A stretch of 64,000 bases of DNA from Actinomycetota bacterium. Lineage in GTDB: Bacteria; Actinomycetota; Actinomycetes; S36-B12. The translations under genes were made by a program, and so were the position numbers. Below, piece by piece: positions 1 through 64,000 of this stretch. The stretch is taken from assembly GCA_046046455.1 (NCBI GenBank), contig JBJOJS010000090.1, positions 10,718-74,717 of the forward strand, in the 5' to 3' direction. The notes beneath the pieces are model-generated. The model was not told the origin of the DNA and searched no databases. It worked only from the letters and a program-made list of their open reading frames with translations. Numbering within the stretch: position 1 is the stretch's first letter; every line of letters begins with the position of its first letter.

Positions 1-684
1 GGGATCCACTACATCGACTGCGGCACCTCCGGAGGCGTGTGGGGCCTCGAGCGCGGCTACTCGCTCATGATCGGTGGCGATGATGACGCCGTGAACCGCC
101 TCGACCCCATCTGGGACTCCGTGGCACCCGGCGTCGACTCGGCACCTCGCACCGGCGACCGCACGGGTGCGCTCGTGCCTGGCGAGGCGGGCTGGCTGCA
201 CTGCGGACCCAGCGGAGCCGGTCACTTCGTCAAGATGGTGCACAACGGCATCGAGTACGGCCTCATGGCCGCCTACGCCGAGGGCCTCAACATCCTCAAG
301 CATGCCGATACCGGCCTTCGCCAGAGGGAGGCCGACGCCGAGACGGCGCCGCTCGAGCATCCGGAGTACTACCAGTACTCCTTCGACCTGCCGGCCATCA
401 CCGAGGTCTGGCGTCGCGGCAGCGTCGTCGGCTCCTGGCTCCTCGATCTCACGGCGCTCGCGCTATCTCGGTCGGGGGACCTCGCGGAGTTCAGCGGGCG
501 CGTCTCGGACTCCGGTGAAGGCCGGTGGACATCCATCGCCGCCATCGAGGAAGGCGTGCCCGCGCCCGTGCTCACCGAGGCGCTCTACTCGCGCTTCGAC
601 AGTCAGGGTATGGCCGACTTCGCCTACAAGGTCATGTCCGCGCAGCGCAAGGAGTTCGGAGGGCACGACGAAAAGTCGTCGTAG
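1..684 (+). CDS. gnd: 6-phosphogluconate dehydrogenase (decarboxylating), Gnd-like; 5' end lies outside the window
   Basis: Frame 1 is open from nt 1 (GIHYIDCGTSGGVWGLERGYSLMIGG) and runs into track ORF 37..684. HFVKMVHNGIEYGLMAAYAEG and the C-terminal RKEFGGH are typical of the 6PGDH family. Confidence 0.8.
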   Translation, partial: GIHYIDCGTSGGVWGLERGYSLMIGGDDDAVNRLDPIWDSVAPGVDSAPRTGDRTGALVPGEAGWLHCGPSGAGHFVKMVHNGIEYGLMAAYAEGLNILKHADTGLRQREADAETAPLEHPEYYQYSFDLPAITEVWRRGSVVGSWLLDLTALALSRSGDLAEFSGRVSDSGEGRWTSIAAIEEGVPAPVLTEALYSRFDSQGMADFAYKVMSAQRKEFGGHDEKSS

Positions 685-690
685 CCACTG

Positions 691-1923
691 TCACACCTGA
701 AGGCGCACGCCCAGCAGCGCGTCCACCGCATCACGGATGCGCGCCGATGCGCCGACGTCAGTGCCCCCCCGGGTGAGGGCGTCCTCGGCCCACCGGTCCA
801 CCGCGGCAATGGCGTCAGGCGTACGGAGATCATCGGCGATCGCCGAGCGCATCTGCGACACGGTGCCCTGGGCAGGCGGACCCTGCGCAAGCGACGTCGC
901 GCGCTCCCACCGATCGAGTCTCGCCTCGGCATCCGCCAGGCCAGCCGAGGTCCAGTCCCAGTCCTCCCGGTAGTGGTGGGCGAGCACCGCGAGCCGTATC
1001 GCCCCCGATCGGATCCCCGACTCGCGGAGCCGGTGCACGAAGACCAGGTTGCCCAGCGATTTGCTCATCTTGACGCCGTCCAGACCCACCATGCCGGCAT
1101 GGACGTAGTCACGGGCGTAGGGCCGCTCGTGCGTGAGCACCTCGGCGTGACTCGCGCCCATCTCATGGTGGGGGAAGATCAGATCGCGACCACCGCCTTG
1201 CACGTCGAAGGTCATCCCCAGGTGATCGAGTGCAATGGCCACGCATTCGATGTGCCAACCCGGACGTCCATGACCGAGGTCGGTATCCCACGCCGGCTCC
1301 TCGGGTCGCGCGGCCCGCCAGAGGAGCGGATCGAGCGGGTCGCGCTTGCCGGGACGAAGCGGATCCCCGCCTCTCTCGGCGAAGAGGGCGAGCATCTCGT
1401 CCCGCGTGAGCCCGGAAACTCCGCCGAAGAGCGGATCGGTGGACAGATCGAAGTACAGGTCACCATCGACGTCGTAGACCGCTCCTCGCTCACGCAGCCC
1501 CTGAATGCACGTGACGACGCTGGGGATCGATTCGACTGCGCCGATGTAGTCATCGGGAGGCACCACTCTGAGGAACTCCATGTCCTCGCGGAAGAGCTGC
1601 GTCTCGCGCAGGGCGATATCTCGCCAGTCCTCGCCGGTGGCGACAGCGCGCTCGAGCAGCGGATCATCGATATCCGTGACGTTCTGCACGTAGTGCACTC
1701 GGTGCCCGGCATCACGCCACGCCCTTACGAGTGTGTCGAAGGCGAGGTACGTCGCCGCATGGCCCATATGAGTCGCGTCGTACGGGGTGATCCCGCAGAC
1801 GTAGAGGCGCGCCTGCTCACCCGGGGCCGACGGCCGGAGTTCACCGCTCGCCGTATCCCGCACGCGGACCGGCATTCCTCCTGTGCCCAGGGCGGGGATC
1901 TCGGGAGAGGGCCAGGACTCCAT
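691..1923 (-). CDS. mshC: L-cysteine:1D-myo-inositol 2-amino-2-deoxy-alpha-D-glucopyranoside ligase (mycothiol ligase)
   Basis: 410-aa class-I aaRS-like ORF with a HIGH-type motif ([14 protein letters not shown]) and KMSKS (VKMSKSLGN), but no CysRS anticodon-domain extension. The N-terminus closely matches my recollection of mycobacterial MshC. Confidence 0.9.
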
Positions 1924-1956
1924 GCCCGGAGCCTAGAAGGTGGCGACTAGGCGACG

Positions 1957-2751
1957 TCACATGGCGGGCCACGGCAGCGCGGGCCACGCGCCATCCGGGT
2001 CCGGGAAGGTGCCCTCGGTCACGAGCATCTCGAGACGGTCGCGGGTTGCGGCGATCTCGGAGAGGGTGAGCAGTGGTTCCAGGCATGTGCTCCACTGCGA
2101 CCAGCCTTCGGCGAGGTGGGCGAGATCGGTGAGGCTCGCAGCGTCGATGGGCGTCCCGGCCCAGCCCCAGAGGACCGTGCGCAGTTTGGGCTCTTCGTGG
2201 AAGGTGAGTCCATGGTCGATACCCGCCAGTGCATCCGGCCCCGCCCGCAGGACGTGGCCCCCCTTGCGGTCGGCGTTATTGACCACGGCATCGAGGAGGG
2301 CAAGGCGCCGAAGCGGCGCGGACTCCTCGTGGACCAGGCACACATGATCGCCCCGCGCGCCCTCGCCCTCGGCCACCACGTGCCATCCCTCGGGGAGCGT
2401 CCGCGCGTCCACGACGTCAACAGGGGCGTCGTCGGGATCGCCATCGATCCAGACCTGCAGGCTGCCCGGTCCTAGAGGGGCTTCTTCTCTCCAGACCGTC
2501 ACCGGGACGAGATCCCAGCCGAGGGCCCTATCGACCGCGTACGTCGCGACTTCCCGGAGACCCAGGGTGCCTGTCGGGAAGTCCCAGAGAGGCCGCTCCC
2601 CTCTGCGCGGCTTGTAGACCGCGCGCATGTGCCGATCACCTGAGCGACACTCCACGCGCATGGCGGAGTTGGAGGAATCCCACAGCCGACCCTCGACGTC
2701 GAGGTCGCCCTCGATCAGGAGTTGCTCCACCGACGTGTCATGTGCGCTCAC
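1957..2751 (-). CDS. SCO1664-family PI3/4-kinase-like protein (conserved actinobacterial trio member)
   Basis: Track ORF is 1957..2826. I place the start at in-frame GTG 2751, which overlaps the DUF3090 stop as GTGA. The family call rests on recollection and on synteny with the DUF3090 and phosphomutase genes. Confidence 0.65.
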   Translation of the reverse strand: MSAHDTSVEQLLIEGDLDVEGRLWDSSNSAMRVECRSGDRHMRAVYKPRRGERPLWDFPTGTLGLREVATYAVDRALGWDLVPVTVWREEAPLGPGSLQVWIDGDPDDAPVDVVDARTLPEGWHVVAEGEGARGDHVCLVHEESAPLRRLALLDAVVNNADRKGGHVLRAGPDALAGIDHGLTFHEEPKLRTVLWGWAGTPIDAASLTDLAHLAEGWSQWSTCLEPLLTLSEIAATRDRLEMLVTEGTFPDPDGAWPALPWPAM

Positions 2752-3287
2752 GCGCGGCGCCGATAGCCGTTGGCCCGTGGACAGATGTGACCGCCCGGAT
2801 CGAGCGGCTGCAGGCAGAACGGGCACGGCGGTCGGCCCGCGGCCACGAGTGCCCGCGCGCGTCGGGCGAACGCTGCAGCAGCCTCCGGCGTCAGGGTGAC
2901 GCGCAGGGTGTCCGCTGCCTCGTCGTCATCATCGCCGGGTTCTGCGGCTTCCGCCTCGCCCAGCGCGTGTGCCTCGACGAGGATCCGTGCGGGGCCGTCT
3001 TCCTCGGGGACGAGGGCAATGCCGAGGGCTCCGACGCGGAATTCCTCCTCCAGTGGCAACGCCAGGGGATCGTTGTCATCACGCCCCGATTCCTCCGAGG
3101 CTCCGGCCTGGCTGACCAGGCGCTCGATGCGCTCCGCGAGCATGGCCACCTGGGCCTTCTCGAGGGCGACGGATGTCACCGACCGGTCATCACTGGCCTG
3201 CAGGTAGAAGGTCCGTTCGCCCGGCAGCCCGACGGTCCCCGCCACGAAGCGTCGCGGATCGACGTACGAGTGGATGCGGCGCGGCAC
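2748..3287 (-). CDS. DUF3090 domain protein (trio member)
   Basis: 179-aa ORF with an acidic central region and C-terminal CPFCLQPLDPGGHICPRANG (Cys/His knuckles). It sits between the kinase-like and phosphomutase-like genes, as in the conserved actinobacterial three-gene system. Confidence 0.65.
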   Translation of the reverse strand: MPRRIHSYVDPRRFVAGTVGLPGERTFYLQASDDRSVTSVALEKAQVAMLAERIERLVSQAGASEESGRDDNDPLALPLEEEFRVGALGIALVPEEDGPARILVEAHALGEAEAAEPGDDDDEAADTLRVTLTPEAAAAFARRARALVAAGRPPCPFCLQPLDPGGHICPRANGYRRRA

Positions 3288-3313
3288 AGCATCACCGTAT
3301 CCGGGCGCTGCGG

Positions 3314-3994
3314 CTAGTGCTCGCCCGAGCCACCGCCGACGGTGCCCTCCACGCGCCTACGGGTGCGCGTGCGCGCGAGAGACGAGAGCTCTGAGCCTCG
3401 GTCGTTGACGTGCAGGACCTGGACTCCGCGTGCTCCATAACGGATCACCGATACGGACGCAGGATCCACCACGATCCGCTGGAACTGGTCCAGGTGCATG
3501 CCCAGGGCGTCGGCGACGATCGCCTTGATGACGTCACCATGGGAGACCATCGCGTACGTCGCCTTGTCGCCGAGTCGCTGGTTCCATTCGTGCACGGCCC
3601 CGAGGGACCGTGCCTGCATCACCGGAAGCGACTCGCCATCGGGGAAGGTGACCGCGCTGGGACGCTCCTGCACCGTGCGCCACAGGGGCAGCTTGGAGAG
3701 CTCCGCGAGGGGACGGTTGGTCCATTCACCGTAGCGGCACTCCCCCAGCCGGTCGTCGACCTCGAGGCCTGGAGGTCGACGCTGCGCCTGGTCGATCGCC
3801 TCCGCCGTCTGCACCGTGCGCTCGAGTGGGCTCGTGACGATCGCCGCCAGGCGCAGGGGGCTGAGGCGCTCCGCCACGGCTGTCGCCTGCGCCCGTCCGT
3901 GGTCGTCCAGGTGAACCCCGGGCGTCCAACCGGCAAGGATCCCGCTGGCATTGGCCTGCGTGCGACCATGTCGGACCAGAATGAGCAGCGGCAT
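3314..3994 (-). CDS. Histidine phosphatase superfamily protein (MSMEG_4193-type putative phosphomutase)
   Basis: N-terminal RHG motif (LILVRHGRTQAN) and a second catalytic His region (MVSHGDVIKA). Third member of the trio. Confidence 0.75.
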   Translation of the reverse strand: MPLLILVRHGRTQANASGILAGWTPGVHLDDHGRAQATAVAERLSPLRLAAIVTSPLERTVQTAEAIDQAQRRPPGLEVDDRLGECRYGEWTNRPLAELSKLPLWRTVQERPSAVTFPDGESLPVMQARSLGAVHEWNQRLGDKATYAMVSHGDVIKAIVADALGMHLDQFQRIVVDPASVSVIRYGARGVQVLHVNDRGSELSSLARTRTRRRVEGTVGGGSGEH

Positions 3995-4047
3995 GCCGCG
4001 ACGCTATCGGACGACGGGGCCACGATCGCGGCCATGGGAGGCGACAC

Positions 4048-5046
4048 GTGATCCGGATCATGGGCACGTACAGAGACGGGAGACTCGATCCCGGCACCCA
4101 CACGCCGGGGTCACCCGTCACACATGAAGCGCTCCTGACTGCCCGCGATGCCGTGGTCGACCCCACGGACTTCACCTGGATCGCCCTCTCGGACCCCACG
4201 CGCCTAGAGGTCGATCTCGTCGCGGATGCCTTCGATCTCGAACCGCTGCTGCTCGATGACGCCGTCTCGCGCCAGGAGCGCGCCAAGATCGACATCGCGG
4301 ACAAGAGCCTCTTCGTGCTCCTCAAGGTTCTCGAATGGGTGGACGACACCTCGGATGTCGAGACCGGGCAGGTCGCCTGCTTCGTCGGTCCCGGCTATGC
4401 GATCACGATGCGGATGGGCCGCGCCGAAGACACCGACGTCGTCGCGTCTCGTCTCGCGGCGCATCCCGAACTCGCCGCCACCGGTCCGCTCGCGATCTTC
4501 TGGGCCATCGCCGATGTCGCGGCTCACCAGTACCTCGCCGTCGGTGAGGCCATCCAGTCCGACATCGAGGAGATCGAGCAGCAGGTCTTCTCCGATCAGC
4601 CGTCGCAGGCAGCCAATCGGATCTACCGCCTCAATCGGGAGAACATCGAGATGCGGCGGGCAGTCCAGCCGCTGCTTCCGGACTCCCAGCGACTCGCGCG
4701 CGATGCGCTCCCACTCGTTCCCGCACCCCTGCATCCGTTCCTCCGGGACGTGGGCGACAACATCCTTCGCGCCGGCGACATGGTGGATGGCTTCGACTCC
4801 ACTCTCATGACCATGCTTATGGCCAGCACCGCGCGCCAGGATCTCCTGCAGAACAAGGACATGCGCAAGATCTCGGCCTGGGCGGCCATCATCGCGGTGC
4901 CGACCGCGATCGCGGGCATCTACGGCATGAACTTCGACGACATGCCGGAGTTGCACTGGACGTTCGGCTACCCCGCCGTGGTCACCGCGATGGCGGTCAT
5001 CTGCCTGCTGCTCTACCGGGGCTTCAAGAAGTCTGGCTGGCTGTAG
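4048..5046 (+). CDS. corA: CorA-family magnesium/cobalt transporter
   Basis: C-terminal two TM helices flank the signature YGMNF. GTG start at 4048 lies 6 nt after GGGAGG. Confidence 0.8.
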   Translation: MIRIMGTYRDGRLDPGTHTPGSPVTHEALLTARDAVVDPTDFTWIALSDPTRLEVDLVADAFDLEPLLLDDAVSRQERAKIDIADKSLFVLLKVLEWVDDTSDVETGQVACFVGPGYAITMRMGRAEDTDVVASRLAAHPELAATGPLAIFWAIADVAAHQYLAVGEAIQSDIEEIEQQVFSDQPSQAANRIYRLNRENIEMRRAVQPLLPDSQRLARDALPLVPAPLHPFLRDVGDNILRAGDMVDGFDSTLMTMLMASTARQDLLQNKDMRKISAWAAIIAVPTAIAGIYGMNFDDMPELHWTFGYPAVVTAMAVICLLLYRGFKKSGWL

Positions 5047-5066
5047 GCATCATCTGGCACTGGGCA

Positions 5067-5888
5067 TCATGTCGCCGTGATGGTGCCCGTGACGAGCAGA
5101 CCCACGATGAGGGCGGCAAGTGCCAACCGGTAGGCGACAAAGGGCATGTATGAGCCCGTCCTGAGGTAGCGGAGCAACCAGGCGATCACGGCGTACCCGA
5201 CCGTGAAGGCAATCGCGGTCGCGACAATGGTCTGGCCCCACGCCACCTGCGGGTCGTCGCCGATGCGCGTGGCCTCGTAGAAGCCTGAGCCGAGGACGGC
5301 GGGAATCGCGAGGAGGAAGGCATAGCGGGTCGCCGCCTCGCGCGTATAGCCGAGCGTCAAGCCCATCGTGATCGTCGCGCCGGACCGCGAGACGCCGGGA
5401 ATGAGAGCCAGCGCCTGGGCCAGACCCAGGCCGATGGCATCGCGGGTGCGCATGGTGCTGATCTCGCGCTCCTTGCGACCGAAACGATCCGCCAGACCAA
5501 GAAGGACACCGAAGACAGCGAGCATGGTCGCCGTGATCCATAGGTTGCGGGCCACTGTCTCGATCTGCTCCGTGAAGGCAAGACCCAGGACCACGATGGG
5601 AATCGTCCCCAGGATGACGTACCAGCCCAGACGTGAATCTGCGGAGCCCCGCTCCTCCGGCCGGACGAGACTGACCGCCCACGCGCGCACGATCCGTGCG
5701 ATGTCGTGACGGAAGTAGATGAGGACCGCCGCCTCGGTGCCGATCTGAGTCACGGCGGTGAAGGCGGCGCCTGGGTCACCCCAGCCGAAGATCCGCGACA
5801 GCACCAGGATGTGGGCGCTCGAGGAGATCGGCAGGAACTCCGTGAGTCCCTGGATGACTCCCAGAACGACGGCCTCGAACCACGTCAT
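5067..5888 (-). CDS. uppP: Undecaprenyl-diphosphate phosphatase
   Basis: GLTEFLPISSSAH and PGVSRSGATI motifs of BacA/UppP. I prefer the start at Met-7 of the track ORF (MTWFEAVVLGVIQGLTEFLP), which mirrors the mycobacterial N-terminus as I recall it. Track ORF extends to 5906. Confidence 0.88.
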   Translation of the reverse strand: MTWFEAVVLGVIQGLTEFLPISSSAHILVLSRIFGWGDPGAAFTAVTQIGTEAAVLIYFRHDIARIVRAWAVSLVRPEERGSADSRLGWYVILGTIPIVVLGLAFTEQIETVARNLWITATMLAVFGVLLGLADRFGRKEREISTMRTRDAIGLGLAQALALIPGVSRSGATITMGLTLGYTREAATRYAFLLAIPAVLGSGFYEATRIGDDPQVAWGQTIVATAIAFTVGYAVIAWLLRYLRTGSYMPFVAYRLALAALIVGLLVTGTITAT

Positions 5889-5925
5889 GGCGCCTGCCAT
5901 GTGCACCCCTCGGCCCGCATGGACC

Positions 5926-6978
5926 CTAGTCCTCCGCGAGTCCTGCCTGGGCGAGGAGCTGGGGCATCAGGCGCAGTGTCTCCAGCCGCTCGTCCAGGGA
6001 ACCGTGGTAGCTCGCGAGAGTCAGCGTCGTCACGCCGGCTGCCGCGTAGTCCTTGAGTCGCTCGGCGATGACGTCGGGCGGCCCGATGAGCGAGGTTCGC
6101 TGGATGAACTCCAGGGGCACGGCAGCTGCGGCGCCCGCGTAGTCCTTGGCCAGGTAGAGGTCCTGGATCCGCGCGGCGGCGTCCCCGAAGCCCATACGGA
6201 CAGCGAGAGCGTTGTAGAAGTTCTTCTCCCGCGAGCCCATGCCGCCGATGTAGAGCGCGCAGTAGGCGCGCACGGGCTCCGCGCACGCTTCGATGTCATC
6301 ACCGATGATCACCGGCACCGTGGGGACGACGTCGAAGCCCTTCATGTCGAGACCGGCCTTTTCGCGTCCGGCCCGGATGTTTCCGAGCAGCTCGCCCGAG
6401 TGATCGGGATCGAAGAAGATCGCGAGCCAACCGTCGGCGATCTCGCCTGCGAGCTCGAGGTTGCGGGGGCCCACGGCAGCCAGGTAGACCGGGATGCGCT
6501 CGCGCACCGGGTGCACCGTGAGGGTGAGCGCCTTGCCGGGTCCGTCGGGCAGGGGGAGCGTGAAGAACTCACCGTCATAGGTGAGTCGCTCGCGAGCGAG
6601 GGCCTTGCGCACGATGCCGACGTACTCCCGGGTGCGCGCAAGCGGCTTATCGAAGCGGACGCCGTGCCACCCCTCGGACACCTGCGGCCCGGACACACCC
6701 AGTCCCAGGCGGAATCGGCCCCCGGAGAGCGTGTCGAGCGTCGCAGCAGTCATGGCCGTATTGGCAGGCGTCCGACCGGGGATCTGGAAGATCGCCGATC
6801 CGACGTCGATGCGTTCGGTCTGCGCGGCCACCCATGCCAACACCGTGGCGGCGTCGGAGCCGTATGCCTCCGCCGCCCAGACGACCGCATAGCCGCATCG
6901 GTCAGCCTCCCGGGCCTGCTCGAGGTTGTCGGCGTCGTTGCCCGCGCCACAGTAGCCGAGGTTGAGACCGAGCTTCAT
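5926..6978 (-). CDS. LLM-class (luciferase-like) F420-dependent oxidoreductase
   Basis: 350-aa TIM-barrel luciferase-like sequence (MKLGLNLGY...GRFRLGLGVSGPQVSEGWHG) typical of actinobacterial F420-dependent LLM proteins. Confidence 0.7.
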   Translation of the reverse strand: MKLGLNLGYCGAGNDADNLEQAREADRCGYAVVWAAEAYGSDAATVLAWVAAQTERIDVGSAIFQIPGRTPANTAMTAATLDTLSGGRFRLGLGVSGPQVSEGWHGVRFDKPLARTREYVGIVRKALARERLTYDGEFFTLPLPDGPGKALTLTVHPVRERIPVYLAAVGPRNLELAGEIADGWLAIFFDPDHSGELLGNIRAGREKAGLDMKGFDVVPTVPVIIGDDIEACAEPVRAYCALYIGGMGSREKNFYNALAVRMGFGDAAARIQDLYLAKDYAGAAAAVPLEFIQRTSLIGPPDVIAERLKDYAAAGVTTLTLASYHGSLDERLETLRLMPQLLAQAGLAED

Positions 6979-7074
6979 ACGCCCTCCCGATTCCCTTGCG
7001 CGCCGCCGGAGGACCGACGGCCTTGCGCGTGTCGAGCGAGCCTATCCACCCCCCCGCGTGACTAGGTTGCCCAC

Positions 7075-8019
7075 GTGGAACGACGCAGCCTCGGTCCGAC
7101 CGGTGCCCGAGTCGGCACGGTGGGCCTTGGCACGGCCACCTGGGGTCGCGGAACAGATGGGTCCGAAGCGCGGGAGCAGGTTGCCCTGCTGGTCGACGCA
7201 GGCGGCAACCTCATCGATGTCACGGGTGACCCGGCGTGTGCCCCCTGCGCCATGCACGCATTCTCCGACCCGGGTCTTCGACGCGAGACCTTCATCAATC
7301 TTCGCTCCCACGCCCTGGGGTCCCAGCGGGAGATGCTCGCCGCGCTGGATGATGCGATGGCCGCGCTCGGCATCGCTCACGTGGACCTCTGGACCGTCGA
7401 AGGGTGGGATGAGTCGCTGCCGTGGTCGGAGTTGACGTCGGCACTCGCCGTGGCCGTGTCCACCGGGCGTGCGAATTACGTCGGGCTCTGCCCCTCATCT
7501 GCATGGGAGGCGGCTCTGGTAGGCGCCGCGCTCACGATGCATCCCGATCGGACTCCCCTTGCGGCGATCACCGTGCCCTACTCGCTGCTCGACCAGGCCG
7601 AAGCACGCGACTGCACACAGGTGTCGCATGCGCTCGGCTCAGGCATCCTCGCGGCGTGGCCCTTGGCGGGCGGGGTGCTCACCGGCAAATACCGGCACGC
7701 GACCCCTCCGGATTCACGCGGAGCGGGTGAGCGCCATGCCATGCGCATGTTGCGGTACCGGTCCCCATGGGCGCGTCCCGTGATCGAGGGGCTCTGCGCT
7801 GCAGCGGAGGGTCTGGGCACGACCCCCACCGTGCTGGCCCAAGCGTGGGTGCGGGACCGTCCCGGCGTGACGGCAACTCTGGTCGGGGCGCGCACCGTGC
7901 ACCAGTGGCGGGCGGCCCTGGCCGCCGATGGATTCGTCGTACCCGACGAGATACGACGCGCACTCGACGAAGTCGCGGACGAGGCAGCCGCCGTCGGACA
8001 TGATGGGGATGCGGGCTAG
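7075..8019 (+). CDS. Aldo/keto reductase family oxidoreductase
   Basis: 314 aa, GTG start. N-terminal RSLGPTGARVGTVGLGTATWG and the overall AKR pattern are present. Divergent from the LLM gene. Confidence 0.65.
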   Translation: MERRSLGPTGARVGTVGLGTATWGRGTDGSEAREQVALLVDAGGNLIDVTGDPACAPCAMHAFSDPGLRRETFINLRSHALGSQREMLAALDDAMAALGIAHVDLWTVEGWDESLPWSELTSALAVAVSTGRANYVGLCPSSAWEAALVGAALTMHPDRTPLAAITVPYSLLDQAEARDCTQVSHALGSGILAAWPLAGGVLTGKYRHATPPDSRGAGERHAMRMLRYRSPWARPVIEGLCAAAEGLGTTPTVLAQAWVRDRPGVTATLVGARTVHQWRAALAADGFVVPDEIRRALDEVADEAAAVGHDGDAG

Positions 8020-8025
8020 GACGCC

Positions 8026-8250
8026 ATGCGAGCAGCGGGAAGGAGCGCCATGTCGACAACTCGGCAATCGGCCTACGAGTACCGCGAGTTCGCGCTCCCT
8101 CGGGAGACGTCGCGCGATGCTGCCCGGAGCGTTCTGACGGAGTACGCCGAGTATGGCCATTGGGAACTCGCGCGCTTGCGGCTCTACCCGGACGGCCGGC
8201 GTCGGGTGTGGCTACGCCGACGCGTCATGCGCGTGGAGCGCACCGCCTGA
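8026..8250 (+). CDS. DUF5703-like small protein
   Basis: 74-aa ORF (YEYREFALPRETSRDAARSVLTEYAEYGHWELARLRLYPDGRRRVWLRR) of the kind found next to M20 peptidases in actinobacteria. Call is from recollection. Confidence 0.55.
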   Translation: MRAAGRSAMSTTRQSAYEYREFALPRETSRDAARSVLTEYAEYGHWELARLRLYPDGRRRVWLRRRVMRVERTA

Positions 8251-8253
8251 TCA

Positions 8254-9696
8254 CTAGGCCAGACGCAGGAAGCGGTCGAGAGCCCGCACCCCGAAGGCGA
8301 CGGCGTCGATCGGCACCCGCTCGTCTACGCCGTGGAAGAGGGCGGTGAAGTCGAGATCCGGGGGCAGGCGCAGCGGCGAGAAGCCGTAGCCCTGGATACC
8401 GAGCCGCGAGAAGGCCTTCGCATCGGTGCCTGCGGACAGGAGGTAGGGCGCGACCGCCGCACCGGGATCCTCGGCATCGATGGCCGCCCGCATGGCATCG
8501 ACGAGGGGCACGTCGTACGCAGCCTCGAGCGCGACATCGTGGTTGATGAACTCACGTCGAACCGAGGGACCGAGGAGTCGATCTATCTCGGCGAGGAAGG
8601 CCTGCTCCTCGCCGGGGACGTACCGGCCATCGATGACACCCGCCGCTTCGCCGGGGATCACATTGGCCTTGTAGCCCGCCTGGAGCATGGTGGGGTTGGT
8701 CGTGTTCCGCGTGCCGGCTCCGATGAAGCGCGCGACGGGACCCAACTGGCGCGCGAGCTCCACGGGATCGTCGAGATCCAGGTCGAGGCCGTAGGCCTCG
8801 CTGATCGCGGCGACCATGTGCTGGGCCGTCGGCGACAGCTGCACGGGCCAGCGATGCGTGCCGATTCGCGAAATCGCCGCCGCCACTTCGGTGACCGCGT
8901 TGTCGCCTGTGAGAGCCGATCCATGACCCGCCGCACCCTCCGCGATCAGGCGCATCCAGGCGATGCCCTTCTCCGCCGTCTGAATCAGGTAGAGCCTGCG
9001 GTCGTCTGGCAGAGTGAGGGAGAAGCCGCCGACCTCGCTCACACCCTCCGTGACTCCCTCGAGGATGTCCGGGCGGTGATCGACGATCCAGTGCGATCCA
9101 TGCCGCCCACCGGCTTCCTCGTCGGGGATGAAGAGGAAGACCAGGTCTCGGCTCGGTCGGGCACCCGATCGACTCCAGGCCCGCGCGAGCGCGATGAGCA
9201 TCGCATCCATGTCCTTCATGTCGACGGCCCCGCGACCCCAGACCATGTCGTCGTGCACTTCGGCACCGAAAGGGGGCACTGACCAATCAGACGCGCGCGC
9301 GGGCACGACATCCAGATGCCCGTGCAGGAGCAGTCGCGGCCGTGTCGGATCGGTACCCGCCAGGCGTGCCACCACGCCCTGGCGACGCGACGAGGTGGTG
9401 CTGAAGCGCTCCACCTCGAGGCCCGCCTCCCGGAGCGAGGCCTCGACGTACTCCGCGGCGTCCGCCTCGCCGGGGCCGGAGTCGGTGCCGTCGTTGGTCG
9501 TGTCGATCCGGACGAGATCGCGCAGGATCTGGATGACCTCCGCCTGGGCAGCGACTGCCTCTGGGCTCGATTCCTCCGCTGCTGCATCCACGCCCCCATC
9601 CTGCACTGAGGAGGCAGGTGGTGGCACCACTCGACGGGTTGTTATCCTCACCGTCGGCGATCCGGTCGTGTCCCCACGCGGCCCGGTGAGCACCAC
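8254..9696 (-). CDS. M20/M25/M40 family metallopeptidase (dipeptidase-like)
   Basis: LLLHGHLDVVP and GRGAVDMKD metal-site motifs. The track start (9696) abuts the tRNA on the opposite strand, so the true start is probably one of the in-frame GTGs further in (9651 or 9606). Confidence 0.8.
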   Translation of the reverse strand: MVLTGPRGDTTGSPTVRITTRRVVPPPASSVQDGGVDAAAEESSPEAVAAQAEVIQILRDLVRIDTTNDGTDSGPGEADAAEYVEASLREAGLEVERFSTTSSRRQGVVARLAGTDPTRPRLLLHGHLDVVPARASDWSVPPFGAEVHDDMVWGRGAVDMKDMDAMLIALARAWSRSGARPSRDLVFLFIPDEEAGGRHGSHWIVDHRPDILEGVTEGVSEVGGFSLTLPDDRRLYLIQTAEKGIAWMRLIAEGAAGHGSALTGDNAVTEVAAAISRIGTHRWPVQLSPTAQHMVAAISEAYGLDLDLDDPVELARQLGPVARFIGAGTRNTTNPTMLQAGYKANVIPGEAAGVIDGRYVPGEEQAFLAEIDRLLGPSVRREFINHDVALEAAYDVPLVDAMRAAIDAEDPGAAVAPYLLSAGTDAKAFSRLGIQGYGFSPLRLPPDLDFTALFHGVDERVPIDAVAFGVRALDRFLRLA

Positions 9697-9783
9697 GTCC
9701 GGGTGGCGGAATTGGCAGACGCGCTAGCTTGAGGTGCTAGTGCCCGCAAGGGCATGGGGGTTCAAGTCCCCCCTCGGACACCA
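9697..9783 (+). tRNA. tRNA-Leu (anticodon GAG), class II with long variable arm, CCA encoded
   Basis: GTCCGGG acceptor pairs with CTCGGAC (one G-T pair). D-loop is GGCGGAATTGGCAGAC. Anticodon stem CTAGC/GCTAG has loop TTGAGGT. Variable arm is TGCCCGCAAGGGCA, T-arm is GGGGGTTCAAGTCCCCC, and the 3' end is A-CCA. Confidence 0.9.
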
Positions 9784-9947
9784 CGTGATGTCTCACGTAC
9801 CCCATCGGGGCATGTGCAACCTTCGGGTTCGACCTCCGCAAGCGCGCGCAGCCGCTAGCCTCTGGCCCGGCTCGTCGTTTAGCGCCGTTCCCGCGGCGCC
9901 TTCCCCTAACCGGCAAGCCTCCGTTGCCATGACCCTCGGAGGTTCCC

Positions 9948-11420
9948 TTGTCTGCTCCCCCCACGCAGCGCCCTGTCTCAGCGGTCGACCGGTGGTTCTC
10001 GCTCACCGCGCGAGGCTCCACGTACGGTCGGGAGATCCGCGGAGGCTTCGTCACGTTCTTCACGATGGCCTACATCGTCGTGCTGGCACCCCTCATCCTC
10101 GGCACGGCCAAGGACATCAACGGCCTCTACGTCGGCGGCACGGAGGACGTGCTCAAGGCGATCACGATGGTGTCCGCCTCCGTTGCCTTGGTTGCGGGGG
10201 TCATGACGGTCCTCATGGGCATCATCGGTCGATTCCCGATCGCGATCGCGGCGGGCCTGGGCCTCATCCCCGTCGTCGCCTTCACCCTCGCACCGCAGAT
10301 GACCTGGGCCGACGCGATGGGCATCGTGGTCCTCGAGGGCATCCTCATCCTGCTGCTCGTGCTCACCGGCTTCCGAGCCGCGGTCTTCAAGGCCGTCCCG
10401 GAGCAGCTCAAATACGCCATCGGCGTCGGAATCGGACTCTTCATCACCCTCATCGGCCTGGTGGACGCGGGGATCGTGCGGTCGGGAGTCCCTCTCCTCT
10501 CCTTCGGGGTCTTCGGCGAGCTACGCGGCTGGCCGATCTTCACCTTCGTGCTCGGACTCGTCATCACCATCATCCTCATGGTGCGCAAGGTCCGCGGCGC
10601 GATCCTCATCGGCATCCTGGCGACGACCGTCATCGCGATCGTCATCGAAACCGTCTTCAAAGTGGGCCCCAAGACCGGCCCGGATGGTGCGGTGGCCAAC
10701 CCGACGGGCTGGGGGCTCAACGTCCCGGCTGTTCCTACGACGTGGGTTTCCACACCTGACCTGGGACTCCTCGGCCAGTTCAACCTCTTCGGCTCGTTCG
10801 AGGCCATCGGCGTCGTCGCCGCACTGCTGGCGATCTTCGCCCTGCTCCTCAGTGACTTCTTCGACACCATGGGGACCGCATTCGGTCTTGCAACGGAGGC
10901 CGACCTGCTCGACGACCAGGGTGAAATCCCCCATTTCCAGAGCATTCTCGTTGTGGACTCCCTCGCCGCCGCGGCCGGTGGTGCCGCTTCAGCTTCCAGC
11001 AACACGGCGTACATCGAATCCGCAGCCGGTATCGGCGACGGTGCCCGCACCGGGATCGCATCGATCGTCACGGGTGGGCTCTTCCTCGTCGCCATGCTCA
11101 TCTCGCCCATCGTCACGGTCATCCCCTACGAGGCGGCAGCACCTGCCCTCGTCGTCGTGGGCTTCCTCATGATGAGCCAGATCCGACACATCGACTTCAC
11201 CGATATGGCGATCGGGATCCCGGCGTTCCTCACCATCGTCCTCATGCCCTTCACCTACTCCCTGGTCAATGGAATCGGTGCCGGCTTCGTGACGTACTGC
11301 ATCATCAAGGTCGCCACCGGCAAGGCTCGCGAGGTCAATTGGCTCATGTGGATCGTCTCCGGCGCCTTCCTGGTCTACTTCGCCATCGACCCGATCCGCA
11401 ATCTCCTCGGGGGTGGCTAG
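9948..11420 (+). CDS. NCS2-family purine permease (AzgA-type adenine/guanine/hypoxanthine)
   Basis: 490-aa polytopic membrane protein. N-terminal DRWFSLTARGSTYGREIRGGFVTFFTMAYIVV is the hallmark opening of AzgA-type permeases. TTG start lies 4 nt after GGAGGT. Confidence 0.85.
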   Translation: MSAPPTQRPVSAVDRWFSLTARGSTYGREIRGGFVTFFTMAYIVVLAPLILGTAKDINGLYVGGTEDVLKAITMVSASVALVAGVMTVLMGIIGRFPIAIAAGLGLIPVVAFTLAPQMTWADAMGIVVLEGILILLLVLTGFRAAVFKAVPEQLKYAIGVGIGLFITLIGLVDAGIVRSGVPLLSFGVFGELRGWPIFTFVLGLVITIILMVRKVRGAILIGILATTVIAIVIETVFKVGPKTGPDGAVANPTGWGLNVPAVPTTWVSTPDLGLLGQFNLFGSFEAIGVVAALLAIFALLLSDFFDTMGTAFGLATEADLLDDQGEIPHFQSILVVDSLAAAAGGAASASSNTAYIESAAGIGDGARTGIASIVTGGLFLVAMLISPIVTVIPYEAAAPALVVVGFLMMSQIRHIDFTDMAIGIPAFLTIVLMPFTYSLVNGIGAGFVTYCIIKVATGKAREVNWLMWIVSGAFLVYFAIDPIRNLLGGG

Positions 11421-11438
11421 TCCGGGCATGATGGAACC

Positions 11439-12197
11439 GTGCCCCGCACCCGGATCGCGCCCACCCCGAGTGGTTATCTCCATGACGGTAATCGTCTGAA
11501 CTTCAGGCGGACCGCTGATCTCGCCGCGGAGGTCGGCGCCGAGATGGTCCTCCGGATCGACGACGCCGACGCAGCGCGCTATCGCAGGGAGTACGTCGAC
11601 GACATCTTCCGCACCCTCGCGGAGATGGGCATGACCTGGACCATCGGGCCGCTCAACGCCGACGACTTCGAGACGCATTGGTCGCAGCGGAGCAAGACGG
11701 AGCACTACCGGATCCAGCTCGTGCGTGCCCTATCGGCAGGCCTCCCCACCTATGCGTGCGATTGCTCTCGGACGGTGCAGCAGGGTCCAGCAATCCATGG
11801 GTGCGCGGGAGGCTGCCGGGATCGGGGGCTCGCACTCCTCGGGGGGACGACGGCATTGCGTGTCTCGGTCGACCCCGGCACCACGGTGCCTGTCGGTGGT
11901 GAACTCATAGCGCTCGATGCCGAGATGGGCGACTTCATCGTGTGGCGACGCGATGATCTGCCCGCCTACCAGCTCGTCTCCGTGGTCGAAGACCGTGACC
12001 TGGAGATCACCCACATCGTGCGCGGACGTGACCTGATCGCGTCGAGCGCCGCGCAGATGTACCTCGCCCGCTGGCTCGGGGCGGATAACGTCATCGAGGC
12101 GACGTACGTGCACCATGAGCTCGTGACCGACCCCTCAGGTGCCAAACTCTCCAAGACCACCCAGCGTCGCGTCGCACAACAGGAGGCTGCCCCATGA
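11439..12197 (+). CDS. Glutamyl-Q tRNA(Asp) synthetase-like / truncated GluRS catalytic-domain protein
   Basis: Class-I motifs PTPSGYLHDGN (HIGH-like) and KLSKT (KMSKS-like). Only 252 aa with no anticodon-binding domain. Its stop overlaps the next start as ATGA. Confidence 0.6.
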   Translation: MPRTRIAPTPSGYLHDGNRLNFRRTADLAAEVGAEMVLRIDDADAARYRREYVDDIFRTLAEMGMTWTIGPLNADDFETHWSQRSKTEHYRIQLVRALSAGLPTYACDCSRTVQQGPAIHGCAGGCRDRGLALLGGTTALRVSVDPGTTVPVGGELIALDAEMGDFIVWRRDDLPAYQLVSVVEDRDLEITHIVRGRDLIASSAAQMYLARWLGADNVIEATYVHHELVTDPSGAKLSKTTQRRVAQQEAAP

Positions 12198-13024
12198 CCG
12201 CATCCCCGGAGATCGGTCGGATGATCGTCGCCGCGGGAATCCCGACCAATGTCCACGACACCGGTCACGATCCCGGTGGGGGCACGGTGCTGCTCATCCA
12301 TGGGTCAGGGCCGGGTGTGAGTGCCTGGGCGAACTGGCGCCTCACCATCCCGGCGCTCTCACCGCACTTCCGCGTTATCGCACCGGATGTCGTCGGCTTC
12401 GGCTTCACCGAGCGCTCCGCCACGTCCTACGACCTCGACACCTGGACGGCCCACGTCGTGGGCGTACTCGACGCACTGGGAATCGATAGGGCGCATGTCG
12501 TGGGCAACTCCTTCGGCGGCTCCCTTGCACTCGCGCTCGCTATCCACCACCCGGATCGGGTGCGCCGCCTCGGGCTCATGGGCGCGGTGGGGCTCGATTT
12601 CCCCATCACGCCCGGCCTGGACGCGGTCTGGGGATACCAGCCGAGCGTGGAGTCGATGGCCGAACTCCTCAGCATCTTCACCGCAACCCCTGCACCGGGG
12701 CTGCAGCAGCTCGCGGAGCTCCGCTATCAGGCCAGCATCAGGCCCGGTGTGCACGAGGCATACGCATCGATGTTCCCCGCTCCCCGCCAGCGCTGGGTCC
12801 AGGCCCTCGCGCATGCCGAGAGCGAAGTCGCGTCCATCGACGCCCCCACGATGATCTTCCACGGCCGCGAGGATCGCGTGATCCCGCTGTCCACGTCGTT
12901 GCGGCTCTTCGAACTCATCCCGGACGCCCAACTCCACCTCTTCGGCCAGTGCGGGCACTGGACTCAGATCGAGCACGCGGAGGAGTTCAATCGAATCCTG
13001 CGGGACTTCCTCCTGGACGGATGA
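12194..13024 (+). CDS. Meta-cleavage-product hydrolase family alpha/beta hydrolase (2-hydroxymuconate-semialdehyde hydrolase-like)
   Basis: LLIHGSGPGVSAWANW, nucleophile elbow GNSFGG, ASIRPG...MFPAPRQ and CGHWTQIEH match my memory of the XylF/DmpD/TodF-type C-C hydrolases. Confidence 0.75.
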   Translation: MTASPEIGRMIVAAGIPTNVHDTGHDPGGGTVLLIHGSGPGVSAWANWRLTIPALSPHFRVIAPDVVGFGFTERSATSYDLDTWTAHVVGVLDALGIDRAHVVGNSFGGSLALALAIHHPDRVRRLGLMGAVGLDFPITPGLDAVWGYQPSVESMAELLSIFTATPAPGLQQLAELRYQASIRPGVHEAYASMFPAPRQRWVQALAHAESEVASIDAPTMIFHGREDRVIPLSTSLRLFELIPDAQLHLFGQCGHWTQIEHAEEFNRILRDFLLDG

Positions 13025-13064
13025 GCTGCACGTCACTCACGAGTACGGGCTCACACGTGCGGGC

Positions 13065-13808
13065 TCACATGCGCAGGTAGGAGGCGCCGTTGAGGTCGAG
13101 GATTCCTCCGCTGGCCCACTCCGCCTCGGGCAAGGCCAGGAAGGCGACCGCGGCGGCGATCTCGTCGGGATGGGCGATCCGCCCGAAGGGGCTCTCCGCG
13201 CGGCGCACCTCCCCGGCCTCCCCCTGCATCGCTGCAGCGGCCATATCCGTCTCAACGAATCCGGGCGCGACGGTCGTCACCGCGATGCCTCGGGAGCCGA
13301 GGTACTTCGCAAGCGACTGACCGAAGGAGGAGAGCCCCGCCTTGCTGGCCCCGTACGCGGGGCTGTGCGGCTCGCCCCGGAAGGCACCCCGCGAGCCGAC
13401 GTTGATGATGCGGCCTCCCGGACCCATGTGCCGCACCGCATGCCAGGTCACGATCGCCGGGGCGAGCAGGTTGATGTCGAGGGTCTCCTGCCAGGCACCG
13501 AGCCAGGTGTCGAAGTCCACTTCGTCGATGGGATGGTCGACGAACACCCCGGCGTTGTTCACGAGGACGTCGATGCCGCCCAGGGCCTCAGCCGCCTCCT
13601 GGACCATGCGCGTAATCGCCTCGGGATCTCGGAGATCCGCACGCACGCCCACGTGCCCCGAGCCGTCGAGGGAAGCGAGAACCTCGGCTGCGGCCTCCGG
13701 ACTGGCGTGGAAGTGGAGCGCCACGTGCCAGCCATCAGCGGCGAACCGACGCGCGATCGCCGCGCCGATCCCGCGAGAGCCACCCGTGATGAGGATGCGA
13801 CCGGTCAT
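13065..13808 (-). CDS. SDR-family oxidoreductase (FabG-like)
   Basis: TGGSRGIG cofactor motif, NNAG, and catalytic YGASK. Confidence 0.8.
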   Translation of the reverse strand: MTGRILITGGSRGIGAAIARRFAADGWHVALHFHASPEAAAEVLASLDGSGHVGVRADLRDPEAITRMVQEAAEALGGIDVLVNNAGVFVDHPIDEVDFDTWLGAWQETLDINLLAPAIVTWHAVRHMGPGGRIINVGSRGAFRGEPHSPAYGASKAGLSSFGQSLAKYLGSRGIAVTTVAPGFVETDMAAAAMQGEAGEVRRAESPFGRIAHPDEIAAAVAFLALPEAEWASGGILDLNGASYLRM

Positions 13809-13866
13809 AGGCCAAGGCTAGGACCCATGGCGATCACCCGCACGGCTGTCTGGCAGGCTACGACGC

Positions 13867-14169
13867 ATGGCACATGGCACGGGTGACGAGCCCATTCACC
13901 TCAACAATCACCATCTCAACACTCTGACGGCGATCTTCAGCCACCCCACGAGCCACAACATCCGCTGGGCCGACACGATCTCTCTGCTCGAGCACGTGGG
14001 CGAGGTCGAGGAGCGTCACGACGGCAAGCTGAAGGTGACCGTGGGGCCCGAAACCGAGATCTTCGAGCGTCCACGCGACAAGGACATTGACACCCAGATG
14101 GTGGTCGACCTCCGGCGCATGCTGCGCAATGCAGGCTTCGGCCCCGAGCAGCCCGGCCAGGAGGTCTGA
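13867..14169 (+). CDS. Hypothetical 100-aa protein, first gene of a two-gene module
   Basis: High third-position GC. Ends 1 nt before the next ATG. The C-terminal DIDTQMVVDLRRMLRNAGF is only loosely reminiscent of HicA-type tails. No confident family. Confidence 0.45.
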   Translation: MAHGTGDEPIHLNNHHLNTLTAIFSHPTSHNIRWADTISLLEHVGEVEERHDGKLKVTVGPETEIFERPRDKDIDTQMVVDLRRMLRNAGFGPEQPGQEV

Positions 14170-14170
14170 C

Positions 14171-14638
14171 ATGCACGACGTTACCGATGCCATCGATCTC
14201 ACAGGCCGCGTGGCGATCGCCGCCGTGGACTTCCACAGCACCCGCATCTACGCGCTCGACTCCGCGGATCACTCCTCGCCTGAGCACGTCACAGCCGAGG
14301 ATCCCCGGAAGCGTTACCACAATGTCTACCACCGGCATGGCAACGTCGATGGCACCTACTTGGACGACAGCGACGCCTACTGGTCGCTGCTCACCCAGGC
14401 TCTTGCTCCGGCCGAGGGGATCATCCTGCTCGGGCACGGCAAGGGCAAGGCCAACGCCAGCCACCACCTCGCGGGATACATGGAGAAGCATCGCAAGGAC
14501 ATCGCAGGCAAGATCATTGCCGACGTCCGCGCGGACATCGACGATCTCACGGACGAGCAGTTGCTCAGACTCGGCCAGCACATCGCGGGCATCGATCCCC
14601 TGCGGGATCACGGAGATAGCCAGCGCGGCGCGCAGTAA
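14171..14638 (+). CDS. Hypothetical 155-aa protein, possibly host-attachment-protein-like (eRF1-fold) family
   Basis: I place the start at ATG 14171, in frame with track ORF 14087. The pattern (VAIAAVDFHSTRIYALD ... IILLGHGKGKANASHHLAGYMEKH ... ADIDDLTDEQLL) resembles Host_attach-type proteins as I remember them. Low certainty. Confidence 0.45.
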   Translation: MHDVTDAIDLTGRVAIAAVDFHSTRIYALDSADHSSPEHVTAEDPRKRYHNVYHRHGNVDGTYLDDSDAYWSLLTQALAPAEGIILLGHGKGKANASHHLAGYMEKHRKDIAGKIIADVRADIDDLTDEQLLRLGQHIAGIDPLRDHGDSQRGAQ

Positions 14639-14647
14639 CGGCCTCGA

Positions 14648-15388
14648 CTAGCTCTCGGCCGCCTCGCGCGCGCGCCACCGACGCTCGAGCAGGTAGGCGG
14701 CGATGCCCGCGAGGACACCCACGGCCAAGACGGCGATCCAGCCGCCGAGGTTGCCCAGGGAATTGGTGTTCGCGGGATCGTCAGGGCACTCGCCGAGACC
14801 GCACTCGGGGATGATGGACAGACCAATCACACCCAGGTCGACGGTGGACCAGACGACGACCAGCAGGCTCAGCCAGACAACCAGGCCCGTCACCAGAGGA
14901 CGCATCGGTCCCGGATCACGCAGCACGCCTTCATCACCGGCTTGGAACGGCGCCTGCCACATGATGAGAATGGCGCAGCCCACAATCGCGATGATGAACG
15001 TGACGAGCGCCCAGGTGTAGAGATGCCAGCCCAGGACCGTGGGGCCGTAGCCGGGATCGTTCGGGTCGGCGATGTGGAGCAGGATCTGCCGAGTCGAGCC
15101 CGCGGCGCCTACCACGGCGGCCAGGATGCTCAGGGCATAGTGGCGCGGCTTGATTCCCCACAGCAGGTTCATGATGGGGCCCACGGCCAGGCCCACCATG
15201 CCGGAGCGCTGGACGATGCACAGGGGGCACGGCTGCTCACCCGCGCCGAACTGCAGATGCAGTGAACCGGCGAGGACCAGGATCAGGCCGAAGAGCGCGG
15301 CGATATTGACCAGCCGCGAGAGGAAAACGGCCCGCTCGGGGTCCATAGCCCAGCGGCTGGAGGATGCCTGCGCTGTGGAGATCGTCAT
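14648..15388 (-). CDS. DsbB-family disulfide bond formation protein
   Basis: First Cys pair sits in the hallmark CPLCIVQR after TM1, and a second pair in ECGLGEC. Multiple TM helices. Start placed at Met-47 of the track ORF (MTISTAQ, ATG 15388). Confidence 0.7.
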   Translation of the reverse strand: MTISTAQASSSRWAMDPERAVFLSRLVNIAALFGLILVLAGSLHLQFGAGEQPCPLCIVQRSGMVGLAVGPIMNLLWGIKPRHYALSILAAVVGAAGSTRQILLHIADPNDPGYGPTVLGWHLYTWALVTFIIAIVGCAILIMWQAPFQAGDEGVLRDPGPMRPLVTGLVVWLSLLVVVWSTVDLGVIGLSIIPECGLGECPDDPANTNSLGNLGGWIAVLAVGVLAGIAAYLLERRWRAREAAES

Positions 15389-15396
15389 GTCGGCCC

Positions 15397-15546
15397 CTAG
15401 AAGTTGAGCGGGATCGGGTCGGTCATGTGGATGCGCAAGACCAACAGCGTGTAGGCGAGGTTGGCCACCGCGAGCAATGGCACCCATCTCCACCCTCGGA
15501 AGATCCCGATGAAGACGACCAGCCACACGACGAACATGAGGAGCAT
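15397..15546 (-). CDS. 49-aa two-TM miniprotein (DUF5993-like) upstream of DsbB
   Basis: MLLMFVVWLVVFIGIFRGWRWVPLLAVANLAYTLLVLRIHMTDPIPLNF. Its stop lies 8 nt before the DsbB start. The family name comes from my recollection of NCBI annotations next to dsbB genes. Confidence 0.45.
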   Translation of the reverse strand: MLLMFVVWLVVFIGIFRGWRWVPLLAVANLAYTLLVLRIHMTDPIPLNF

Positions 15547-15624
15547 CACAGGCCCGAGGCTAGGCCCCGCCACGGGCACCGGCAAGCACCCTCGGGGTCC
15601 CCGCGCGTCCCCTAGGGTGGTCCT

Positions 15625-17016
15625 ATGGTCGATGCCGACACGTTGTCGTGGCCGGAGGGTGCCCGGCACTCAAGGCTCAGGATCACCACTCCGGGAGGCC
15701 TACCGCTCCCCCGTCACGAGGTGCGGATGCGTTCGACGTTCCCGCAGTGGCCGAGGGGCGATGTCCTCCTCCCCGCCGAGCCGATACCCGGTCTCCCCGC
15801 CCAGGGTGCATTGGTCACGTTCGCCCACGGCCTTGCCGAACACGCTCTCATCGCACGAGGCCCCGCGGATGCACTCGTGGTCGCCCTCCCCGAGGCATCC
15901 ACGGTGTGGTCCGAGCCCGCATTCCTCGAGCTCCTCGCAGCAGCCGCGTCATCGAATCCCTCCGGTATGGCATCACGCGGGGTGGGTCTTCTCGGCTTCG
16001 GCGCCATCGGCGCTGCCCATGCGCGTGCGGTGCGCGAGACGCCCGGTCTGCACCTGGTCGCGGTCTGCGACCGAGATCCCGCTCGTGCCGCCCTGGCTCT
16101 CCAGGCCGACCCGCAGGCGCGTGTCCATGACAGCGCCGAGCAACTCCTCGACGACCCCGATGTCGATGTGGTCGTCGTCTCGACTCCCCCGGATAGCCAT
16201 GCCTACTGGGCGATGGCTGCCCTGGAACGCGGGAAGCATGTGGTTGTCGAGAAGCCGATGGCGCTCACGACCCGCGAGTGCGACAGGTTGATCGAACGCG
16301 CGTCGCGCGACGGACTCGCCCTGTCGGTATATCAAAACCGCCGATTCGACCCCGACTATTCCGTGATCCGTGAGCTCGTGCGTGACGGCCGTATTGGCGA
16401 TGTCTTTCACGTCGAGACCTTCGTGGGGGGCTACGGACACCCGTGCAACTACTGGCACTCCGACGCCGCGGTCTCCGGAGGTGCGCTCTTCGACTGGGGA
16501 TCGCACATCATCGATCAAGTGCTCGACCTCGTCGATGGCGACGTGGAGTACGTCTCGGCGGTCAACCACAAGCGGGTATGGCACGACGTCACCAACGCAG
16601 ACCACTCTCGCATGACCCTCCACTTCAGCGGCGGACGTGAGGCGACGTTCGTGTATTCGGATCTCGCGGCGGCTCTCAAGCCTCGCTGGTACGTCCTCGG
16701 CACACGCGGCGCCATCTCGGGGGAATGGAGGAGGGAGTCCGTGATGGCACGCAATGCCATCGGCACCCTCGAGGAGGACATCCTCGCCCCAGCGGACGCA
16801 CCGCCGCGCGTCAGGCTTCACTCCCCTGAAGGTGATGTCACCGAGTTGACCTTCCGCCAGACCGAGTCCCATCCCTTCCACGCGGACCTGTCGCTGTGGC
16901 TGCAGTTCGGATTCACTCCGCGTGTGCGTGGCGAGCAATCGCGTCGCGTCATCGCCATGCTCGAGGCCGCCGAGGAGTCGGCGCGCATGAGCGGCCAGCC
17001 GGTGAAGCCCTCGTGA
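15625..17016 (+). CDS. Gfo/Idh/MocA-family oxidoreductase with an N-terminal extension of about 110 aa
   Basis: The Rossmann start GVGLLGFGAIGAAHA appears only at about residue 120. The C-terminal dimerisation domain is typical of the family. True start is uncertain, with an alternative Met at residue 35. Confidence 0.65.
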   Translation: MVDADTLSWPEGARHSRLRITTPGGLPLPRHEVRMRSTFPQWPRGDVLLPAEPIPGLPAQGALVTFAHGLAEHALIARGPADALVVALPEASTVWSEPAFLELLAAAASSNPSGMASRGVGLLGFGAIGAAHARAVRETPGLHLVAVCDRDPARAALALQADPQARVHDSAEQLLDDPDVDVVVVSTPPDSHAYWAMAALERGKHVVVEKPMALTTRECDRLIERASRDGLALSVYQNRRFDPDYSVIRELVRDGRIGDVFHVETFVGGYGHPCNYWHSDAAVSGGALFDWGSHIIDQVLDLVDGDVEYVSAVNHKRVWHDVTNADHSRMTLHFSGGREATFVYSDLAAALKPRWYVLGTRGAISGEWRRESVMARNAIGTLEEDILAPADAPPRVRLHSPEGDVTELTFRQTESHPFHADLSLWLQFGFTPRVRGEQSRRVIAMLEAAEESARMSGQPVKPS

Positions 17017-17978
17017 CGCCCACGCGCTGGGGACTGCTGGGTGCCGGCTGGATCTCTCGGCGGGCCATCGCTCCCGCCATGCACAGTGCACAGGGCGCCT
17101 CTCTCGACGTCGTCGCTGCGCGTGACCGCACTCGGGCCGCAGCCCTGAATCCGCGTCGGGCAGCCGTCGACGACTACGCCGCCGTCATCGACGATCCCGA
17201 CGTGGATGTCGTCTACATCGCCCTCTCCAACGATGCCCACCTCCCCTGGACCGAGCGCGCACTCGCCGCGGGCAAGGCGGTGCTGTGCGAAAAGCCCCTG
17301 GGCCGCGATGCCGACGAGGCGCGGCGCATGCGCGCGATGGCCGAATCCACCGGTGGGCTTCTGGTGGAAGCCACATGGAATCTCTGGCATCCGCGCACCG
17401 CACGGGCGGCAGCGCTCGTCGCCAGCGATGCCATCGGTCGAGTGACCTCGGTGAGCGGCGCCTTCGTGTTCGATGGCGTGGCTGAGGGCAACTACCGCCG
17501 GGATCCTGCCCTCGGTGGCGGGGCACTTCTCGACGTGGGGTGCTACCCCCTCACCGGCGCCGCTTGGGCCACGCGCGGCAGCGACATCCGCGTCGATTCC
17601 GTCGAGATCGTGTCCGGTGGTCTCGGTGTCGACTTCACCACCATTGCTTCCCTCACGATGGACGGTATTCCCGTAGGTGTGCGTGCGAGCTTCATGGAGA
17701 CGGGCTTCGAGAGCCTCGTCATCGAGGGCGAACTCGGCATACTCGAGTTCACCGGTAACGATGCCTACACGTCCTGGCTCCAGCCCAGTGCGCTACGTGT
17801 GCTCGATCGCGACGGCGAACGAGTTGAGCATTTCGCGCCCGTGGACCCCTATCGCCTCATGATCGAGTCCGTCTCGGCTGCCGTTCGAGGCGAGAGCGCC
17901 TGGCTGCCCGATCCGCGCTGGTCGATCACCGTCGCGCGGGCCATGGACGCGATCCTCGCCGGCGGCTCGCGGGCCTGA
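17013..17978 (+). CDS. Gfo/Idh/MocA-family oxidoreductase
   Basis: GTG 17013 overlaps the upstream stop as GTGA and gives VTPTRWGLLGAGWISRRA (Rossmann) at the N-terminus. EKP motif present (LCEKPLG). Confidence 0.7.
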   Translation: MTPTRWGLLGAGWISRRAIAPAMHSAQGASLDVVAARDRTRAAALNPRRAAVDDYAAVIDDPDVDVVYIALSNDAHLPWTERALAAGKAVLCEKPLGRDADEARRMRAMAESTGGLLVEATWNLWHPRTARAAALVASDAIGRVTSVSGAFVFDGVAEGNYRRDPALGGGALLDVGCYPLTGAAWATRGSDIRVDSVEIVSGGLGVDFTTIASLTMDGIPVGVRASFMETGFESLVIEGELGILEFTGNDAYTSWLQPSALRVLDRDGERVEHFAPVDPYRLMIESVSAAVRGESAWLPDPRWSITVARAMDAILAGGSRA

Positions 17979-18016
17979 TCTGGCGGCGCCTCACGCGGTC
18001 CTGGCAGGCTACGGCC

Positions 18017-18829
18017 ATGCCCCTCGACACTCAGGCGAGCGAACCCGTGCTCGTGGAGATCCACGATCGCGTGGCCCTCATCACGCTGAATCGCCCTGAC
18101 CGACTCAACGCCCTGACAGCTGACATGGGCGCGGTCTACGCGCGCGCCCTGCGCGAAGCCGACGCCGATCCGGGCATCCGGGTCGCGGTCGTCACCGGCG
18201 CCGGTCGGGGCTTCTGCTCCGGCGCCGACCTGTCGGTACTCGCCCAGGGCCCCGACGCGCTCGACGGCTTCGTCTCCGAGACCACGTGGGAGGACCTCCC
18301 CACGGGAGCGCTCGATGTGAGCATCCCCGTGGTGATGGCGGTCAATGGCCCGGCTGCCGGCCTTGGATTCGTCATCGCGCTCACCGGGGACGTATGCCTC
18401 GCCTCGCCCTCGGCGCGCTTCATCTCCGCCTTCAGCAGGCTCGGACTCGTTGCGGAGTACGGCGCCGCATGGCTCCTCCCACGGATGATCGGACGCCAGC
18501 GCGCAGCGGAACTCCTGCTCAGCGGTCGAGCGATCGACTCCGACGAGGCCGCACGCATCGGCCTCGTCCAAGGTGTGCACGACGACGTGGTCGCTGCCGC
18601 CATGGAGTGGGCGACCGACGTTGCTCGCCACTGCTCCCCCGCATCGCTGTCGACCATGAAGCGGCAACTTGCGGACGCTGACAGGGGCGATCTCCACGCC
18701 AGCCTGGCGGAGAGCCTGCGACTCATGCGCGAGTCCTTCCGCGGACCTGATCTCGCCGAGGCCCTGCTTGCGAAGGGCGCGGGACGTGCCCCGGATTTCG
18801 CCTCCGTGCACCGGGGCGAGTCGGGCTGA
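18017..18829 (+). CDS. Enoyl-CoA hydratase/isomerase (crotonase) family protein
   Basis: ITLNRPDRLNALT and GAGRGFCSGADL crotonase signatures. Confidence 0.8.
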   Translation: MPLDTQASEPVLVEIHDRVALITLNRPDRLNALTADMGAVYARALREADADPGIRVAVVTGAGRGFCSGADLSVLAQGPDALDGFVSETTWEDLPTGALDVSIPVVMAVNGPAAGLGFVIALTGDVCLASPSARFISAFSRLGLVAEYGAAWLLPRMIGRQRAAELLLSGRAIDSDEAARIGLVQGVHDDVVAAAMEWATDVARHCSPASLSTMKRQLADADRGDLHASLAESLRLMRESFRGPDLAEALLAKGAGRAPDFASVHRGESG

Positions 18830-18836
18830 GCCCAGG

Positions 18837-19373
18837 TCAGTCGAGTTGACCCGCGTAGGCGAGGGCAAGGCGCACGAGTCGACCCTGTCCACCGGTCATC
18901 TCCGACTGAAATGACTCCGATGCGGCCTCGTGCGGCGTCACCCAGGTGAGGTCCAGTGACTCCTGGCTGGGTGAGCAATCGCCGTCGCATGGCACGACAT
19001 AGGCGAGGCTCACCGCGTGCTGACGGGGGTCGTGGTACCCGGTCACGGACGGGTCCGGGAAGTATTCGGCCACAGTGAAAGGCGCCGGATCCAGTGGCAG
19101 CCGCGGGAGAGCCATGGGGCCCAGGTCCTTCTCCAGATGGCGCAGCAGGGCCTCACGGAGTCGCTCGCCGTAGAGCACGCGTCCGGAGACGAGAGCCCGG
19201 CTGATCGACCCATCCGGCATCGCGCGCAGGAGGAGTCCCACCGCCGTGATCTCACCCCAGGAGTCCACCCGCACGGGGATCGCCTCGACGTAGACGATGG
19301 GCAGACGCTCCCGGGCCTGCTCCAACTGCTCCGAGCTCAGCCACGAGTCGCGGATATCGAGCATGTCGCTCAT
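18837..19373 (-). CDS. NUDIX-fold / DUF4916-like protein
   Basis: 178 aa. The pattern PIVYVEAIPVRVDSWGEITAVGLLLR...GRVLYGERLREALLRHLEKDLG resembles DUF4916/NUDIX-like actinobacterial proteins. Call is from recollection. Confidence 0.5.
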   Translation of the reverse strand: MSDMLDIRDSWLSSEQLEQARERLPIVYVEAIPVRVDSWGEITAVGLLLRAMPDGSISRALVSGRVLYGERLREALLRHLEKDLGPMALPRLPLDPAPFTVAEYFPDPSVTGYHDPRQHAVSLAYVVPCDGDCSPSQESLDLTWVTPHEAASESFQSEMTGGQGRLVRLALAYAGQLD

Positions 19374-19477
19374 CGATCACTCCCTTGCGTCTCGGCCTGC
19401 GGCGCTCCTCATGCGGGCATCCGACCCACGGCCGGGTCCGGCTCGCCGCGGGGCAGCTGCCCGCCTAGCCTGAGGGC

Positions 19478-19933
19478 ATGCCGACTGTAGAGCCACATCG
19501 CCCCGATGGAGCCACCTACCCCGTCACCCGCACGGAGGAGGAGTGGCGCGCCCAGCTCTCCCCCGTCGAATACGCCGTCCTGCGGGAGGCCGGGACCGAG
19601 CCCGCCTGGTCGGGAGAGTACGTAGGGACGAAGTCAGCAGGCACGTATGCGTGCCGCGCCTGCGGTGCGGAGCTCTTCCGCTCGGAGTCCAAATTCGACT
19701 CCCACTGCGGCTGGCCTTCCTTCTACACCCCTCTGGCCGGTGACCGGATCGTGGAGATCGAGGATCGTTCGCACGGAATGCTGCGCACGGAAGTGCGCTG
19801 CGCTTCCTGCGGAAGTCACCTCGGCCACGTCTTCGAGGGTGAGGGCTACCCGACGCCCACGGACCTCCGCTACTGCATCAACAGCGTCTGCCTCGTGCAC
19901 GAGGGCGAATCGACGGGGCCCGAGGGGACCTAG
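19478..19933 (+). CDS. msrB: Peptide-methionine (R)-S-oxide reductase
   Basis: Two CxxC zinc pairs ([19 protein letters not shown]), HCGWPSF, and the catalytic region RYCINS. Confidence 0.92.
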
Positions 19934-19980
19934 TCAGCGGCTCCGGCCGACCAGCGGCGTGGGAGCGCCGACAGGCGCAT

Positions 19981-20571
19981 GTGGCGTCGTACCCTGCCGA
20001 TGTGACCACAGGGGCACAGTCCTTCGATCGCGCGCTCATGAGTCTGCGCGCGGTGCGCTTTCGCCCCGAGCTCAGCGTGGACGAGGGGCCCGCGCCGCAG
20101 CGTCTTGCCCCCCATGCCGTCGCCCTCACTGCGGAGTTCGTCGAGGATGACGAGGAACTCGCCTCGGGCAGGTTCGTGCTGCTCCACGACCCCGATGGTG
20201 TGGAGGCGTGGGAGGGGCACTTCCGCGCCGTGGTGTTCATCAGGGCCACTCTGGAGCCCGATCTGGCCACCGATCCCCTGCTGACCGGGGTCGCCTGGGC
20301 GTGGCTCCTCGAGGCCCTGGACGCCGAGGGGGGCCCACGCACCGCCCTGGGGGGCACGGTGACCCGAGTGATGAGCGAATCCTTCGGGGCCCTCGGCGAC
20401 CGCGATGTGTCGGGGTCGATCGAGATCCGGGCCTCGTGGACACCCCTGGGCGACCCCGACGACATGGGCCTTGAGGCCGAGGCCTGGGCGGCCGCGCTCG
20501 CGCAGGCCGCGGGCCTGCTCCCCCTGCCACCCGGCGTATCGGCCCTCGTGCAGCCGCGTCGGGCCACCTGA
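19981..20571 (+). CDS. DUF3000 domain protein
   Basis: 196 aa (FDRALMSLRAVRFRPELSVDEGPAPQRLAPHAVALTAEF). It holds the usual actinobacterial position directly upstream of the RNase D-like gene. Confidence 0.65.
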   Translation: MASYPADVTTGAQSFDRALMSLRAVRFRPELSVDEGPAPQRLAPHAVALTAEFVEDDEELASGRFVLLHDPDGVEAWEGHFRAVVFIRATLEPDLATDPLLTGVAWAWLLEALDAEGGPRTALGGTVTRVMSESFGALGDRDVSGSIEIRASWTPLGDPDDMGLEAEAWAAALAQAAGLLPLPPGVSALVQPRRAT

Positions 20572-20581
20572 GCCCGGCATC

Positions 20582-21826
20582 GTGGAGCCCTCCCGAGCCG
20601 TCGGCGCAGAGACCGACACCACCGTCGCGGCGCCGCTGCCCGACGTCGAACTCCTCGACGGCCTCCCCGATGTCGTCACGACTCCGGCACGGCTGGAGCA
20701 GGCGATCGATTCGCTGGTCCAGGGTGTCGGTCCCCTCGCGGTGGACGCTGAGCGTGCCTCGGGATTCAAGTACGGCCAACGCGCCTACCTGGTGCAGTTC
20801 TATCGGCGGCAGGGTGGCACGTGGCTCATCGATCCGACCGCGTTCGGCGACCTCTCCCCGCTGGCCGATCGCCTCCGAGGCGCCAAGTGGATCCTGCACG
20901 CCGCCTCCCAGGATCTGCCTTGCATGCGGGACGTCGGCCTTGTCCCGGAGACCATCTTCGACACCGAGCTCGCCGCACGATTGCTCGGACGCGAGCGCGT
21001 CGGGCTCGGCCCTCTCGTCGAGAGCGAACTCGGATTGCACCTGGCGAAGGGGCACGGTGCGGCAGACTGGTCGAAGCGACCGCTTCCCGACGACTGGCTT
21101 CGCTACGCCGCACTCGACGTCGAGGTGCTCGTCGATCTGTACGACGTGCTGGCTGCAGATCTCATCGCCACCGGTAAGGACACCTGGGCCGAGGAGGAAT
21201 TCTCCTCCGTCCTGCATCAGCCGCCGCCCCCTCCCCGGCGGGACCCGTGGCGCCGGACGTCCGGCATGCATCGTGTCCGAGGTCGCCGCTCGCTCGCCGT
21301 GGTCAGATCCCTCTGGGAGTCGCGCGACGATCTTGCCCAGCGCATGGACGTCAGCCCGGGGCGAGTCCTCTCCGATGCCGCTATCGTCGCGGCGGCCTCG
21401 GCTCAGCCCCGCGATCGCGATGCCCTGGCCGCTCTCCCCGAATTCCGCAAGGGTCAGGCGGCCCGTCACCTCGACCGTTGGTGGCGCGCAGTCGAATCTG
21501 CGCGCGCGCTGCCCGAGGAGGCGCTCCCGGCGCCCGCGCTTGCCGCCGAAGGACCTCCGCCGGCGCGTGTCTGGCGCGATCGCGATCCGGTGGCCGCGGA
21601 CCGACTCGCACGTGCTCGAGCGGCGCTGGCCGACATCGCCGAGGCCCACTCGATGCCCGTCGAGAACCTGATTCCCCCTGACGCGGTGCGCAGGTGGGCG
21701 TGGGAACCGCCGGAGCCGATCGACACTGACTCCGTGGGCCGGACGCTCAGCGCTGCAGGTGCGCGGCAGTGGCAGGTGGCCATGTGCGTCGATGCCCTCG
21801 TGTCGTCAGCGCACGCCCCTGAGTGA
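20582..21826 (+). CDS. rnd: Ribonuclease D-like 3'-5' exonuclease with HRDC domain
   Basis: DEDD exonuclease segments (LAVDAERASGF, LHAASQDLPC, YAALDVEVL) and a C-terminal HRDC-like region. I use GTG 20582 just after the DUF3000 stop. Track ORF starts at 20405, inside the upstream gene. Confidence 0.8.
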   Translation: MEPSRAVGAETDTTVAAPLPDVELLDGLPDVVTTPARLEQAIDSLVQGVGPLAVDAERASGFKYGQRAYLVQFYRRQGGTWLIDPTAFGDLSPLADRLRGAKWILHAASQDLPCMRDVGLVPETIFDTELAARLLGRERVGLGPLVESELGLHLAKGHGAADWSKRPLPDDWLRYAALDVEVLVDLYDVLAADLIATGKDTWAEEEFSSVLHQPPPPPRRDPWRRTSGMHRVRGRRSLAVVRSLWESRDDLAQRMDVSPGRVLSDAAIVAAASAQPRDRDALAALPEFRKGQAARHLDRWWRAVESARALPEEALPAPALAAEGPPPARVWRDRDPVAADRLARARAALADIAEAHSMPVENLIPPDAVRRWAWEPPEPIDTDSVGRTLSAAGARQWQVAMCVDALVSSAHAPE

Positions 21827-23773
21827 TCAGCCGCGAGGATCCTGAGCCCGCGCCACCTCATCGGACAACTCGCGGTCATCGGACAGGTCCGGGATCGGGG
21901 CTGCGACACGCTCGGTGATCCGACGAGCGATCTCCTGGGCGCTAAGTCCCGCATGTGCGAGCACGCTGGACCGAGATGCATGGTCCGGGAAGTTCGGCGG
22001 CATCCCGAAGGTCAGCGCCGGAGTGAGCACACCGGAATCCTCGAGAAGCGTGCGCAGCGCTGTGCCGACTCCGCCCGCACGCATGTTGTCTTCGAGGACG
22101 ACGACGAGATCCGCATCCGCCGACAGTCCCGCCAGCCTCGTGGGCACCGGAAGGACCCACCGGGGGTCGACCACCGTCGCACTAATGCCCTGCGCGGCGA
22201 GGGCGTCAGCGACCTCTAGGCCCAGTGGGGCGAAGGCTCCCACCGCGACCACGAGGACATCGCAGGTGTCCGTCTCGCGAAGGATGTCGACACCGTCGAC
22301 GCGCCGCGCCGCGGGGATGTCGTCGGGCACGGCTCCCTTGGGGAACCGCACGACGGTTGGCCCGTCGGTGACCTCAAGCGCCTCGCGGAGTTGATCGCGT
22401 AGCGCAGTGGCATCACGGGGGGCGGCGAGCCTGAGTCCCGGTACGACGCCGAGCAGGGACATGTCCCAGATGCCATTGTGGCTGGGACCATCGTCACCGG
22501 TGACCCCGGCACGGTCGAGGACGAAGGTCACTCCGGCGCGGTGGAGTGCGCAGTCGAGGAGCACCTGATCCAGTGCCCTGTTGAGGAACGTGGCGTAGAC
22601 CGCGACGACCGGGTGAAGGCCGGCGTACGCCATGCCCGCGGCGCTCGTAGCGGCGTGCTGCTCGGCGATACCGACATCGAAGGTGCGGTCGGGGAATTCA
22701 GTTGCGAAGCGGTCAAGTCCCGTAGGTCCGAGCATGGCGGCCGTGATCGCCACCACACGGGCATCATCCCGGCCGAGGGTGACGAGCTCGTCAGCAAAGA
22801 CCGACGTCCACGTCGTGCCGGAGGCGCGAAGGGGCTGGCCGGTCTCCGGATCGATGACGCCGATGCCGTGGAATCGATCGGCTTCGTCCTGCTCTGCGGG
22901 TGCGTAGCCGCGCCCCTTCTCGGTGATCACGTGGACGACGACAGGCCCTGGGAAATCGCGGGCGCGGCGTAGAGCGTGCTCCACCTCCAGGGTGTCATGG
23001 CCATCGATAGGACCGATGTACTTGAGTCCGAGGTCTTCGAACATCCCCTGGGGAGCAACGATGTCCTTGAGGCCCTTCTTCACGCCGTGCAGTGCCTCGT
23101 AGACCGGCGCCCCGACGACGGGCGTGCGCTGCAGGGTGCGCCGACCCCACTGGAGGAAGCGCTCATAGCCCTGAGTGGTGCGCAGGGTCGCGAGATGATG
23201 CGCCAAGCCGCCGATGGTCGGCGAGTAGGAGCGCTCATTGTCGTTGACCAGGATGACCATGGGACGGTCGGAGGCGGCGATGTTGTTGAGCGCCTCCCAG
23301 GCCATGCCTCCCGTGAGGGAGCCGTCGCCCACGACGGCAATGACGTGACGTCCCTCGGGGCCGGTGAGTTGGCCCTGGAGTTCGAAGGCTTTGGCGATGC
23401 CATCGGCGTAGGACAGCGCCGTGGACGCGTGTGAGTTCTCGATGACGTCGTGCTCGGATTCAGCGCGTGACGGGTAGCCGGAGAGCCCGTGCTCCTTGCG
23501 AAGCGTGCCGAAGTCGCGCCACCGGCCGGTGAGGATCTTGTGGACGTAAGCCTGGTGGCCGGTGTCCCACAGGATCACGTCGTGCGGGGAATCGAAGACG
23601 CGGTGCAGGGCGAGGGTCACCTCGACCACACCTAGGTTGGGCCCGAGATGTCCTCCGGTAGCGGAGACCTGCTGGACGAGAAAGCCTCGGATCTCCTCGG
23701 CAAGGGACTCGAGGTCCTCCTCCGGGAGCTGGCGGAGGTCCTCGGGCGAGCCGATGCCGTCAAGCAGACCCAT
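21827..23773 (-). CDS. dxs: 1-deoxy-D-xylulose-5-phosphate synthase
   Basis: N-terminus [16 protein letters not shown], ThDP motif [16 protein letters not shown], and transketolase-like C-terminal domains. Start is at Met-14 of the track ORF. Confidence 0.95.
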
Positions 23774-23853
23774 GCCGCACTCGCCTCCCGCCCATGCGCT
23801 GTGGCAGCGCACCCGACTCGAGCAGTCTAGGCGCCCCTGGCCGCATCCACACG

Positions 23854-24207
23854 TCAGAGGCGGGCCTGCCAGCGGCGTCCGGCGAGCGCCTCCGCCACCA
23901 TCTCCACCTCTCGCTGCAGCCTCTGGAGATCAGCGGCCTCGGACTCGAGAGCCTGCAGTACCCGGTCCGGGTCGATTCCGGTACCCGCCAGAGCGGTACG
24001 CGCCCGCGCATAGGCGAGTCGCGCCCCCTCGATCCGCGCATCGAGGTCGCAACTCACCCGGAACGCGAGCGCACGCGGGTGGACTGCCCACACGGAGGAC
24101 GCTGAGCGCGGGATCCCACCGATGTCCCACAGCCACCGGGAGGCCGACTCCGCGAAGTCCGACTGCTCCGGGTCGGTGACGCGATCCGGCCAGCCCGGTG
24201 GACGCAC
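23854..24207 (-). CDS. Hypothetical 117-aa protein immediately downstream of acn
   Basis: Starts 2 nt after the aconitase stop. No recognisable motif. Confidence 0.4.
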
Positions 24208-24209
24208 GG

Positions 24210-26870
24210 CTAGACCAGGGAGCGGAGGACGTACTGGAGGATCCCGCCGTGCCGGTAGTAGTCGGCCTCTCCGGGGGTGTCCACGCGCACGAGGGCGCTG
24301 AACTCGACGGTCCGACCATCGGCAGCCACCGCCTCGACATCGACCTGGGGCGGCGTGCGACCCTCGTTGAATGCCGTGATGCCTCGGATCGTGAAGACCT
24401 CATCGCCCTGGAGGCCGAGTGAGTCGGCACTCATGCCGTCCGGGAACTGCAGTGGCAGGACTCCCATGCCGATGAGGTTGGACCGATGGATGCGCTCGTA
24501 CGACTGGGCGATCACTGCCTTGACCCCGAGAAGTGCCGTGCCCTTGGCCGCCCAGTCGCGACTCGATCCGGAGCCGTACTCCTTACCGGCGAGGATGACC
24601 AACGGCGTGTGGTGCCGCGCGTACGCCATTGCCGCGTCGTACACGGACACCGTCGCGTCGTCGGGCGTCGTGAAGTCCACGGTGTAGCCACCTTCGACAT
24701 CGTGCAGCATGAGATTGCGCAGGCGGATGTTGGCGAAGGTCCCCCTGATCATCACCTCGTGGTTTCCTCGTCGCGAGCCGTAGGAGTTGAAGTCCTTGCG
24801 CTCCACGCCATGCTCGGCGAGGTAGAGGCCGGCGGGACTGTCGGCCTTGATGCTGCCCGCGGGAGAGATGTGATCCGTCGTGACCGAGTCCCCGAGCTTG
24901 AGCAGGACGCGGGCTCCATTGATGTCATGCAGGGGCTCCGGCGTCCTCGACATGCCGTCGAAGTAGGGCGCCTTGCGGACATAGGTGCTCTGCGGATCCC
25001 AGGCGAATCGGTCCCCCGTCGGGGTGGGCAGGCTCCTCCATCGCTCGTCGCCGTGGAAGACATCGGCGTAGCGCGCAGCGAACATGCCTTCGTCGATGCT
25101 GGCGTCGATGACCGCATGGATCTCCTGCGGGCTCGGCCAGATGTCAGCAAGGAAGACCGGGTGACCGGATTCGTCGAGGCCGAGCGGCTCGGTGTCGAAG
25201 TCGATGTCCATCGTGCCCGCAATGGCGTAGGCGACGACCAACGGCGGTGAGGCCAGGTAGTTCATCTTGACGTCGGGGTTGATGCGACCCTCGAAGTTCC
25301 TGTTGCCGCTGAGCACCGAGACCACGGCCAGATCCGCCTCATTGACGGCGGCGCTCACCTCCGGGATGAGCGGACCGGAGTTGCCGATGCACACGGTGCA
25401 GCCGTAGCCCACCGTGTCGAATCCGAGTTTGTCGAGGAAGGGGGTGAGTCCCGCACGGTCGTAGTAGTCGGTCACCACCTGGGATCCCGGACCGAGCGTG
25501 CTCTTGACCCAGGGCTTGCGGGTGAGGCCGCGCTCGACCGCCTTCTTGGCGAGCAGGCCAGCACCGATCATGACCGAAGGGTTCGACGTGTTGGTGCACG
25601 AGGTGATGGCAGCGATGACCACCGCACCGTGCCCTATCTCCACGGGCTCCCCATCGATCAGCGTCTCGACCGCGGCGGCCGGCTGGTGCGTGTAGTCCTT
25701 GAGAGCACTCACGAAGGACGCCTTCGCCTCGCTCAAGGGGACCCGGTCCTGAGGGCGCTTGGGTCCAGCGAGAGAGGGCACCACAGTGCCGAGATCGAGC
25801 TCGATGTACTCCGAGTAGCGGGCTGTACGCGCGGGATCGTGCCACAGGCCCTGCGCCTTGGCGTAGGACTCGACCAACGCGATCTGCTCAGCGGTGCGGC
25901 CCGTCAGGCGCAGGTAGTCGATGGTGGCGCCATCGATCGGGAAGATGGCCACTGTGGAGCCGTACTCGGGGCTCATGTTGCCGATGGTTGCTCGATCCGC
26001 GAGCGGCACCGCACCTACGCCCTCCCCGTAGAACTCCACGAACTTGCCCACGACGCCGTGCTTGCGCAGCATCTCGGTGATCGTGAGGACAAGGTCGGTG
26101 GCCGTGGCGCCTGCGGGGAGCTCGCCGGTGAGCTTGAAGCCGACCACACGCGGGATGAGCATGGAGACCGGCTGACCGAGCATCGCCGCCTCGGCCTCGA
26201 TGCCGCCGACCCCCCAGCCCAGGACACCCAATCCGTTGACCATCGTGGTGTGACTGTCGGTCCCGACAACCGTGTCGGGGTAGGCCTGACCCCCGCGCGC
26301 CATGATGACGCGCGCAAGGTGCTCGATATTGACCTGATGCACGATGCCCGTGCCCGGCGGCACCACCTTGAACTCCTCGAAGGCACCCTGACCCCAGCGG
26401 AGGAACTGGTAGCGCTCGCGATTGCGCTCGTACTCCAGCGCGGTGTTGAGGTCTGCAGCATCCGGGCGTGCGAAGTAGTCGGCGATGACGCTGTGGTCGA
26501 TGACGAGCTCCGCGGGGGCCAGCGGCTCGATTCGCGCGGGATCGCCACCGAGGTCCACCACGGCCTCGCGCATCGTGGCCAGATCGACGACGACGGGGAC
26601 CCCGGTGAAGTCCTGCATGATGACGCGCGCCGGGGTGAACTGGATCTCCTCGGATGGCTCCGCATCGGCGTCCCAGGACCCCAGGGCACGGATATGCGCC
26701 TCGGTGACATTGGCCCCGTCCTCCGTGCGCAGGAGGTTCTCGAGGAGGACGCGGTGCGTGAAGGGCAGGGAGTCGGCCCCGGGCACTGCATCGATGCGGA
26801 AGATCTCGTAGTCGCGATCACCCACGGTGAGTGTCGTCCGCGCCCCCAGGCTGTCCCGACTCGCTGCCAC
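24210..26870 (-). CDS. acn: Aconitate hydratase A
   Basis: 886 aa. Fe-S ligand motifs [10 protein letters not shown] and [10 protein letters not shown], plus the C-terminal swivel domain. Confidence 0.97.
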
Positions 26871-27049
26871 GACGTCATCCTCCTCCGCCCACCCGATGCA
26901 CAGGTCGTCCCTGGTCCTCCGGTCGGCACGCCCACATTACCGAGCGACGCGCGGACGACCGCCAGCCCCTCGGCGCACCGGATCGGACCGCGGGACCTGT
27001 TAGCGTGACCGGGCCCGATAGGCGCGGGCGCGAAGGAGGTCCCCACCGC

Positions 27050-28969
27050 ATGTGCGGTATCGCCGGGGTCCTGGGCCCCGCTCAGCGCACCTCACAGGTC
27101 ATCGGACCCATGCTCGATGTCATCCACCATCGCGGCCCTGATGACTCGGGTTCCTACGTGGCCGACGACTTCGCCTTCGGGATGACGCGGCTGTCGATCA
27201 TCGACATTGCCGGTGGACATCAGCCCATGTGGAGTGACGACGGGACGGTGGGCATCGTCTACAACGGCGAGCTCTACAACTACCGCGAGCTCAACGCCGA
27301 ACTTGCTGCCGCGGGTCGGCCCCCGCGCAGCAACAGCGATACCGACACGATCATTCGCCTCTACGAGGAGGTGGGGCGGCACGATCTGCCGGCGATGCTT
27401 CGGCGGCTGCGTGGGATGTTCGGCTTGTGCATCTACGACGCGTCTCGCCAGCAGTTGATCCTGGCCCGCGATGCCTTCGGCATCAAGCCCCTGTATGTAC
27501 GTCTCGACGGGACAGCCGACGCGCGACACGTCGCGGCGTTCGCATCGGAGATCAAGAGCCTGCTCGTCGACCCCGGCGTGACACCGGAGGTCGACATGGA
27601 TGCTGTGGTCAACTACCTCTCGTTCCAGTTCAATCCCCTCTCCCAGACCTTCTTCAAGGGGATCACCCGCCTAGATCCCGGCCACATGGCGGTGGTGGAC
27701 CTCGCCAACCCTGTCTTCGCTCCGGAGCGCTACTGGCGCTACGAGTTCGCTCCCGACCGCGATGACGAACTCGCACTCATCGACGAGGTGCGGTCGGTCC
27801 TGGAGGACTCCGTCGAGCACCACCTCATCGCCGACGTGCCGGTAGGAGCCTTTCTCAGCGGTGGTGTCGACAGCGCGATCACCGTGACCCTCGTGCAGGA
27901 GCAGCGACGCGCCCTCGGCCTCGAGCCCGTCAAGACCTTCACGGTCGGATTCGACGCGGTGAGCGAGCACGCCGAGGCGCGGGAGGTCGCCGATCGCCTC
28001 GGCACCGATCACCATGAGATCCACGTCGACCTGTCGGACTACCTCGGTGTCCTTCCCGACATCGCCTGGTACTTCGACGAGCCCGTCGCGGACCCTTCGG
28101 CCGTCTCGCTGTACTTCGTGGCCCGTGCCGCTCGCGAGCACGTCACCGTGGTGCTTTCGGGCGAGGGAGCGGACGAGCTCTTCGGTGGCTACCGCATCTA
28201 CCGCGAGCCCATCGACCTCGATCGGATCAGGAAGCTCCCCCGGCCCCTGCGTCGACTCGCCGGACGACTCGGACGGTCGTCGGTGTCGTTCCCGGGACGC
28301 AATTATCTCCGTCGAGCCACGACACCTTTCGCGGATCGCTACATCGGCAATGCCTACATCTTCCGTCCTGACGAGATCCGTCGCCTGCTCAGGGACAAGC
28401 GACCCGCGACGCATGTGCGTCCCGCCGACGTGCTCGCGGCAACATACCCTGGATTCGATGATCTCCCCGAGTCACGGCGCATGCAGCTCGTCGACATGAA
28501 CTTCTGGCTCCGCGGTGACATTCTCGCTAAGGCCGATCGCATGACGATGGCGCACTCGCTCGAGCTGCGCGTCCCCTACCTGGACATCGACGTCGCCGCC
28601 GTGAGTGCGCGCATCCCGGATCGCCTCAAGTATCGCGATGGCACGACCAAGTGGCTCCTGCGCCGCGCATTCCGCGGTCGGATCCCCGAGACGACCGAGC
28701 AGCGTGCGAAGCTCGGCTTCCCCACCCCCTTCCGTCACTGGCTCGCGCAAGATCCCGACGCGGTCCTCGCGCCCATCCGTCGGAGTGGATTCCTCGCGAG
28801 CATCCTGGACATGGGTGTGGTCGAGGAGTTGGTGCGCAGTCACGCGACCGGCGAGTCCGATGCCTCGCGCAAGATCTTCGTGCTGCTCATGCTTGCCCTG
28901 TGGCACGAGGCGTTCTTCGAGGGTCCGACGGCCGTGCGGCCTTCCGAGCGCACGGCGGCCGAGGCCTAG
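27050..28969 (+). CDS. asnB: Asparagine synthase (glutamine-hydrolysing)
   Basis: MCGIAG N-terminal nucleophile and PP-loop SGGVDS. ATG 27050 is preceded by GAAGGAGG. Track ORF begins further upstream at 26831. Confidence 0.9.
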   Translation: MCGIAGVLGPAQRTSQVIGPMLDVIHHRGPDDSGSYVADDFAFGMTRLSIIDIAGGHQPMWSDDGTVGIVYNGELYNYRELNAELAAAGRPPRSNSDTDTIIRLYEEVGRHDLPAMLRRLRGMFGLCIYDASRQQLILARDAFGIKPLYVRLDGTADARHVAAFASEIKSLLVDPGVTPEVDMDAVVNYLSFQFNPLSQTFFKGITRLDPGHMAVVDLANPVFAPERYWRYEFAPDRDDELALIDEVRSVLEDSVEHHLIADVPVGAFLSGGVDSAITVTLVQEQRRALGLEPVKTFTVGFDAVSEHAEAREVADRLGTDHHEIHVDLSDYLGVLPDIAWYFDEPVADPSAVSLYFVARAAREHVTVVLSGEGADELFGGYRIYREPIDLDRIRKLPRPLRRLAGRLGRSSVSFPGRNYLRRATTPFADRYIGNAYIFRPDEIRRLLRDKRPATHVRPADVLAATYPGFDDLPESRRMQLVDMNFWLRGDILAKADRMTMAHSLELRVPYLDIDVAAVSARIPDRLKYRDGTTKWLLRRAFRGRIPETTEQRAKLGFPTPFRHWLAQDPDAVLAPIRRSGFLASILDMGVVEELVRSHATGESDASRKIFVLLMLALWHEAFFEGPTAVRPSERTAAEA

Positions 28970-30915
28970 GGCTGGCGCCAGTCGACTGAGTCCCCCGACA
29001 GCTCCGATGACGCGAGCTGCCAGGGCACGCTGACGACCATCACGCCGGGGGCGAAGAGCAATCGGGTCTTGAGTCTCAGCGCGGATTGATTGTGGAGCAA
29101 CTGCTCCCACCAGTGACCCACGACGTACTCCGGCACGTACACCGTAACGAGATCACGTGGACTCTCCCGCCGCAGGCGCTTGATGTAGTCGATGATCGGT
29201 CGCGTGATCTCGCGATAGGGCGACTCGATAACCCGCAGGGTGACCGGGATATCCCTGCGCTCCCAATCGCGCCGCAGTGCCGCCGTCTCCTCCGGGTCGA
29301 CGTCGACCGTGAGGGCCTCGAGCGTGTCGTGCCGCGTCGCACGTGCATACGCCAAGGCACGTAGCGCGGGCTTGTGGAGCTTGGAGATGAGCACGATTCC
29401 GTGCACCCGCGAGGGCAGGGTCGTGTGTTCCTCATCCCCCACCGCGAGCTCCTCGCGGACCCGCTCGTAGTGCCGATGGATCGCCTGCATCACCAGGAAG
29501 ATGATCGGCATTGCCACGACGACGATCCATGCGCCCTGAAGGAATTTCGTTGCTAGGACGAGGATGAGGACGATGCCCGTAAGGAAGGCGCCCACGGCGT
29601 TGATCGCCCGGGAGCGCAGCATCCTACGTCGTTCCTCCGGCGCCGGATCGCGACGTAGTTCACGATTCCAGTGCCTCAGCATGCCGATCTGCCCCAGCGT
29701 GAACGCGACAAAGACGCCGATGATGTAGAGCTGAATGAGCGAGGAGACGTCTGCCTGGAAGACAACTACGAGCACGATGGCGAAGGCGGCCAGGACGATG
29801 ATGCCGTTGCTGTAGGACAGGCGATCGCCGCGCGTGTGCAACTGCCGCGGGAGGTAGCCATCCCGCGCGAGGATCGAGCCGAGCACGGGGAAACCATTGA
29901 AGGCCGTGTTGGCGGCAAGCGCGAGGATCAGGGCAGTGGCCAGCGAGATCACGAGCACCGCCAGCGTGAACTCACCGAACACCGCCTGAGCCACCTGGAC
30001 GATGACGGTCTTCTGAGGCTGACCCTCGGGGAGGCCCACGAGGTCCGCGTCGTTTTCCGTCACCTTGACGCCTGTCGATAGGGCTAGCCAGGTGAGCGAG
30101 GCGAACATCGCCATCGAGATGACGCCGAGCATGAGCAGGGTGGTCGCGGCATTGCGCGACTTGGGTTTGCGGAACGACGGCACACCATTGGCTATGGCTT
30201 CGATGCCGGTCAGGGCGGTGGTGCCCGAGGAAAATGCCCGAGCCACGAGGAAAGCCAGGGCGAGTCCCGTGAACTCATCCTCGGCAACGATCTGCCAGCC
30301 GGCACTCTCCGCCGTGAGATCAGCGCCCAAAGCGGTGCGAATGATGCCCGTGACCACCATGATCGCGATCGAGGCGATGAAGAGATACGTAGGGATGGCA
30401 AAGGCGACACCGGATTCGCGGATACCCCGCAGGTTGACCAGCGTGATGATGACGATGATGCCCACCGCCCACCAGGGAGCGTGATCCGAGATGACAGGGA
30501 AGACCGACCCGAGGTTGGCGACCGCCGCCGAGATCGACACCGCGACCGTGAGCGTGTAGTCAACGAGCAGCGCACTCGCCGTGAAGACCCCCCACTTGGG
30601 CCCGAGGTTCTCGGACACCACGGTGTAGTCGCCACCACCGCCGGGGTAGGCGTGGACGTTTTGCCGGTAGGACGCCACCACCACGAAGTAGAGAAGCACC
30701 ACAGCCGCCGCGACCCACGGGCCGTAGGAGTAGAAGGAGAACCCGCCCAGGGCCAGGACGATGAGGATCTCCTGCGTCGCGTAGGCGTTGGACGACAGGG
30801 CATCGCTGGCGAAGATCGGGAGCGCAATGCGCTTCGGGAGCAGGGTCTCGCCAATGCGATCGCTCCGCAGGGCGCGGCCGAAGAAGAACCGCTTCACGGT
30901 GTCCACCACGGGCAC
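28966..30915 (-). CDS. APC-superfamily permease with a C-terminal cytoplasmic domain of about 200 aa
   Basis: About 12 TM segments followed by a soluble tail. It holds the common actinobacterial position next to the trkA pair. Confidence 0.7.
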   Translation of the reverse strand: MPVVDTVKRFFFGRALRSDRIGETLLPKRIALPIFASDALSSNAYATQEILIVLALGGFSFYSYGPWVAAAVVLLYFVVVASYRQNVHAYPGGGGDYTVVSENLGPKWGVFTASALLVDYTLTVAVSISAAVANLGSVFPVISDHAPWWAVGIIVIITLVNLRGIRESGVAFAIPTYLFIASIAIMVVTGIIRTALGADLTAESAGWQIVAEDEFTGLALAFLVARAFSSGTTALTGIEAIANGVPSFRKPKSRNAATTLLMLGVISMAMFASLTWLALSTGVKVTENDADLVGLPEGQPQKTVIVQVAQAVFGEFTLAVLVISLATALILALAANTAFNGFPVLGSILARDGYLPRQLHTRGDRLSYSNGIIVLAAFAIVLVVVFQADVSSLIQLYIIGVFVAFTLGQIGMLRHWNRELRRDPAPEERRRMLRSRAINAVGAFLTGIVLILVLATKFLQGAWIVVVAMPIIFLVMQAIHRHYERVREELAVGDEEHTTLPSRVHGIVLISKLHKPALRALAYARATRHDTLEALTVDVDPEETAALRRDWERRDIPVTLRVIESPYREITRPIIDYIKRLRRESPRDLVTVYVPEYVVGHWWEQLLHNQSALRLKTRLLFAPGVMVVSVPWQLASSELSGDSVDWRQP

Positions 30916-31005
30916 GGGAGCATGCTAGGTCCCTGGCTCCCCTCGCCCGGCCACCGACCCACGCCCTGCCCCTTTCCGCCCCATCCGGCGTGTAGCGTCT
31001 GCCTC

Positions 31006-31695
31006 GTGCATGTGGTCATCCTCGGCTGCGGACGTGTCGGCTCGCTCCTCGCCGATCGCCTCGACGACGCGGGGCATTCGGTCGCCATCGTCGACCAGGA
31101 TCCCCAGGCATTCCGGCGCCTCAGTGGCCGCTTCTCCGGCACCACCGTCAAGGGCATCGGCTTCGATCGCGAGACCCTGGAGAAGGCCGGGATCGACCGA
31201 GCCCACGCCTTCGCCGCGGTGAGCAGCGGCGACAACACCAACATCCTCGCCGCCCGAGTGGCGCGGGAGACATACGGGGTCGAGCACGTCGTAGCCCGCA
31301 TCTACGATCCGCGCCGCGCAGAGGTGTACCAGCGTCTCGGCATTCCTACGGTCGCGACGGTGTCCTGGACTGCGGGCCAGATCATGCGCCGTCTGCTGCC
31401 CCAGGGCGGGCTCGAGGAGTACCGGGATGCCAGTGGCCAGGTGCTTCTCGCGGAGATGCCCGCGCATTCCAGCTGGTACGGCCACGCGATCACGGACCTG
31501 GAGCACGCGACCGGTGCGCGCGTCGGATTCATCAGCCGCCTCGGTGCCGGACTCGTGCCCGATGAGGATTCGGTGCTGCAGGACGGAGACCTCGTCCACG
31601 TGCTCGTCGCATCCGATGATGCTCCGCGCGTCGAAGCCATCCTCGCCGGCACACGCGAGGTGGGTCTCAAGGCTCGCAGCGAGGGCTCGTCATGA
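31006..31695 (+). CDS. trkA: TrkA-family potassium uptake protein (RCK domain)
   Basis: VHVVILGCGRVGSLLADRLDDAGHSVAIVDQD Rossmann/TrkA-N followed by TrkA-C. GTG 31006 (or 31012) chosen. Track ORF starts at 30481, antisense to the permease. Confidence 0.8.
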   Translation: MHVVILGCGRVGSLLADRLDDAGHSVAIVDQDPQAFRRLSGRFSGTTVKGIGFDRETLEKAGIDRAHAFAAVSSGDNTNILAARVARETYGVEHVVARIYDPRRAEVYQRLGIPTVATVSWTAGQIMRRLLPQGGLEEYRDASGQVLLAEMPAHSSWYGHAITDLEHATGARVGFISRLGAGLVPDEDSVLQDGDLVHVLVASDDAPRVEAILAGTREVGLKARSEGSS

Positions 31696-32381
31696 GAGTA
31701 GCCATCGCCGGGGCCGGCAAGGTCGGTCGATCCATCGCCCGCGAACTCGTGGGATTCGGCCATGAGGTCCTCCTCATCGATCGCGACGCGGATCTCGCCC
31801 GACCCGGCGCGGTCCAGGGAGCGCAGATGCTCCAGGCGGACGCCTGTGAGCTCGCCGCCCTCGAGGAGGCCGACCTGGCGCAGTGCCAGGTGATGGTGGC
31901 CGCGACAGGCGATGACAAGGTCAACCTTGTCGTGTCTCTGCTCGCCAAGACCGAGTTCGGAGTCCCGCGGGTAGTCGCGCGCGTCAACCATCCGAAGAAC
32001 GAGTGGATGTTCAACGAGTCCTGGGGGGTGGATGTCGCCGTCTCCACACCCCGCATGCTGTCCGCGCTCGTGGAGGAGGCGGTGAGCGTCGGCGATCTCG
32101 TGCGGCTGTTCACCTTCCGTCAGGGTCAGGCGGACCTGGTCGAGATCACGCTCTCCTCGGGATCCCCCGTCGCCGGGCACCGCGTCGGCTCGATGTCCTG
32201 GCCCCCCGATACGGCTCTGGCCGCGATCGTGCGCGGACCGCGCGTCATCGCCCCGAGCGCAGATGACTCACTCGAGATCGGGGATGAGCTCATCTTCGTG
32301 TGCGCGCCCGAGCAGGAGCCCGTGCTGCAGTCCATGCTGAGCGACCACGCTCACACTCATGACATGGGAGCGTCGTCCTAG
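31692..32381 (+). CDS. trkA: TrkA-family potassium uptake protein (second paralogue)
   Basis: MRVAIAGAGKVGRSIARELVGFGHEVLLIDRD. 4-nt overlap with the upstream paralogue. Confidence 0.85.
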   Translation: MRVAIAGAGKVGRSIARELVGFGHEVLLIDRDADLARPGAVQGAQMLQADACELAALEEADLAQCQVMVAATGDDKVNLVVSLLAKTEFGVPRVVARVNHPKNEWMFNESWGVDVAVSTPRMLSALVEEAVSVGDLVRLFTFRQGQADLVEITLSSGSPVAGHRVGSMSWPPDTALAAIVRGPRVIAPSADDSLEIGDELIFVCAPEQEPVLQSMLSDHAHTHDMGASS

Positions 32382-33100
32382 TCCGGCGGTGAGCCACCCT
32401 CGGCAGCCCGGCGCCGTTCGAAGACCGGGCGCAGCACGAGGTAGGTGAAGTACCCCGCCGCGATGAAGAGCGGCACGCCCATGATCACCTTGGCGAAGCC
32501 GAGGGCGCCTACCCATCCGGCGAGATACATCGGGCCCTGCACGGCGATGCGCAGTCCGAAGAGGCCCACCCAGATCCAGGACGCCGCGGAGTAGACGCGG
32601 CGCAGCTCCGGATCCGCGCGCCACGTCACGCCCTGTCCCGTGAGGAAGCCGACGATCACACCGATGAGTGGCCATCCGACGAGGATGGAGATGAGGAAGG
32701 CGAGGCCGTAGCCGATGTTCTGAAGGAGCCCCGGGATGAAGTACCCCTCGCCCGTCTGGGTGCGCGAAGCGACGAACGCGGAGATCCCTACTCCGATCAG
32801 GCCGGCCGCAATCTGCTGGAGGCTTTCGCGGCGGATGAGTCGCCAGAGCGCGATCGCCACTCCTGCACCCAGGGCGGCCCACACGGCAACCCCCAGGTCG
32901 CTTCCCGTGACGAGATAGACGATGACGAAGACCACCGTGGGAGCGCCACTGTCGATGATTCCTCGCCACCCACCGAGGGCGCGATCGAGCAGCACGCGCT
33001 CCTCGCGGACGTCCTCGCGTGATTGAGGCTCGATGAGCGGCTCGTGGCACTCCCCATCCTCGCGTGCGGCGTCGCTGTCACCGGGTGTCCGGTCCGTCAT
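32378..33100 (-). CDS. DUF3159 membrane protein
   Basis: 240-aa multi-TM protein in the conserved trkA/dut neighbourhood. Family name from recollection. Confidence 0.6.
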   Translation of the reverse strand: MTDRTPGDSDAAREDGECHEPLIEPQSREDVREERVLLDRALGGWRGIIDSGAPTVVFVIVYLVTGSDLGVAVWAALGAGVAIALWRLIRRESLQQIAAGLIGVGISAFVASRTQTGEGYFIPGLLQNIGYGLAFLISILVGWPLIGVIVGFLTGQGVTWRADPELRRVYSAASWIWVGLFGLRIAVQGPMYLAGWVGALGFAKVIMGVPLFIAAGYFTYLVLRPVFERRRAAEGGSPPD

Positions 33101-33483
33101 CGTGACGCCTCGGCAGGCTCCGGATAGAGCCGATACGTCGGGTTGAAGATCGTGGGCTGTCCCTGCGGGCAGGTGACACGTCCCTGGGCCGATATCGGCC
33201 GTCCCACATCGACGCCCGACAGCCGACGGTGTCCGATCCAGATGAGCGTGATGTGGCCGGTGCCGTCGTACACCTCGGCCTCGAGGGTAGGCGCATTCTC
33301 ACGCGGCCTCAGGGTCACCGAGCGGATCAGGCCGTGCACCGAGACGCTCTGCCCACGCGTGCAGGCGGAAATGGCCTGCGCCCCGTGCTCCTGTGCCTGG
33401 GACGTGAGTTCACCCGCCTCGACCTCCTCCTGGCTACGTGTCCAGGACGACCACCAGCGGGCCACTCGAGCCTCCTCGCCCAC
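33097..33483 (-). CDS. OB-fold nucleic-acid-binding domain protein
   Basis: 128 aa, 4-nt overlap with the DUF3159 gene. A typical partner in this actinobacterial block. Confidence 0.55.
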   Translation of the reverse strand: MGEEARVARWWSSWTRSQEEVEAGELTSQAQEHGAQAISACTRGQSVSVHGLIRSVTLRPRENAPTLEAEVYDGTGHITLIWIGHRRLSGVDVGRPISAQGRVTCPQGQPTIFNPTYRLYPEPAEASR

Positions 33484-33547
33484 GCCCGACCGGGGCAGCC
33501 GGGGGTATTCAGCAGAGTACCCGCCCGAGGTAGGCGAGACTGCTCAC

Positions 33548-34219
33548 GTGACCACCGTCATCGTCCACGGGGCCGGCTCCACCGGTGCTGCGGCCGCTCG
33601 ACTCGTGGGTGCCCGTGCGGATGCCGTGCTGGTCGAGGATCGTTCCGGCGACATCGAGCGCGTCATCGACCTCCTCCGCACGACGCTGGAGGAACGCGAC
33701 GACTGCACGGAGGTCGTCGGCGTCAGCCTGGGAGCCCACGCACTCGCTCGGTGGGCCAGCACGGCGACACCACCCCTGCCCCGGCTCATCTGCGTGCTCC
33801 CTGCGTGGACAGGCGACCCAGGTCACACCGCCGACGCCACGGCCGCGAGCGCCCGCTCCGTGGGGGATGTGGGCATCACCGCCCTGCTGGAACGCCTGTT
33901 CGCGGAAAATCAGTACTCCGACGTCGTCGGCCTCCTCGACTCCGCCTGGGCCGCCTACACGGACGCAGAGCTCACCCGGTGCCTGGAGCGCGCCAGCACG
34001 TCACGTGCGCCGACGGCCGAGGAACTCGGCGCTATTCGTAGTCACGTGACCGTCGTCGGGTGGTCAGGGGACGTCTTCCATCCCGACCGCGTCACGCGCG
34101 AGTGGGCGCGCAACCTGCGCCGATCGAACGTCGCCGTCGCCGCACGACCCGAGATCCGCCTAGTGCAGCAGGCGCTCGCCACCTGCGGAGCGCTCAGGCC
34201 TGCTCCTCCGACTCGTTAG
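33548..34219 (+). CDS. Alpha/beta hydrolase-fold protein
   Basis: GTG 33548 gives VTTVIVHGAGSTG. Nucleophile elbow GVSLGAH. Its 3' end overlaps the convergent DUF3710 gene by 26 nt. Confidence 0.55.
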   Translation: MTTVIVHGAGSTGAAAARLVGARADAVLVEDRSGDIERVIDLLRTTLEERDDCTEVVGVSLGAHALARWASTATPPLPRLICVLPAWTGDPGHTADATAASARSVGDVGITALLERLFAENQYSDVVGLLDSAWAAYTDAELTRCLERASTSRAPTAEELGAIRSHVTVVGWSGDVFHPDRVTREWARNLRRSNVAVAARPEIRLVQQALATCGALRPAPPTR

Positions 34220-34763
34220 CGGCAGCACCCGCCTGCTCCGGAAGGCGCATGGGAAGCGCATCGCCCGGGGGCATGGCATCGGCTCCACGCACGACCACGA
34301 TCTCGCGGAAGACCTGCTCCAACTCCTGCGATCCCCCGGGCTCGGCTGCTGTGCCGAGGAAGAGGCCGCGGAGGAACAATCGCGGCCCATCGACGCCGAC
34401 GAAGCGCACCGGCTGCAAAGTCCCCTGTCCGGGCACCTTCCCCCGGAGTTCGATGCCGTGCTCACCGGCCTGCTCCTCGATGAGTCCGCCCTGCCCTGTG
34501 ATCGACGCCTTGAGCTTGCCGCGGACCTCGTCCCAGAGGCCTCCGCTCCTCGGTGCGGCGAAAGCCTGCAACTGCAGGCCTCCCTGGCCGTGGTTGAGCG
34601 TGATGACACCCACGGCACCGGAGGCTTCGTTCACCTGGGCCTGGACCTGAAGGCCGTCGACTCCGCGCAGCCACACGGCGCCGAAGTCGAGCCGGCCATC
34701 GGGACCGTCGACCTCGGTCACGTCCCACGGTCCATGCTCACGACGCGTCGTGTCGTCACTCAC
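34194..34763 (-). CDS. DUF3710 domain protein
   Basis: HGPWDVTEVDGPDGRLDFGAVWL...LQLQAFAAPRSGGLWDEVR pattern, in the usual position downstream of dut. Confidence 0.65.
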   Translation of the reverse strand: MSDDTTRREHGPWDVTEVDGPDGRLDFGAVWLRGVDGLQVQAQVNEASGAVGVITLNHGQGGLQLQAFAAPRSGGLWDEVRGKLKASITGQGGLIEEQAGEHGIELRGKVPGQGTLQPVRFVGVDGPRLFLRGLFLGTAAEPGGSQELEQVFREIVVVRGADAMPPGDALPMRLPEQAGAAANESEEQA

Positions 34764-35230
34764 GGTGCCTCCTCCATGCGGACTCCCACCGTACCCGTCG
34801 ATCCATAGCCACCCTCGCCGCGGTGCGACCCCGGTAGGCGCTCGGCCTCATGCAGGATCGCTCTCACCACGGGCTGGATGACGATCTGCGCGATCCGATC
34901 CCCTCGACGCAGTTCCACGGCTTCGCGATGATCCGTGTTGAGCAGGCACACCCGCACCTCGCCCCGGTAACCCGCATCGATCGTCCCGGGCGTGTTGACG
35001 ATCGTGAGCCCCTGACGCGCCGCGAGGCCGCTGCGGGGGTGGACGAAAGCCGCGTATCCATCGGGGAGGGCGAGTGCGATGCCGGTGGGCACGACCATTC
35101 TCTCCCCCGGCTCCAGCGTGACGTCGATGCTCGTGCACACATCGAAGCCCGCGTCTCCGGGAAGGGCATAGGACGGCAGCGGCAGCCCGTCATCGAGGCG
35201 AACGACGAGTACGTCGACCGTGCCGCTCAC
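34760..35230 (-). CDS. dut: dUTP diphosphatase
   Basis: dUTPase motifs AGFDV, GTIDAGYRGE and RGEGGYGSTG. GTG 35230 overlaps the upstream stop as GTGA. Track start is 35251. Confidence 0.93.
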   Translation of the reverse strand: MSGTVDVLVVRLDDGLPLPSYALPGDAGFDVCTSIDVTLEPGERMVVPTGIALALPDGYAAFVHPRSGLAARQGLTIVNTPGTIDAGYRGEVRVCLLNTDHREAVELRRGDRIAQIVIQPVVRAILHEAERLPGSHRGEGGYGSTGTVGVRMEEAP

Positions 35231-35820
35231 GGATTCACCTCTCGACGCCACTGGTCGGCGCCGCCGGGCCGCTCCCGGATCGCCGCTTGGATGTGGTCGG
35301 CACTTCCGTGCTGCACGAAGTGCTCGAGCGGCACCTGGAGGAAGAGCGCCGCCCCTTCGACGGCTATGGGACCGTCCGGGGCACCGAGCCGCGCCTGCGC
35401 CGCGGTGTAGAGCTTGCGCCCCACCTGTCCGACGATTTCGCCGCGGATGTGCAAGGTCGTGCCCACGGGCACGGGGCGTAGATAGTCCACCTCGAGGTGC
35501 ACCGTCACCACCGGCACCATCAGGAGCCGCGTGAGCGCCCCCATGGCCTCATCCATCGCTGTGGCGATGATCCCGCCGTGCGCCAGACCCGGAGCCCCCT
35601 GGTGGAAATCCCCCACCTCGAGGGTGCTCATCATCGTCATGCCCTCGCCCGCCACCACCGTGAGGTGAAGGCCCGCGGGGTGATCCATTCCGCATCCGAC
35701 ACACCAGCGATAGTGGCTGGTCACCACGTCGCCCGGGACTGGCGCCAGTTGATGCCGCTCGGGGATGGGCGCTCCCTCCGGCGGATGCGGACTACGCCGT
35801 TGACCTCGAGCATTCGTCAC
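35227..35820 (-). CDS. PaaI-family hotdog thioesterase
   Basis: CVGCGMDHPAGL and HGGIIATAMDEAMG are characteristic of PaaI/DUF4442-type thioesterases. Confidence 0.65.
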   Translation of the reverse strand: MTNARGQRRSPHPPEGAPIPERHQLAPVPGDVVTSHYRWCVGCGMDHPAGLHLTVVAGEGMTMMSTLEVGDFHQGAPGLAHGGIIATAMDEAMGALTRLLMVPVVTVHLEVDYLRPVPVGTTLHIRGEIVGQVGRKLYTAAQARLGAPDGPIAVEGAALFLQVPLEHFVQHGSADHIQAAIRERPGGADQWRREVNP

Positions 35821-35870
35821 CCTCGGACCCTATTCCGGTGGTCTCTCATGCGGCCTGACACCCTGGGGAC

Positions 35871-36389
35871 ATGAGCGGCACCACCGGTGACACCTGGTCC
35901 GAGGGTGCTGACGGTGAGCGGCTCATCTACCGCGAGCGCCTCTACCCGCCCCTGCCGGTCTTCCTCCTGGCGGCCGGGCTGGCCACGATCATGGGGGTCG
36001 CCTACGGGGCTGCTTACGGGGCGGCCTGGGGCTGGGCCATGGGGATCACCCTCGGCCTGGTCGGCGTCGCGGCACTGATCGCCACGAGCACCCGGGTGCA
36101 TGTGGATGATCGCGTCCTCCGGGCGGGTCGGGCCCGCCTCCCGCTGACGGTGATCGCCGGAGCCACTCCCCTCGATGCAGATGCGATGCGGCGGAACCGC
36201 CGACATGGCGACCCTCGCGACTACATCGTCCTGCGCGCATGGTCCGCGCGCACGGGCGTAGCCGTCGACGTCTGCGATCCTCGCGACCCCCACCCGCGGT
36301 GGATCATCACGAGCAGGCACCCGCAGCGACTCGCCGAGGCGATCCGGCGGTCCGCGACTCAGCCACAGCCCAACCGGACCGACGGGTAG
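35871..36389 (+). CDS. DUF3093 membrane protein
   Basis: ERLYPPLPVFLLAAGLATIMGVAYGAAYG with two TM helices and a C-terminal soluble part. Family from recollection. Confidence 0.6.
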   Translation: MSGTTGDTWSEGADGERLIYRERLYPPLPVFLLAAGLATIMGVAYGAAYGAAWGWAMGITLGLVGVAALIATSTRVHVDDRVLRAGRARLPLTVIAGATPLDADAMRRNRRHGDPRDYIVLRAWSARTGVAVDVCDPRDPHPRWIITSRHPQRLAEAIRRSATQPQPNRTDG

Positions 36390-36392
36390 CCT

Positions 36393-36674
36393 GTGGCCAT
36401 GTCGCAGACGCCTGAGACTCGCATGAAGTCCGCCCGTCCGGTCCTCAAGATCGCCGCACCTTTCGTCGTGCTTGCCGCCACATGGGCAGCGGATCGCGCG
36501 CTCACCGCGGGTTACTCAGCCGTCACGGGCAAGAAGCCGCCGAACCCCGACGACCGTGGTGTGAGCTTCTCGCGTGCGCTCGCCTGGACTCTCGCCACCG
36601 CCACCACAGCCGCCGTGATCCAGCTCGTCATCTACCGGGCAGCCGCGAAGGCCTCGCCGGAGGACGTCAACTAG
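36393..36674 (+). CDS. DUF4235 protein
   Basis: 93 aa. The LKIAAPFVVLAATWAADRALTAGY...AVIQLVIYRAAAK pattern fits the family. Confidence 0.55.
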   Translation: MAMSQTPETRMKSARPVLKIAAPFVVLAATWAADRALTAGYSAVTGKKPPNPDDRGVSFSRALAWTLATATTAAVIQLVIYRAAAKASPEDVN

Positions 36675-36687
36675 CTGCCGACTGCGC

Positions 36688-36984
36688 TCAGGCGCAATCG
36701 GTACACACGGGGCCGTTCTTGCCCTCGTGATCGAGCTGGCTCCGGTGATGCACCAGGAAGCACGTGCTGCAGGTGAACTCGTCCGCCTGCCTCGGCAGGA
36801 CACGCACGGTGAGGCTCTCATCGGACAGGTCCGCCCCGGGCAGCTCCAGGGTTTCGGCCAACTCCGCCTCGTCGACATCCACTGTGGACGCGGCCTTGTC
36901 GACACGGCGAGCCTTGAGCTCCTCGAGGCTGTCCTCGGCGAGCTCCTCGTCGGTCTTGCGCGGTGCGTCGTAGTCCGTAGCCAT
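36688..36984 (-). CDS. DUF4193 protein
   Basis: MATDYDAPRKTDEE at the N-terminus and a C-terminal zinc-ribbon-like FTCSTCFLVHH...GPVCTDCA. Start is at Met-8 of the track ORF. Confidence 0.7.
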   Translation of the reverse strand: MATDYDAPRKTDEELAEDSLEELKARRVDKAASTVDVDEAELAETLELPGADLSDESLTVRVLPRQADEFTCSTCFLVHHRSQLDHEGKNGPVCTDCA

Positions 36985-37174
36985 TGCGGCGCGTGCCCCC
37001 AGCAACTCGTTGGTCAGTGGATGACGATCCTGGCATTCTGCCAGGAACCCCAGGATTGTGCCCTAGGTGTCCGGAGCCGTTCAGCAGCGCCCCTGTCCTG
37101 AGCCGGTCACATCACGCACGGCACAATGGCGGTGTCCCGCTCACCGGCTCTCGCGCGTGCCTCGGGAGGCCCCC

Positions 37175-37693
37175 ATGCCGATCTATGCCCTGGGCGATCT
37201 CGCGCCCGACATCTCGCCGCAGGCCTTCGTCCATCCGGACGCCGTGATCATCGGCCAGGTGACGATCGGAGCCGAATCCACGATCTGGCCGAGCGCGGTG
37301 GTCCGCGGCGACCACGGCCGGATCCTCATCGGCGCCCAGACCTCGATCCAAGATGGTGCGGTCATCCATTGCACGGCCGACCTCGACACGACGATCGGGG
37401 ATCGATGCACCGTTGGTCACCTTGCCCACCTCGAGGGGTGCGTCGTCGAGGACGGAGCGCTTGTCGGGTCGGGTGCCACCGTGTTGCACCGCGCACGCGT
37501 GGGGGCCGGCGCCCTGGTCGCCGCCCAGGCTCTGCTCGCTCCGGGCACCGAGGTGCCCGCGGGGGCGCTCGCACGCGGTGTCCCCGCGCGGATCGTCGAG
37601 GGCGGTGCGGATCCGGAACTACTGGAGCATGCCGTGCGCACCTACGTGCGCAATGCCCACTGGTACGCCGCGGACCTCCGCCGCATCGACTAA
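37175..37693 (+). CDS. Gamma-class carbonic anhydrase-like hexapeptide-repeat protein
   Basis: MPIYALGDLAPDISPQAFVHPDAVIIG followed by a left-handed beta-helix repeat pattern. ATG 37175 lies 5 nt after GGGAGG. Confidence 0.75.
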   Translation: MPIYALGDLAPDISPQAFVHPDAVIIGQVTIGAESTIWPSAVVRGDHGRILIGAQTSIQDGAVIHCTADLDTTIGDRCTVGHLAHLEGCVVEDGALVGSGATVLHRARVGAGALVAAQALLAPGTEVPAGALARGVPARIVEGGADPELLEHAVRTYVRNAHWYAADLRRID

Positions 37694-38499
37694 CCCGGCA
37701 AGAGACTCCTCAGGTCTTCGGCGATCCCGGGGGCACTGGCCAGCACGTAGGGAGCCCGCACCGGATCGTCGTCACCCACCACGACAGCGCCGGCCTCACG
37801 CGCGATGAGTGCACCCGCAGCCACATCCCAGGGGTTGAGCCGCGACTCGACATATGCGTCGGTGAGCCCGGAAGCGACCCAGCACAGATCTATGGCGGCC
37901 GAGCCCAAGCGCCGGACATCGCGCACCCGGGGAGCGACCGCGACGAGTGCCTCAGCCTGACGTCGACGCTGCTCACTGTCGTAGCCGAATCCCGTGGACA
38001 GCAATGCGTGACCGAGATCGGTGATGGGTGACGCCGACAGCACACGCGTGCCGTGCCGCGACTCCTCCACGGCGCCGCCACCGAGCCGTGCCACGTAGGT
38101 GAGACCGAGCTCCGGCGCGCACACCGCACCCGCCACGACCTGGCCGGCCACCTCGACTCCCACGCTGACCGACCAGAGCGGGATTCCGTACAGGTAGTTG
38201 GTCGTGCCATCGAGGGGGTCGACGATCCACCGCACCCCACTCGTGCCGCCGCGCTCCCCACCTTCTTCACCGAGGATTCCATCGTCGGGACGCTCGCCGA
38301 GGATGAGTGCCGTCAGGTGGTCTTCAGCGGCCCGGTCCATCTGTGTGACCACATCCGTGGGGCTGGACTTCGCGCTCACCGTCAACTCCGCAGGACGCTC
38401 ATCGCGCAGCAGGGCGCCTGCGCTCTGCGCCACCTGACGCGCCAGGCCCGCGAGCTCGTGGGCGAGGTCGACGGCGTCGTGATCGGTCGCGGGACTCAT
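37690..38499 (-). CDS. Inositol monophosphatase family protein
   Basis: WIVDPLDGTTNY and DAAG metal-binding motifs. Confidence 0.85.
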   Translation of the reverse strand: MSPATDHDAVDLAHELAGLARQVAQSAGALLRDERPAELTVSAKSSPTDVVTQMDRAAEDHLTALILGERPDDGILGEEGGERGGTSGVRWIVDPLDGTTNYLYGIPLWSVSVGVEVAGQVVAGAVCAPELGLTYVARLGGGAVEESRHGTRVLSASPITDLGHALLSTGFGYDSEQRRRQAEALVAVAPRVRDVRRLGSAAIDLCWVASGLTDAYVESRLNPWDVAAGALIAREAGAVVVGDDDPVRAPYVLASAPGIAEDLRSLLPG

Positions 38500-38527
38500 T
38501 CCGTCAGACTGCCACTAGCCTCGACAC

Positions 38528-39760
38528 GTGCGCGTCGCCGGCCCCTACCTCGAGATCCTGCGCCGACCCGGAGCAGCGAGATTCACATCGGCGGCGTTCG
38601 TCGCTCGATTGCCCATCTCGATGGTGGGGCTGGGCATCGTCCTCATGGTGAGCGAGTTGCGGGGCTCCTACGCCCTCGCCGGCATCGTGGCCGCGGCGTA
38701 CACGATCAGCAGTGCTCTCCTCAACCCCCTCGGGTCGCGGGCCGTCGACCGATGGGGCCAGATGCGCGTGGTGCGCATTCTCGTCGCGGTACACGCTCTG
38801 TCGCTTCTCCTGCTCGCCTGGGCTGCCGTGGGCGGCGCACCCGCCCTCATGCTCGTGGCTCTCGCGATCGCGTCGGGTGCCACCCAGCCGGCCACGGGTG
38901 CACTCGTACGCGCGCGGTGGGCTCACGTGCTGGGCGGCGACCTGCGCCTACGCACCGCCTTCGCCTTCGAGGGCGTGCTCGACGAACTCATCTTCATCGT
39001 AGGACCCCCACTCGCCACCTTCCTCGCCGTGGCCCTCTCCGCCCCGGCGCCCGTCGTCGTGTCGGCCGCGCTCGTCACCGTGGGCGCCACGCTGCTCCTC
39101 GTCCAGCGCGGGACGGAGCCTCCGGCGACAGGCATTCGGCGCACCCGCGGCGGTCACCCCGTGCGCCGCATGGGTGTGACCTCGGTCCTCCTCGTCCTCC
39201 TCGCGATCGGCGGAGTCTTCGGATCCGTGGATGTCGCGACCGTGGCACTCGCGGATGAGGCCGGACAGCGCGCCGCAGCAGGCCTCATCCTGGCCTCCTA
39301 CGCCGCCGGCTCCATGGCTTCCGCGCTCGTCCTCGGGACACGCTCGGGGGGTGCGAGCGACGAGCGACTGCCCCGCAGGCTGCTCGTCGCCTCCCTCGCC
39401 CTCCTCGTCGTAACCCTGCCCCTCCTGCTGCGTCCGGGGCTCATCGCGCTCGGCTTCCTGGTCCTGCTGGCTGGCCTCGCGGTGTCCCCCGTCCTCATCA
39501 CGGGCTTTTCCCTGGTCGAAGCCCTTGTGCTCCCCACGCAGATCACCGAGGGCCTCTCTTGGGCGATTTCTGCCATCGGTCTCGGCGTCGCAGCATCCGC
39601 CGCGGGGACCGGTTGGCTGGTGGATCGCTTCGGCCCACAGGCCGGCTTCCTCGTCACCCTGGGGTCCGCGGTGCTCGTGGCGGTCGTCGCCCTCAGCGGA
39701 TATAGACGGGTGCGTCGCGGGGTCCACGCCCGCCACGCCTCCTCGTCGGATAACGTCTGA
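38528..39760 (+). CDS. MFS transporter
   Basis: 410 aa with about 12 TM helices and a typical MFS loop 2-3 region (LNPLGSRAVDRWGQ). Confidence 0.75.
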   Translation: MRVAGPYLEILRRPGAARFTSAAFVARLPISMVGLGIVLMVSELRGSYALAGIVAAAYTISSALLNPLGSRAVDRWGQMRVVRILVAVHALSLLLLAWAAVGGAPALMLVALAIASGATQPATGALVRARWAHVLGGDLRLRTAFAFEGVLDELIFIVGPPLATFLAVALSAPAPVVVSAALVTVGATLLLVQRGTEPPATGIRRTRGGHPVRRMGVTSVLLVLLAIGGVFGSVDVATVALADEAGQRAAAGLILASYAAGSMASALVLGTRSGGASDERLPRRLLVASLALLVVTLPLLLRPGLIALGFLVLLAGLAVSPVLITGFSLVEALVLPTQITEGLSWAISAIGLGVAASAAGTGWLVDRFGPQAGFLVTLGSAVLVAVVALSGYRRVRRGVHARHASSSDNV

Positions 39761-39800
39761 CACCGACGCACGACGTGCGCCCCGCCGCGAGGAGGCTGCC

Positions 39801-40517
39801 CTGAACACGCTGAGCCCCCGGGAGATCCAGTCCCGGATCCGCTCCGGCGCGACAGTCGCCGAGCTGGTCGAGGAGTCCGGCATGGACGTCGCGGCCATCG
39901 AGCGGTTCAGTGGCCCACCGCTCGCGGAGCGCGCGTGGGTGAGCGAGCAGGCCCGTGCATGCGTCGTGCGTCCCGGTAACGAGGATCTGGAGACCCTCGT
40001 CCGACGAGATGTGCGCGGCAAGGGCGACGGCACGCTCGTATGGGACTCCTGGCGACGCCCGGACGGTCGATGGACCGTGGTCGCGGCGATCGGGGACGAC
40101 GCACCCGTATCGACGTGGCTCTACGACCCGCGTTCGCGCTCGGTCCAGCCTGACGATGCTGCATCGCACCGACTGGCATCCGAGGACATCGTGGTGCCGC
40201 TCCGTCCGACCACGTCCACCGTGTCGCTCCCGCGCGAGGATGCGCGAGACGCGTCTGTTGATGCCGGTGCGTCCGCTGCTGACGACACTTCCGTTGGCGA
40301 CGACACGTCCGGTGACGACGGCACGGCAGTGCCCGTCGCACGCGACGCGTCGCCGCGCGACGCGGCCGCAACGGCACTGGAGCAGCCGTCCACCCCGACT
40401 CCCGAGCCGGCCCCCGCGGCGCCGGAGACCTCTCGCGGCAAGGCTCGCAAGGGACGCCGGGCCAGCGTGCCTCGGTGGGACGAGATCCTCTTCGGGGCAG
40501 GCCAGTCCGACACCTAG
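39801..40517 (+). CDS. sepH: Septation protein SepH homologue (DUF3071), N-terminally short; start codon uncertain
   Basis: LSPREIQSRIRSGATVAELVEESGMDVAAIERFSGPPLAERAWV and C-terminal RRASVPRWDEILFG match SepH. The only SD-supported start after the MFS stop is in-frame CTG 39801, 5 nt after GAGGAGG. The track ATG 39525 lies 236 nt inside the MFS gene. Confidence 0.6.
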   Translation: MNTLSPREIQSRIRSGATVAELVEESGMDVAAIERFSGPPLAERAWVSEQARACVVRPGNEDLETLVRRDVRGKGDGTLVWDSWRRPDGRWTVVAAIGDDAPVSTWLYDPRSRSVQPDDAASHRLASEDIVVPLRPTTSTVSLPREDARDASVDAGASAADDTSVGDDTSGDDGTAVPVARDASPRDAAATALEQPSTPTPEPAPAAPETSRGKARKGRRASVPRWDEILFGAGQSDT

Positions 40518-40520
40518 GGA

Positions 40521-41171
40521 TCACTCCCCGAAGGGGAGCGGCTCCCGCGATTGATGCTCTCGCCCCGCCTGAGCGGCCGTCACCCCGCGGCGATGGTGGT
40601 CGCGGCACAGCACTTCGTAGGCGACCTGACCGGTGCCTCCCCCATCGACATCGCCCACCACGACCTGATCTCCATCGCGCACGATGGTGCCGTCGACCGT
40701 GCGGGCCTGGTGCGTGCCTCGGCGGCCGCACCAGCACAGAGCAGCCACCTGGAGCACCTCGACACGATCCGCGAGCTCGATGAGGCGCGCCGACCCGGGG
40801 AAGAGCCGGGTGCGGAAGTCAGTGGTGATGCCGAATGCATAGACGTCGATTCCGAACTCGTCCACGACATCGGCAAGCTGCTCGATCTGTGCGGGCGTGT
40901 AGAACTGGGCCTCGTCGCAGATGAGGTAGTCAAGTCGGCCACCTGCGGAAAGGTGGTCGACGACGACACGGCGCAGATCCAGTTGCGGCTCGACCTCGAT
41001 GGCATCGGCACGAAGGCCGAGTCGGCTCGACAGGACCGATGCCCCCGCCCGATCCATCTGGGTGAAGACGAGACCTGCACGGCCGCGGGAAGAGTGATTG
41101 TGGTCTGTTTGCAGGGCCAGTGTGGACTTGCCGCAGTCCATGGTCCCGGAGAAGAAGACGAGTTCAGCCAC
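40521..41171 (-). CDS. tdk: Thymidine kinase
   Basis: P-loop GTMDCGKST and zinc-site cysteines (CWCGRRGTHQAR, VLCRDHH). GTG 41171 (VAELVFFSG) overlaps the upstream gene's 3' end by 8 nt. Confidence 0.9.
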   Translation of the reverse strand: MAELVFFSGTMDCGKSTLALQTDHNHSSRGRAGLVFTQMDRAGASVLSSRLGLRADAIEVEPQLDLRRVVVDHLSAGGRLDYLICDEAQFYTPAQIEQLADVVDEFGIDVYAFGITTDFRTRLFPGSARLIELADRVEVLQVAALCWCGRRGTHQARTVDGTIVRDGDQVVVGDVDGGGTGQVAYEVLCRDHHRRGVTAAQAGREHQSREPLPFGE

Positions 41172-42303
41172 GTCCAGCTCCCCACGCCGCAAGCAAGGGA
41201 ATGTGCATCTCAGCCTCGGTCACCGACCCATGCTGGCCCAGGAGGCCCGACACGAGCGGATCGACCTCGCTCACGAGGATCGTGTCGCCCCTCGCCAGGA
41301 CCACGACGTCGCCGACGCGCTCGGCGTAGTCCTCGTCGGTGGGACCGAAGAGCCCACGGGCGACGGCCTCCTCGCGATCGAGGACGTAGGCCCGCTCAGC
41401 CAGGTGATCACGCCACGACGACGTCAGGGCTTCCGCTGAACCGGGTGCGCAGTAGACGTGGCGCAGTCGAGGCTCACCGGCGACCGTGATCACCGTGTCG
41501 AATCCCGGAAGCCCCTCGACGATCACCCGAGAGCTCGGTGGACAGTCGACCATGCCGTGGTCCGCGGTCACCACGAGCAGGTGGTCGTCATCGATCCTGT
41601 CGATGATGCGCGCGACGAGTGTCTCCACCGCCACAAGGGCGTCACGCCACTGCAGCGAGGCGACGCCGTAGACGTGCCCCATGCGATCCAGCTCCGACAC
41701 GTAGGCATAGCCGAGACCCCGCCGCTGTCCGACAACCGCGTCGCCGATGGCCCCATGGTTATCGGACCCGGCGTACTCACCCCCGCGGAGCACCGCTTGC
41801 GTCAGCCCACTCTGCGCATAGGCGCTGGCCCCGATACGTACCACGGGGAAACCCTCCCGAGCGACGCGCTCGAATACGGTGGGCTCCGGCTGGACGGCCA
41901 GAGGGTGGGGACCATCCGTCCACGACAGCGGATGCAGGATCTCGCCGTCCTCCGGGAGCCGGAATGCCGCGCCCACGATGCCGTGGGCGCCCGGTGGCAA
42001 GCCCGTGCCCAGGCTCGCCAGCGCAGTCGGCGTCGTCGACGGCACCGTCGTGCTCAGTCGCCGGTGGGACATCGCCGCGAGCGTGGGCGTGCTGTCCCGA
42101 TGGTGCTGCCAGGGCCACCACCCCAATCCATCGACGAGGAGCACCGTCACGGCGGCGGGCGGCCTCTCAGCGGCGCCACCCGCGAGCCGAGTGATGCCCA
42201 CGACGTCGGTGAAACCGGGTACGCCGAGCACGCTGGCCGCCGAAGGGAGCACGTCGGCCAGGGTCGCCGAACCGTAGGGCGGTGCCTCGGGACCCTCGCT
42301 CAC
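41164..42303 (-). CDS. Alkaline-phosphatase superfamily protein (nucleotide pyrophosphatase/phosphodiesterase-like)
   Basis: LLVDGLGW...VPSTTPTALASLGTGLPPGAHG (metal and nucleophile Thr region) and TADHGM. Confidence 0.7.
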   Translation of the reverse strand: MSEGPEAPPYGSATLADVLPSAASVLGVPGFTDVVGITRLAGGAAERPPAAVTVLLVDGLGWWPWQHHRDSTPTLAAMSHRRLSTTVPSTTPTALASLGTGLPPGAHGIVGAAFRLPEDGEILHPLSWTDGPHPLAVQPEPTVFERVAREGFPVVRIGASAYAQSGLTQAVLRGGEYAGSDNHGAIGDAVVGQRRGLGYAYVSELDRMGHVYGVASLQWRDALVAVETLVARIIDRIDDDHLLVVTADHGMVDCPPSSRVIVEGLPGFDTVITVAGEPRLRHVYCAPGSAEALTSSWRDHLAERAYVLDREEAVARGLFGPTDEDYAERVGDVVVLARGDTILVSEVDPLVSGLLGQHGSVTEAEMHIPLLAAWGAGRG

Positions 42304-42896
42304 CGCAGCCGGGCCGCCGTGGCCTCGGAGAGGGACGCGGCGAAGGCCAGCGTCTGCGTCACGACATCAGCACCGTCGGCAGCCTCCGACACGCGAAGGG
42401 ACAGATCGTCGTTGCTCGCCGTACCTGTGTAGCCGTGATCGGCATCGCATTCGGAATCCCCGCAGCCCGCCGGCTCGAGATCGATGCGCGCAACCGCGCC
42501 CCAGCCGATGGTGAGCACGACCTCGCGCATGGGCCCGCCGGCCTGATGCCGCGCGGGATTGGCCACGACGCGCGTCACCACGACCGAATCGACCTTCTCG
42601 AGGCGCACCGCCTCGGTCGAGGCCGAGGCGTACGGCTCCGGGCAGGTGTCATCGGGGCCGTGCTCGTCGGTGTGCCCGACGATGAGACGCGTGGGGGTGA
42701 GCACGAGGACGGTCACGTGACGTCGCAGCTCATCGCGGTCGAAGGTCGCCTCGTGGTGCACGACGTACGACACCAGTGGCTCACCCGCGAGCGCCGTCTC
42801 GAGGGCATCGGCGACGAGGGCCGGGTAGTAGCCGCTCCGCTCGATGTCGCCGCGGAGGCGGTGGTGCAGGGTGCCCGCATCCGTCATGGGCGACAT
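42300..42896 (-). CDS. DUF5998-like protein
   Basis: Only the C-terminal 198 codons of the 658-aa track ORF look genuine (MSPMTDAGTLHHRLRGDIERSGYYPALVADALE...). 4-nt overlap with the phosphodiesterase gene. Family name from recollection. Confidence 0.55.
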   Translation of the reverse strand: MSPMTDAGTLHHRLRGDIERSGYYPALVADALETALAGEPLVSYVVHHEATFDRDELRRHVTVLVLTPTRLIVGHTDEHGPDDTCPEPYASASTEAVRLEKVDSVVVTRVVANPARHQAGGPMREVVLTIGWGAVARIDLEPAGCGDSECDADHGYTGTASNDDLSLRVSEAADGADVVTQTLAFAASLSEATAARLR

Positions 42897-42956
42897 CCTC
42901 CCATCCCCGTGGCGGACCCGCGCGGAGGCCACGAGGGGAGACGTTACGGTGCCCGT

Positions 42957-43862
42957 ATGCCTCCCAGCCTGGAGTACTCGGACGAGGTCGCCGCTGCCCT
43001 GCGGGACGGTCGGCCCCTTGTGGCACTGGAATCCACCATCATCAGCCACGGGCTCCCCCGACCCGAGAACCTCCGGGTCGCACGCGAGGTCGAGCAGACA
43101 GTGCGTTCGCAGGGTGCCGTCCCGGCGACCATCGCCATCCTCGACGGCCGCGTGCGCATCGGCCTGACCGACGCCGAGCTGGCCCGTGTCGCTGATCTCG
43201 ACGACATCGTCAAGGTCAGCGTCCGCGACATTGCCACGGTGGTGGCTCGGGGAGGCCACGGGGCGACGACGGTCGCAGCGACGAGCCACCTGGCGCATCT
43301 TGCCGGTATCCGCGTCTTCGCCACCGGTGGTCTCGGAGGCGTGCATCGTCAAGCGCGTGAGACCTGGGATGAATCGGCCGATCTCACGTCGCTGTCCACC
43401 ACCCCGGTCATCGTCGTGTGCTCGGGCGTGAAGTCGATCCTGGATGTGCCGGCCACCCTGGAGCGACTGGAGACACTCAACGTCGCCATCGTCGGCTTCG
43501 GGACATCGCACTTCCCCGGCTTCTACCTCACCGACTCGGGGAGCCGCGTCGACTGGCAGGTCGACACCGCCGAGGACATCGCGACCATCAGTCGAGTACG
43601 CCGCGACCTGGATATCCCCGGCGCCCTGGTCGTGGCGCACCCGCTGCCCGAGGATCTGCAGATGGATCCCGACCTCCACGACCGGCTTCTCGCCGAGGGA
43701 CTCGCCCAGGCGGAGAGCTCTGGGATCCGCGGCAAGGACGTGACACCCTTCCTCCTCGACTACTTCCACCGAGCCTCGGGTGGGGTCAGCCTCCAGGCCA
43801 ACACCGAGATCATCCTGCGCAACGCCGATCTGGCGGCGCGGGTGGCCGTGGCGGACGCGTAA
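42957..43862 (+). CDS. psuG: Pseudouridine-5'-phosphate glycosidase
   Basis: VALESTIISHGLPRPENL, VFATGGLGGVH and CSGVKSILD motifs of the IndA/PsuG family. ATG 42957 is in frame with track ORF 42282. Confidence 0.88.
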   Translation: MPPSLEYSDEVAAALRDGRPLVALESTIISHGLPRPENLRVAREVEQTVRSQGAVPATIAILDGRVRIGLTDAELARVADLDDIVKVSVRDIATVVARGGHGATTVAATSHLAHLAGIRVFATGGLGGVHRQARETWDESADLTSLSTTPVIVVCSGVKSILDVPATLERLETLNVAIVGFGTSHFPGFYLTDSGSRVDWQVDTAEDIATISRVRRDLDIPGALVVAHPLPEDLQMDPDLHDRLLAEGLAQAESSGIRGKDVTPFLLDYFHRASGGVSLQANTEIILRNADLAARVAVADA

Positions 43863-43871
43863 GTCGCGACC

Positions 43872-44759
43872 GTGCCGCCCGCACCCACCATCCACGTCGT
43901 CGGCGAGCTCATGATCGACGTGATCGCGCGAGTGCACACCGCGCCCGCACCGGGCTCCGATGCGCCGGCGACGATCACCGAGAGCGACGGTGGATCCGCG
44001 GCTAACGTCGCCGCCTGGCTGGCACATCTCGATGCATCCGTCCGCTTCGTCGCGCGGGTGGGTGCCGATGCCTCGGGGGACGCCGCGCTCCGTCGACTGT
44101 CGGCAGCCGGCGTCGATGTGAAGGCTGCTCGCGACCGGCTTCACCCCACCGGTCGCTGCGTCGTCGTCGTCACCCTCGACGGAGAGCGCACGATGTTCCC
44201 CGACCCTGGGGCCAATGCGCACCTGTCGGCTACGGACATCGATCCGACCGACTGGCAGGCCGGCGAGCACCTCCACATGAGCGGCTACTCACTCATCCGG
44301 GAGGGCTCGCGCGCGGCCGCCCTGCAGGCAATGGAACGCGCACGCCTGGTGGGGCTCACGGTGAGCATCGACGCGTCATCCGAGGCGCCGCTCCTCGCGG
44401 TAGGGCCCGAGACCTTCCTCGGGTGGCTCGCTCCCACCGATGTCCTCTTCGCCAACGCCGCCGAGGCACGTGCCCTCACGGGCACGGCCGATGCCGCGCG
44501 CGCGGTGGACGCGCTCGTCATGCGGGGCCTCACGGCTGTCGTCAAGGTGGGAGGCGACGGGGCGCTGGCGGGAAGCCGCGAGGGCCGCTGGAGGGCCCCG
44601 GCCTCGCCCGCGATCGCCCAGGACAGCACGGGTGCCGGCGATGCCTTCGCCGCCGGTTTCCTCGCCTGCTGGACGCGGAACGGCGATATGGAGGCTGCAC
44701 TGGATTCCGCCACGCGGACGGCGGCGCGTGCCGTGTCTCGACCGGGTGGTCGCCCGTAG
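43872..44759 (+). CDS. PfkB-family carbohydrate/nucleoside kinase (pseudouridine kinase candidate)
   Basis: Ribokinase-like fold with the C-terminal DSTGAGDAFAAGF anion-hole motif. Lies 9 nt downstream of psuG. Confidence 0.7.
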   Translation: MPPAPTIHVVGELMIDVIARVHTAPAPGSDAPATITESDGGSAANVAAWLAHLDASVRFVARVGADASGDAALRRLSAAGVDVKAARDRLHPTGRCVVVVTLDGERTMFPDPGANAHLSATDIDPTDWQAGEHLHMSGYSLIREGSRAAALQAMERARLVGLTVSIDASSEAPLLAVGPETFLGWLAPTDVLFANAAEARALTGTADAARAVDALVMRGLTAVVKVGGDGALAGSREGRWRAPASPAIAQDSTGAGDAFAAGFLACWTRNGDMEAALDSATRTAARAVSRPGGRP

Positions 44760-44768
44760 GCTCTCGGC

Positions 44769-47198
44769 GTGGCACGCAAAGGCGAACCGGTGGATCGCAT
44801 CATCGACGTCGACGTCGACAGCGAGATGCGCAACTCCTTCCTCGAGTACGCCTACTCCGTCATCTACTCCCGCGCCCTCCCCGATGCCCGCGACGGGCTC
44901 AAGCCCGTGCAGCGCCGGATCATCTTCCAGATGCACCAGATGGGCCTTCGCCCTGACCGTGGCCACGTCAAGAGCGCACGCGTGGTCGGCGAAGTCATGG
45001 GCCGCCTCCACCCCCACGGGGACTCCGCGATCTACGACGCCCTCGTCCGGATGGCGCAACCCTTCACCCTCCGGCTGCCCCTCGTCGACGGCCACGGCAA
45101 CTTCGGATCCCCCGATGACGGTCCCGCCGCCATGCGCTACACCGAGTGCCGGCTCGCACCGTCGGCACTCGCTCTGGCCGAGTCGCTGGATGAGGATGTC
45201 GTCGACTTCGTCCCCAACTACGACGGTCGCGAGCTCGAACCCACGGTCCTTCCGGCGGGTTTCCCCGCCCTCCTGGTCAACGGCGCAGCCGGGATCGCCG
45301 TGGGTATGGCCACGTCGATGGCGCCGCACAATCTCGGAGAGGTAGTAGCGGCCGCACGCCACCTGGTCCTGCATCCCGACGCCACCCTCGACGAGCTCAT
45401 TCGCTTCGTGCCGGGTCCCGACCTTCCCGGAGGGGGCACGATCCTCGGCCTGGACGGAGTCCGCGAGGCCTATGCCACCGGCCGCGGATCCTTCCGCGTG
45501 CGCGCCACCGCGCGTATCGAGCAGGTGAGCCCGCGGCGGCGCGGCATCGTGGTGACCGAGCTCCCGCCCGGAGTCGGTCCCGAGCGCGTCATCGAGCGCA
45601 TCAAGGATCTCGTGACCAGCAAGAAGTTGCAGGGCATCTCGGACCTGCTCGACCTCACCGACGGAGAGCACGGACTGCGGCTTGTGATCGAACTCGCGCC
45701 CTCCGTCAATCCCGAGGCCATGCTCGATCAGCTCTACCGGATGACGCCGCTCGAGGACCCCTTCACGATCAACGCCGTCACGCTCGTGGACGGTGAGCCC
45801 CGCACCCTGGGCCTGCGTGAGTTGCTCGAGGTCTTCGTGGATCACCGCCGCGAGGTCGTGCGTCGTCGCAGCGAGCACAGACGCACGCGCGCCCGTGAGC
45901 GGCTCCATCTGGTCGACGGGCTCCTCATCGCTATCGTCGACATCGACGAGGTCATCCAGCTCATCCGCGCGAGCGATGACACCGCCGCCGCGCGCGAGCG
46001 CCTCATGACCGTCTTCGACCTCTCCCACGAGCAGGCGACGTACATCCTCGAGATGCCGCTTCGGCGACTGACTAAGTTCTCGCGCATTGAGTTGGAGTCC
46101 GAGCGCGATGAGCTCGGGCGCACCATCGAGCACCTCACCCAGATCATCGACGACGAGGCCCGACTGCGCGAGGTCGTGGCCGAGGAATTGCTCGCCGTCG
46201 CCGAGGAGCACGCGTCACCCCGTCGCACCATCCTGCTCGAGGATGCCGGCACGCCACGCACCGCGGCGGCACCAGCCTCGCTCGAACTCCCCGACTCCCC
46301 CTGCCGGGTGCTCCTGTCCGGCACCGGGCTCATCGCGCGCACCAACGGCTCCGACATCTCCACGACAGGCCCACGCGCGGCGCACGACGTCATCGTGAGC
46401 GCCACGGTCGCCACGGGCCGGGGCGAGGTCGCGGTGCTCACGAGCGCAGGACGGGCCGTGCGCCTGCCCGTGGTGGAGATGCCGATCCTGCCCCCCTCCG
46501 CCCATGCCCCCGCTCTGGCGGGAGGCGCGCCCCTCGGCGCGCTACTCGATCTCGAGCCCGGCGAGCGCGTCGTGGGACTCGCCGAGGTCAGCGAACCCCC
46601 CGCGGTGGTTGTCCTCGGCACACGGCAGGGCATCGTCAAGAGGGTCGCCATCCAGGGCCCCCCGACGCGTCGGGACTGGGATCTCATCGCCCTGGCCGAC
46701 GGGGACGAGGTGGTCGGCGCGCAGGAGACCGCTCCGGGCGATGACATCGTCCTCATCACCTCCGACGCGCAGGCGCTGCGATTCCCCGCGGATGCCGTGA
46801 GACCCCAGGGCCGCTCGGCAGCGGGGATGGCAGGCATCCGCCTCGCGGAGGGCGCGGAACTCATCGCCTGCTGCGCGGTCGACGGCGATGATCCCGAAGC
46901 CGTGATCGTCACGGTCGCGGGCTCACGGTCGGCGCTGCCGGGCACGTCGGCCTTCACGGCCAAGGTCACCCCGCTGGTCGAGATCCCGCGCAAGGGCCGC
47001 GGCACCGCGGGCGTGCGATCGCACCGCTTCCTGCGCTTCGAGGACGTGCTCGTCCTCAGCTGGGCCGGTGTCGGTCCTGTGCGCGCATCTGCCGCCTCCG
47101 GCACACCTCTCGATCTGCCCGACGGCGCAGGCAAGCGCGATGCATCGGGCACCCCTCTGAGCGGTCCGGTGGCGAGCATCGGCGGACCGCCGCGATGA
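44769..47198 (+). CDS. parC: Type IIA topoisomerase subunit A (topoisomerase IV ParC-like)
   Basis: 809 aa, GTG start. Contains [18 protein letters not shown], the catalytic-Tyr region [10 protein letters not shown], and a C-terminal beta-pinwheel without an obvious GyrA box. Confidence 0.85.
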
Positions 47199-48022
47199 CT
47201 CGCTGCGCCGAGACCGCGGCAGCAGAGCCCCTCTCCGGCACCGCCCCCCGCGCTCGCTGGTGGTGGCTCATCGAGGTGCCGGGGGCATGGGGACGCAAGG
47301 CCATCGCGGACTGTCGCGTCCCCGCCGTCCGCTCGCTCTCCTCGGATGAGGATCGCCGGGTCCTCCTGGTACGCCGACCCGGACGACACCCCGCTACCGA
47401 TGCCCGCTCGCCGCTGCGCGTCTGGATCGCGGGCGCGCTGCCCGATGATCCGCCTCCACGAATCGCCATCGCCGACGACCCGGACGAGATCCGGCAGTGG
47501 CCGATCGAGGGTCCCGCCTCGGCCGTGGCCGACCCCGATGCACCGATCCTGGCCGTGTGCACCAATTCCTCCCGGGATGCGTGCTGCGGCATCGACGGTC
47601 GCGCGCTCGTCACCTCCCTGTCGGCGTCATCCGGTGTCTGGGAGTGCTCGCACCTCGGAGGGCATCGCTTCGCTCCCACGGCGCTGCTGGTCCGGTCGGG
47701 GCTCGTCTACGGGCGTCTCACTGAGCCGATCGCCCGTCATCTCCTCGTGCACGGCCCCGACCCCGAGACCAGCGCCTGGATACGCGGCCGCAGCGCCCTC
47801 GAGCCAGCGATCCAGGCGGCCGAGGCCCATCTCCTCGCACGGGGCACCCGACCCGATGTTGCAGGCGTGCACGTGGAGCACCAGGCACCCGATCGCGCCC
47901 GCGTCACCTTCTCCGGCCATGGCAGCCTCGAGCTCTCCCTCGTCTCGGGCGAGCCGCGACCGGCCTCCTGCGGTGCCGCACCGGAGGCCTGGTCCGCGTG
48001 GCGCGTCGTTGATCCGGCCTAG
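47195..48022 (+). CDS. Sucrase/ferredoxin-like (thioredoxin-like [2Fe-2S]) family protein
   Basis: [11 protein letters not shown] and [11 protein letters not shown] cysteine motifs. ATGA overlap with parC. Its stop shares CTAG with the convergent fprA stop. Confidence 0.65.
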
Positions 48023-49374
48023 GCCCTGGCTGCATCCAGGAGCGCCTCGCGCTCGTGGATGGTCGTGCGATCCCGCTCACGGGTCGCACCCAGAGCCCGC
48101 TCGGCGGCATCGATTCGCCGCCAGCCCGGCACGTCCACAACCACGACCTGCGCCAGCGCTTCGTCAACCGATCCCGGTTGCGGCATCGAGGCGGTCCACG
48201 TCTGCGGGTCCGCGAGGTCCTCGAGCAGACAGGAGATCGTCTGCACGGCGTCCTTCTTGTTGGTCCCGATGATGCCGGTGGGCCCACGCTTGATCCAGCC
48301 GGCGACGTAGAGACCTGGAATCGGATCCTCCCCGTCGAGCACGCGCCCCTCGCGATTGGGGATGACGTTGCGACGGTCGTCGAAGGGCACCCCCTCGATG
48401 GCAGTGCCGCGATAGCCGACGCTGCGGATCACGCCGTCGACGGGGATGACGTGCGTCTCCCCCGTGCCCGAAGCTTGGCCCTCCTCATCGAGCACCGTGG
48501 TTTCGACCACGAGTGCCTCGACACGATCCGTGCCCAGGATCTCGACGGGACGGCAGCGGAAATGCAGGTGGATCGTCCGAGCACGCCCGTCATCGACGTG
48601 CGATGCCCAGCCCTCGATGACCGCCACATTGCGGGCGACGGCCTTGTCCTCCGCGATCGACCGCTGACTGGCCGGATCATCGATCTCGCCGCCTTCAGCG
48701 ATGAGCACCTGGGTCTCCTCGAGTTCCCCCAGCTCGCGGAGTTCCTTCGTCGTCCACGTCGCCTGTGCAGGGCCGCGTCGTCCCACGAGGTGCACGTCAC
48801 GGATTCCCGATCCACGCAGGGCGGCGAAGACGTGCTCGGGCATGTCGGTGTGCTCGATCTCGCCGGGCGCCTTCGACAGCACGCGCGTGACGTCGACGGC
48901 GACATTGCCCACCCCGATCACGGCCACACCCCGTGAACCGGAGAGGAAGTCGACAAAGGCGTCTGGTCGGGTATCGGGATGACCGGTGTACCAATTGACG
49001 AAGTCTGTGGCGGCGATGCTGCCCGGCAGGTCCTCGCCCGGGATGCCCAGCGATCGATCGCGAGAGGCTCCGTAGGTGAACACGATCGCGTCGTAGAACT
49101 CGCGGAGCTGATCGAGTGTGAGGTCCCTACCGATCTCGACGTTGCCGAGGAAGCGCACGCTCGGATGGTCAAGCACCTTGTCGAGTGTGTCGCGCACCGA
49201 GCGAATGCTCAGGTGGTCGGGCGCGACGCCGTAGCGCACGAGCCCGAAGGGACTGGGGAGCTTGTCGATGATGTCGACCGACACCGGGATGTCGGACTGT
49301 CCGACGAGGGCGTCTGCGGCATACATGCCTGATGGGCCCGAGCCGATGACGGCGACGCGCAGGGGGCGGGTCAT
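48019..49374 (-). CDS. fprA: FprA/adrenodoxin-reductase-type ferredoxin--NADP(+) reductase
   Basis: VAVIGSGPSGMYAA (FAD) and VAVIGVGNVAVDV (NADP) dinucleotide motifs. Length of 451 aa and overall pattern resemble mycobacterial FprA. Confidence 0.8.
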   Translation of the reverse strand: MTRPLRVAVIGSGPSGMYAADALVGQSDIPVSVDIIDKLPSPFGLVRYGVAPDHLSIRSVRDTLDKVLDHPSVRFLGNVEIGRDLTLDQLREFYDAIVFTYGASRDRSLGIPGEDLPGSIAATDFVNWYTGHPDTRPDAFVDFLSGSRGVAVIGVGNVAVDVTRVLSKAPGEIEHTDMPEHVFAALRGSGIRDVHLVGRRGPAQATWTTKELRELGELEETQVLIAEGGEIDDPASQRSIAEDKAVARNVAVIEGWASHVDDGRARTIHLHFRCRPVEILGTDRVEALVVETTVLDEEGQASGTGETHVIPVDGVIRSVGYRGTAIEGVPFDDRRNVIPNREGRVLDGEDPIPGLYVAGWIKRGPTGIIGTNKKDAVQTISCLLEDLADPQTWTASMPQPGSVDEALAQVVVVDVPGWRRIDAAERALGATRERDRTTIHEREALLDAARA

Positions 49375-49383
49375 GGCGACTCC

Positions 49384-50025
49384 TTAGGTCAGGCCGAGCA
49401 GCTGGCGAGCACGCGCGAACCCAGGTGCGGGATCGACGGGGTCGAGATGCACGCACTGCATCCCCACAGACTCGGCTCCGGCGATATTGACGGGCTGATC
49501 ATCGATAAAGACACACTCCGACGGCTCAACCCCCATGCGCTCAGCCATCAGGAGGTAAGCGCGGGAATCGGGCTTGTGAACGCCGTCGGTCCGGCCATCC
49601 ACCATGTGGTCGAACTCGCGGAGGATCGTCATGCGGTCCAACCAATCCTGGTCGTGGAAGGCGGTCAGGTCGTTGGTGAGGATCCCGACCGACAGGCCCG
49701 CAGCCTTGGCGTCGGTGATGAGTTGCCGCGCGGCAGGGCGAACCAACTCGTCCTCACTGCCCGAGTACAAATGCGCCATGAAGTTGGGCATCTCGGCGGG
49801 TTCGCCGCTCAGAGTCGCGAACTCCTGACACCGGCGCGCCCAGTACTCGCGCTCGTTCATCCCGCCGGACTGGAACACCTGCCAATCGGCATCCGCATCC
49901 GGATCGAAGGGCCCGGTCCAGGCCAAGGTGCCAGGGGCTAACCCCAGAGAGCGCTCTCCGACGGCGCGCAGTTCGAAGGGGGTCAGCAGCACAGGACCGC
50001 CGAAGTCGAAGACGAGAGCGGTCAT
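49384..50025 (-). CDS. HAD-superfamily hydrolase (subfamily IA-like), putative phosphatase
   Basis: ATG 50025 gives MTALVFDFGGPV. Motif I is DxG, with Gly in place of the second Asp. Motif III/IV region is KPD...FIDDQ. Its stop lies 9 nt before the fprA start. Confidence 0.65.
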   Translation of the reverse strand: MTALVFDFGGPVLLTPFELRAVGERSLGLAPGTLAWTGPFDPDADADWQVFQSGGMNEREYWARRCQEFATLSGEPAEMPNFMAHLYSGSEDELVRPAARQLITDAKAAGLSVGILTNDLTAFHDQDWLDRMTILREFDHMVDGRTDGVHKPDSRAYLLMAERMGVEPSECVFIDDQPVNIAGAESVGMQCVHLDPVDPAPGFARARQLLGLT

Positions 50026-50054
50026 GGTGATGCCTGGGAGATGGTGACCATCCC

Positions 50055-50348
50055 TCAGTGCTCCTCCTCCGAGATCGTCACCATGTCGTAGCGCACAACA
50101 TCGCCGAACCAGCCGCATTCGCCGCACCAGGTCATGAAGACGCGCTGATCCGCCATCCAGTACTCGGTCGAGATCCCGCCGTGGGTCTCGATGCTGGCCG
50201 CACACATCGGGCAGAACTTCGGACGGTCCAGCAGGTGCTGCTCCGCATCCTTGGCGAACCAGGCACCCGGCGGGGGAAGCCGATGGGGGTCCGGCGGGAG
50301 TTCGCTCAACGCAATCCTCGCCTCACGTGCGACGACGTCATCACGCAC
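50055..50348 (-). CDS. Cys4 zinc-ribbon / rubredoxin-like miniprotein (about 97 aa), start uncertain
   Basis: CPMC and CGEC knuckles 25 residues apart (FCPMCAASIETHGG...TWCGECGWFG). GTG 50348 overlaps the end of the Rieske oxygenase gene (GTGCGTGA). The track start 50471 lies inside that gene. Confidence 0.5.
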   Translation of the reverse strand: MRDDVVAREARIALSELPPDPHRLPPPGAWFAKDAEQHLLDRPKFCPMCAASIETHGGISTEYWMADQRVFMTWCGECGWFGDVVRYDMVTISEEEH

Positions 50349-51600
50349 CCGCGCTGGCTTTCTCGCGGCGGGCCCAGGCATCGGCGTGCAGGTCGAGCAG
50401 ACGCTGCTTCTGGGGGCTGTAGCGCATCGACCCCATGGTGATGAACGCCTCAGCGAATTCGCGCTCGGCACCGAACTTGTCGCGCTCGCAGGGCAGCGGG
50501 ATGATGTCGTGCTTCTCGCGGATGGTGCCCAGGGGGTCCTCGCCGTTGGCGACGCGCTTCATGTTCTCCTTGAACATCTTGCGCAGCATGGCGACGCCCG
50601 CGTCGGAGCGACCGAGGTGCTCCTGCGTGCGATCCGTGACCGGTCCCTGGCTCACCCAGGCCATGATGTCCTGGCCCTCGATGTAGTCGGTGATGAAGCG
50701 GCCCTGGTCATCGCGCCAGAAGTACTCATAGAAGACAGGGCGGTCCTGGGCCTCCCACTCACCCGCATCGGGGGCGTGATTGGAGTAGAAGAGCTTCCAC
50801 GTCGTGGTGTCGTCGATGGGGACACGGATCTGCATCTGATCGATGCCCGCGCCACCCACGCGCATGAAGTACGGGAAGACGAGCGGGTGGCCGACCTTCC
50901 AGTCGTCGTTCTCCTCAGAGCCGCCCTCGAGCACACGGCGCTTGAGGATGCCCCACTCCATCTCCTCGAAGCCCGTGCGCAGGTGCTTCTTCTGGAAGGC
51001 CTTGGGGGCGTCGAATCCCTGGGTCTGGCCCATGAAGTCGAAGTAATAGCCGTGCAGCCACTCGACGTGATGGGGGTCGACAGAGTTCTCCATGATCTGC
51101 AGCCAATTGCACGGAAGCGTGGCGTAGCCGCAGTCCTTGATGCCGTCCATCACGAAGACGTCGAAGCGAGGCAACTCGGGAGCGGGGTCCGGACCGACGT
51201 ACACCCAGATCATGCCGCCCATGACCTCAGCCTTGCCGGCCTTCTGCTTGACGCGATCGCGGAAATTCTGGTTGTCGGCCTCGGCGGGCTGCTCGACGCA
51301 GTTGCCCTCGAAGTCCCACTTCCATCCGTGATATCCGCAGCGAATGCCGTCCTCATGGACGACGCCGTAGGTGAGCGACGCACTCCGATGCGGGCAGTGC
51401 TCGGCGACGATGCCGTACCTGCCTGACTTCGGCGTCTTGAAGAGAGTCCAGTCCTCACTCAGCAGGCGCACTGTCTTGGTCGGCACCGAGTCGAAGTCCT
51501 GCTCGAACGCGATGGGGTACCAGTAGCGGCGCAGCAACTCCCCCATGGGAGTGCCGGGTCCGACCTTGGTGAGTTCTTCGTTCTGCTCGACGGTCAGCAT
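50341..51600 (-). CDS. Rieske non-haem-iron oxygenase, alpha-subunit-only type (phthalate/KshA-like family)
   Basis: Rieske motif CPHRSASLTYGVVHEDGIRCGYH (CxH-x16-CxxH) and mononuclear iron motif NSVDPHHVEWLH (D-x2-H-x4-H). No beta-subunit gene is adjacent. Confidence 0.85.
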   Translation of the reverse strand: MLTVEQNEELTKVGPGTPMGELLRRYWYPIAFEQDFDSVPTKTVRLLSEDWTLFKTPKSGRYGIVAEHCPHRSASLTYGVVHEDGIRCGYHGWKWDFEGNCVEQPAEADNQNFRDRVKQKAGKAEVMGGMIWVYVGPDPAPELPRFDVFVMDGIKDCGYATLPCNWLQIMENSVDPHHVEWLHGYYFDFMGQTQGFDAPKAFQKKHLRTGFEEMEWGILKRRVLEGGSEENDDWKVGHPLVFPYFMRVGGAGIDQMQIRVPIDDTTTWKLFYSNHAPDAGEWEAQDRPVFYEYFWRDDQGRFITDYIEGQDIMAWVSQGPVTDRTQEHLGRSDAGVAMLRKMFKENMKRVANGEDPLGTIREKHDIIPLPCERDKFGAEREFAEAFITMGSMRYSPQKQRLLDLHADAWARREKASAGA

Positions 51601-51739
51601 GGGAGGTCCTTCCGTGTATCGCGTTGATGCTCTCGTTGCCGTGCCTAGCCGGTGCCTCGAAGGTACCGGGCCGTGCGGGTGACGCTAGGGATTCCTGCCT
51701 CCGACCGGGAGGACGTCGTTCCTCACGGCGGGACCGAGT

Positions 51740-51769
51740 CCGGGGAGGGGACCAAAGTCCCCTCCCCGG
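51740..51769 (-). terminator. Perfect 13-bp stem / 4-nt loop hairpin just after the swivel-subunit stop
   Basis: CCGGGGAGGGGAC (51740-51752), loop CAAA, GTCCCCTCCCCGG (51757-51769), 8 nt downstream of the TAG at 51780-51778. No U-tract follows on the minus-strand transcript. Confidence 0.5.
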
Positions 51770-51777
51770 CCGATCGA

Positions 51778-53595
51778 CTACTCGATGACCGTGACGACGC
51801 CGTTGTTGCCATCGACACGCAGGCGTTGGCCCGTCTTGATGTTGGTGGTGGCGAAGCCCGTGCCGGTGACCGCGGGCAGGCCGTACTCACGGCAGACGAT
51901 CGCGGCGTGGCTCATCATGCCGCCCGTGTCGGTGACCGTCGCGAGGATCTTGCCGAAGATCGGCGCCCACGAAGGTGCGGTGAGCGGGGCGACCAGGATC
52001 TCGCCCTGCTGCACCTCTCCGATCTGCTCCGGGGAGAAGATCACGCGCGCAGGACCCTCGACGAGACCAGGCGACGCCGCCATGCCACGGAGCTCCCCTT
52101 CCTTGGCATCACCGCCGCCCAGCCAGGCGCCCACGCTGTCGGACGTGATGCCCCAGAGCATGACCGTGAAGGGTTCGGTGATGACCTCGGGCGGAGCGCC
52201 CAGGGCCGGGACCGGCTTCCACTGACGCAGCGCCTCGCAGATTCCCTTGCGCTTCGCCACGATGGCCGGCCAGCGCCCCGGTCCCGCAGGAGGCTCAGGG
52301 GTCGCCCAGGAGACGTAGTAGTCCCACAGCGCGTCCTCGACCTCAGTGCGCTTGAGGTAGAAGATGTCATTGGGCTCGCTCCAGAACCCTTCCTTGACCA
52401 GGACCTCGCCGAGCTGGCGCATCTTGCGCCAGATCACCGAGTGGCTCCAGTGCTCGACGTAGAAGTTGTGGTTCTCCACATACGGGAAGACCACGCGGGC
52501 CAGTCCGAGCTTGCCCTGGAAGGCCTCGCGATCCTCATCGGTAGCGAGGAGCTCGGAGTACTCCGCCACCACGCGATCACGCTCGGCATGGATTGCGGCC
52601 ATCGGACGGGCGAGGTCCTCCCCCGCCTGAAGCTTGACGATGTAGTCGTTGATGAAGTCGAACGGGATCTCGACGTTCTCGATCCAGATCTTGTCCGAGT
52701 GGTAGAAGCCCGAGCCGGTCGAGAAGTTGAACCATGGCTCGGCCGACTCCTGGAACGAAGCGATCCATGCGCGGCCCGCATCACTGCCCTTGAGGATCTC
52801 GCACGTCGCCTCGACATCTCCCGCGGCGAACGCCTCGGCGATACCGCTCTCCAGCGCCACACGGGCGAGGCGCTTGAGCTCCTCGTCGGGACGGAACAGG
52901 TCCACCTCGACGCCGGCGACCATCTTGGCGATGGCGAGGTCGGGGATACCCGGGAAGGCCTGCTTGCAGAAGCCGAAGAAGTCGAGGTAGGCGGCGTAAC
53001 CGAGGTTGAGGAACTCGAAGTGGTAGTTCCACAGCTTCAGGCCGAGATCGAGCAGCGTGCGGTAGTTCTCCTGGATCTGGTAGCCCGAGCCGAGGCCGGC
53101 GCCGGACTTCACGATCTCATCCGCGTCCTCGATTTCGGGGAGGGGTTCGAAGTTGACCGCCTCGAGTTCCTTCACTAGGTCACGGATCTTGAGCATCCAC
53201 TTGTCGTAGAGGTCGTTCCAGTTCATGAAGTAGAAGCCGGCGCGGTCCATGAAGTTCTCAACGCGCGCCTCGATGGTCGCCGGATCCGCAGGGATCGGCG
53301 TGAGGTAGCCATAGCCATTGAGGATGCGGAAGGCGATGCCGTTGGCCGGCGGCACCTGAAGGTGTCGCGTGTTGTACTGCGACAACGATGCGAGGCCGAA
53401 CTCGAAGAAGGTCGCATCCCAGGGAGTCAGCACCTTGGGCCAGTGAACTCCGTCCTGGAACCAGAAGGTGGAATCCTCGAATTCCCTTCGGGACTCGCTG
53501 AAGAGCGAGGAGTAGACGTACATCTCCTGCCAACCCTCGGCGCCCGCGGGCGTCTCGATGTCGAACGGGCTGGGGAACCGATCGGCCATCTGCAT
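51778..53595 (-). CDS. PEP-utilising-enzyme mobile (phosphohistidine swivel) domain protein; phenylphosphate-synthase alpha-like dikinase subunit
   Basis: 605 aa. The C-terminal approx. 100 aa form the swivel domain with TDTGGMMSHAAIVCREYGLPAV (catalytic His). The N-terminal approx. 480 aa (FPSPFDIETPAGAEGWQEMYVYSSLFSESRREFEDSTFWFQDGVHWP) contain no ATP-grasp and no PEP/pyruvate barrel that I can see. Confidence 0.8.
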   Translation of the reverse strand: MQMADRFPSPFDIETPAGAEGWQEMYVYSSLFSESRREFEDSTFWFQDGVHWPKVLTPWDATFFEFGLASLSQYNTRHLQVPPANGIAFRILNGYGYLTPIPADPATIEARVENFMDRAGFYFMNWNDLYDKWMLKIRDLVKELEAVNFEPLPEIEDADEIVKSGAGLGSGYQIQENYRTLLDLGLKLWNYHFEFLNLGYAAYLDFFGFCKQAFPGIPDLAIAKMVAGVEVDLFRPDEELKRLARVALESGIAEAFAAGDVEATCEILKGSDAGRAWIASFQESAEPWFNFSTGSGFYHSDKIWIENVEIPFDFINDYIVKLQAGEDLARPMAAIHAERDRVVAEYSELLATDEDREAFQGKLGLARVVFPYVENHNFYVEHWSHSVIWRKMRQLGEVLVKEGFWSEPNDIFYLKRTEVEDALWDYYVSWATPEPPAGPGRWPAIVAKRKGICEALRQWKPVPALGAPPEVITEPFTVMLWGITSDSVGAWLGGGDAKEGELRGMAASPGLVEGPARVIFSPEQIGEVQQGEILVAPLTAPSWAPIFGKILATVTDTGGMMSHAAIVCREYGLPAVTGTGFATTNIKTGQRLRVDGNNGVVTVIE

Positions 53596-53664
53596 TTCCT
53601 CTCGTGTGTTCGTGTCCGGGGAGCACGAAGCGCTGGACCTTGCTGTGGGTGGTCTGATCTTTCA

Positions 53665-54744
53665 CTAGTCCTTGCGGGCGTACAGCGGATTCATCAATGT
53701 CGAGACGATGCTCGCCATGGGGTTCTTGTCTGCGGCACCCGCAACCGACTGGCGGGGCTTCTTGCTCCACACGGTCTCGGGGCGGGCCTGGAGGAGGATG
53801 ACGTTCTCCCCGTCGGCGAGGTCGGCGTCGACGGCCCACTCGATGTCCTGCGGGCAGCCGTAATGTCGTTCGGCGGTCTTCGCGAGGGCGGCAATAGCCT
53901 TTAGCTGCGCATCGGTGAGGCACGGGGTGTCAGCCCGCTCGTCATCCGTCTCGACCTTCTCCACGGTGTCGTGGTCGGTGAGCTTGTACTCGTGGGCCTT
54001 GTGGCTGATCTCGCGCTTGCTCACCTCGAGCATCACCTTGTCGACGAGGAAGTTGTCGGGCGTGATCTCGCCGGAGACGACCCCCTCACCGAATCCCCAG
54101 GCCGCATCGATGGCCACCTGGGACCGGTCACCGTTAGCGGGGTTGAGCGTGAAGGCGACACCTGCGGAGATCGGACGCACCATCTTCTGGATGACGACAG
54201 CCATCTCGACCGAGCGATGCTCGTATCCCATCTCCACCCGGTAGCAGGTGGCGCGGTCGGTGAAGAGGCTCGCCCAGCAGCGACGTACGGCGTCGACGAC
54301 AGCATCCCCACCGCGGATCCAGAGGTAGGTGTCGTGCTCGCCGGCGAAGGATGCGTCCGGAGAGTCCTCCGAGGTCGCGGAGGAGCGCACCGCCACCGGC
54401 AGGTCCTCGACATCGCACTTGCGCGACAGCTCGGCATAGTCGTGGCGAATCTGCTTCTCGACGTCCGCCGGGAGCGGCATCGTGCGGATGACGTCGCGGA
54501 TCTCCGAGCACACCGTGCTGACCTGGGCAGTGTCGGCGATGTCGAGTCCGTGCAGCAGCCGCGCGAGCGTGGCATCCAGATCAGCAGCATCGTGGGCCGC
54601 GCGGTAGCCCGCGGTGGTGACGGCGAAGCCCGGAGGGACAGGCAGTCCCGCTCCCGTCATCTCGCCGAGGCTCGCAGCCTTGCCGCCGACCTCGCCCTTG
54701 AGTCCGGGCCAGTAGCCCTCGAACCACATCGTCACGCTGCTCAT
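53665..54744 (-). CDS. PEP-synthase N-terminal (PPDK_N, ATP-grasp) domain protein; phenylphosphate-synthase beta-like dikinase subunit
   Basis: 359 aa from ATG 54744. GGKAASLGEMTGAGLPVPPGF, VAVRSSATSEDSPDASFAGEHDTY and PQDIEWAV are PPDK_N signatures. The start overlaps the phosphatase stop as ATGA. Confidence 0.85.
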   Translation of the reverse strand: MSSVTMWFEGYWPGLKGEVGGKAASLGEMTGAGLPVPPGFAVTTAGYRAAHDAADLDATLARLLHGLDIADTAQVSTVCSEIRDVIRTMPLPADVEKQIRHDYAELSRKCDVEDLPVAVRSSATSEDSPDASFAGEHDTYLWIRGGDAVVDAVRRCWASLFTDRATCYRVEMGYEHRSVEMAVVIQKMVRPISAGVAFTLNPANGDRSQVAIDAAWGFGEGVVSGEITPDNFLVDKVMLEVSKREISHKAHEYKLTDHDTVEKVETDDERADTPCLTDAQLKAIAALAKTAERHYGCPQDIEWAVDADLADGENVILLQARPETVWSKKPRQSVAGAADKNPMASIVSTLMNPLYARKD

Positions 54745-55850
54745 GAGGACTCCCCCCGACGGCTCAACGGTAGGGCGCGACCCTCGAGCCCCGCCCACCA
54801 GTCGGGGAGGCCGTCGAAGTCGGGCACCGAGACTTCCTGCACCCGATTGCGATAGAGGACGAGGGCGCTTTCACCGCCTTCGAGCAGGCGCACCCGGACG
54901 AATTCGGTGTTGAAGGGCTCACCGGGGTCGTAGCCGAGCGCCCAGGTGGCGAAGGCGCGAATCGGACCGGAGTGGGTTGCGACGATCACCGACTGCCCGG
55001 GTGTCTCGTCGTGGATGCGCATGAGTCCGGCCCAGAAGCGTCGGACCGCCGCCACGGGCGGCTCGAAGGTGAGCATGGGCATGGTGAGCCAGTGGGTGAT
55101 GGGATCACCGCCCCCCTGCTGGATGCCCCAGAAGCGGTCGACCTCCACCAGCCACGTGGGGCGTCCACCCAGCCCGATGCGCTCGTACTTCTCCATCTCC
55201 GAGTGGTAGAGCCGGAAGGCCTGGGTGACGTCGCGGAAGCCGTCGGGCGTCATCACCTGGAAGTTGCGGAACTCCTCGTACGCCGTGACCTCACCGACGG
55301 TGGCCTCGCGCCCGAAGAGCACGAGCTCATCGAGCAGGCCCTTGCGGATGCCTTCGGCCGTCTGACGCGCGCGATTGGTGTCGGCGCAGGCCATGGTCAC
55401 GTGATGGCCGGTCATGACGCGGCGCGCGAGCTCCTTGCCGCGTCGGTGCGCCTGCCAGGAGCCCAGCGGCGTGAGCCCGGACTCCGTGGAGTAGCCCTGC
55501 GTCTCGCCGTGCCGCACGAAGTAGACATCCGTGACAGCGCCCTTCGTCTGGTCCTTGCGCTCGGGGACGATCTCCTTGGTGCGGGTCACCTCGGCCCAGG
55601 CGCGGGTGGCTCCGACGTCGGCGCCCTCCCAGAGCGGCACCGGGGAGTCGAGCCCGGTCTCACCACTGCGACGGTCGCGAAAGCGCCGAAGGTAGAGCGG
55701 GGTCTCATCCTCGGGCTGCGCCGGGTCGGCGACCGAGGGGCGCTGCCCGCGGGACTCGCGGTCGAGGTACTTCTGCAGGTAGGCGGGTGCGTCCGGCCGC
55801 TCCGTGCGCGGCAGCGCGACGGGCGTGACATGGGGCTCGGTCATCGTCAT
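54741..55850 (-). CDS. Histidine phosphatase superfamily protein with an N-terminal extension of about 105 aa
   Basis: RHG motif at residue 113 (VYFVRHGETQGY) and second His region VATHSGPIRAF. The N-terminal region is Pro/Arg/Glu-rich with no recognisable domain. AAGGAG lies in the 9-nt gap upstream. Confidence 0.8.
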   Translation of the reverse strand: MTMTEPHVTPVALPRTERPDAPAYLQKYLDRESRGQRPSVADPAQPEDETPLYLRRFRDRRSGETGLDSPVPLWEGADVGATRAWAEVTRTKEIVPERKDQTKGAVTDVYFVRHGETQGYSTESGLTPLGSWQAHRRGKELARRVMTGHHVTMACADTNRARQTAEGIRKGLLDELVLFGREATVGEVTAYEEFRNFQVMTPDGFRDVTQAFRLYHSEMEKYERIGLGGRPTWLVEVDRFWGIQQGGGDPITHWLTMPMLTFEPPVAAVRRFWAGLMRIHDETPGQSVIVATHSGPIRAFATWALGYDPGEPFNTEFVRVRLLEGGESALVLYRNRVQEVSVPDFDGLPDWWAGLEGRALPLSRRGESS

Positions 55851-55859
55851 ATCCGCTCC

Positions 55860-56771
55860 TTAACTGTGCACCGTGAGGAACCGCTGATTCACGACGCCGT
55901 CGTAGTAGAACAGCGCCCTGCCCATCTCGCCCTCGGTCCACGTGATGGGCGGATCATCGGGGTCCGACCAGTAGCCGCCTGTGAAGACCTCGTTGCGGTT
56001 GCCCGCAGGATCGAAGAAGTACACGCAGTGCCCGCGTGTGGCACCGTGCCGTGTGGGGTTGGTCTCGATCCGCACGCCGTGGTACGCCAGCACATCCGAG
56101 GCATTGCGGATGTCGTTCCAATCGTCCACCCAGTAGGCGAAGTGGTGCAGCCCGCCATCCGGTCCGGTCACAAGCGCGATGTCGTGGGAGGAGTGGGAGA
56201 CCTCGAGCCACGTAGCGATCTGGAATCCATCGTCCCCGACCACCTGCTCGGTGAGGTGGAAGTCAAGCACGTCCTGAAGGAACGACGTCATGCCGTTGAC
56301 ATCCTCGACGGTGATGAAGATGTGGTCGAGCCGGGGCGGCGCGATGCCCACCAGGCCGAGAGGCTTGGGCGGCGGGTTCGTGAGCGGGAGGAGGTTGCCG
56401 ACCTGCTCCATGCCGTAGATCAACTCCATCTGGTGGCCCGAGGGCGTCTCGAAGCGGATGACGGAGCCGCCACCCACGCCAACCTCGGCTCCCTGGAGGC
56501 GCTTCACGGCGATGCCCGCGTCCTCGAGGCGCGCGGCGTAGAAGTCGAGGTCCTCGGGGCTCTCGACCTTCCAGCCCATATGGGCGAGCCCGTAGTTGGG
56601 CGCGTAGGCGAGGACCAGCGAGTGGTGCTGGTGCTCGTCCCAGCACTTCAGGTATACGCGCTCGGGCTCCCGAGCGGTCTCCACAAGGCCCAGCACCTCG
56701 GTGTAGTACGCGGTCGCGAGCTCGAGATCGGGGACCTTGATCTCCACATGGGACAGACGCAGGATGCTCAT
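55860..56771 (-). CDS. Type I extradiol dioxygenase (catechol 2,3-dioxygenase family), copy 1
   Basis: 303 aa from ATG 56771 (MSILRLSHVEIKV). Two VOC modules, HHFAYW and FFDPAGNRNEVF motifs. Shares 1 nt (TGATG) with the upstream paralogue's stop. Confidence 0.88.
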   Translation of the reverse strand: MSILRLSHVEIKVPDLELATAYYTEVLGLVETAREPERVYLKCWDEHQHHSLVLAYAPNYGLAHMGWKVESPEDLDFYAARLEDAGIAVKRLQGAEVGVGGGSVIRFETPSGHQMELIYGMEQVGNLLPLTNPPPKPLGLVGIAPPRLDHIFITVEDVNGMTSFLQDVLDFHLTEQVVGDDGFQIATWLEVSHSSHDIALVTGPDGGLHHFAYWVDDWNDIRNASDVLAYHGVRIETNPTRHGATRGHCVYFFDPAGNRNEVFTGGYWSDPDDPPITWTEGEMGRALFYYDGVVNQRFLTVHS

Positions 56772-57679
56772 CAGGTGTGCACCTTCATGAATCGATCGTT
56801 GAGCTCGCCCTCGTAGTAGAAGACAGCCCGTCCAATGTTGTCCTCGGTCCACGTGATGGTCGGGAAGTCCGGGTCCGGACGGTAACCGCCGGTGAAGACC
56901 TCATTGCGCGTGCCGAGCGGGTCGAAGAAGTAGATGGTGTTGCCGCGCGTGATGCCGTGGCGCGTCGGACCGACGTCGATCTGGATGCCGTTGTAGGCCA
57001 GGATGTCCGCGCTCTTGCGGACGTGATCCCAGTCGTCGAGCCAGTACGCGAAGTGATGCAGGCCGCCGTTGGGTCCGGACACGATCGCGAGGTCGTGGGG
57101 CGAGTGCGAGCGCTCCATCCACGTGGCGGCCTGATGGCCGTCCCCGTCGAGCAGCTGCTCGGTCACCCGGAAGCCGAGGACATCCGTGAAGAACTTGGTC
57201 GACTCGCCGACCTCCTCAGCGGTGACGAGGATGTGATCCATCCTGGGAGGCGCGATGCCGCGCAGCCCCTCGACGAAGGGTGCGGGGTTGAGTGAACCCG
57301 TGGCGCGACCGATCTTCTCGACGTCGTGCACGAGCTCCATCACCTGACCCGACGGAGTCTCGAAGCGAATGGACTCGCCCTGGCCGATCGACGCGCCCTT
57401 GCTCACGCGCTCGACGGGCAGGCCGTATCGGCCCACGGCGTTCTCGAGGTCGGAGAGGTCGTCTTCGCGCAGGACCTTGAAGGACATCAGGTCGAAGCCG
57501 ACGCGCGGCGCGTAGGAGATACGCAGCGAATGGTGGTCGACCTCGTCCCAGCACTTCAGGTAGACCGAATTCTCATCGCGCTCAACCTCGAGCATGCCGA
57601 TGACCTCGGTGTAGTACGCCGCTGCCAGGTCGATATCCGTCACCGTGATGTCGACGTGCGACAAGCGCAGGATTCCCAT
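56771..57679 (-). CDS. Type I extradiol dioxygenase (catechol 2,3-dioxygenase family), copy 2
   Basis: 302 aa from ATG 57679 (MGILRLSHVDITV), preceded by GGGAGGAG. Same motifs as copy 1 (HHFAYW, FFDPLGTRNEVF). The 555-aa track ORF extension upstream is non-coding by my reading. Confidence 0.88.
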   Translation of the reverse strand: MGILRLSHVDITVTDIDLAAAYYTEVIGMLEVERDENSVYLKCWDEVDHHSLRISYAPRVGFDLMSFKVLREDDLSDLENAVGRYGLPVERVSKGASIGQGESIRFETPSGQVMELVHDVEKIGRATGSLNPAPFVEGLRGIAPPRMDHILVTAEEVGESTKFFTDVLGFRVTEQLLDGDGHQAATWMERSHSPHDLAIVSGPNGGLHHFAYWLDDWDHVRKSADILAYNGIQIDVGPTRHGITRGNTIYFFDPLGTRNEVFTGGYRPDPDFPTITWTEDNIGRAVFYYEGELNDRFMKVHT

Positions 57680-57732
57680 CGTCGCTCCTCCCGGCCGCGA
57701 GGCCTCTCGGGTCATCCGAAACCTAGGGCTCC

Positions 57733-57803
57733 CCTGTCCCGCATGGAAGGACAGCGTTCCCGCATGCGGGACGTATCTGGTACGTTCCCCCGCGTGGAAG
57801 GAC
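57733..57803. promoter_or_regulatory. Putative operator cluster in the divergent promoter region (candidate IclR sites)
   Basis: Perfect 14-bp palindrome TCCCGCATGCGGGA (57758-57771). GTCCCGCATG (57736-57745) is the exact reverse complement of 57763-57772. GGAAGGAC occurs twice (57745-57752 and 57796-57803). Confidence 0.5.
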
Positions 57804-57811
57804 CCGAGGCG

Positions 57812-58456
57812 ATGCGCCAGGCCATGGCGGACTACGTCCGCTCGCTGCACCAGGCCTACCTCGATGCCGTGGCGACACTCCCTCCAGCCGAGCGTGCGCG
57901 ACTGCCCCTCATCGACGCCGGCCGGATCACGGTGGCCGCTGTCGGCGTGCGCATGCTGCACGTCATCGGCACGGTCGAGACGCTCCCGCCACCGCAAGGA
58001 CCCGAGGTCGAGATCGATGACTCCATCGACGATCTCGCGTGGAGCCTGCGATTCTTCGATCCCGTCATCGCACCGCCCCTCGGCATCATCGATGAATCCC
58101 ACGGGCCGCAGTACGACGAGGTACGTCGCGCACTCGGAATCCGGACCGTCGTCTATCACCTCGCCGTCCCACCCGGTGGCAGCCTCACAGCGCATCACGC
58201 ACTGCATGCAGGCACCGGACTCGCGCATGCGCATGCAGCAGCCGCACGCGACTTCGACGCCCTGCGCGCTCACGCCCCTGGGCGTGAGGCCTTGGTCGAT
58301 GAGATGCAGGGCGCCAGCATCGCCGGCCTCACGCGCGCCCAGGTAACCCTCGCGCTCGCGCTTGCCCCGGGACTCACGGGCGTGACCGTGGAGCCACCGA
58401 GCGATCCCGCCGAGGTCCGCCGCACGCTGCTCCAGCACCTGAGGAACCCCGCATGA
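57812..58456 (+). CDS. Hypothetical 214-aa protein translationally coupled to the IclR regulator
   Basis: Strong G/C preference at codon position 3 across the frame. The stop overlaps the IclR start as ATGA. Start is ambiguous, with in-frame ATG 57743, ATG 57764, GTG 57794, ATG 57812 and ATG 57824. No motif recognised. Confidence 0.55.
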   Translation: MRQAMADYVRSLHQAYLDAVATLPPAERARLPLIDAGRITVAAVGVRMLHVIGTVETLPPPQGPEVEIDDSIDDLAWSLRFFDPVIAPPLGIIDESHGPQYDEVRRALGIRTVVYHLAVPPGGSLTAHHALHAGTGLAHAHAAAARDFDALRAHAPGREALVDEMQGASIAGLTRAQVTLALALAPGLTGVTVEPPSDPAEVRRTLLQHLRNPA

Positions 58457-59277
58457 CCGAGACGCCCGCCCGCCGCCAGCACTCGACGCTGTCCAGCGTG
58501 CGCAACGCCGCGCGCCTGCTCAAGGAGTTCGGGCGCGGGGATCGCGACATCGGAGTGACCGAGCTCTCCCGACGTCTCGGGATCGGCAAGAGCACCGCGC
58601 ATCGACTCCTGAGCACGCTCGCCGAGGAGAGGCTGCTCGAGCAGGACCCCGACACGGGTGCCTATCGACTCGGCCTCGCGATGTACGAGTTGGGGGCATC
58701 GGTTGCCCTCCACAACGACCTCCACGAGGCCTGCTCCCCCGTCATCGACCAGTTGCGCAATGCCACCCGCGAGACCGTCCAGGTCGCTGTGCTCGACGGT
58801 CGCGAGGTCGTCTACGTCGAACGCCGCGAGAGTCCGCAGACGCTTCGCCTTTTCGGTCGCGTCGGGCATCGCAATGACGCGCACTGCACCAGCACCGGCA
58901 AGCTGCTTCTCGCGTACCTGCCCGAGGACCAATTGGATGCCCTGCTCCGCGGATGGCGGCTCGAGCGCAGGACGCCGTACACGATCACCGATCCTCGGGC
59001 ACTGCGCAGCGCCCTCGTGGAGATCCGCCGACAAGGCTGGGCGGAGAACGTCAATGAATCCGAACTCGGTGCCGCCTCCATCGCTGCTCCCGTGCGCAAT
59101 GACCGCGGTGAGGTGATCGCTGCTCTCTCGATCGTCGGACCGGTGCAGCGACTGGGCAGCGACTCACTGCGCCGCTTCGCCCGACCGGCGGTCGATGCTG
59201 CCATGGCCGTCAGCCGCCGACTCGGATACCGCGACCCCCGCGCCCCACGCCGATCAGCAGAAGAGGGATCCCCGTGA
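58453..59277 (+). CDS. IclR-family transcriptional regulator
   Basis: N-terminal wHTH (VTELSRRLGIGKSTAHRLLSTL) and a C-terminal IclR effector domain (GAASIAAPVRNDRGEVIAALSIVGP). Confidence 0.9.
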   Translation: MTETPARRQHSTLSSVRNAARLLKEFGRGDRDIGVTELSRRLGIGKSTAHRLLSTLAEERLLEQDPDTGAYRLGLAMYELGASVALHNDLHEACSPVIDQLRNATRETVQVAVLDGREVVYVERRESPQTLRLFGRVGHRNDAHCTSTGKLLLAYLPEDQLDALLRGWRLERRTPYTITDPRALRSALVEIRRQGWAENVNESELGAASIAAPVRNDRGEVIAALSIVGPVQRLGSDSLRRFARPAVDAAMAVSRRLGYRDPRAPRRSAEEGSP

Positions 59278-60065
59278 CCAGACCCGATGCGGATCAGATC
59301 CGCGAGATGTCCAGTGCCCTTCTCGCCGCCCGACGCGCACGCGTTCCGATTGCACCCCTCACCGATCGATTCCCCGGGATGACCGTCGAGGACGCCTACG
59401 CCGTGCAGCAGGGCCTTGTCGAGGGCCTGCTCTCCGACGGCGACTCGATCATCGGCTACAAGCTCGGCCTCACGAGCCGTCCGATGCAAGAGATGCTCGG
59501 CGTCGACCAGCCCGACTATGCACCCGTGCTCGGATCCACCGTCTACCCCGACGGAGGCGAAGTGCCCTGCGATCGCTACATCGCCCCGCGCATGGAGGCC
59601 GAGATCTGCGTCGTCCTCGATGCACCGCTATCCGGCCCGCACTGCACGGCGGCTGAGGCGTGGGCAGCGACCCGCGGTCTCATCGCCGCACTCGAGATCG
59701 TCGATAGTCGCATCGCGGATTGGAAGATCAAGCTGGCGGACACCGTCTCTGACCTCGCCTCCAACGGTGCCGTGGCCTTCGGGAGCCGAGTGGTCCCCCT
59801 GGACGACTTCGATCCCGCACTCATCGGCATGGTCTTCACACGCAACGGCGAGCTCGTCGCCACCGGCGCGGGGGCAGCAGCACTGGGTGGTCCCATCGAT
59901 GCCGTCGCCTGGCTGGCCAACACCCTGTTTCCGCTCGGGGTCACCCTCCCCGCCGGCGCCATCATCATGACGGGTGCCCTGCATGCGGCAGTGCCCTTCG
60001 AGAAGGGCGACGTCTTCCGCGCCGACTTCGATCGACTTGGCCCCATCACCCTGCGCACGATCTGA
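59274..60065 (+). CDS. 2-oxopent-4-enoate (2-keto-4-pentenoate) hydratase, DmpE/XylJ/MhpD-like
   Basis: FAH-fold hydratase/decarboxylase family (GYKLGLTS, EAEI, GAIIMTGAL). The hydratase rather than decarboxylase role is assigned from its position before the dmpF/G-like genes. Confidence 0.7.
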   Translation: MTRPDADQIREMSSALLAARRARVPIAPLTDRFPGMTVEDAYAVQQGLVEGLLSDGDSIIGYKLGLTSRPMQEMLGVDQPDYAPVLGSTVYPDGGEVPCDRYIAPRMEAEICVVLDAPLSGPHCTAAEAWAATRGLIAALEIVDSRIADWKIKLADTVSDLASNGAVAFGSRVVPLDDFDPALIGMVFTRNGELVATGAGAAALGGPIDAVAWLANTLFPLGVTLPAGAIIMTGALHAAVPFEKGDVFRADFDRLGPITLRTI

Positions 60066-60095
60066 TCGCACGACCCGACAGGAAGGGATCACGGC

Positions 60096-61004
60096 ATGCC
60101 TTTGCGATGTGCCATCGTCGGCTCCGGCAATATCGGGACCGATCTCATGGTCAAGATGATGCGCAGCGATCGGCTGCAGCTCACGGCACTGGTCGGCATC
60201 GACCCGGCGTCCGACGGCCTGGCGCGCGCCAAGGCCCTGGGGTTGGACGCTCCGCATGATGGTCCGGACTGGATCCTGGAGCACTCCGATGACATCGACA
60301 TGGTCTTCGACGCCACCAGCGCCTACGTGCATGTGCGATATGCCAAGAAGTACGAGGAAGCTGGGATCACGGCGATCGATCTGACTCCCGCCGCCCGTGG
60401 ACCCAAGGTGATCGCCGCGGTGAACCTCACAGAGCATCTCGACGCGCCCAACATCAACATGGTGACCTGCGGCGGCCAGGCCACCACTCCGATGGTCTAC
60501 GCGATCAAGCGGGCGGTGCCGTCACTCCCCTATGCCGAGATGGTGTCCACGGTGTCGTCGAAGTCCGCGGGTCCGGGGACGCGGCAGAACATCGATGAGT
60601 TCACCAAGACCACGTCAACGGCGCTCCGTGAGATCGGTGGCGCGGAGACCAGCAAGGCGATCATCATCCTCAACCCCGCCGACCCGCCCATCATCATGCG
60701 CAACACGGTCTTCGGGGCGCTGCCCGAGGGCACCGACCACGACGCCGTCCTGGAGTCGGTCTACGCCATGGAGAAGGATGTCGCACAGTACGTACCGGGC
60801 TACCGCCTGAAGAATCCGCCCGTGATCGAGGAGGGGCCGTACAACACGCCCGGCGGCGTCGTCCCACACCGGGTCGTCGTCCTGCTCGAGGTCGAAGGCG
60901 CCGGCGACTATCTGCCTACCTACGCGGGAAATCTTGACATCATGACCGCCGCTGCCATGCGCGTCGGCGAGGCCATCGCGGAGCACCGAGGAGTCACAGC
61001 ATGA
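60096..61004 (+). CDS. Acetaldehyde dehydrogenase (acetylating), DmpF/MhpF-like
   Basis: [15 protein letters not shown] motif and catalytic Cys in [10 protein letters not shown]. 4-nt overlap with the aldolase gene. Confidence 0.92.
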
Positions 61005-62029
61005 GCACCACCGACTACCGCCTCATCGACTCGACCCTGCGGGACGGATCGCACGCGATCAGCCACCAGTACTACGCCGAAGACGTCATCAAGATCGTCG
61101 AGGGCCTCGATCGGGCCGGCGTGCAGGTCATCGAAATCGCCCACGGTGACGGACTCGGCGGCTCCAGCTTCAACTACGGCTTCTCCGCCGTCCCCGAGAA
61201 GGAGCTCATCGCGAAGGCGTGCGAGACCGCACAGCAGGCGCAGATCGCCTGCCTCATGCTGCCGGGCATCGGCCTGGCTGACGACCTGCGCGAGGTCCGC
61301 GAGCTTGGTGTGTCCGTCGCGCGCATCGCCGTCCACTGCACCGAGGCCGACATCACCGAGCAGCACCTCAAGGTGGCCAAGGAACTCGGCATGGAGGCCA
61401 TCGGTTTCCTCATGATGGCCCATATGAACTCCCCCGAGGGCCTCGTCGAGCAGGCACTGCTCATGCAGTCCTACGGCGCTGACACGATCTATATCGCCGA
61501 CTCCGCCGGCGCCATGACGGTCGACGACGTGCGCCGCCGAGTCAACGCACTCGTCAAGGCCCTCGACATCCCCCTGGGCGTGCACGCCCACAACAATCTC
61601 GCGATGGCGGTCGCCAACTCCATCGCCGCCTACGAAGAGGGCGCGAAGAACCTTGACGGCACCTCGGCGGGACTCGGTGCCGGCGCAGGCAACTGCCCCA
61701 CCGAGATCCTGGCCGCTGTCTCCACGAAGTACGGGATCGAGACCGGTGTCGATCCCCTCGTGCTCATGGATGTCGCCGAGGAGGTCGTGCGTCCGATCAT
61801 GCCCCGCCAGCAGGTCATCGACCGCGCGGGACTGCTGCTCGGCTATGCCGGCGTCTACGGCAGCTTCCTCCTCCATGCCGAGCGCGCCGCCGACCGCTAC
61901 GGCGTCCCCGTCTCCGAGATCCTGCTCGAGCTCGGTCGACGCCAGGTCGTCGGCGGCCAGGAGGACATGATCATCGATGTCGCACTCGAACTCGCCCGCA
62001 AGCATGCCGAAGCGGAGGTGACCGCATGA
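61001..62029 (+). CDS. 4-hydroxy-2-oxovalerate aldolase, DmpG/MhpE-like
   Basis: [10 protein letters not shown] and [10 protein letters not shown]...HAHNNL motifs of the HMGL-like aldolase. Confidence 0.92.
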
Positions 62030-62805
62030 GCCTGCCCGCACAGGAGGCGGCCGCGCGGCTCACCACCGCGGTGCGGTCGCGTACGGCCACGACGGCGCTC
62101 ACCGGCGATTACGGCGACTTCGACATCCCCACGGCGTACGACGTCCAAGCGCTCGTGGTCGCCGATCGAATCGCCCAGGGTCATCGGGTGGTAGGCGCCA
62201 AGCTCGGTCTCACGAGCGAGGCGAAGCAGAAGCAGATGAATGTCAGCGAGCCGCTCTACGGCTGGCTCACGGATGACATGCGCATCGATCCCGGCGAACC
62301 ACTCGTCGTGGACCGCTTCATCCAGCCCCGGGTCGAGGCGGAGATCGCCTTCCTCATCGGTGACGACCTCGAGGGGGCTGATGTCGGCGCCGCCGACGTG
62401 CTGGCTGCCACCGCCGCCGTGATGCCCGCGATCGACGTGCTCGACTCCCGGTACGCGGGATACTCCTTCACGCTCCCCGACGTGGTCGCCGACAACTCCT
62501 CATCCGCCGGATTCATCACGGGATCCGCGCTGGTGGACCCGACGGGCGTCGACCTGCGACTGCTCGGGGTCGTCCTCGAAGTCAACGGACAGGTCATGGC
62601 CACCGCTGCCGGTGCCGCAGTCCTGGGTCATCCCGCGTCCTCCGTCGCCTGGCTCGTGCGCGCCCTGGCCCGTCGCGGGGAGGGACTCTCCGCAGGCATG
62701 ACCGTGCTCTCCGGAGCCTGTACCCCGGCCTTCGCCGTCACCCCCGGCGACACGGTCGTCGCCCGAATCGATCGACTCGGCACCGTGGAGGTCCCATGCC
62801 GCTGA
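62026..62805 (+). CDS. 2-oxo-3-hexenedioate (4-oxalocrotonate) decarboxylase, DmpH/XylI-like
   Basis: Second FAH-fold paralogue (GAKLGLTSEAKQ, EAEIAF). The decarboxylase role is assigned from its position directly before the tautomerase, as in dmpH-dmpI. Confidence 0.65.
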   Translation: MSLPAQEAAARLTTAVRSRTATTALTGDYGDFDIPTAYDVQALVVADRIAQGHRVVGAKLGLTSEAKQKQMNVSEPLYGWLTDDMRIDPGEPLVVDRFIQPRVEAEIAFLIGDDLEGADVGAADVLAATAAVMPAIDVLDSRYAGYSFTLPDVVADNSSSAGFITGSALVDPTGVDLRLLGVVLEVNGQVMATAAGAAVLGHPASSVAWLVRALARRGEGLSAGMTVLSGACTPAFAVTPGDTVVARIDRLGTVEVPCR

Positions 62806-63011
62806 TCCAGGTCACCATGGTCGAGGGCCGCACCCTCGAGCAGAAGCACGCACTCATCCGCAACCTCAGCACCGCCATGGCCGACACCCTCGAGGTGCCG
62901 CTCGAGCGCATCCGCGTCGCCATCTACGAGATCACCGCCGATGAGTGGGGCATCGGCGGTGAGCCCTTCTCAGTCGCGCGCCCCGGCGGCGTCGCACCAC
63001 CGGCCTCGTGA
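62796..63011 (+). CDS. 4-oxalocrotonate tautomerase family enzyme
   Basis: 71 aa beginning MPLIQVTMVEGRT (catalytic Pro-1 after Met removal) with a beta-alpha-beta pattern. Confidence 0.85.
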   Translation: MPLIQVTMVEGRTLEQKHALIRNLSTAMADTLEVPLERIRVAIYEITADEWGIGGEPFSVARPGGVAPPAS

Positions 63012-63400
63012 CACCGTCGCCTCCGGCGTCCATCTGGACGCCGACCTTCTCCGTCGACTCCGTGGCACAAGCGCCACGGAGGTACGACCACGGTGGCATT
63101 GGGGTGCTCGTCGCGATGGTTGACGAGGCGCCGCGTGCCGTGTCAGCCGACTGCCTGCACAAGGGGGCATCGCTGGAGGGCGGCGTCTGCCGTGACGGCA
63201 TCATCACCTGCCCCTCGCACTGGTGGCGCTACGACTTGCGCGACGGATCCCTCCAGGGCACCCCGGGGGCCGGACTCACCGTCTACCCTGCCCGAGTGCA
63301 CGAGGGCATCGTCGAGGTCGAGCTCCCGGTGGCGACACCCGCCCTGACCCTTCGGGAGACCCTCCTCGCGCACGCCCGCGGGGAGGACATGGATGCCTGA
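63008..63400 (+). CDS. Rieske-type [2Fe-2S] ferredoxin-like protein
   Basis: CLHKG ... CPSHWW (CxH / CxxH). 130 aa. GTG 63008 overlaps the tautomerase stop as GTGA. Confidence 0.75.
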   Translation: MTPSPPASIWTPTFSVDSVAQAPRRYDHGGIGVLVAMVDEAPRAVSADCLHKGASLEGGVCRDGIITCPSHWWRYDLRDGSLQGTPGAGLTVYPARVHEGIVEVELPVATPALTLRETLLAHARGEDMDA

Positions 63401-63914
63401 CTCCAAGCGATTCCCCGTCGAGGCCTTCGAGGATGTGCTGGCCGCCAATCGGGAGCATGCGGATACCTATGCGGGGAGCGATCTCACCGGTCGCGCCGCC
63501 CGTGGCCTCGCGATCGTCACGTGCATCGACTCGCGCATCGACCCGCTGAGAGTCGTCGGGATGCAGCCGGGCGATGTCAAGATCCTGCGGAATGCCGGAG
63601 CGCGCGTGACCGAGGACGTGCAGCGCACACTGCTGTTGGCGACCTATTTACTCGGCGTCGAGCGCATCCTCATCATGCCCCACACCGACTGCCGCATGGT
63701 CGGCTCGAGCGAGGCGGAAATCCACCTGACCATCCGCGAGGCCACGGGTGCCGACACGCGCAGCATCGAGTTCCGGACCAGCGATGACGTCGACGCCAGC
63801 CTCGGCCTCGACGTCGTGCGTGTGCGGGCCAATCCCCTGCTCCCCGCAGGAATCAGGGTCGGAGGAGCGGTCTACGACGTGCACTCAGGACGCCTGCGCC
63901 CCATCGAGGTCTGA
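63393..63914 (+). CDS. Beta-class carbonic anhydrase
   Basis: Zinc-ligand motifs CIDSRID and HTDCRM. Resembles the short mycobacterial beta-CA type. The start overlaps the Rieske ferredoxin gene by 8 nt. Confidence 0.85.
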   Translation: MPDSKRFPVEAFEDVLAANREHADTYAGSDLTGRAARGLAIVTCIDSRIDPLRVVGMQPGDVKILRNAGARVTEDVQRTLLLATYLLGVERILIMPHTDCRMVGSSEAEIHLTIREATGADTRSIEFRTSDDVDASLGLDVVRVRANPLLPAGIRVGGAVYDVHSGRLRPIEV

Positions 63915-63918
63915 GCGC

Positions 63919-64000
63919 TCAGGAGTATCGGGCCATCCGGGCGACCCGGACGTCGTACGCCCACGCACTCACCGCATAGTGGGGGAAGAAGTCGTTCTCC
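63919..64000 (-). CDS. 3' end of an unidentified minus-strand gene (partial)
   Basis: The minus strand reads ...ENDFFPHYAVSAWAYDVRVARMARYS then TGA (63921-63919). Too short to assign and absent from the ORF track because no start lies in the window. Confidence 0.3.
   Translation of the reverse strand, partial: ENDFFPHYAVSAWAYDVRVARMARYS

What the first reader, a model, noticed from the sequence alone, without database searches (positions are those of the whole stretch)
54741..55850. Histidine phosphatase with an unassigned 105-aa N-terminal extension, translationally coupled (ATGA) to the dikinase
Seen: the RHG catalytic motif appears only at residue 113 (VYFVRHGETQGY), and the second His region is VATHSGPIRAF. 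Residues 1-105 are Pro/Arg/Glu/Asp-rich with no motif I recognise. The stop codon overlaps the dikinase ATP-grasp start. Inference: a kinase and a phosphatase made in fixed stoichiometry suggests that a phosphorylated pathway intermediate is later dephosphorylated. That is the logic of a transient phosphate protecting group, as reported for the Hpe pathway as I recall it. A phosphomutase role is the alternative.
Basis: partly seen in the sequence, partly recalled or inferred. Interest (0 to 1): 0.55.

Follow-up and report, generated by a model that had tools for sequence, protein, structure and literature searches.

The report
Extended histidine phosphatase beside catechol dioxygenases
This is a real, conserved phosphatase with a flexible 105-residue head; it belongs to a widespread, apparently undescribed actinobacterial gene cluster that seems to phosphorylate a phenol, oxidise it, remove the phosphate and then break the ring.

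Summary
Window 54741-55850 (minus strand) encodes a 369-aa branch-1 histidine phosphatase: RHG at 113-115, HSG at 293-295. It has a Shine-Dalgarno-backed start and an ATGA overlap with the dikinase ATP-grasp subunit.

The 105-residue extension is genuine. It is present across relatives at 39-98% identity. It has three conserved islands, two of them copies of an amphipathic P-x-Y-L-x-R-[YF] helix; P22 and Y24 are invariant. The linkers are variable and AlphaFold confidence is low. It matches no Pfam family.

The family is an isolated clade (252 representatives among 1.84 billion proteins), so it is not a generic PGM or CobC enzyme. In 164 loci it always sits in one cluster type: extradiol dioxygenase(s), this phosphatase, a two-component phenol-type dikinase, a phthalate-dioxygenase-like Rieske oxygenase, a HAD hydrolase and the lower meta-cleavage pathway. 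The invariant neighbour is the dioxygenase upstream (median gap 8 nt; two fusions exist), not the dikinase. Extension-less relatives sit with the dikinase and HAD genes in ARO microcompartment loci.

Best reading (about 0.5): it is an aryl-phosphate hydrolase that unmasks a catechol for ring cleavage, and the extension is a docking region. The Hpe-like logic is partly supported; HpeD itself is a HAD enzyme.

The parts
54741..55850 (-). Histidine phosphatase gene (369 aa), branch 1 of the histidine phosphatase superfamily
   Evidence: ORF. Pfam PF00300 scores 58.5 bits. AF2 core pLDDT is 90-98. Foldseek finds the His-phosphatase fold.
55533..55850 (-). Coding region of the N-terminal extension (residues 1-106): three conserved islands in variable, low-confidence linkers
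   Evidence: Column identity is 0.96, 0.92 and 0.87 in the islands against 0.35-0.46 in the linkers. pLDDT is 40-63 except for helix 23-33, at about 77. No Pfam hit.
55776..55814 (-). Motif 1, LPRTERPDAPAYL (residues 13-25). It leads into amphipathic helix 23-33. P22 and Y24 are invariant.
55671..55700 (-). Motif 2, PLYLRRFRDR (residues 51-60). It is a second copy of the P-x-Y-L-x-R-[YF] helix, net charge +4.
   Evidence: Helix 52-62 appears in both AF2 models.
55560..55595 (-). Motif 3, AEVTRTKEIVPE (residues 86-97). Found almost only in relatives at >=60% identity (110 of 115, against 2 of 49 more distant loci).
55506..55514 (-). R113-H114-G115, the catalytic RHG motif (nucleophilic His). 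Invariant.
54972..54974 (-). H293 of THSGPIR, the second catalytic His. Invariant.
55856..55862 (-). TAAGGAG: the stop codon of the upstream dioxygenase overlapping the Shine-Dalgarno of the phosphatase gene. The intergenic spacer is 9 nt.
   Evidence: The median dioxygenase-to-phosphatase gap is 8 nt in 144 loci.
54741..54744 (-). ATGA stop/start overlap with the dikinase ATP-grasp subunit
   Evidence: Conserved in 60 of 80 loci.
53665..54744 (-). Dikinase ATP-grasp subunit (HpeI/CreI/PpsB-like, PPDK_N domain)
   Evidence: Pfam E=1.7e-113. PDB hits to PEP synthase and rifampin phosphotransferase ATP-grasp domains.
51778..53595 (-). Dikinase 605-aa subunit (HpeH/CreH/PpsA-like) with the swivel phospho-His domain. 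Motif GGMMSHAAIV.
   Evidence: Pfam PEP-utilizers. NCBIfam PRK08296 scores 823.8 bits against a cut-off of 650.
50341..51600 (-). Rieske oxygenase; closest solved relatives are in the phthalate dioxygenase family
   Evidence: Pfam Rieske and LigXa_C. PDB 7fjl and 7fhr at E=1e-47 and 3e-45.
50055..50300 (-). Conserved small 4-Cys ORF (CPMC...CGEC) between the Rieske and HAD genes. Start not fixed.
   Evidence: Present between Rieske and HAD in 66 of 67 loci. No Pfam hit.
49384..50025 (-). HAD-family hydrolase (TIGR02247-like), motif I FDFGG
   Evidence: Syntenic.
48019..49374 (-). FAD/NAD(P)-binding reductase
55860..56771 (-). Catechol 2,3-dioxygenase paralogue a, immediately upstream of the phosphatase
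   Evidence: TIGR03211 scores 362 bits against a cut-off of 320. PDB 5znh and 1mpy. Fe ligands and catalytic residues look intact by eye.
56771..57679 (-). Catechol 2,3-dioxygenase paralogue b (about 54% identical to a)
   Evidence: TIGR03211 scores 379 bits. The tandem pair is conserved.
58453..59277 (+). Divergent IclR-family regulator
59274..63011 (+). Lower meta-cleavage pathway: hydratase, acetaldehyde dehydrogenase (acylating), aldolase, 4-oxalocrotonate decarboxylase-like enzyme and 4-OT tautomerase
63008..63400 (+). Rieske-type ferredoxin, the likely electron carrier for the Rieske oxygenase
   Evidence: Conserved in 64 sequences searched, the window among them.

Best explanation
The gene encodes a catalytically competent branch-1 histidine phosphatase. 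It is a dedicated part of a phenol-phosphorylating catechol meta-cleavage cluster.

Proposed route (inferred):
1. The two-component dikinase converts a phenolic substrate into its aryl phosphate (ATP -> AMP + Pi).
2. The phthalate-dioxygenase-like Rieske oxygenase, served by its ferredoxin and reductase, oxygenates the anionic aryl phosphate next to the ester.
3. The histidine phosphatase hydrolyses the resulting 2-hydroxyaryl phosphate through a phospho-His114 intermediate. It releases the catechol directly beside the two catechol 2,3-dioxygenases.
4. The lower pathway converts the ring-cleavage product to pyruvate and acetyl-CoA.

The 105-residue extension is an intrinsically flexible docking region. 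It carries two amphipathic P-x-Y-L-x-R-[YF] helices and a third motif. It most likely tethers the phosphatase to a partner or to itself, so that the reactive catechol is unmasked only where it is consumed and a kinase/phosphatase futile cycle is avoided. The partner is most plausibly the dioxygenase.

Shown: the gene, the extension, the catalytic motifs, the fold, the synteny and the couplings. Inferred: the substrate, the order of steps and the role of the extension.
For: - R113, H114, R160 and H293 are invariant in 77 sequences spanning 39-98% identity.
- The core is a confident His-phosphatase fold.
- The clade is isolated: 252 representatives at E<=1e-3 among 1.84 billion.
- In 164 loci the phosphatase lies with the same gene set. 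An extradiol dioxygenase is directly upstream in 148 of the 149 loci where an upstream neighbour could be read; the other 15 reach a contig end or show no hit.
- The dioxygenase-to-phosphatase gap has a median of 8 nt in 144 loci and never exceeds 150 nt.
- Two independent fusions join a dioxygenase-like domain to the phosphatase core in place of the extension: P0148 and P0271.
- Translational coupling to the dikinase occurs in 72 of 80 close loci.
- The dikinase, HAD and phosphatase genes recur beside unrelated LigB-type extradiol dioxygenases in actinobacterial loci that carry BMC shell genes (one further such locus, shows HAD and phosphatase but no dikinase on its 8.4-kb contig). The phosphatase thus follows ring-cleaving dioxygenases of two different folds.
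- The Rieske enzyme's nearest solved relatives act on anionic aromatics (phthalate dioxygenase family).
- Precedent: Hpe and Cre pathways phosphorylate phenols and dephosphorylate a later intermediate (PMC9618137, PMC12167813).
- Extension: the islands are 87-96% conserved, the linkers 35-46%. P22 and Y24 are invariant. pLDDT is low apart from helix 23-33. The motif is unique to this protein within the cluster.
Against: - A second candidate phosphatase, the HAD hydrolase, is just as conserved in the cluster. It is adjacent to the histidine phosphatase in the distant subfamilies. In the only characterised analogue cited here the pathway phosphatase is a HAD enzyme (PMC9618137).
- No substrate is known, and no biochemical data exist for any member.
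- The proton-donor residue could not be mapped.
- Extension-less relatives exist, so the extension is not needed for the basic activity.
- The number of helix motifs does not track the number of dioxygenase genes cleanly.
- The dioxygenase-like domain in the fusions lacks the Glu ligand and the catalytic His and Tyr by eye. The fusion argument therefore supports association, not catalytic channelling.
- A 1,2-dioxygenation of an aryl phosphate could eliminate phosphate spontaneously, which would make a phosphatase unnecessary.
Confidence: 0.5

Rival explanations
1. The HAD hydrolase is the pathway aryl-phosphate phosphatase, as HpeD is. The histidine phosphatase instead acts on protein or controls the dikinase. 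For example, it could remove the phosphoryl or pyrophosphoryl group from the swivel-domain histidine of the 605-aa subunit, as SixA does on phospho-His proteins. Alternatively it could hydrolyse wrongly made aryl phosphates as a safety valve. The extension would then dock it onto the dikinase.
For: The ATGA coupling to the ATP-grasp subunit is conserved in 60 of 80 close loci. A HAD hydrolase is conserved in the cluster. HpeD is a HAD enzyme (PMC9618137). From general knowledge, the superfamily includes the protein phosphatases SixA and PGAM5; PGAM5 is among the structural hits.
Against: In the more distant subfamilies the phosphatase is not adjacent to the dikinase, yet it keeps the extension and the dioxygenase neighbour. 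The fusions are to a dioxygenase-like domain, not to a dikinase subunit. The swivel motif GGMMSH lacks the regulatory Thr of PEP synthase (motif as given in PMC12167813). The large, conserved, aromatic-rich cap insert suggests a small-molecule pocket; this is inference.
Confidence: 0.2
2. The protein is a phosphomutase or phosphotransferase rather than a hydrolase. Using its phospho-His intermediate, it would move the phosphoryl group between neighbouring hydroxyls. Alternatively it would pass the group from the product back to fresh phenolic substrate, saving ATP.
For: dPGM-type mutases share the fold and catalytic set. HpeH alone can transfer phosphate between phenols, so such chemistry is feasible in these pathways (PMC12167813). 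Two phosphatase-like genes always co-occur, which suggests different roles.
Against: There is no NCBIfam mutase equivalog hit. Identity to mutases is only 13-18%. The best structural matches are mainly phosphatases (PspA, PhoE, RosC, HFP, GpgP). No chemical need for a mutase step is evident before extradiol cleavage.
Confidence: 0.1
3. The protein is an ordinary housekeeping phosphoglycerate mutase or CobC-type phosphatase that happens to lie here, with an over-extended start call.
For: Source annotations name relatives 'broad specificity phosphatase PhoE' or 'histidine phosphatase family protein'.
Against: The extension is conserved in frame across relatives from 39 to 98% identity, with invariant P22 and Y24 and a Shine-Dalgarno at the first ATG. 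The clade is isolated. There is no curated-family hit. Linkage to the catabolic cluster is strict in 164 loci.
Confidence: 0.02

Closest known systems
Hpe/Acv hydroxyphenylethanone pathway (HpeHI dikinase, HpeCBA carboxylase, HpeD phosphatase)
   Same: Both have a two-component PpsAB/CreHI/HpeHI-type dikinase encoded together with a phosphatase. The logic of phosphorylating a phenolic OH, transforming the phosphate ester and then dephosphorylating it is shared (PMC9618137, PMC12167813).
   Different: There is no biotin carboxylase, CoA ligase or hydrolase here. A Rieske oxygenase and a catechol meta-cleavage pathway take their place. HpeD is a NagD-like HAD enzyme; the protein studied here is a histidine phosphatase with an N-terminal extension, and a different (TIGR02247-like) HAD is also present.
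Cre pathway of Corynebacterium glutamicum (CreHI, CreJEF, CreD phosphohydrolase)
   Same: The pathway is aerobic. The phenol is phosphorylated first, an oxygenase then acts on the aryl phosphate, and a phosphohydrolase removes the phosphate later (as summarised in PMC12167813 and PMC7764795).
   Different: The Cre oxygenase is a P450 acting on the methyl group, and the product goes to 4-hydroxybenzoate rather than to a catechol for extradiol cleavage. The protein family of CreD could not be checked because the paper is not held.
Branch-1 histidine phosphatases with solved structures (PspA 4ij6, PhoE 1h2e, RosC 8s6q, CobC 6e4b, GpgP 4pz9, dPGM 1e59)
   Same: The fold is shared, along with the RHG...R...H catalytic set.
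   Different: Identity is only 13-22%, and no sequence-level PDB hit exists. This protein has a conserved aromatic-rich cap insert of about 80 residues and a 105-residue N-terminal extension. It also has Tyr where the canonical RHGExxxN motif has Asn; that comparison is by eye and from general knowledge.
PGAM5 N-terminal multimerisation motif (general knowledge)
   Same: In both, a short conserved motif in a flexible N-terminal region of a histidine-phosphatase-fold enzyme plausibly controls assembly or activity.
   Different: There is no WDxNWD motif here. The motifs are basic amphipathic P-x-Y-L-x-R-[YF] helices. No evidence on oligomerisation is available.
ARO bacterial microcompartment loci of Actinobacteria (PMC8217296, PMC10470539)
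   Same: Extension-less relatives of this phosphatase, at about 35% identity, occur in loci of LigB-type dioxygenase plus BMC shell genes. In three of the four loci seen they sit together with the homologous dikinase (44-46% identity) and HAD genes; the fourth shows HAD and phosphatase only.
   Different: The window and loci L001-L164 have no shell genes. The dioxygenase is of the type I VOC fold, a Rieske oxygenase is present, and the phosphatase carries the extension.

Membership tests
Histidine phosphatase superfamily, branch 1 (PF00300) | Profile match above the curated threshold | tested here: met
   58.5 bits against a cut-off of 21.7, E=9.2e-16.
Histidine phosphatase superfamily, branch 1 (PF00300) | RHG motif with the nucleophilic His, a second Arg and a second His | tested here: met
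   R113, H114, G115, R160 and H293 are invariant in 77 sequences. H293 aligns with GpmA His184.
Histidine phosphatase superfamily, branch 1 (PF00300) | Alpha/beta fold of the superfamily | tested here: met
   Foldseek probability is 1.00 to PspA, PhoE, RosC, dPGM and PGAM5. Core pLDDT is 90-98.
Histidine phosphatase superfamily, branch 1 (PF00300) | Acidic proton donor (Glu after strand 3) | tested here: inconclusive
   E193 is >=90% conserved only among close relatives and varies in distant ones. Other invariant acidic residues (D207, D249, E263, E316) could not be placed without coordinates.
Cofactor-dependent phosphoglycerate mutase / CobC alpha-ribazole phosphatase | Match to the curated equivalog models | tested here: not met
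   No NCBIfam family at E<=1e-5. No PDB sequence hit with the family profile.
Cofactor-dependent phosphoglycerate mutase / CobC alpha-ribazole phosphatase | Orthologues unlinked to the dikinase, in a housekeeping or cobalamin context | tested here: not met
   All loci long enough to judge place it in the aromatic-catabolic cluster.
Hpe pathway | Two-component phenolic dikinase (HpeH-like and HpeI-like) | tested here: met
   PPDK_N subunit E=1.7e-113. The 605-aa subunit matches PRK08296 at 823.8 bits. Substrate not tested.
Hpe pathway | Biotin-dependent carboxylase HpeCBA acting on the aryl phosphate | tested here: not met
   None of the genes from 48019 to 63400 carries a carboxylase domain.
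Hpe pathway | NagD-type HAD phosphatase (HpeD) as the dephosphorylating enzyme | tested here: not met
   The protein studied is a His_Phos_1 member. The cluster's HAD best matches TIGR02247/HAD-IA, not NagD. HpeD's family is given in PMC9618137.
ARO bacterial microcompartment locus | BMC-H and BMC-P shell genes with a LigB-type dioxygenase | tested here: not met
   tblastn with shell and LigB proteins from L165 finds nothing in the window or in L001-L164.
BMC encapsulation peptide | Terminal amphipathic helix on a poorly conserved linker, in a locus with shell proteins | tested here: not met
   The helix-plus-linker architecture is present, but no shell genes are. The relatives that are BMC-linked lack the extension.
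PGAM5-type multimerisation motif | WDxNWD motif N-terminal to the phosphatase domain | tested here: not met
   The motif is absent from residues 1-106 (sequence). Oligomeric state is not testable here.

The most novel reading that the evidence does not exclude
The cluster encodes an undescribed aerobic route in which phenolics are trapped as aryl phosphates and oxygenated while phosphate-masked. They are unmasked to catechols only at the ring-cleaving dioxygenase, by a histidine phosphatase held there through its two-helix N-terminal tether or, in some lineages, by fusion to a dead dioxygenase domain. In Pseudonocardiales the same dikinase/HAD/phosphatase module sits in the ARO microcompartment locus. 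This would imply that the long-sought entry substrate of that organelle is a phosphorylated aromatic compound.
Probability: 0.3. Interest if true: 0.8.

Novelty: new variant of a known kind. Interest (0 to 1): 0.62.

Why it matters
Phosphorylation-initiated aerobic catabolism of phenolics is known from only a few systems (Cre, Hpe/Acv). Why cells spend two ATP equivalents on it is an open question stated in PMC12167813.

This phosphatase marks a much more widespread module. More than 460 species-level actinobacterial genomes carry relatives, among them freshwater MAGs labelled Candidatus Nanopelagicales, plus Nocardioides and Streptosporangiaceae. The module links a phenol-type dikinase to catechol meta-cleavage through a different phosphatase family.

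It gives a concrete, testable candidate for the unmasking step. It also offers a docking element that could explain how a kinase and a phosphatase coexist without a futile cycle. The presence of the same module in ARO microcompartment loci suggests a route to the unknown precursor of that organelle (PMC10470539). Cultured carriers exist, so the idea is directly testable.

Tried and rejected
- PDB sequence searches with the family profile and with the single protein gave no true hit. The TAL-effector hits are summed weak repeats matching residues 268-302 and are spurious.
- Pfam scans of the extension alone and of the cap insert alone gave nothing at E<=10.
- NCBIfam gave nothing for the phosphatase.
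- I tested whether the number of P-x-Y-L helix motifs tracks the number of upstream dioxygenase genes. Loci with two genes have two motifs in 98 of 100 cases, but single-gene loci split 6 to 6, so the correlation is not clean and is confounded by phylogeny.
- The encapsulation-peptide idea was rejected. There are no shell genes in any extension-bearing locus, and the BMC-linked relatives lack the extension.
- A deeper MSA improved the AF2 core (mean pLDDT 70 -> 80) but left most of the extension at low confidence.
- hhalign against a typed E. coli GpmA sequence aligned only the second-His motif.
- The Cre pathway paper, needed for the family of CreD, is not held.
- Literature searches for this cluster found no description in the held library.
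- I considered a pyrogallol-type substrate to explain the lack of a semialdehyde dehydrogenase or hydrolase in the window. This is weakened because group B loci carry an aldehyde dehydrogenase next to the dioxygenase.
Full report
**1. The observation**

The ORF lies on the minus strand at 54741..55850 and encodes 369 aa. The RHG motif is at residues 113-115 (VYFVRHGETQGY) and the second His motif is at 290-300 (VATHSGPIRAF). Pfam His_Phos_1 matches from residue 109 onward: 58.5 bits against a cut-off of 21.7. Residues 1-106 are rich in R, P, E, T and D and hit no Pfam family even at E<=10.

The start is sound. The mRNA reads TAA-GGAG-CGGAT-ATG, so an AAGGAG Shine-Dalgarno overlaps the stop of the upstream gene, 5 nt before the first ATG. 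The stop TGA overlaps the ATG of the next gene (ATGA at 54741-54744). That gene is a PPDK_N ATP-grasp protein.

**2. The extension is real and structured as motifs in linkers**

More than 1,000 homologues were found. The 120 best are 340-407 aa long and cover 90-100% of the query.

In a 23-sequence alignment at 63-84% identity, three islands are nearly invariant:
- LPRTERPDAPAYL (residues 13-25), column identity 0.96.
- PLYLRRFRxR (residues 51-60), column identity 0.92.
- AEVTRTKEIVPE (residues 86-97), column identity 0.87.

The segments between them are 0.35-0.46 identical and full of indels. When relatives down to 39% identity are added, P22 and Y24 stay invariant.

Islands 1 and 2 are two copies of one motif, P-x-Y-[LIV]-x-[RK]-[YF], which starts an amphipathic basic helix. 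AlphaFold2 predicts exactly these two helices (23-33 and 52-62). Confidence is low for the whole extension (pLDDT 34-62 with 23 sequences). With 77 sequences only helix 23-33 rises to about 77, while the core reaches 90-98. This is the signature of a flexible region that folds on a partner.

Across 144 loci the distance from the start to the xRHG motif is 96-160 residues in every subfamily.

**3. The core**

R113, H114, R160 and H293 are invariant. H293 aligns with His184 of E. coli GpmA.

Foldseek places the model among branch-1 histidine phosphatases and mutases at 13-22% identity: PspA, PhoE, RosC, HFP, CobC, GpgP, dPGM and PGAM5. By sequence there is no PDB hit; the TAL-effector hits are repeat artefacts. 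There is also no NCBIfam family.

A full HMMER scan of 1.84 billion representatives finds only 252 relatives at E<=1e-3. This is therefore an isolated clade within a huge superfamily. A conserved, aromatic-rich insert of about 80 residues (roughly 185-265) forms the cap. It too has no Pfam match.

**4. Genomic context**

The window's operon on the minus strand contains, in order:
- Catechol 2,3-dioxygenase b.
- Catechol 2,3-dioxygenase a.
- This phosphatase.
- The dikinase ATP-grasp subunit.
- The 605-aa dikinase subunit with the swivel His domain.
- A Rieske oxygenase.
- A small 4-Cys ORF.
- A HAD hydrolase.
- An FAD reductase.

Divergently lie an IclR regulator, the lower meta-cleavage genes, a 4-OT tautomerase and a Rieske ferredoxin.

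Both dioxygenases pass the curated TIGR03211 threshold. The Rieske enzyme's nearest solved relatives are phthalate-family dioxygenases. The 605-aa subunit matches PRK08296. By its architecture, swivel-His motif and size I equate this with the PpsA/CreH/HpeH family described in PMC12167813.

Eighty genome loci at 61-98% identity all show the same order. They come from MAGs labelled Candidatus Nanopelagicales, Nocardioides, Streptosporangiaceae and Pseudonocardiales, and from Longivirga aurantiaca. At least 463 stretches of the species-representative genome collection encode a relative.

**5. What is conserved and what is not**

The stop/start overlap with the dikinase occurs in 72 of 80 close loci, 60 of them with a 4-nt overlap. 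A metagenome scan seeded with distant relatives shows other arrangements:
- At 48-59% identity the downstream gene is the dikinase after a 113-227 nt gap, or the Rieske gene.
- Below 48% identity the order is dioxygenase, phosphatase, HAD, with the dikinase elsewhere in the cluster.

In contrast, an extradiol dioxygenase lies immediately upstream in 148 of the 149 loci where an upstream neighbour could be read. The median spacer is 8 nt and never exceeds 150 nt. The family-wide partner is the dioxygenase.

**6. Relatives without the extension**

Proteins of 210-276 aa at 34-46% identity cover only residues ~105-354.

Two of the relatives (P0148, P0271) are fusions. A dioxygenase-like VOC domain replaces the extension. 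By eye that domain has lost the Glu ligand and the catalytic His and Tyr, so it looks like a non-catalytic subunit mimic.

In Kibdelosporangium, Amycolatopsis and Kutzneria the short form lies in this order: LigB, LigB, BMC, BMC, EutN, dikinase, dikinase, HAD, phosphatase, aldehyde dehydrogenase and so on. One further such locus shows HAD and phosphatase but no dikinase on its 8.4-kb contig. These loci match the published description of ARO microcompartment loci (PMC8217296, PMC10470539). The dikinase there is 44-46% identical to the window's, the HAD 28% and the phosphatase 35%.

The words kinase, phosphatase and phosphoryl do not occur in the main text of the mBio ARO paper, which states that the precursor or true substrate is unknown. 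No shell genes occur in the window or in any extension-bearing locus.

**7. Mechanism**

Shown:
- A competent-looking histidine phosphatase with a conserved flexible head.
- It is obligately encoded with a phenol-type dikinase, a HAD hydrolase and an extradiol dioxygenase.

Inferred:
- The dikinase makes an aryl phosphate, as HpeHI, CreHI and PpsAB do (PMC12167813).
- The Rieske oxygenase acts on that anion.
- The histidine phosphatase removes the phosphate from the ortho-hydroxylated product and hands a catechol to the dioxygenases.
- The extension docks the enzyme to a partner or to itself. This confines unmasking of a reactive catechol and prevents a futile cycle with the co-expressed kinase.

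I put this at about 0.5.

The main rival (0.2) is that the HAD, like HpeD (PMC9618137), is the pathway phosphatase and the histidine phosphatase acts on the dikinase or on stray products. A mutase or phosphotransferase role (0.1) cannot be excluded. The generic-PGM reading is refuted. Why two phosphatase-type genes always co-occur remains unexplained.

**8. Comparison and novelty**

The logic resembles the Hpe and Cre pathways, but membership of Hpe fails on the carboxylase and on the phosphatase family. The protein is a member of the histidine phosphatase superfamily, but of no curated subfamily. The extension resembles, by analogy only, the PGAM5 multimerisation motif and BMC encapsulation peptides; both membership tests fail.

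No description of this cluster was found in the held literature. I rate it a new variant of a known kind, with interest 0.62.

Noticed in passing
window 50055-50300 (-): A small ORF with CPMC...CGEC (4 Cys, zinc-ribbon or rubredoxin-like spacing) lies between the Rieske oxygenase and HAD genes. It is conserved at that position in 66 of 67 loci at 33-96% identity and has no Pfam family. It is probably an unannotated member of the cluster.
   Followed up: partly
L165 3948-10714; L167 3557-10672; L172 2769-9633; L170 1000-5673: Loci with BMC shell genes and a LigB-type dioxygenase (matching the published ARO type) in Kibdelosporangium, Amycolatopsis and Kutzneria carry the homologous two-component dikinase, HAD and an extension-less histidine phosphatase between the shell genes and the aldehyde dehydrogenase. 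The metagenomic contig L170 shows HAD and phosphatase but no dikinase. The words kinase and phosphatase are absent from the main text of the mBio ARO paper, which calls the true substrate unknown.
   Followed up: partly
L082 328-1956 (P0148); P0271: Two fusion proteins carry an N-terminal catechol-dioxygenase-like VOC domain joined to the phosphatase core. By eye the VOC domain lacks the Glu iron ligand and the catalytic His and Tyr, so it looks like a pseudo-enzyme domain.
   Followed up: partly
window 55860-57679 (-): Two catechol 2,3-dioxygenase paralogues, about 54% identical, are always in tandem with overlapping stop and start in relatives above about 48% identity. Both pass TIGR03211 and keep the ligand and catalytic residues. 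More distant subfamilies have a single copy. The reason for the pair is unknown.
   Followed up: partly
window 59274-63011 and the whole window; L106 7389-8816: The window has a 4-OT tautomerase and a 4-oxalocrotonate decarboxylase-like gene. No 2-hydroxymuconic semialdehyde dehydrogenase or hydrolase was found among the window ORFs scanned. Distant-subfamily loci such as L106 carry an aldehyde dehydrogenase directly upstream of the dioxygenase.
   Followed up: partly
window 49384-50025 (-); L165 9309-10004: The cluster's HAD hydrolase has motif I FDFGG (LDLGG in Kibdelosporangium). It therefore lacks the second Asp (Asp+2) that typical HAD phosphatases use as general acid/base.
   Followed up: no
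window 63008-63914 (+): A Rieske-type ferredoxin directly follows the tautomerase (conserved in 64 sequences searched) and is followed by a beta-carbonic-anhydrase-like gene (conserved in 28).
   Followed up: partly
L084 2-1921 (-): An extension-less phosphatase lies divergently next to a dikinase in which the ATP-grasp and substrate/swivel parts are fused in one ORF, unlike the split enzyme of the window.
   Followed up: no
L013, L042, L061, L069-L071 (record titles): Several MAG records carrying this high-GC actinobacterial cluster are titled Bifidobacterium breve, Bifidobacteriaceae, Actinomyces or Rubrivirga. These are probably taxonomy or binning errors in the source records.
   Followed up: no
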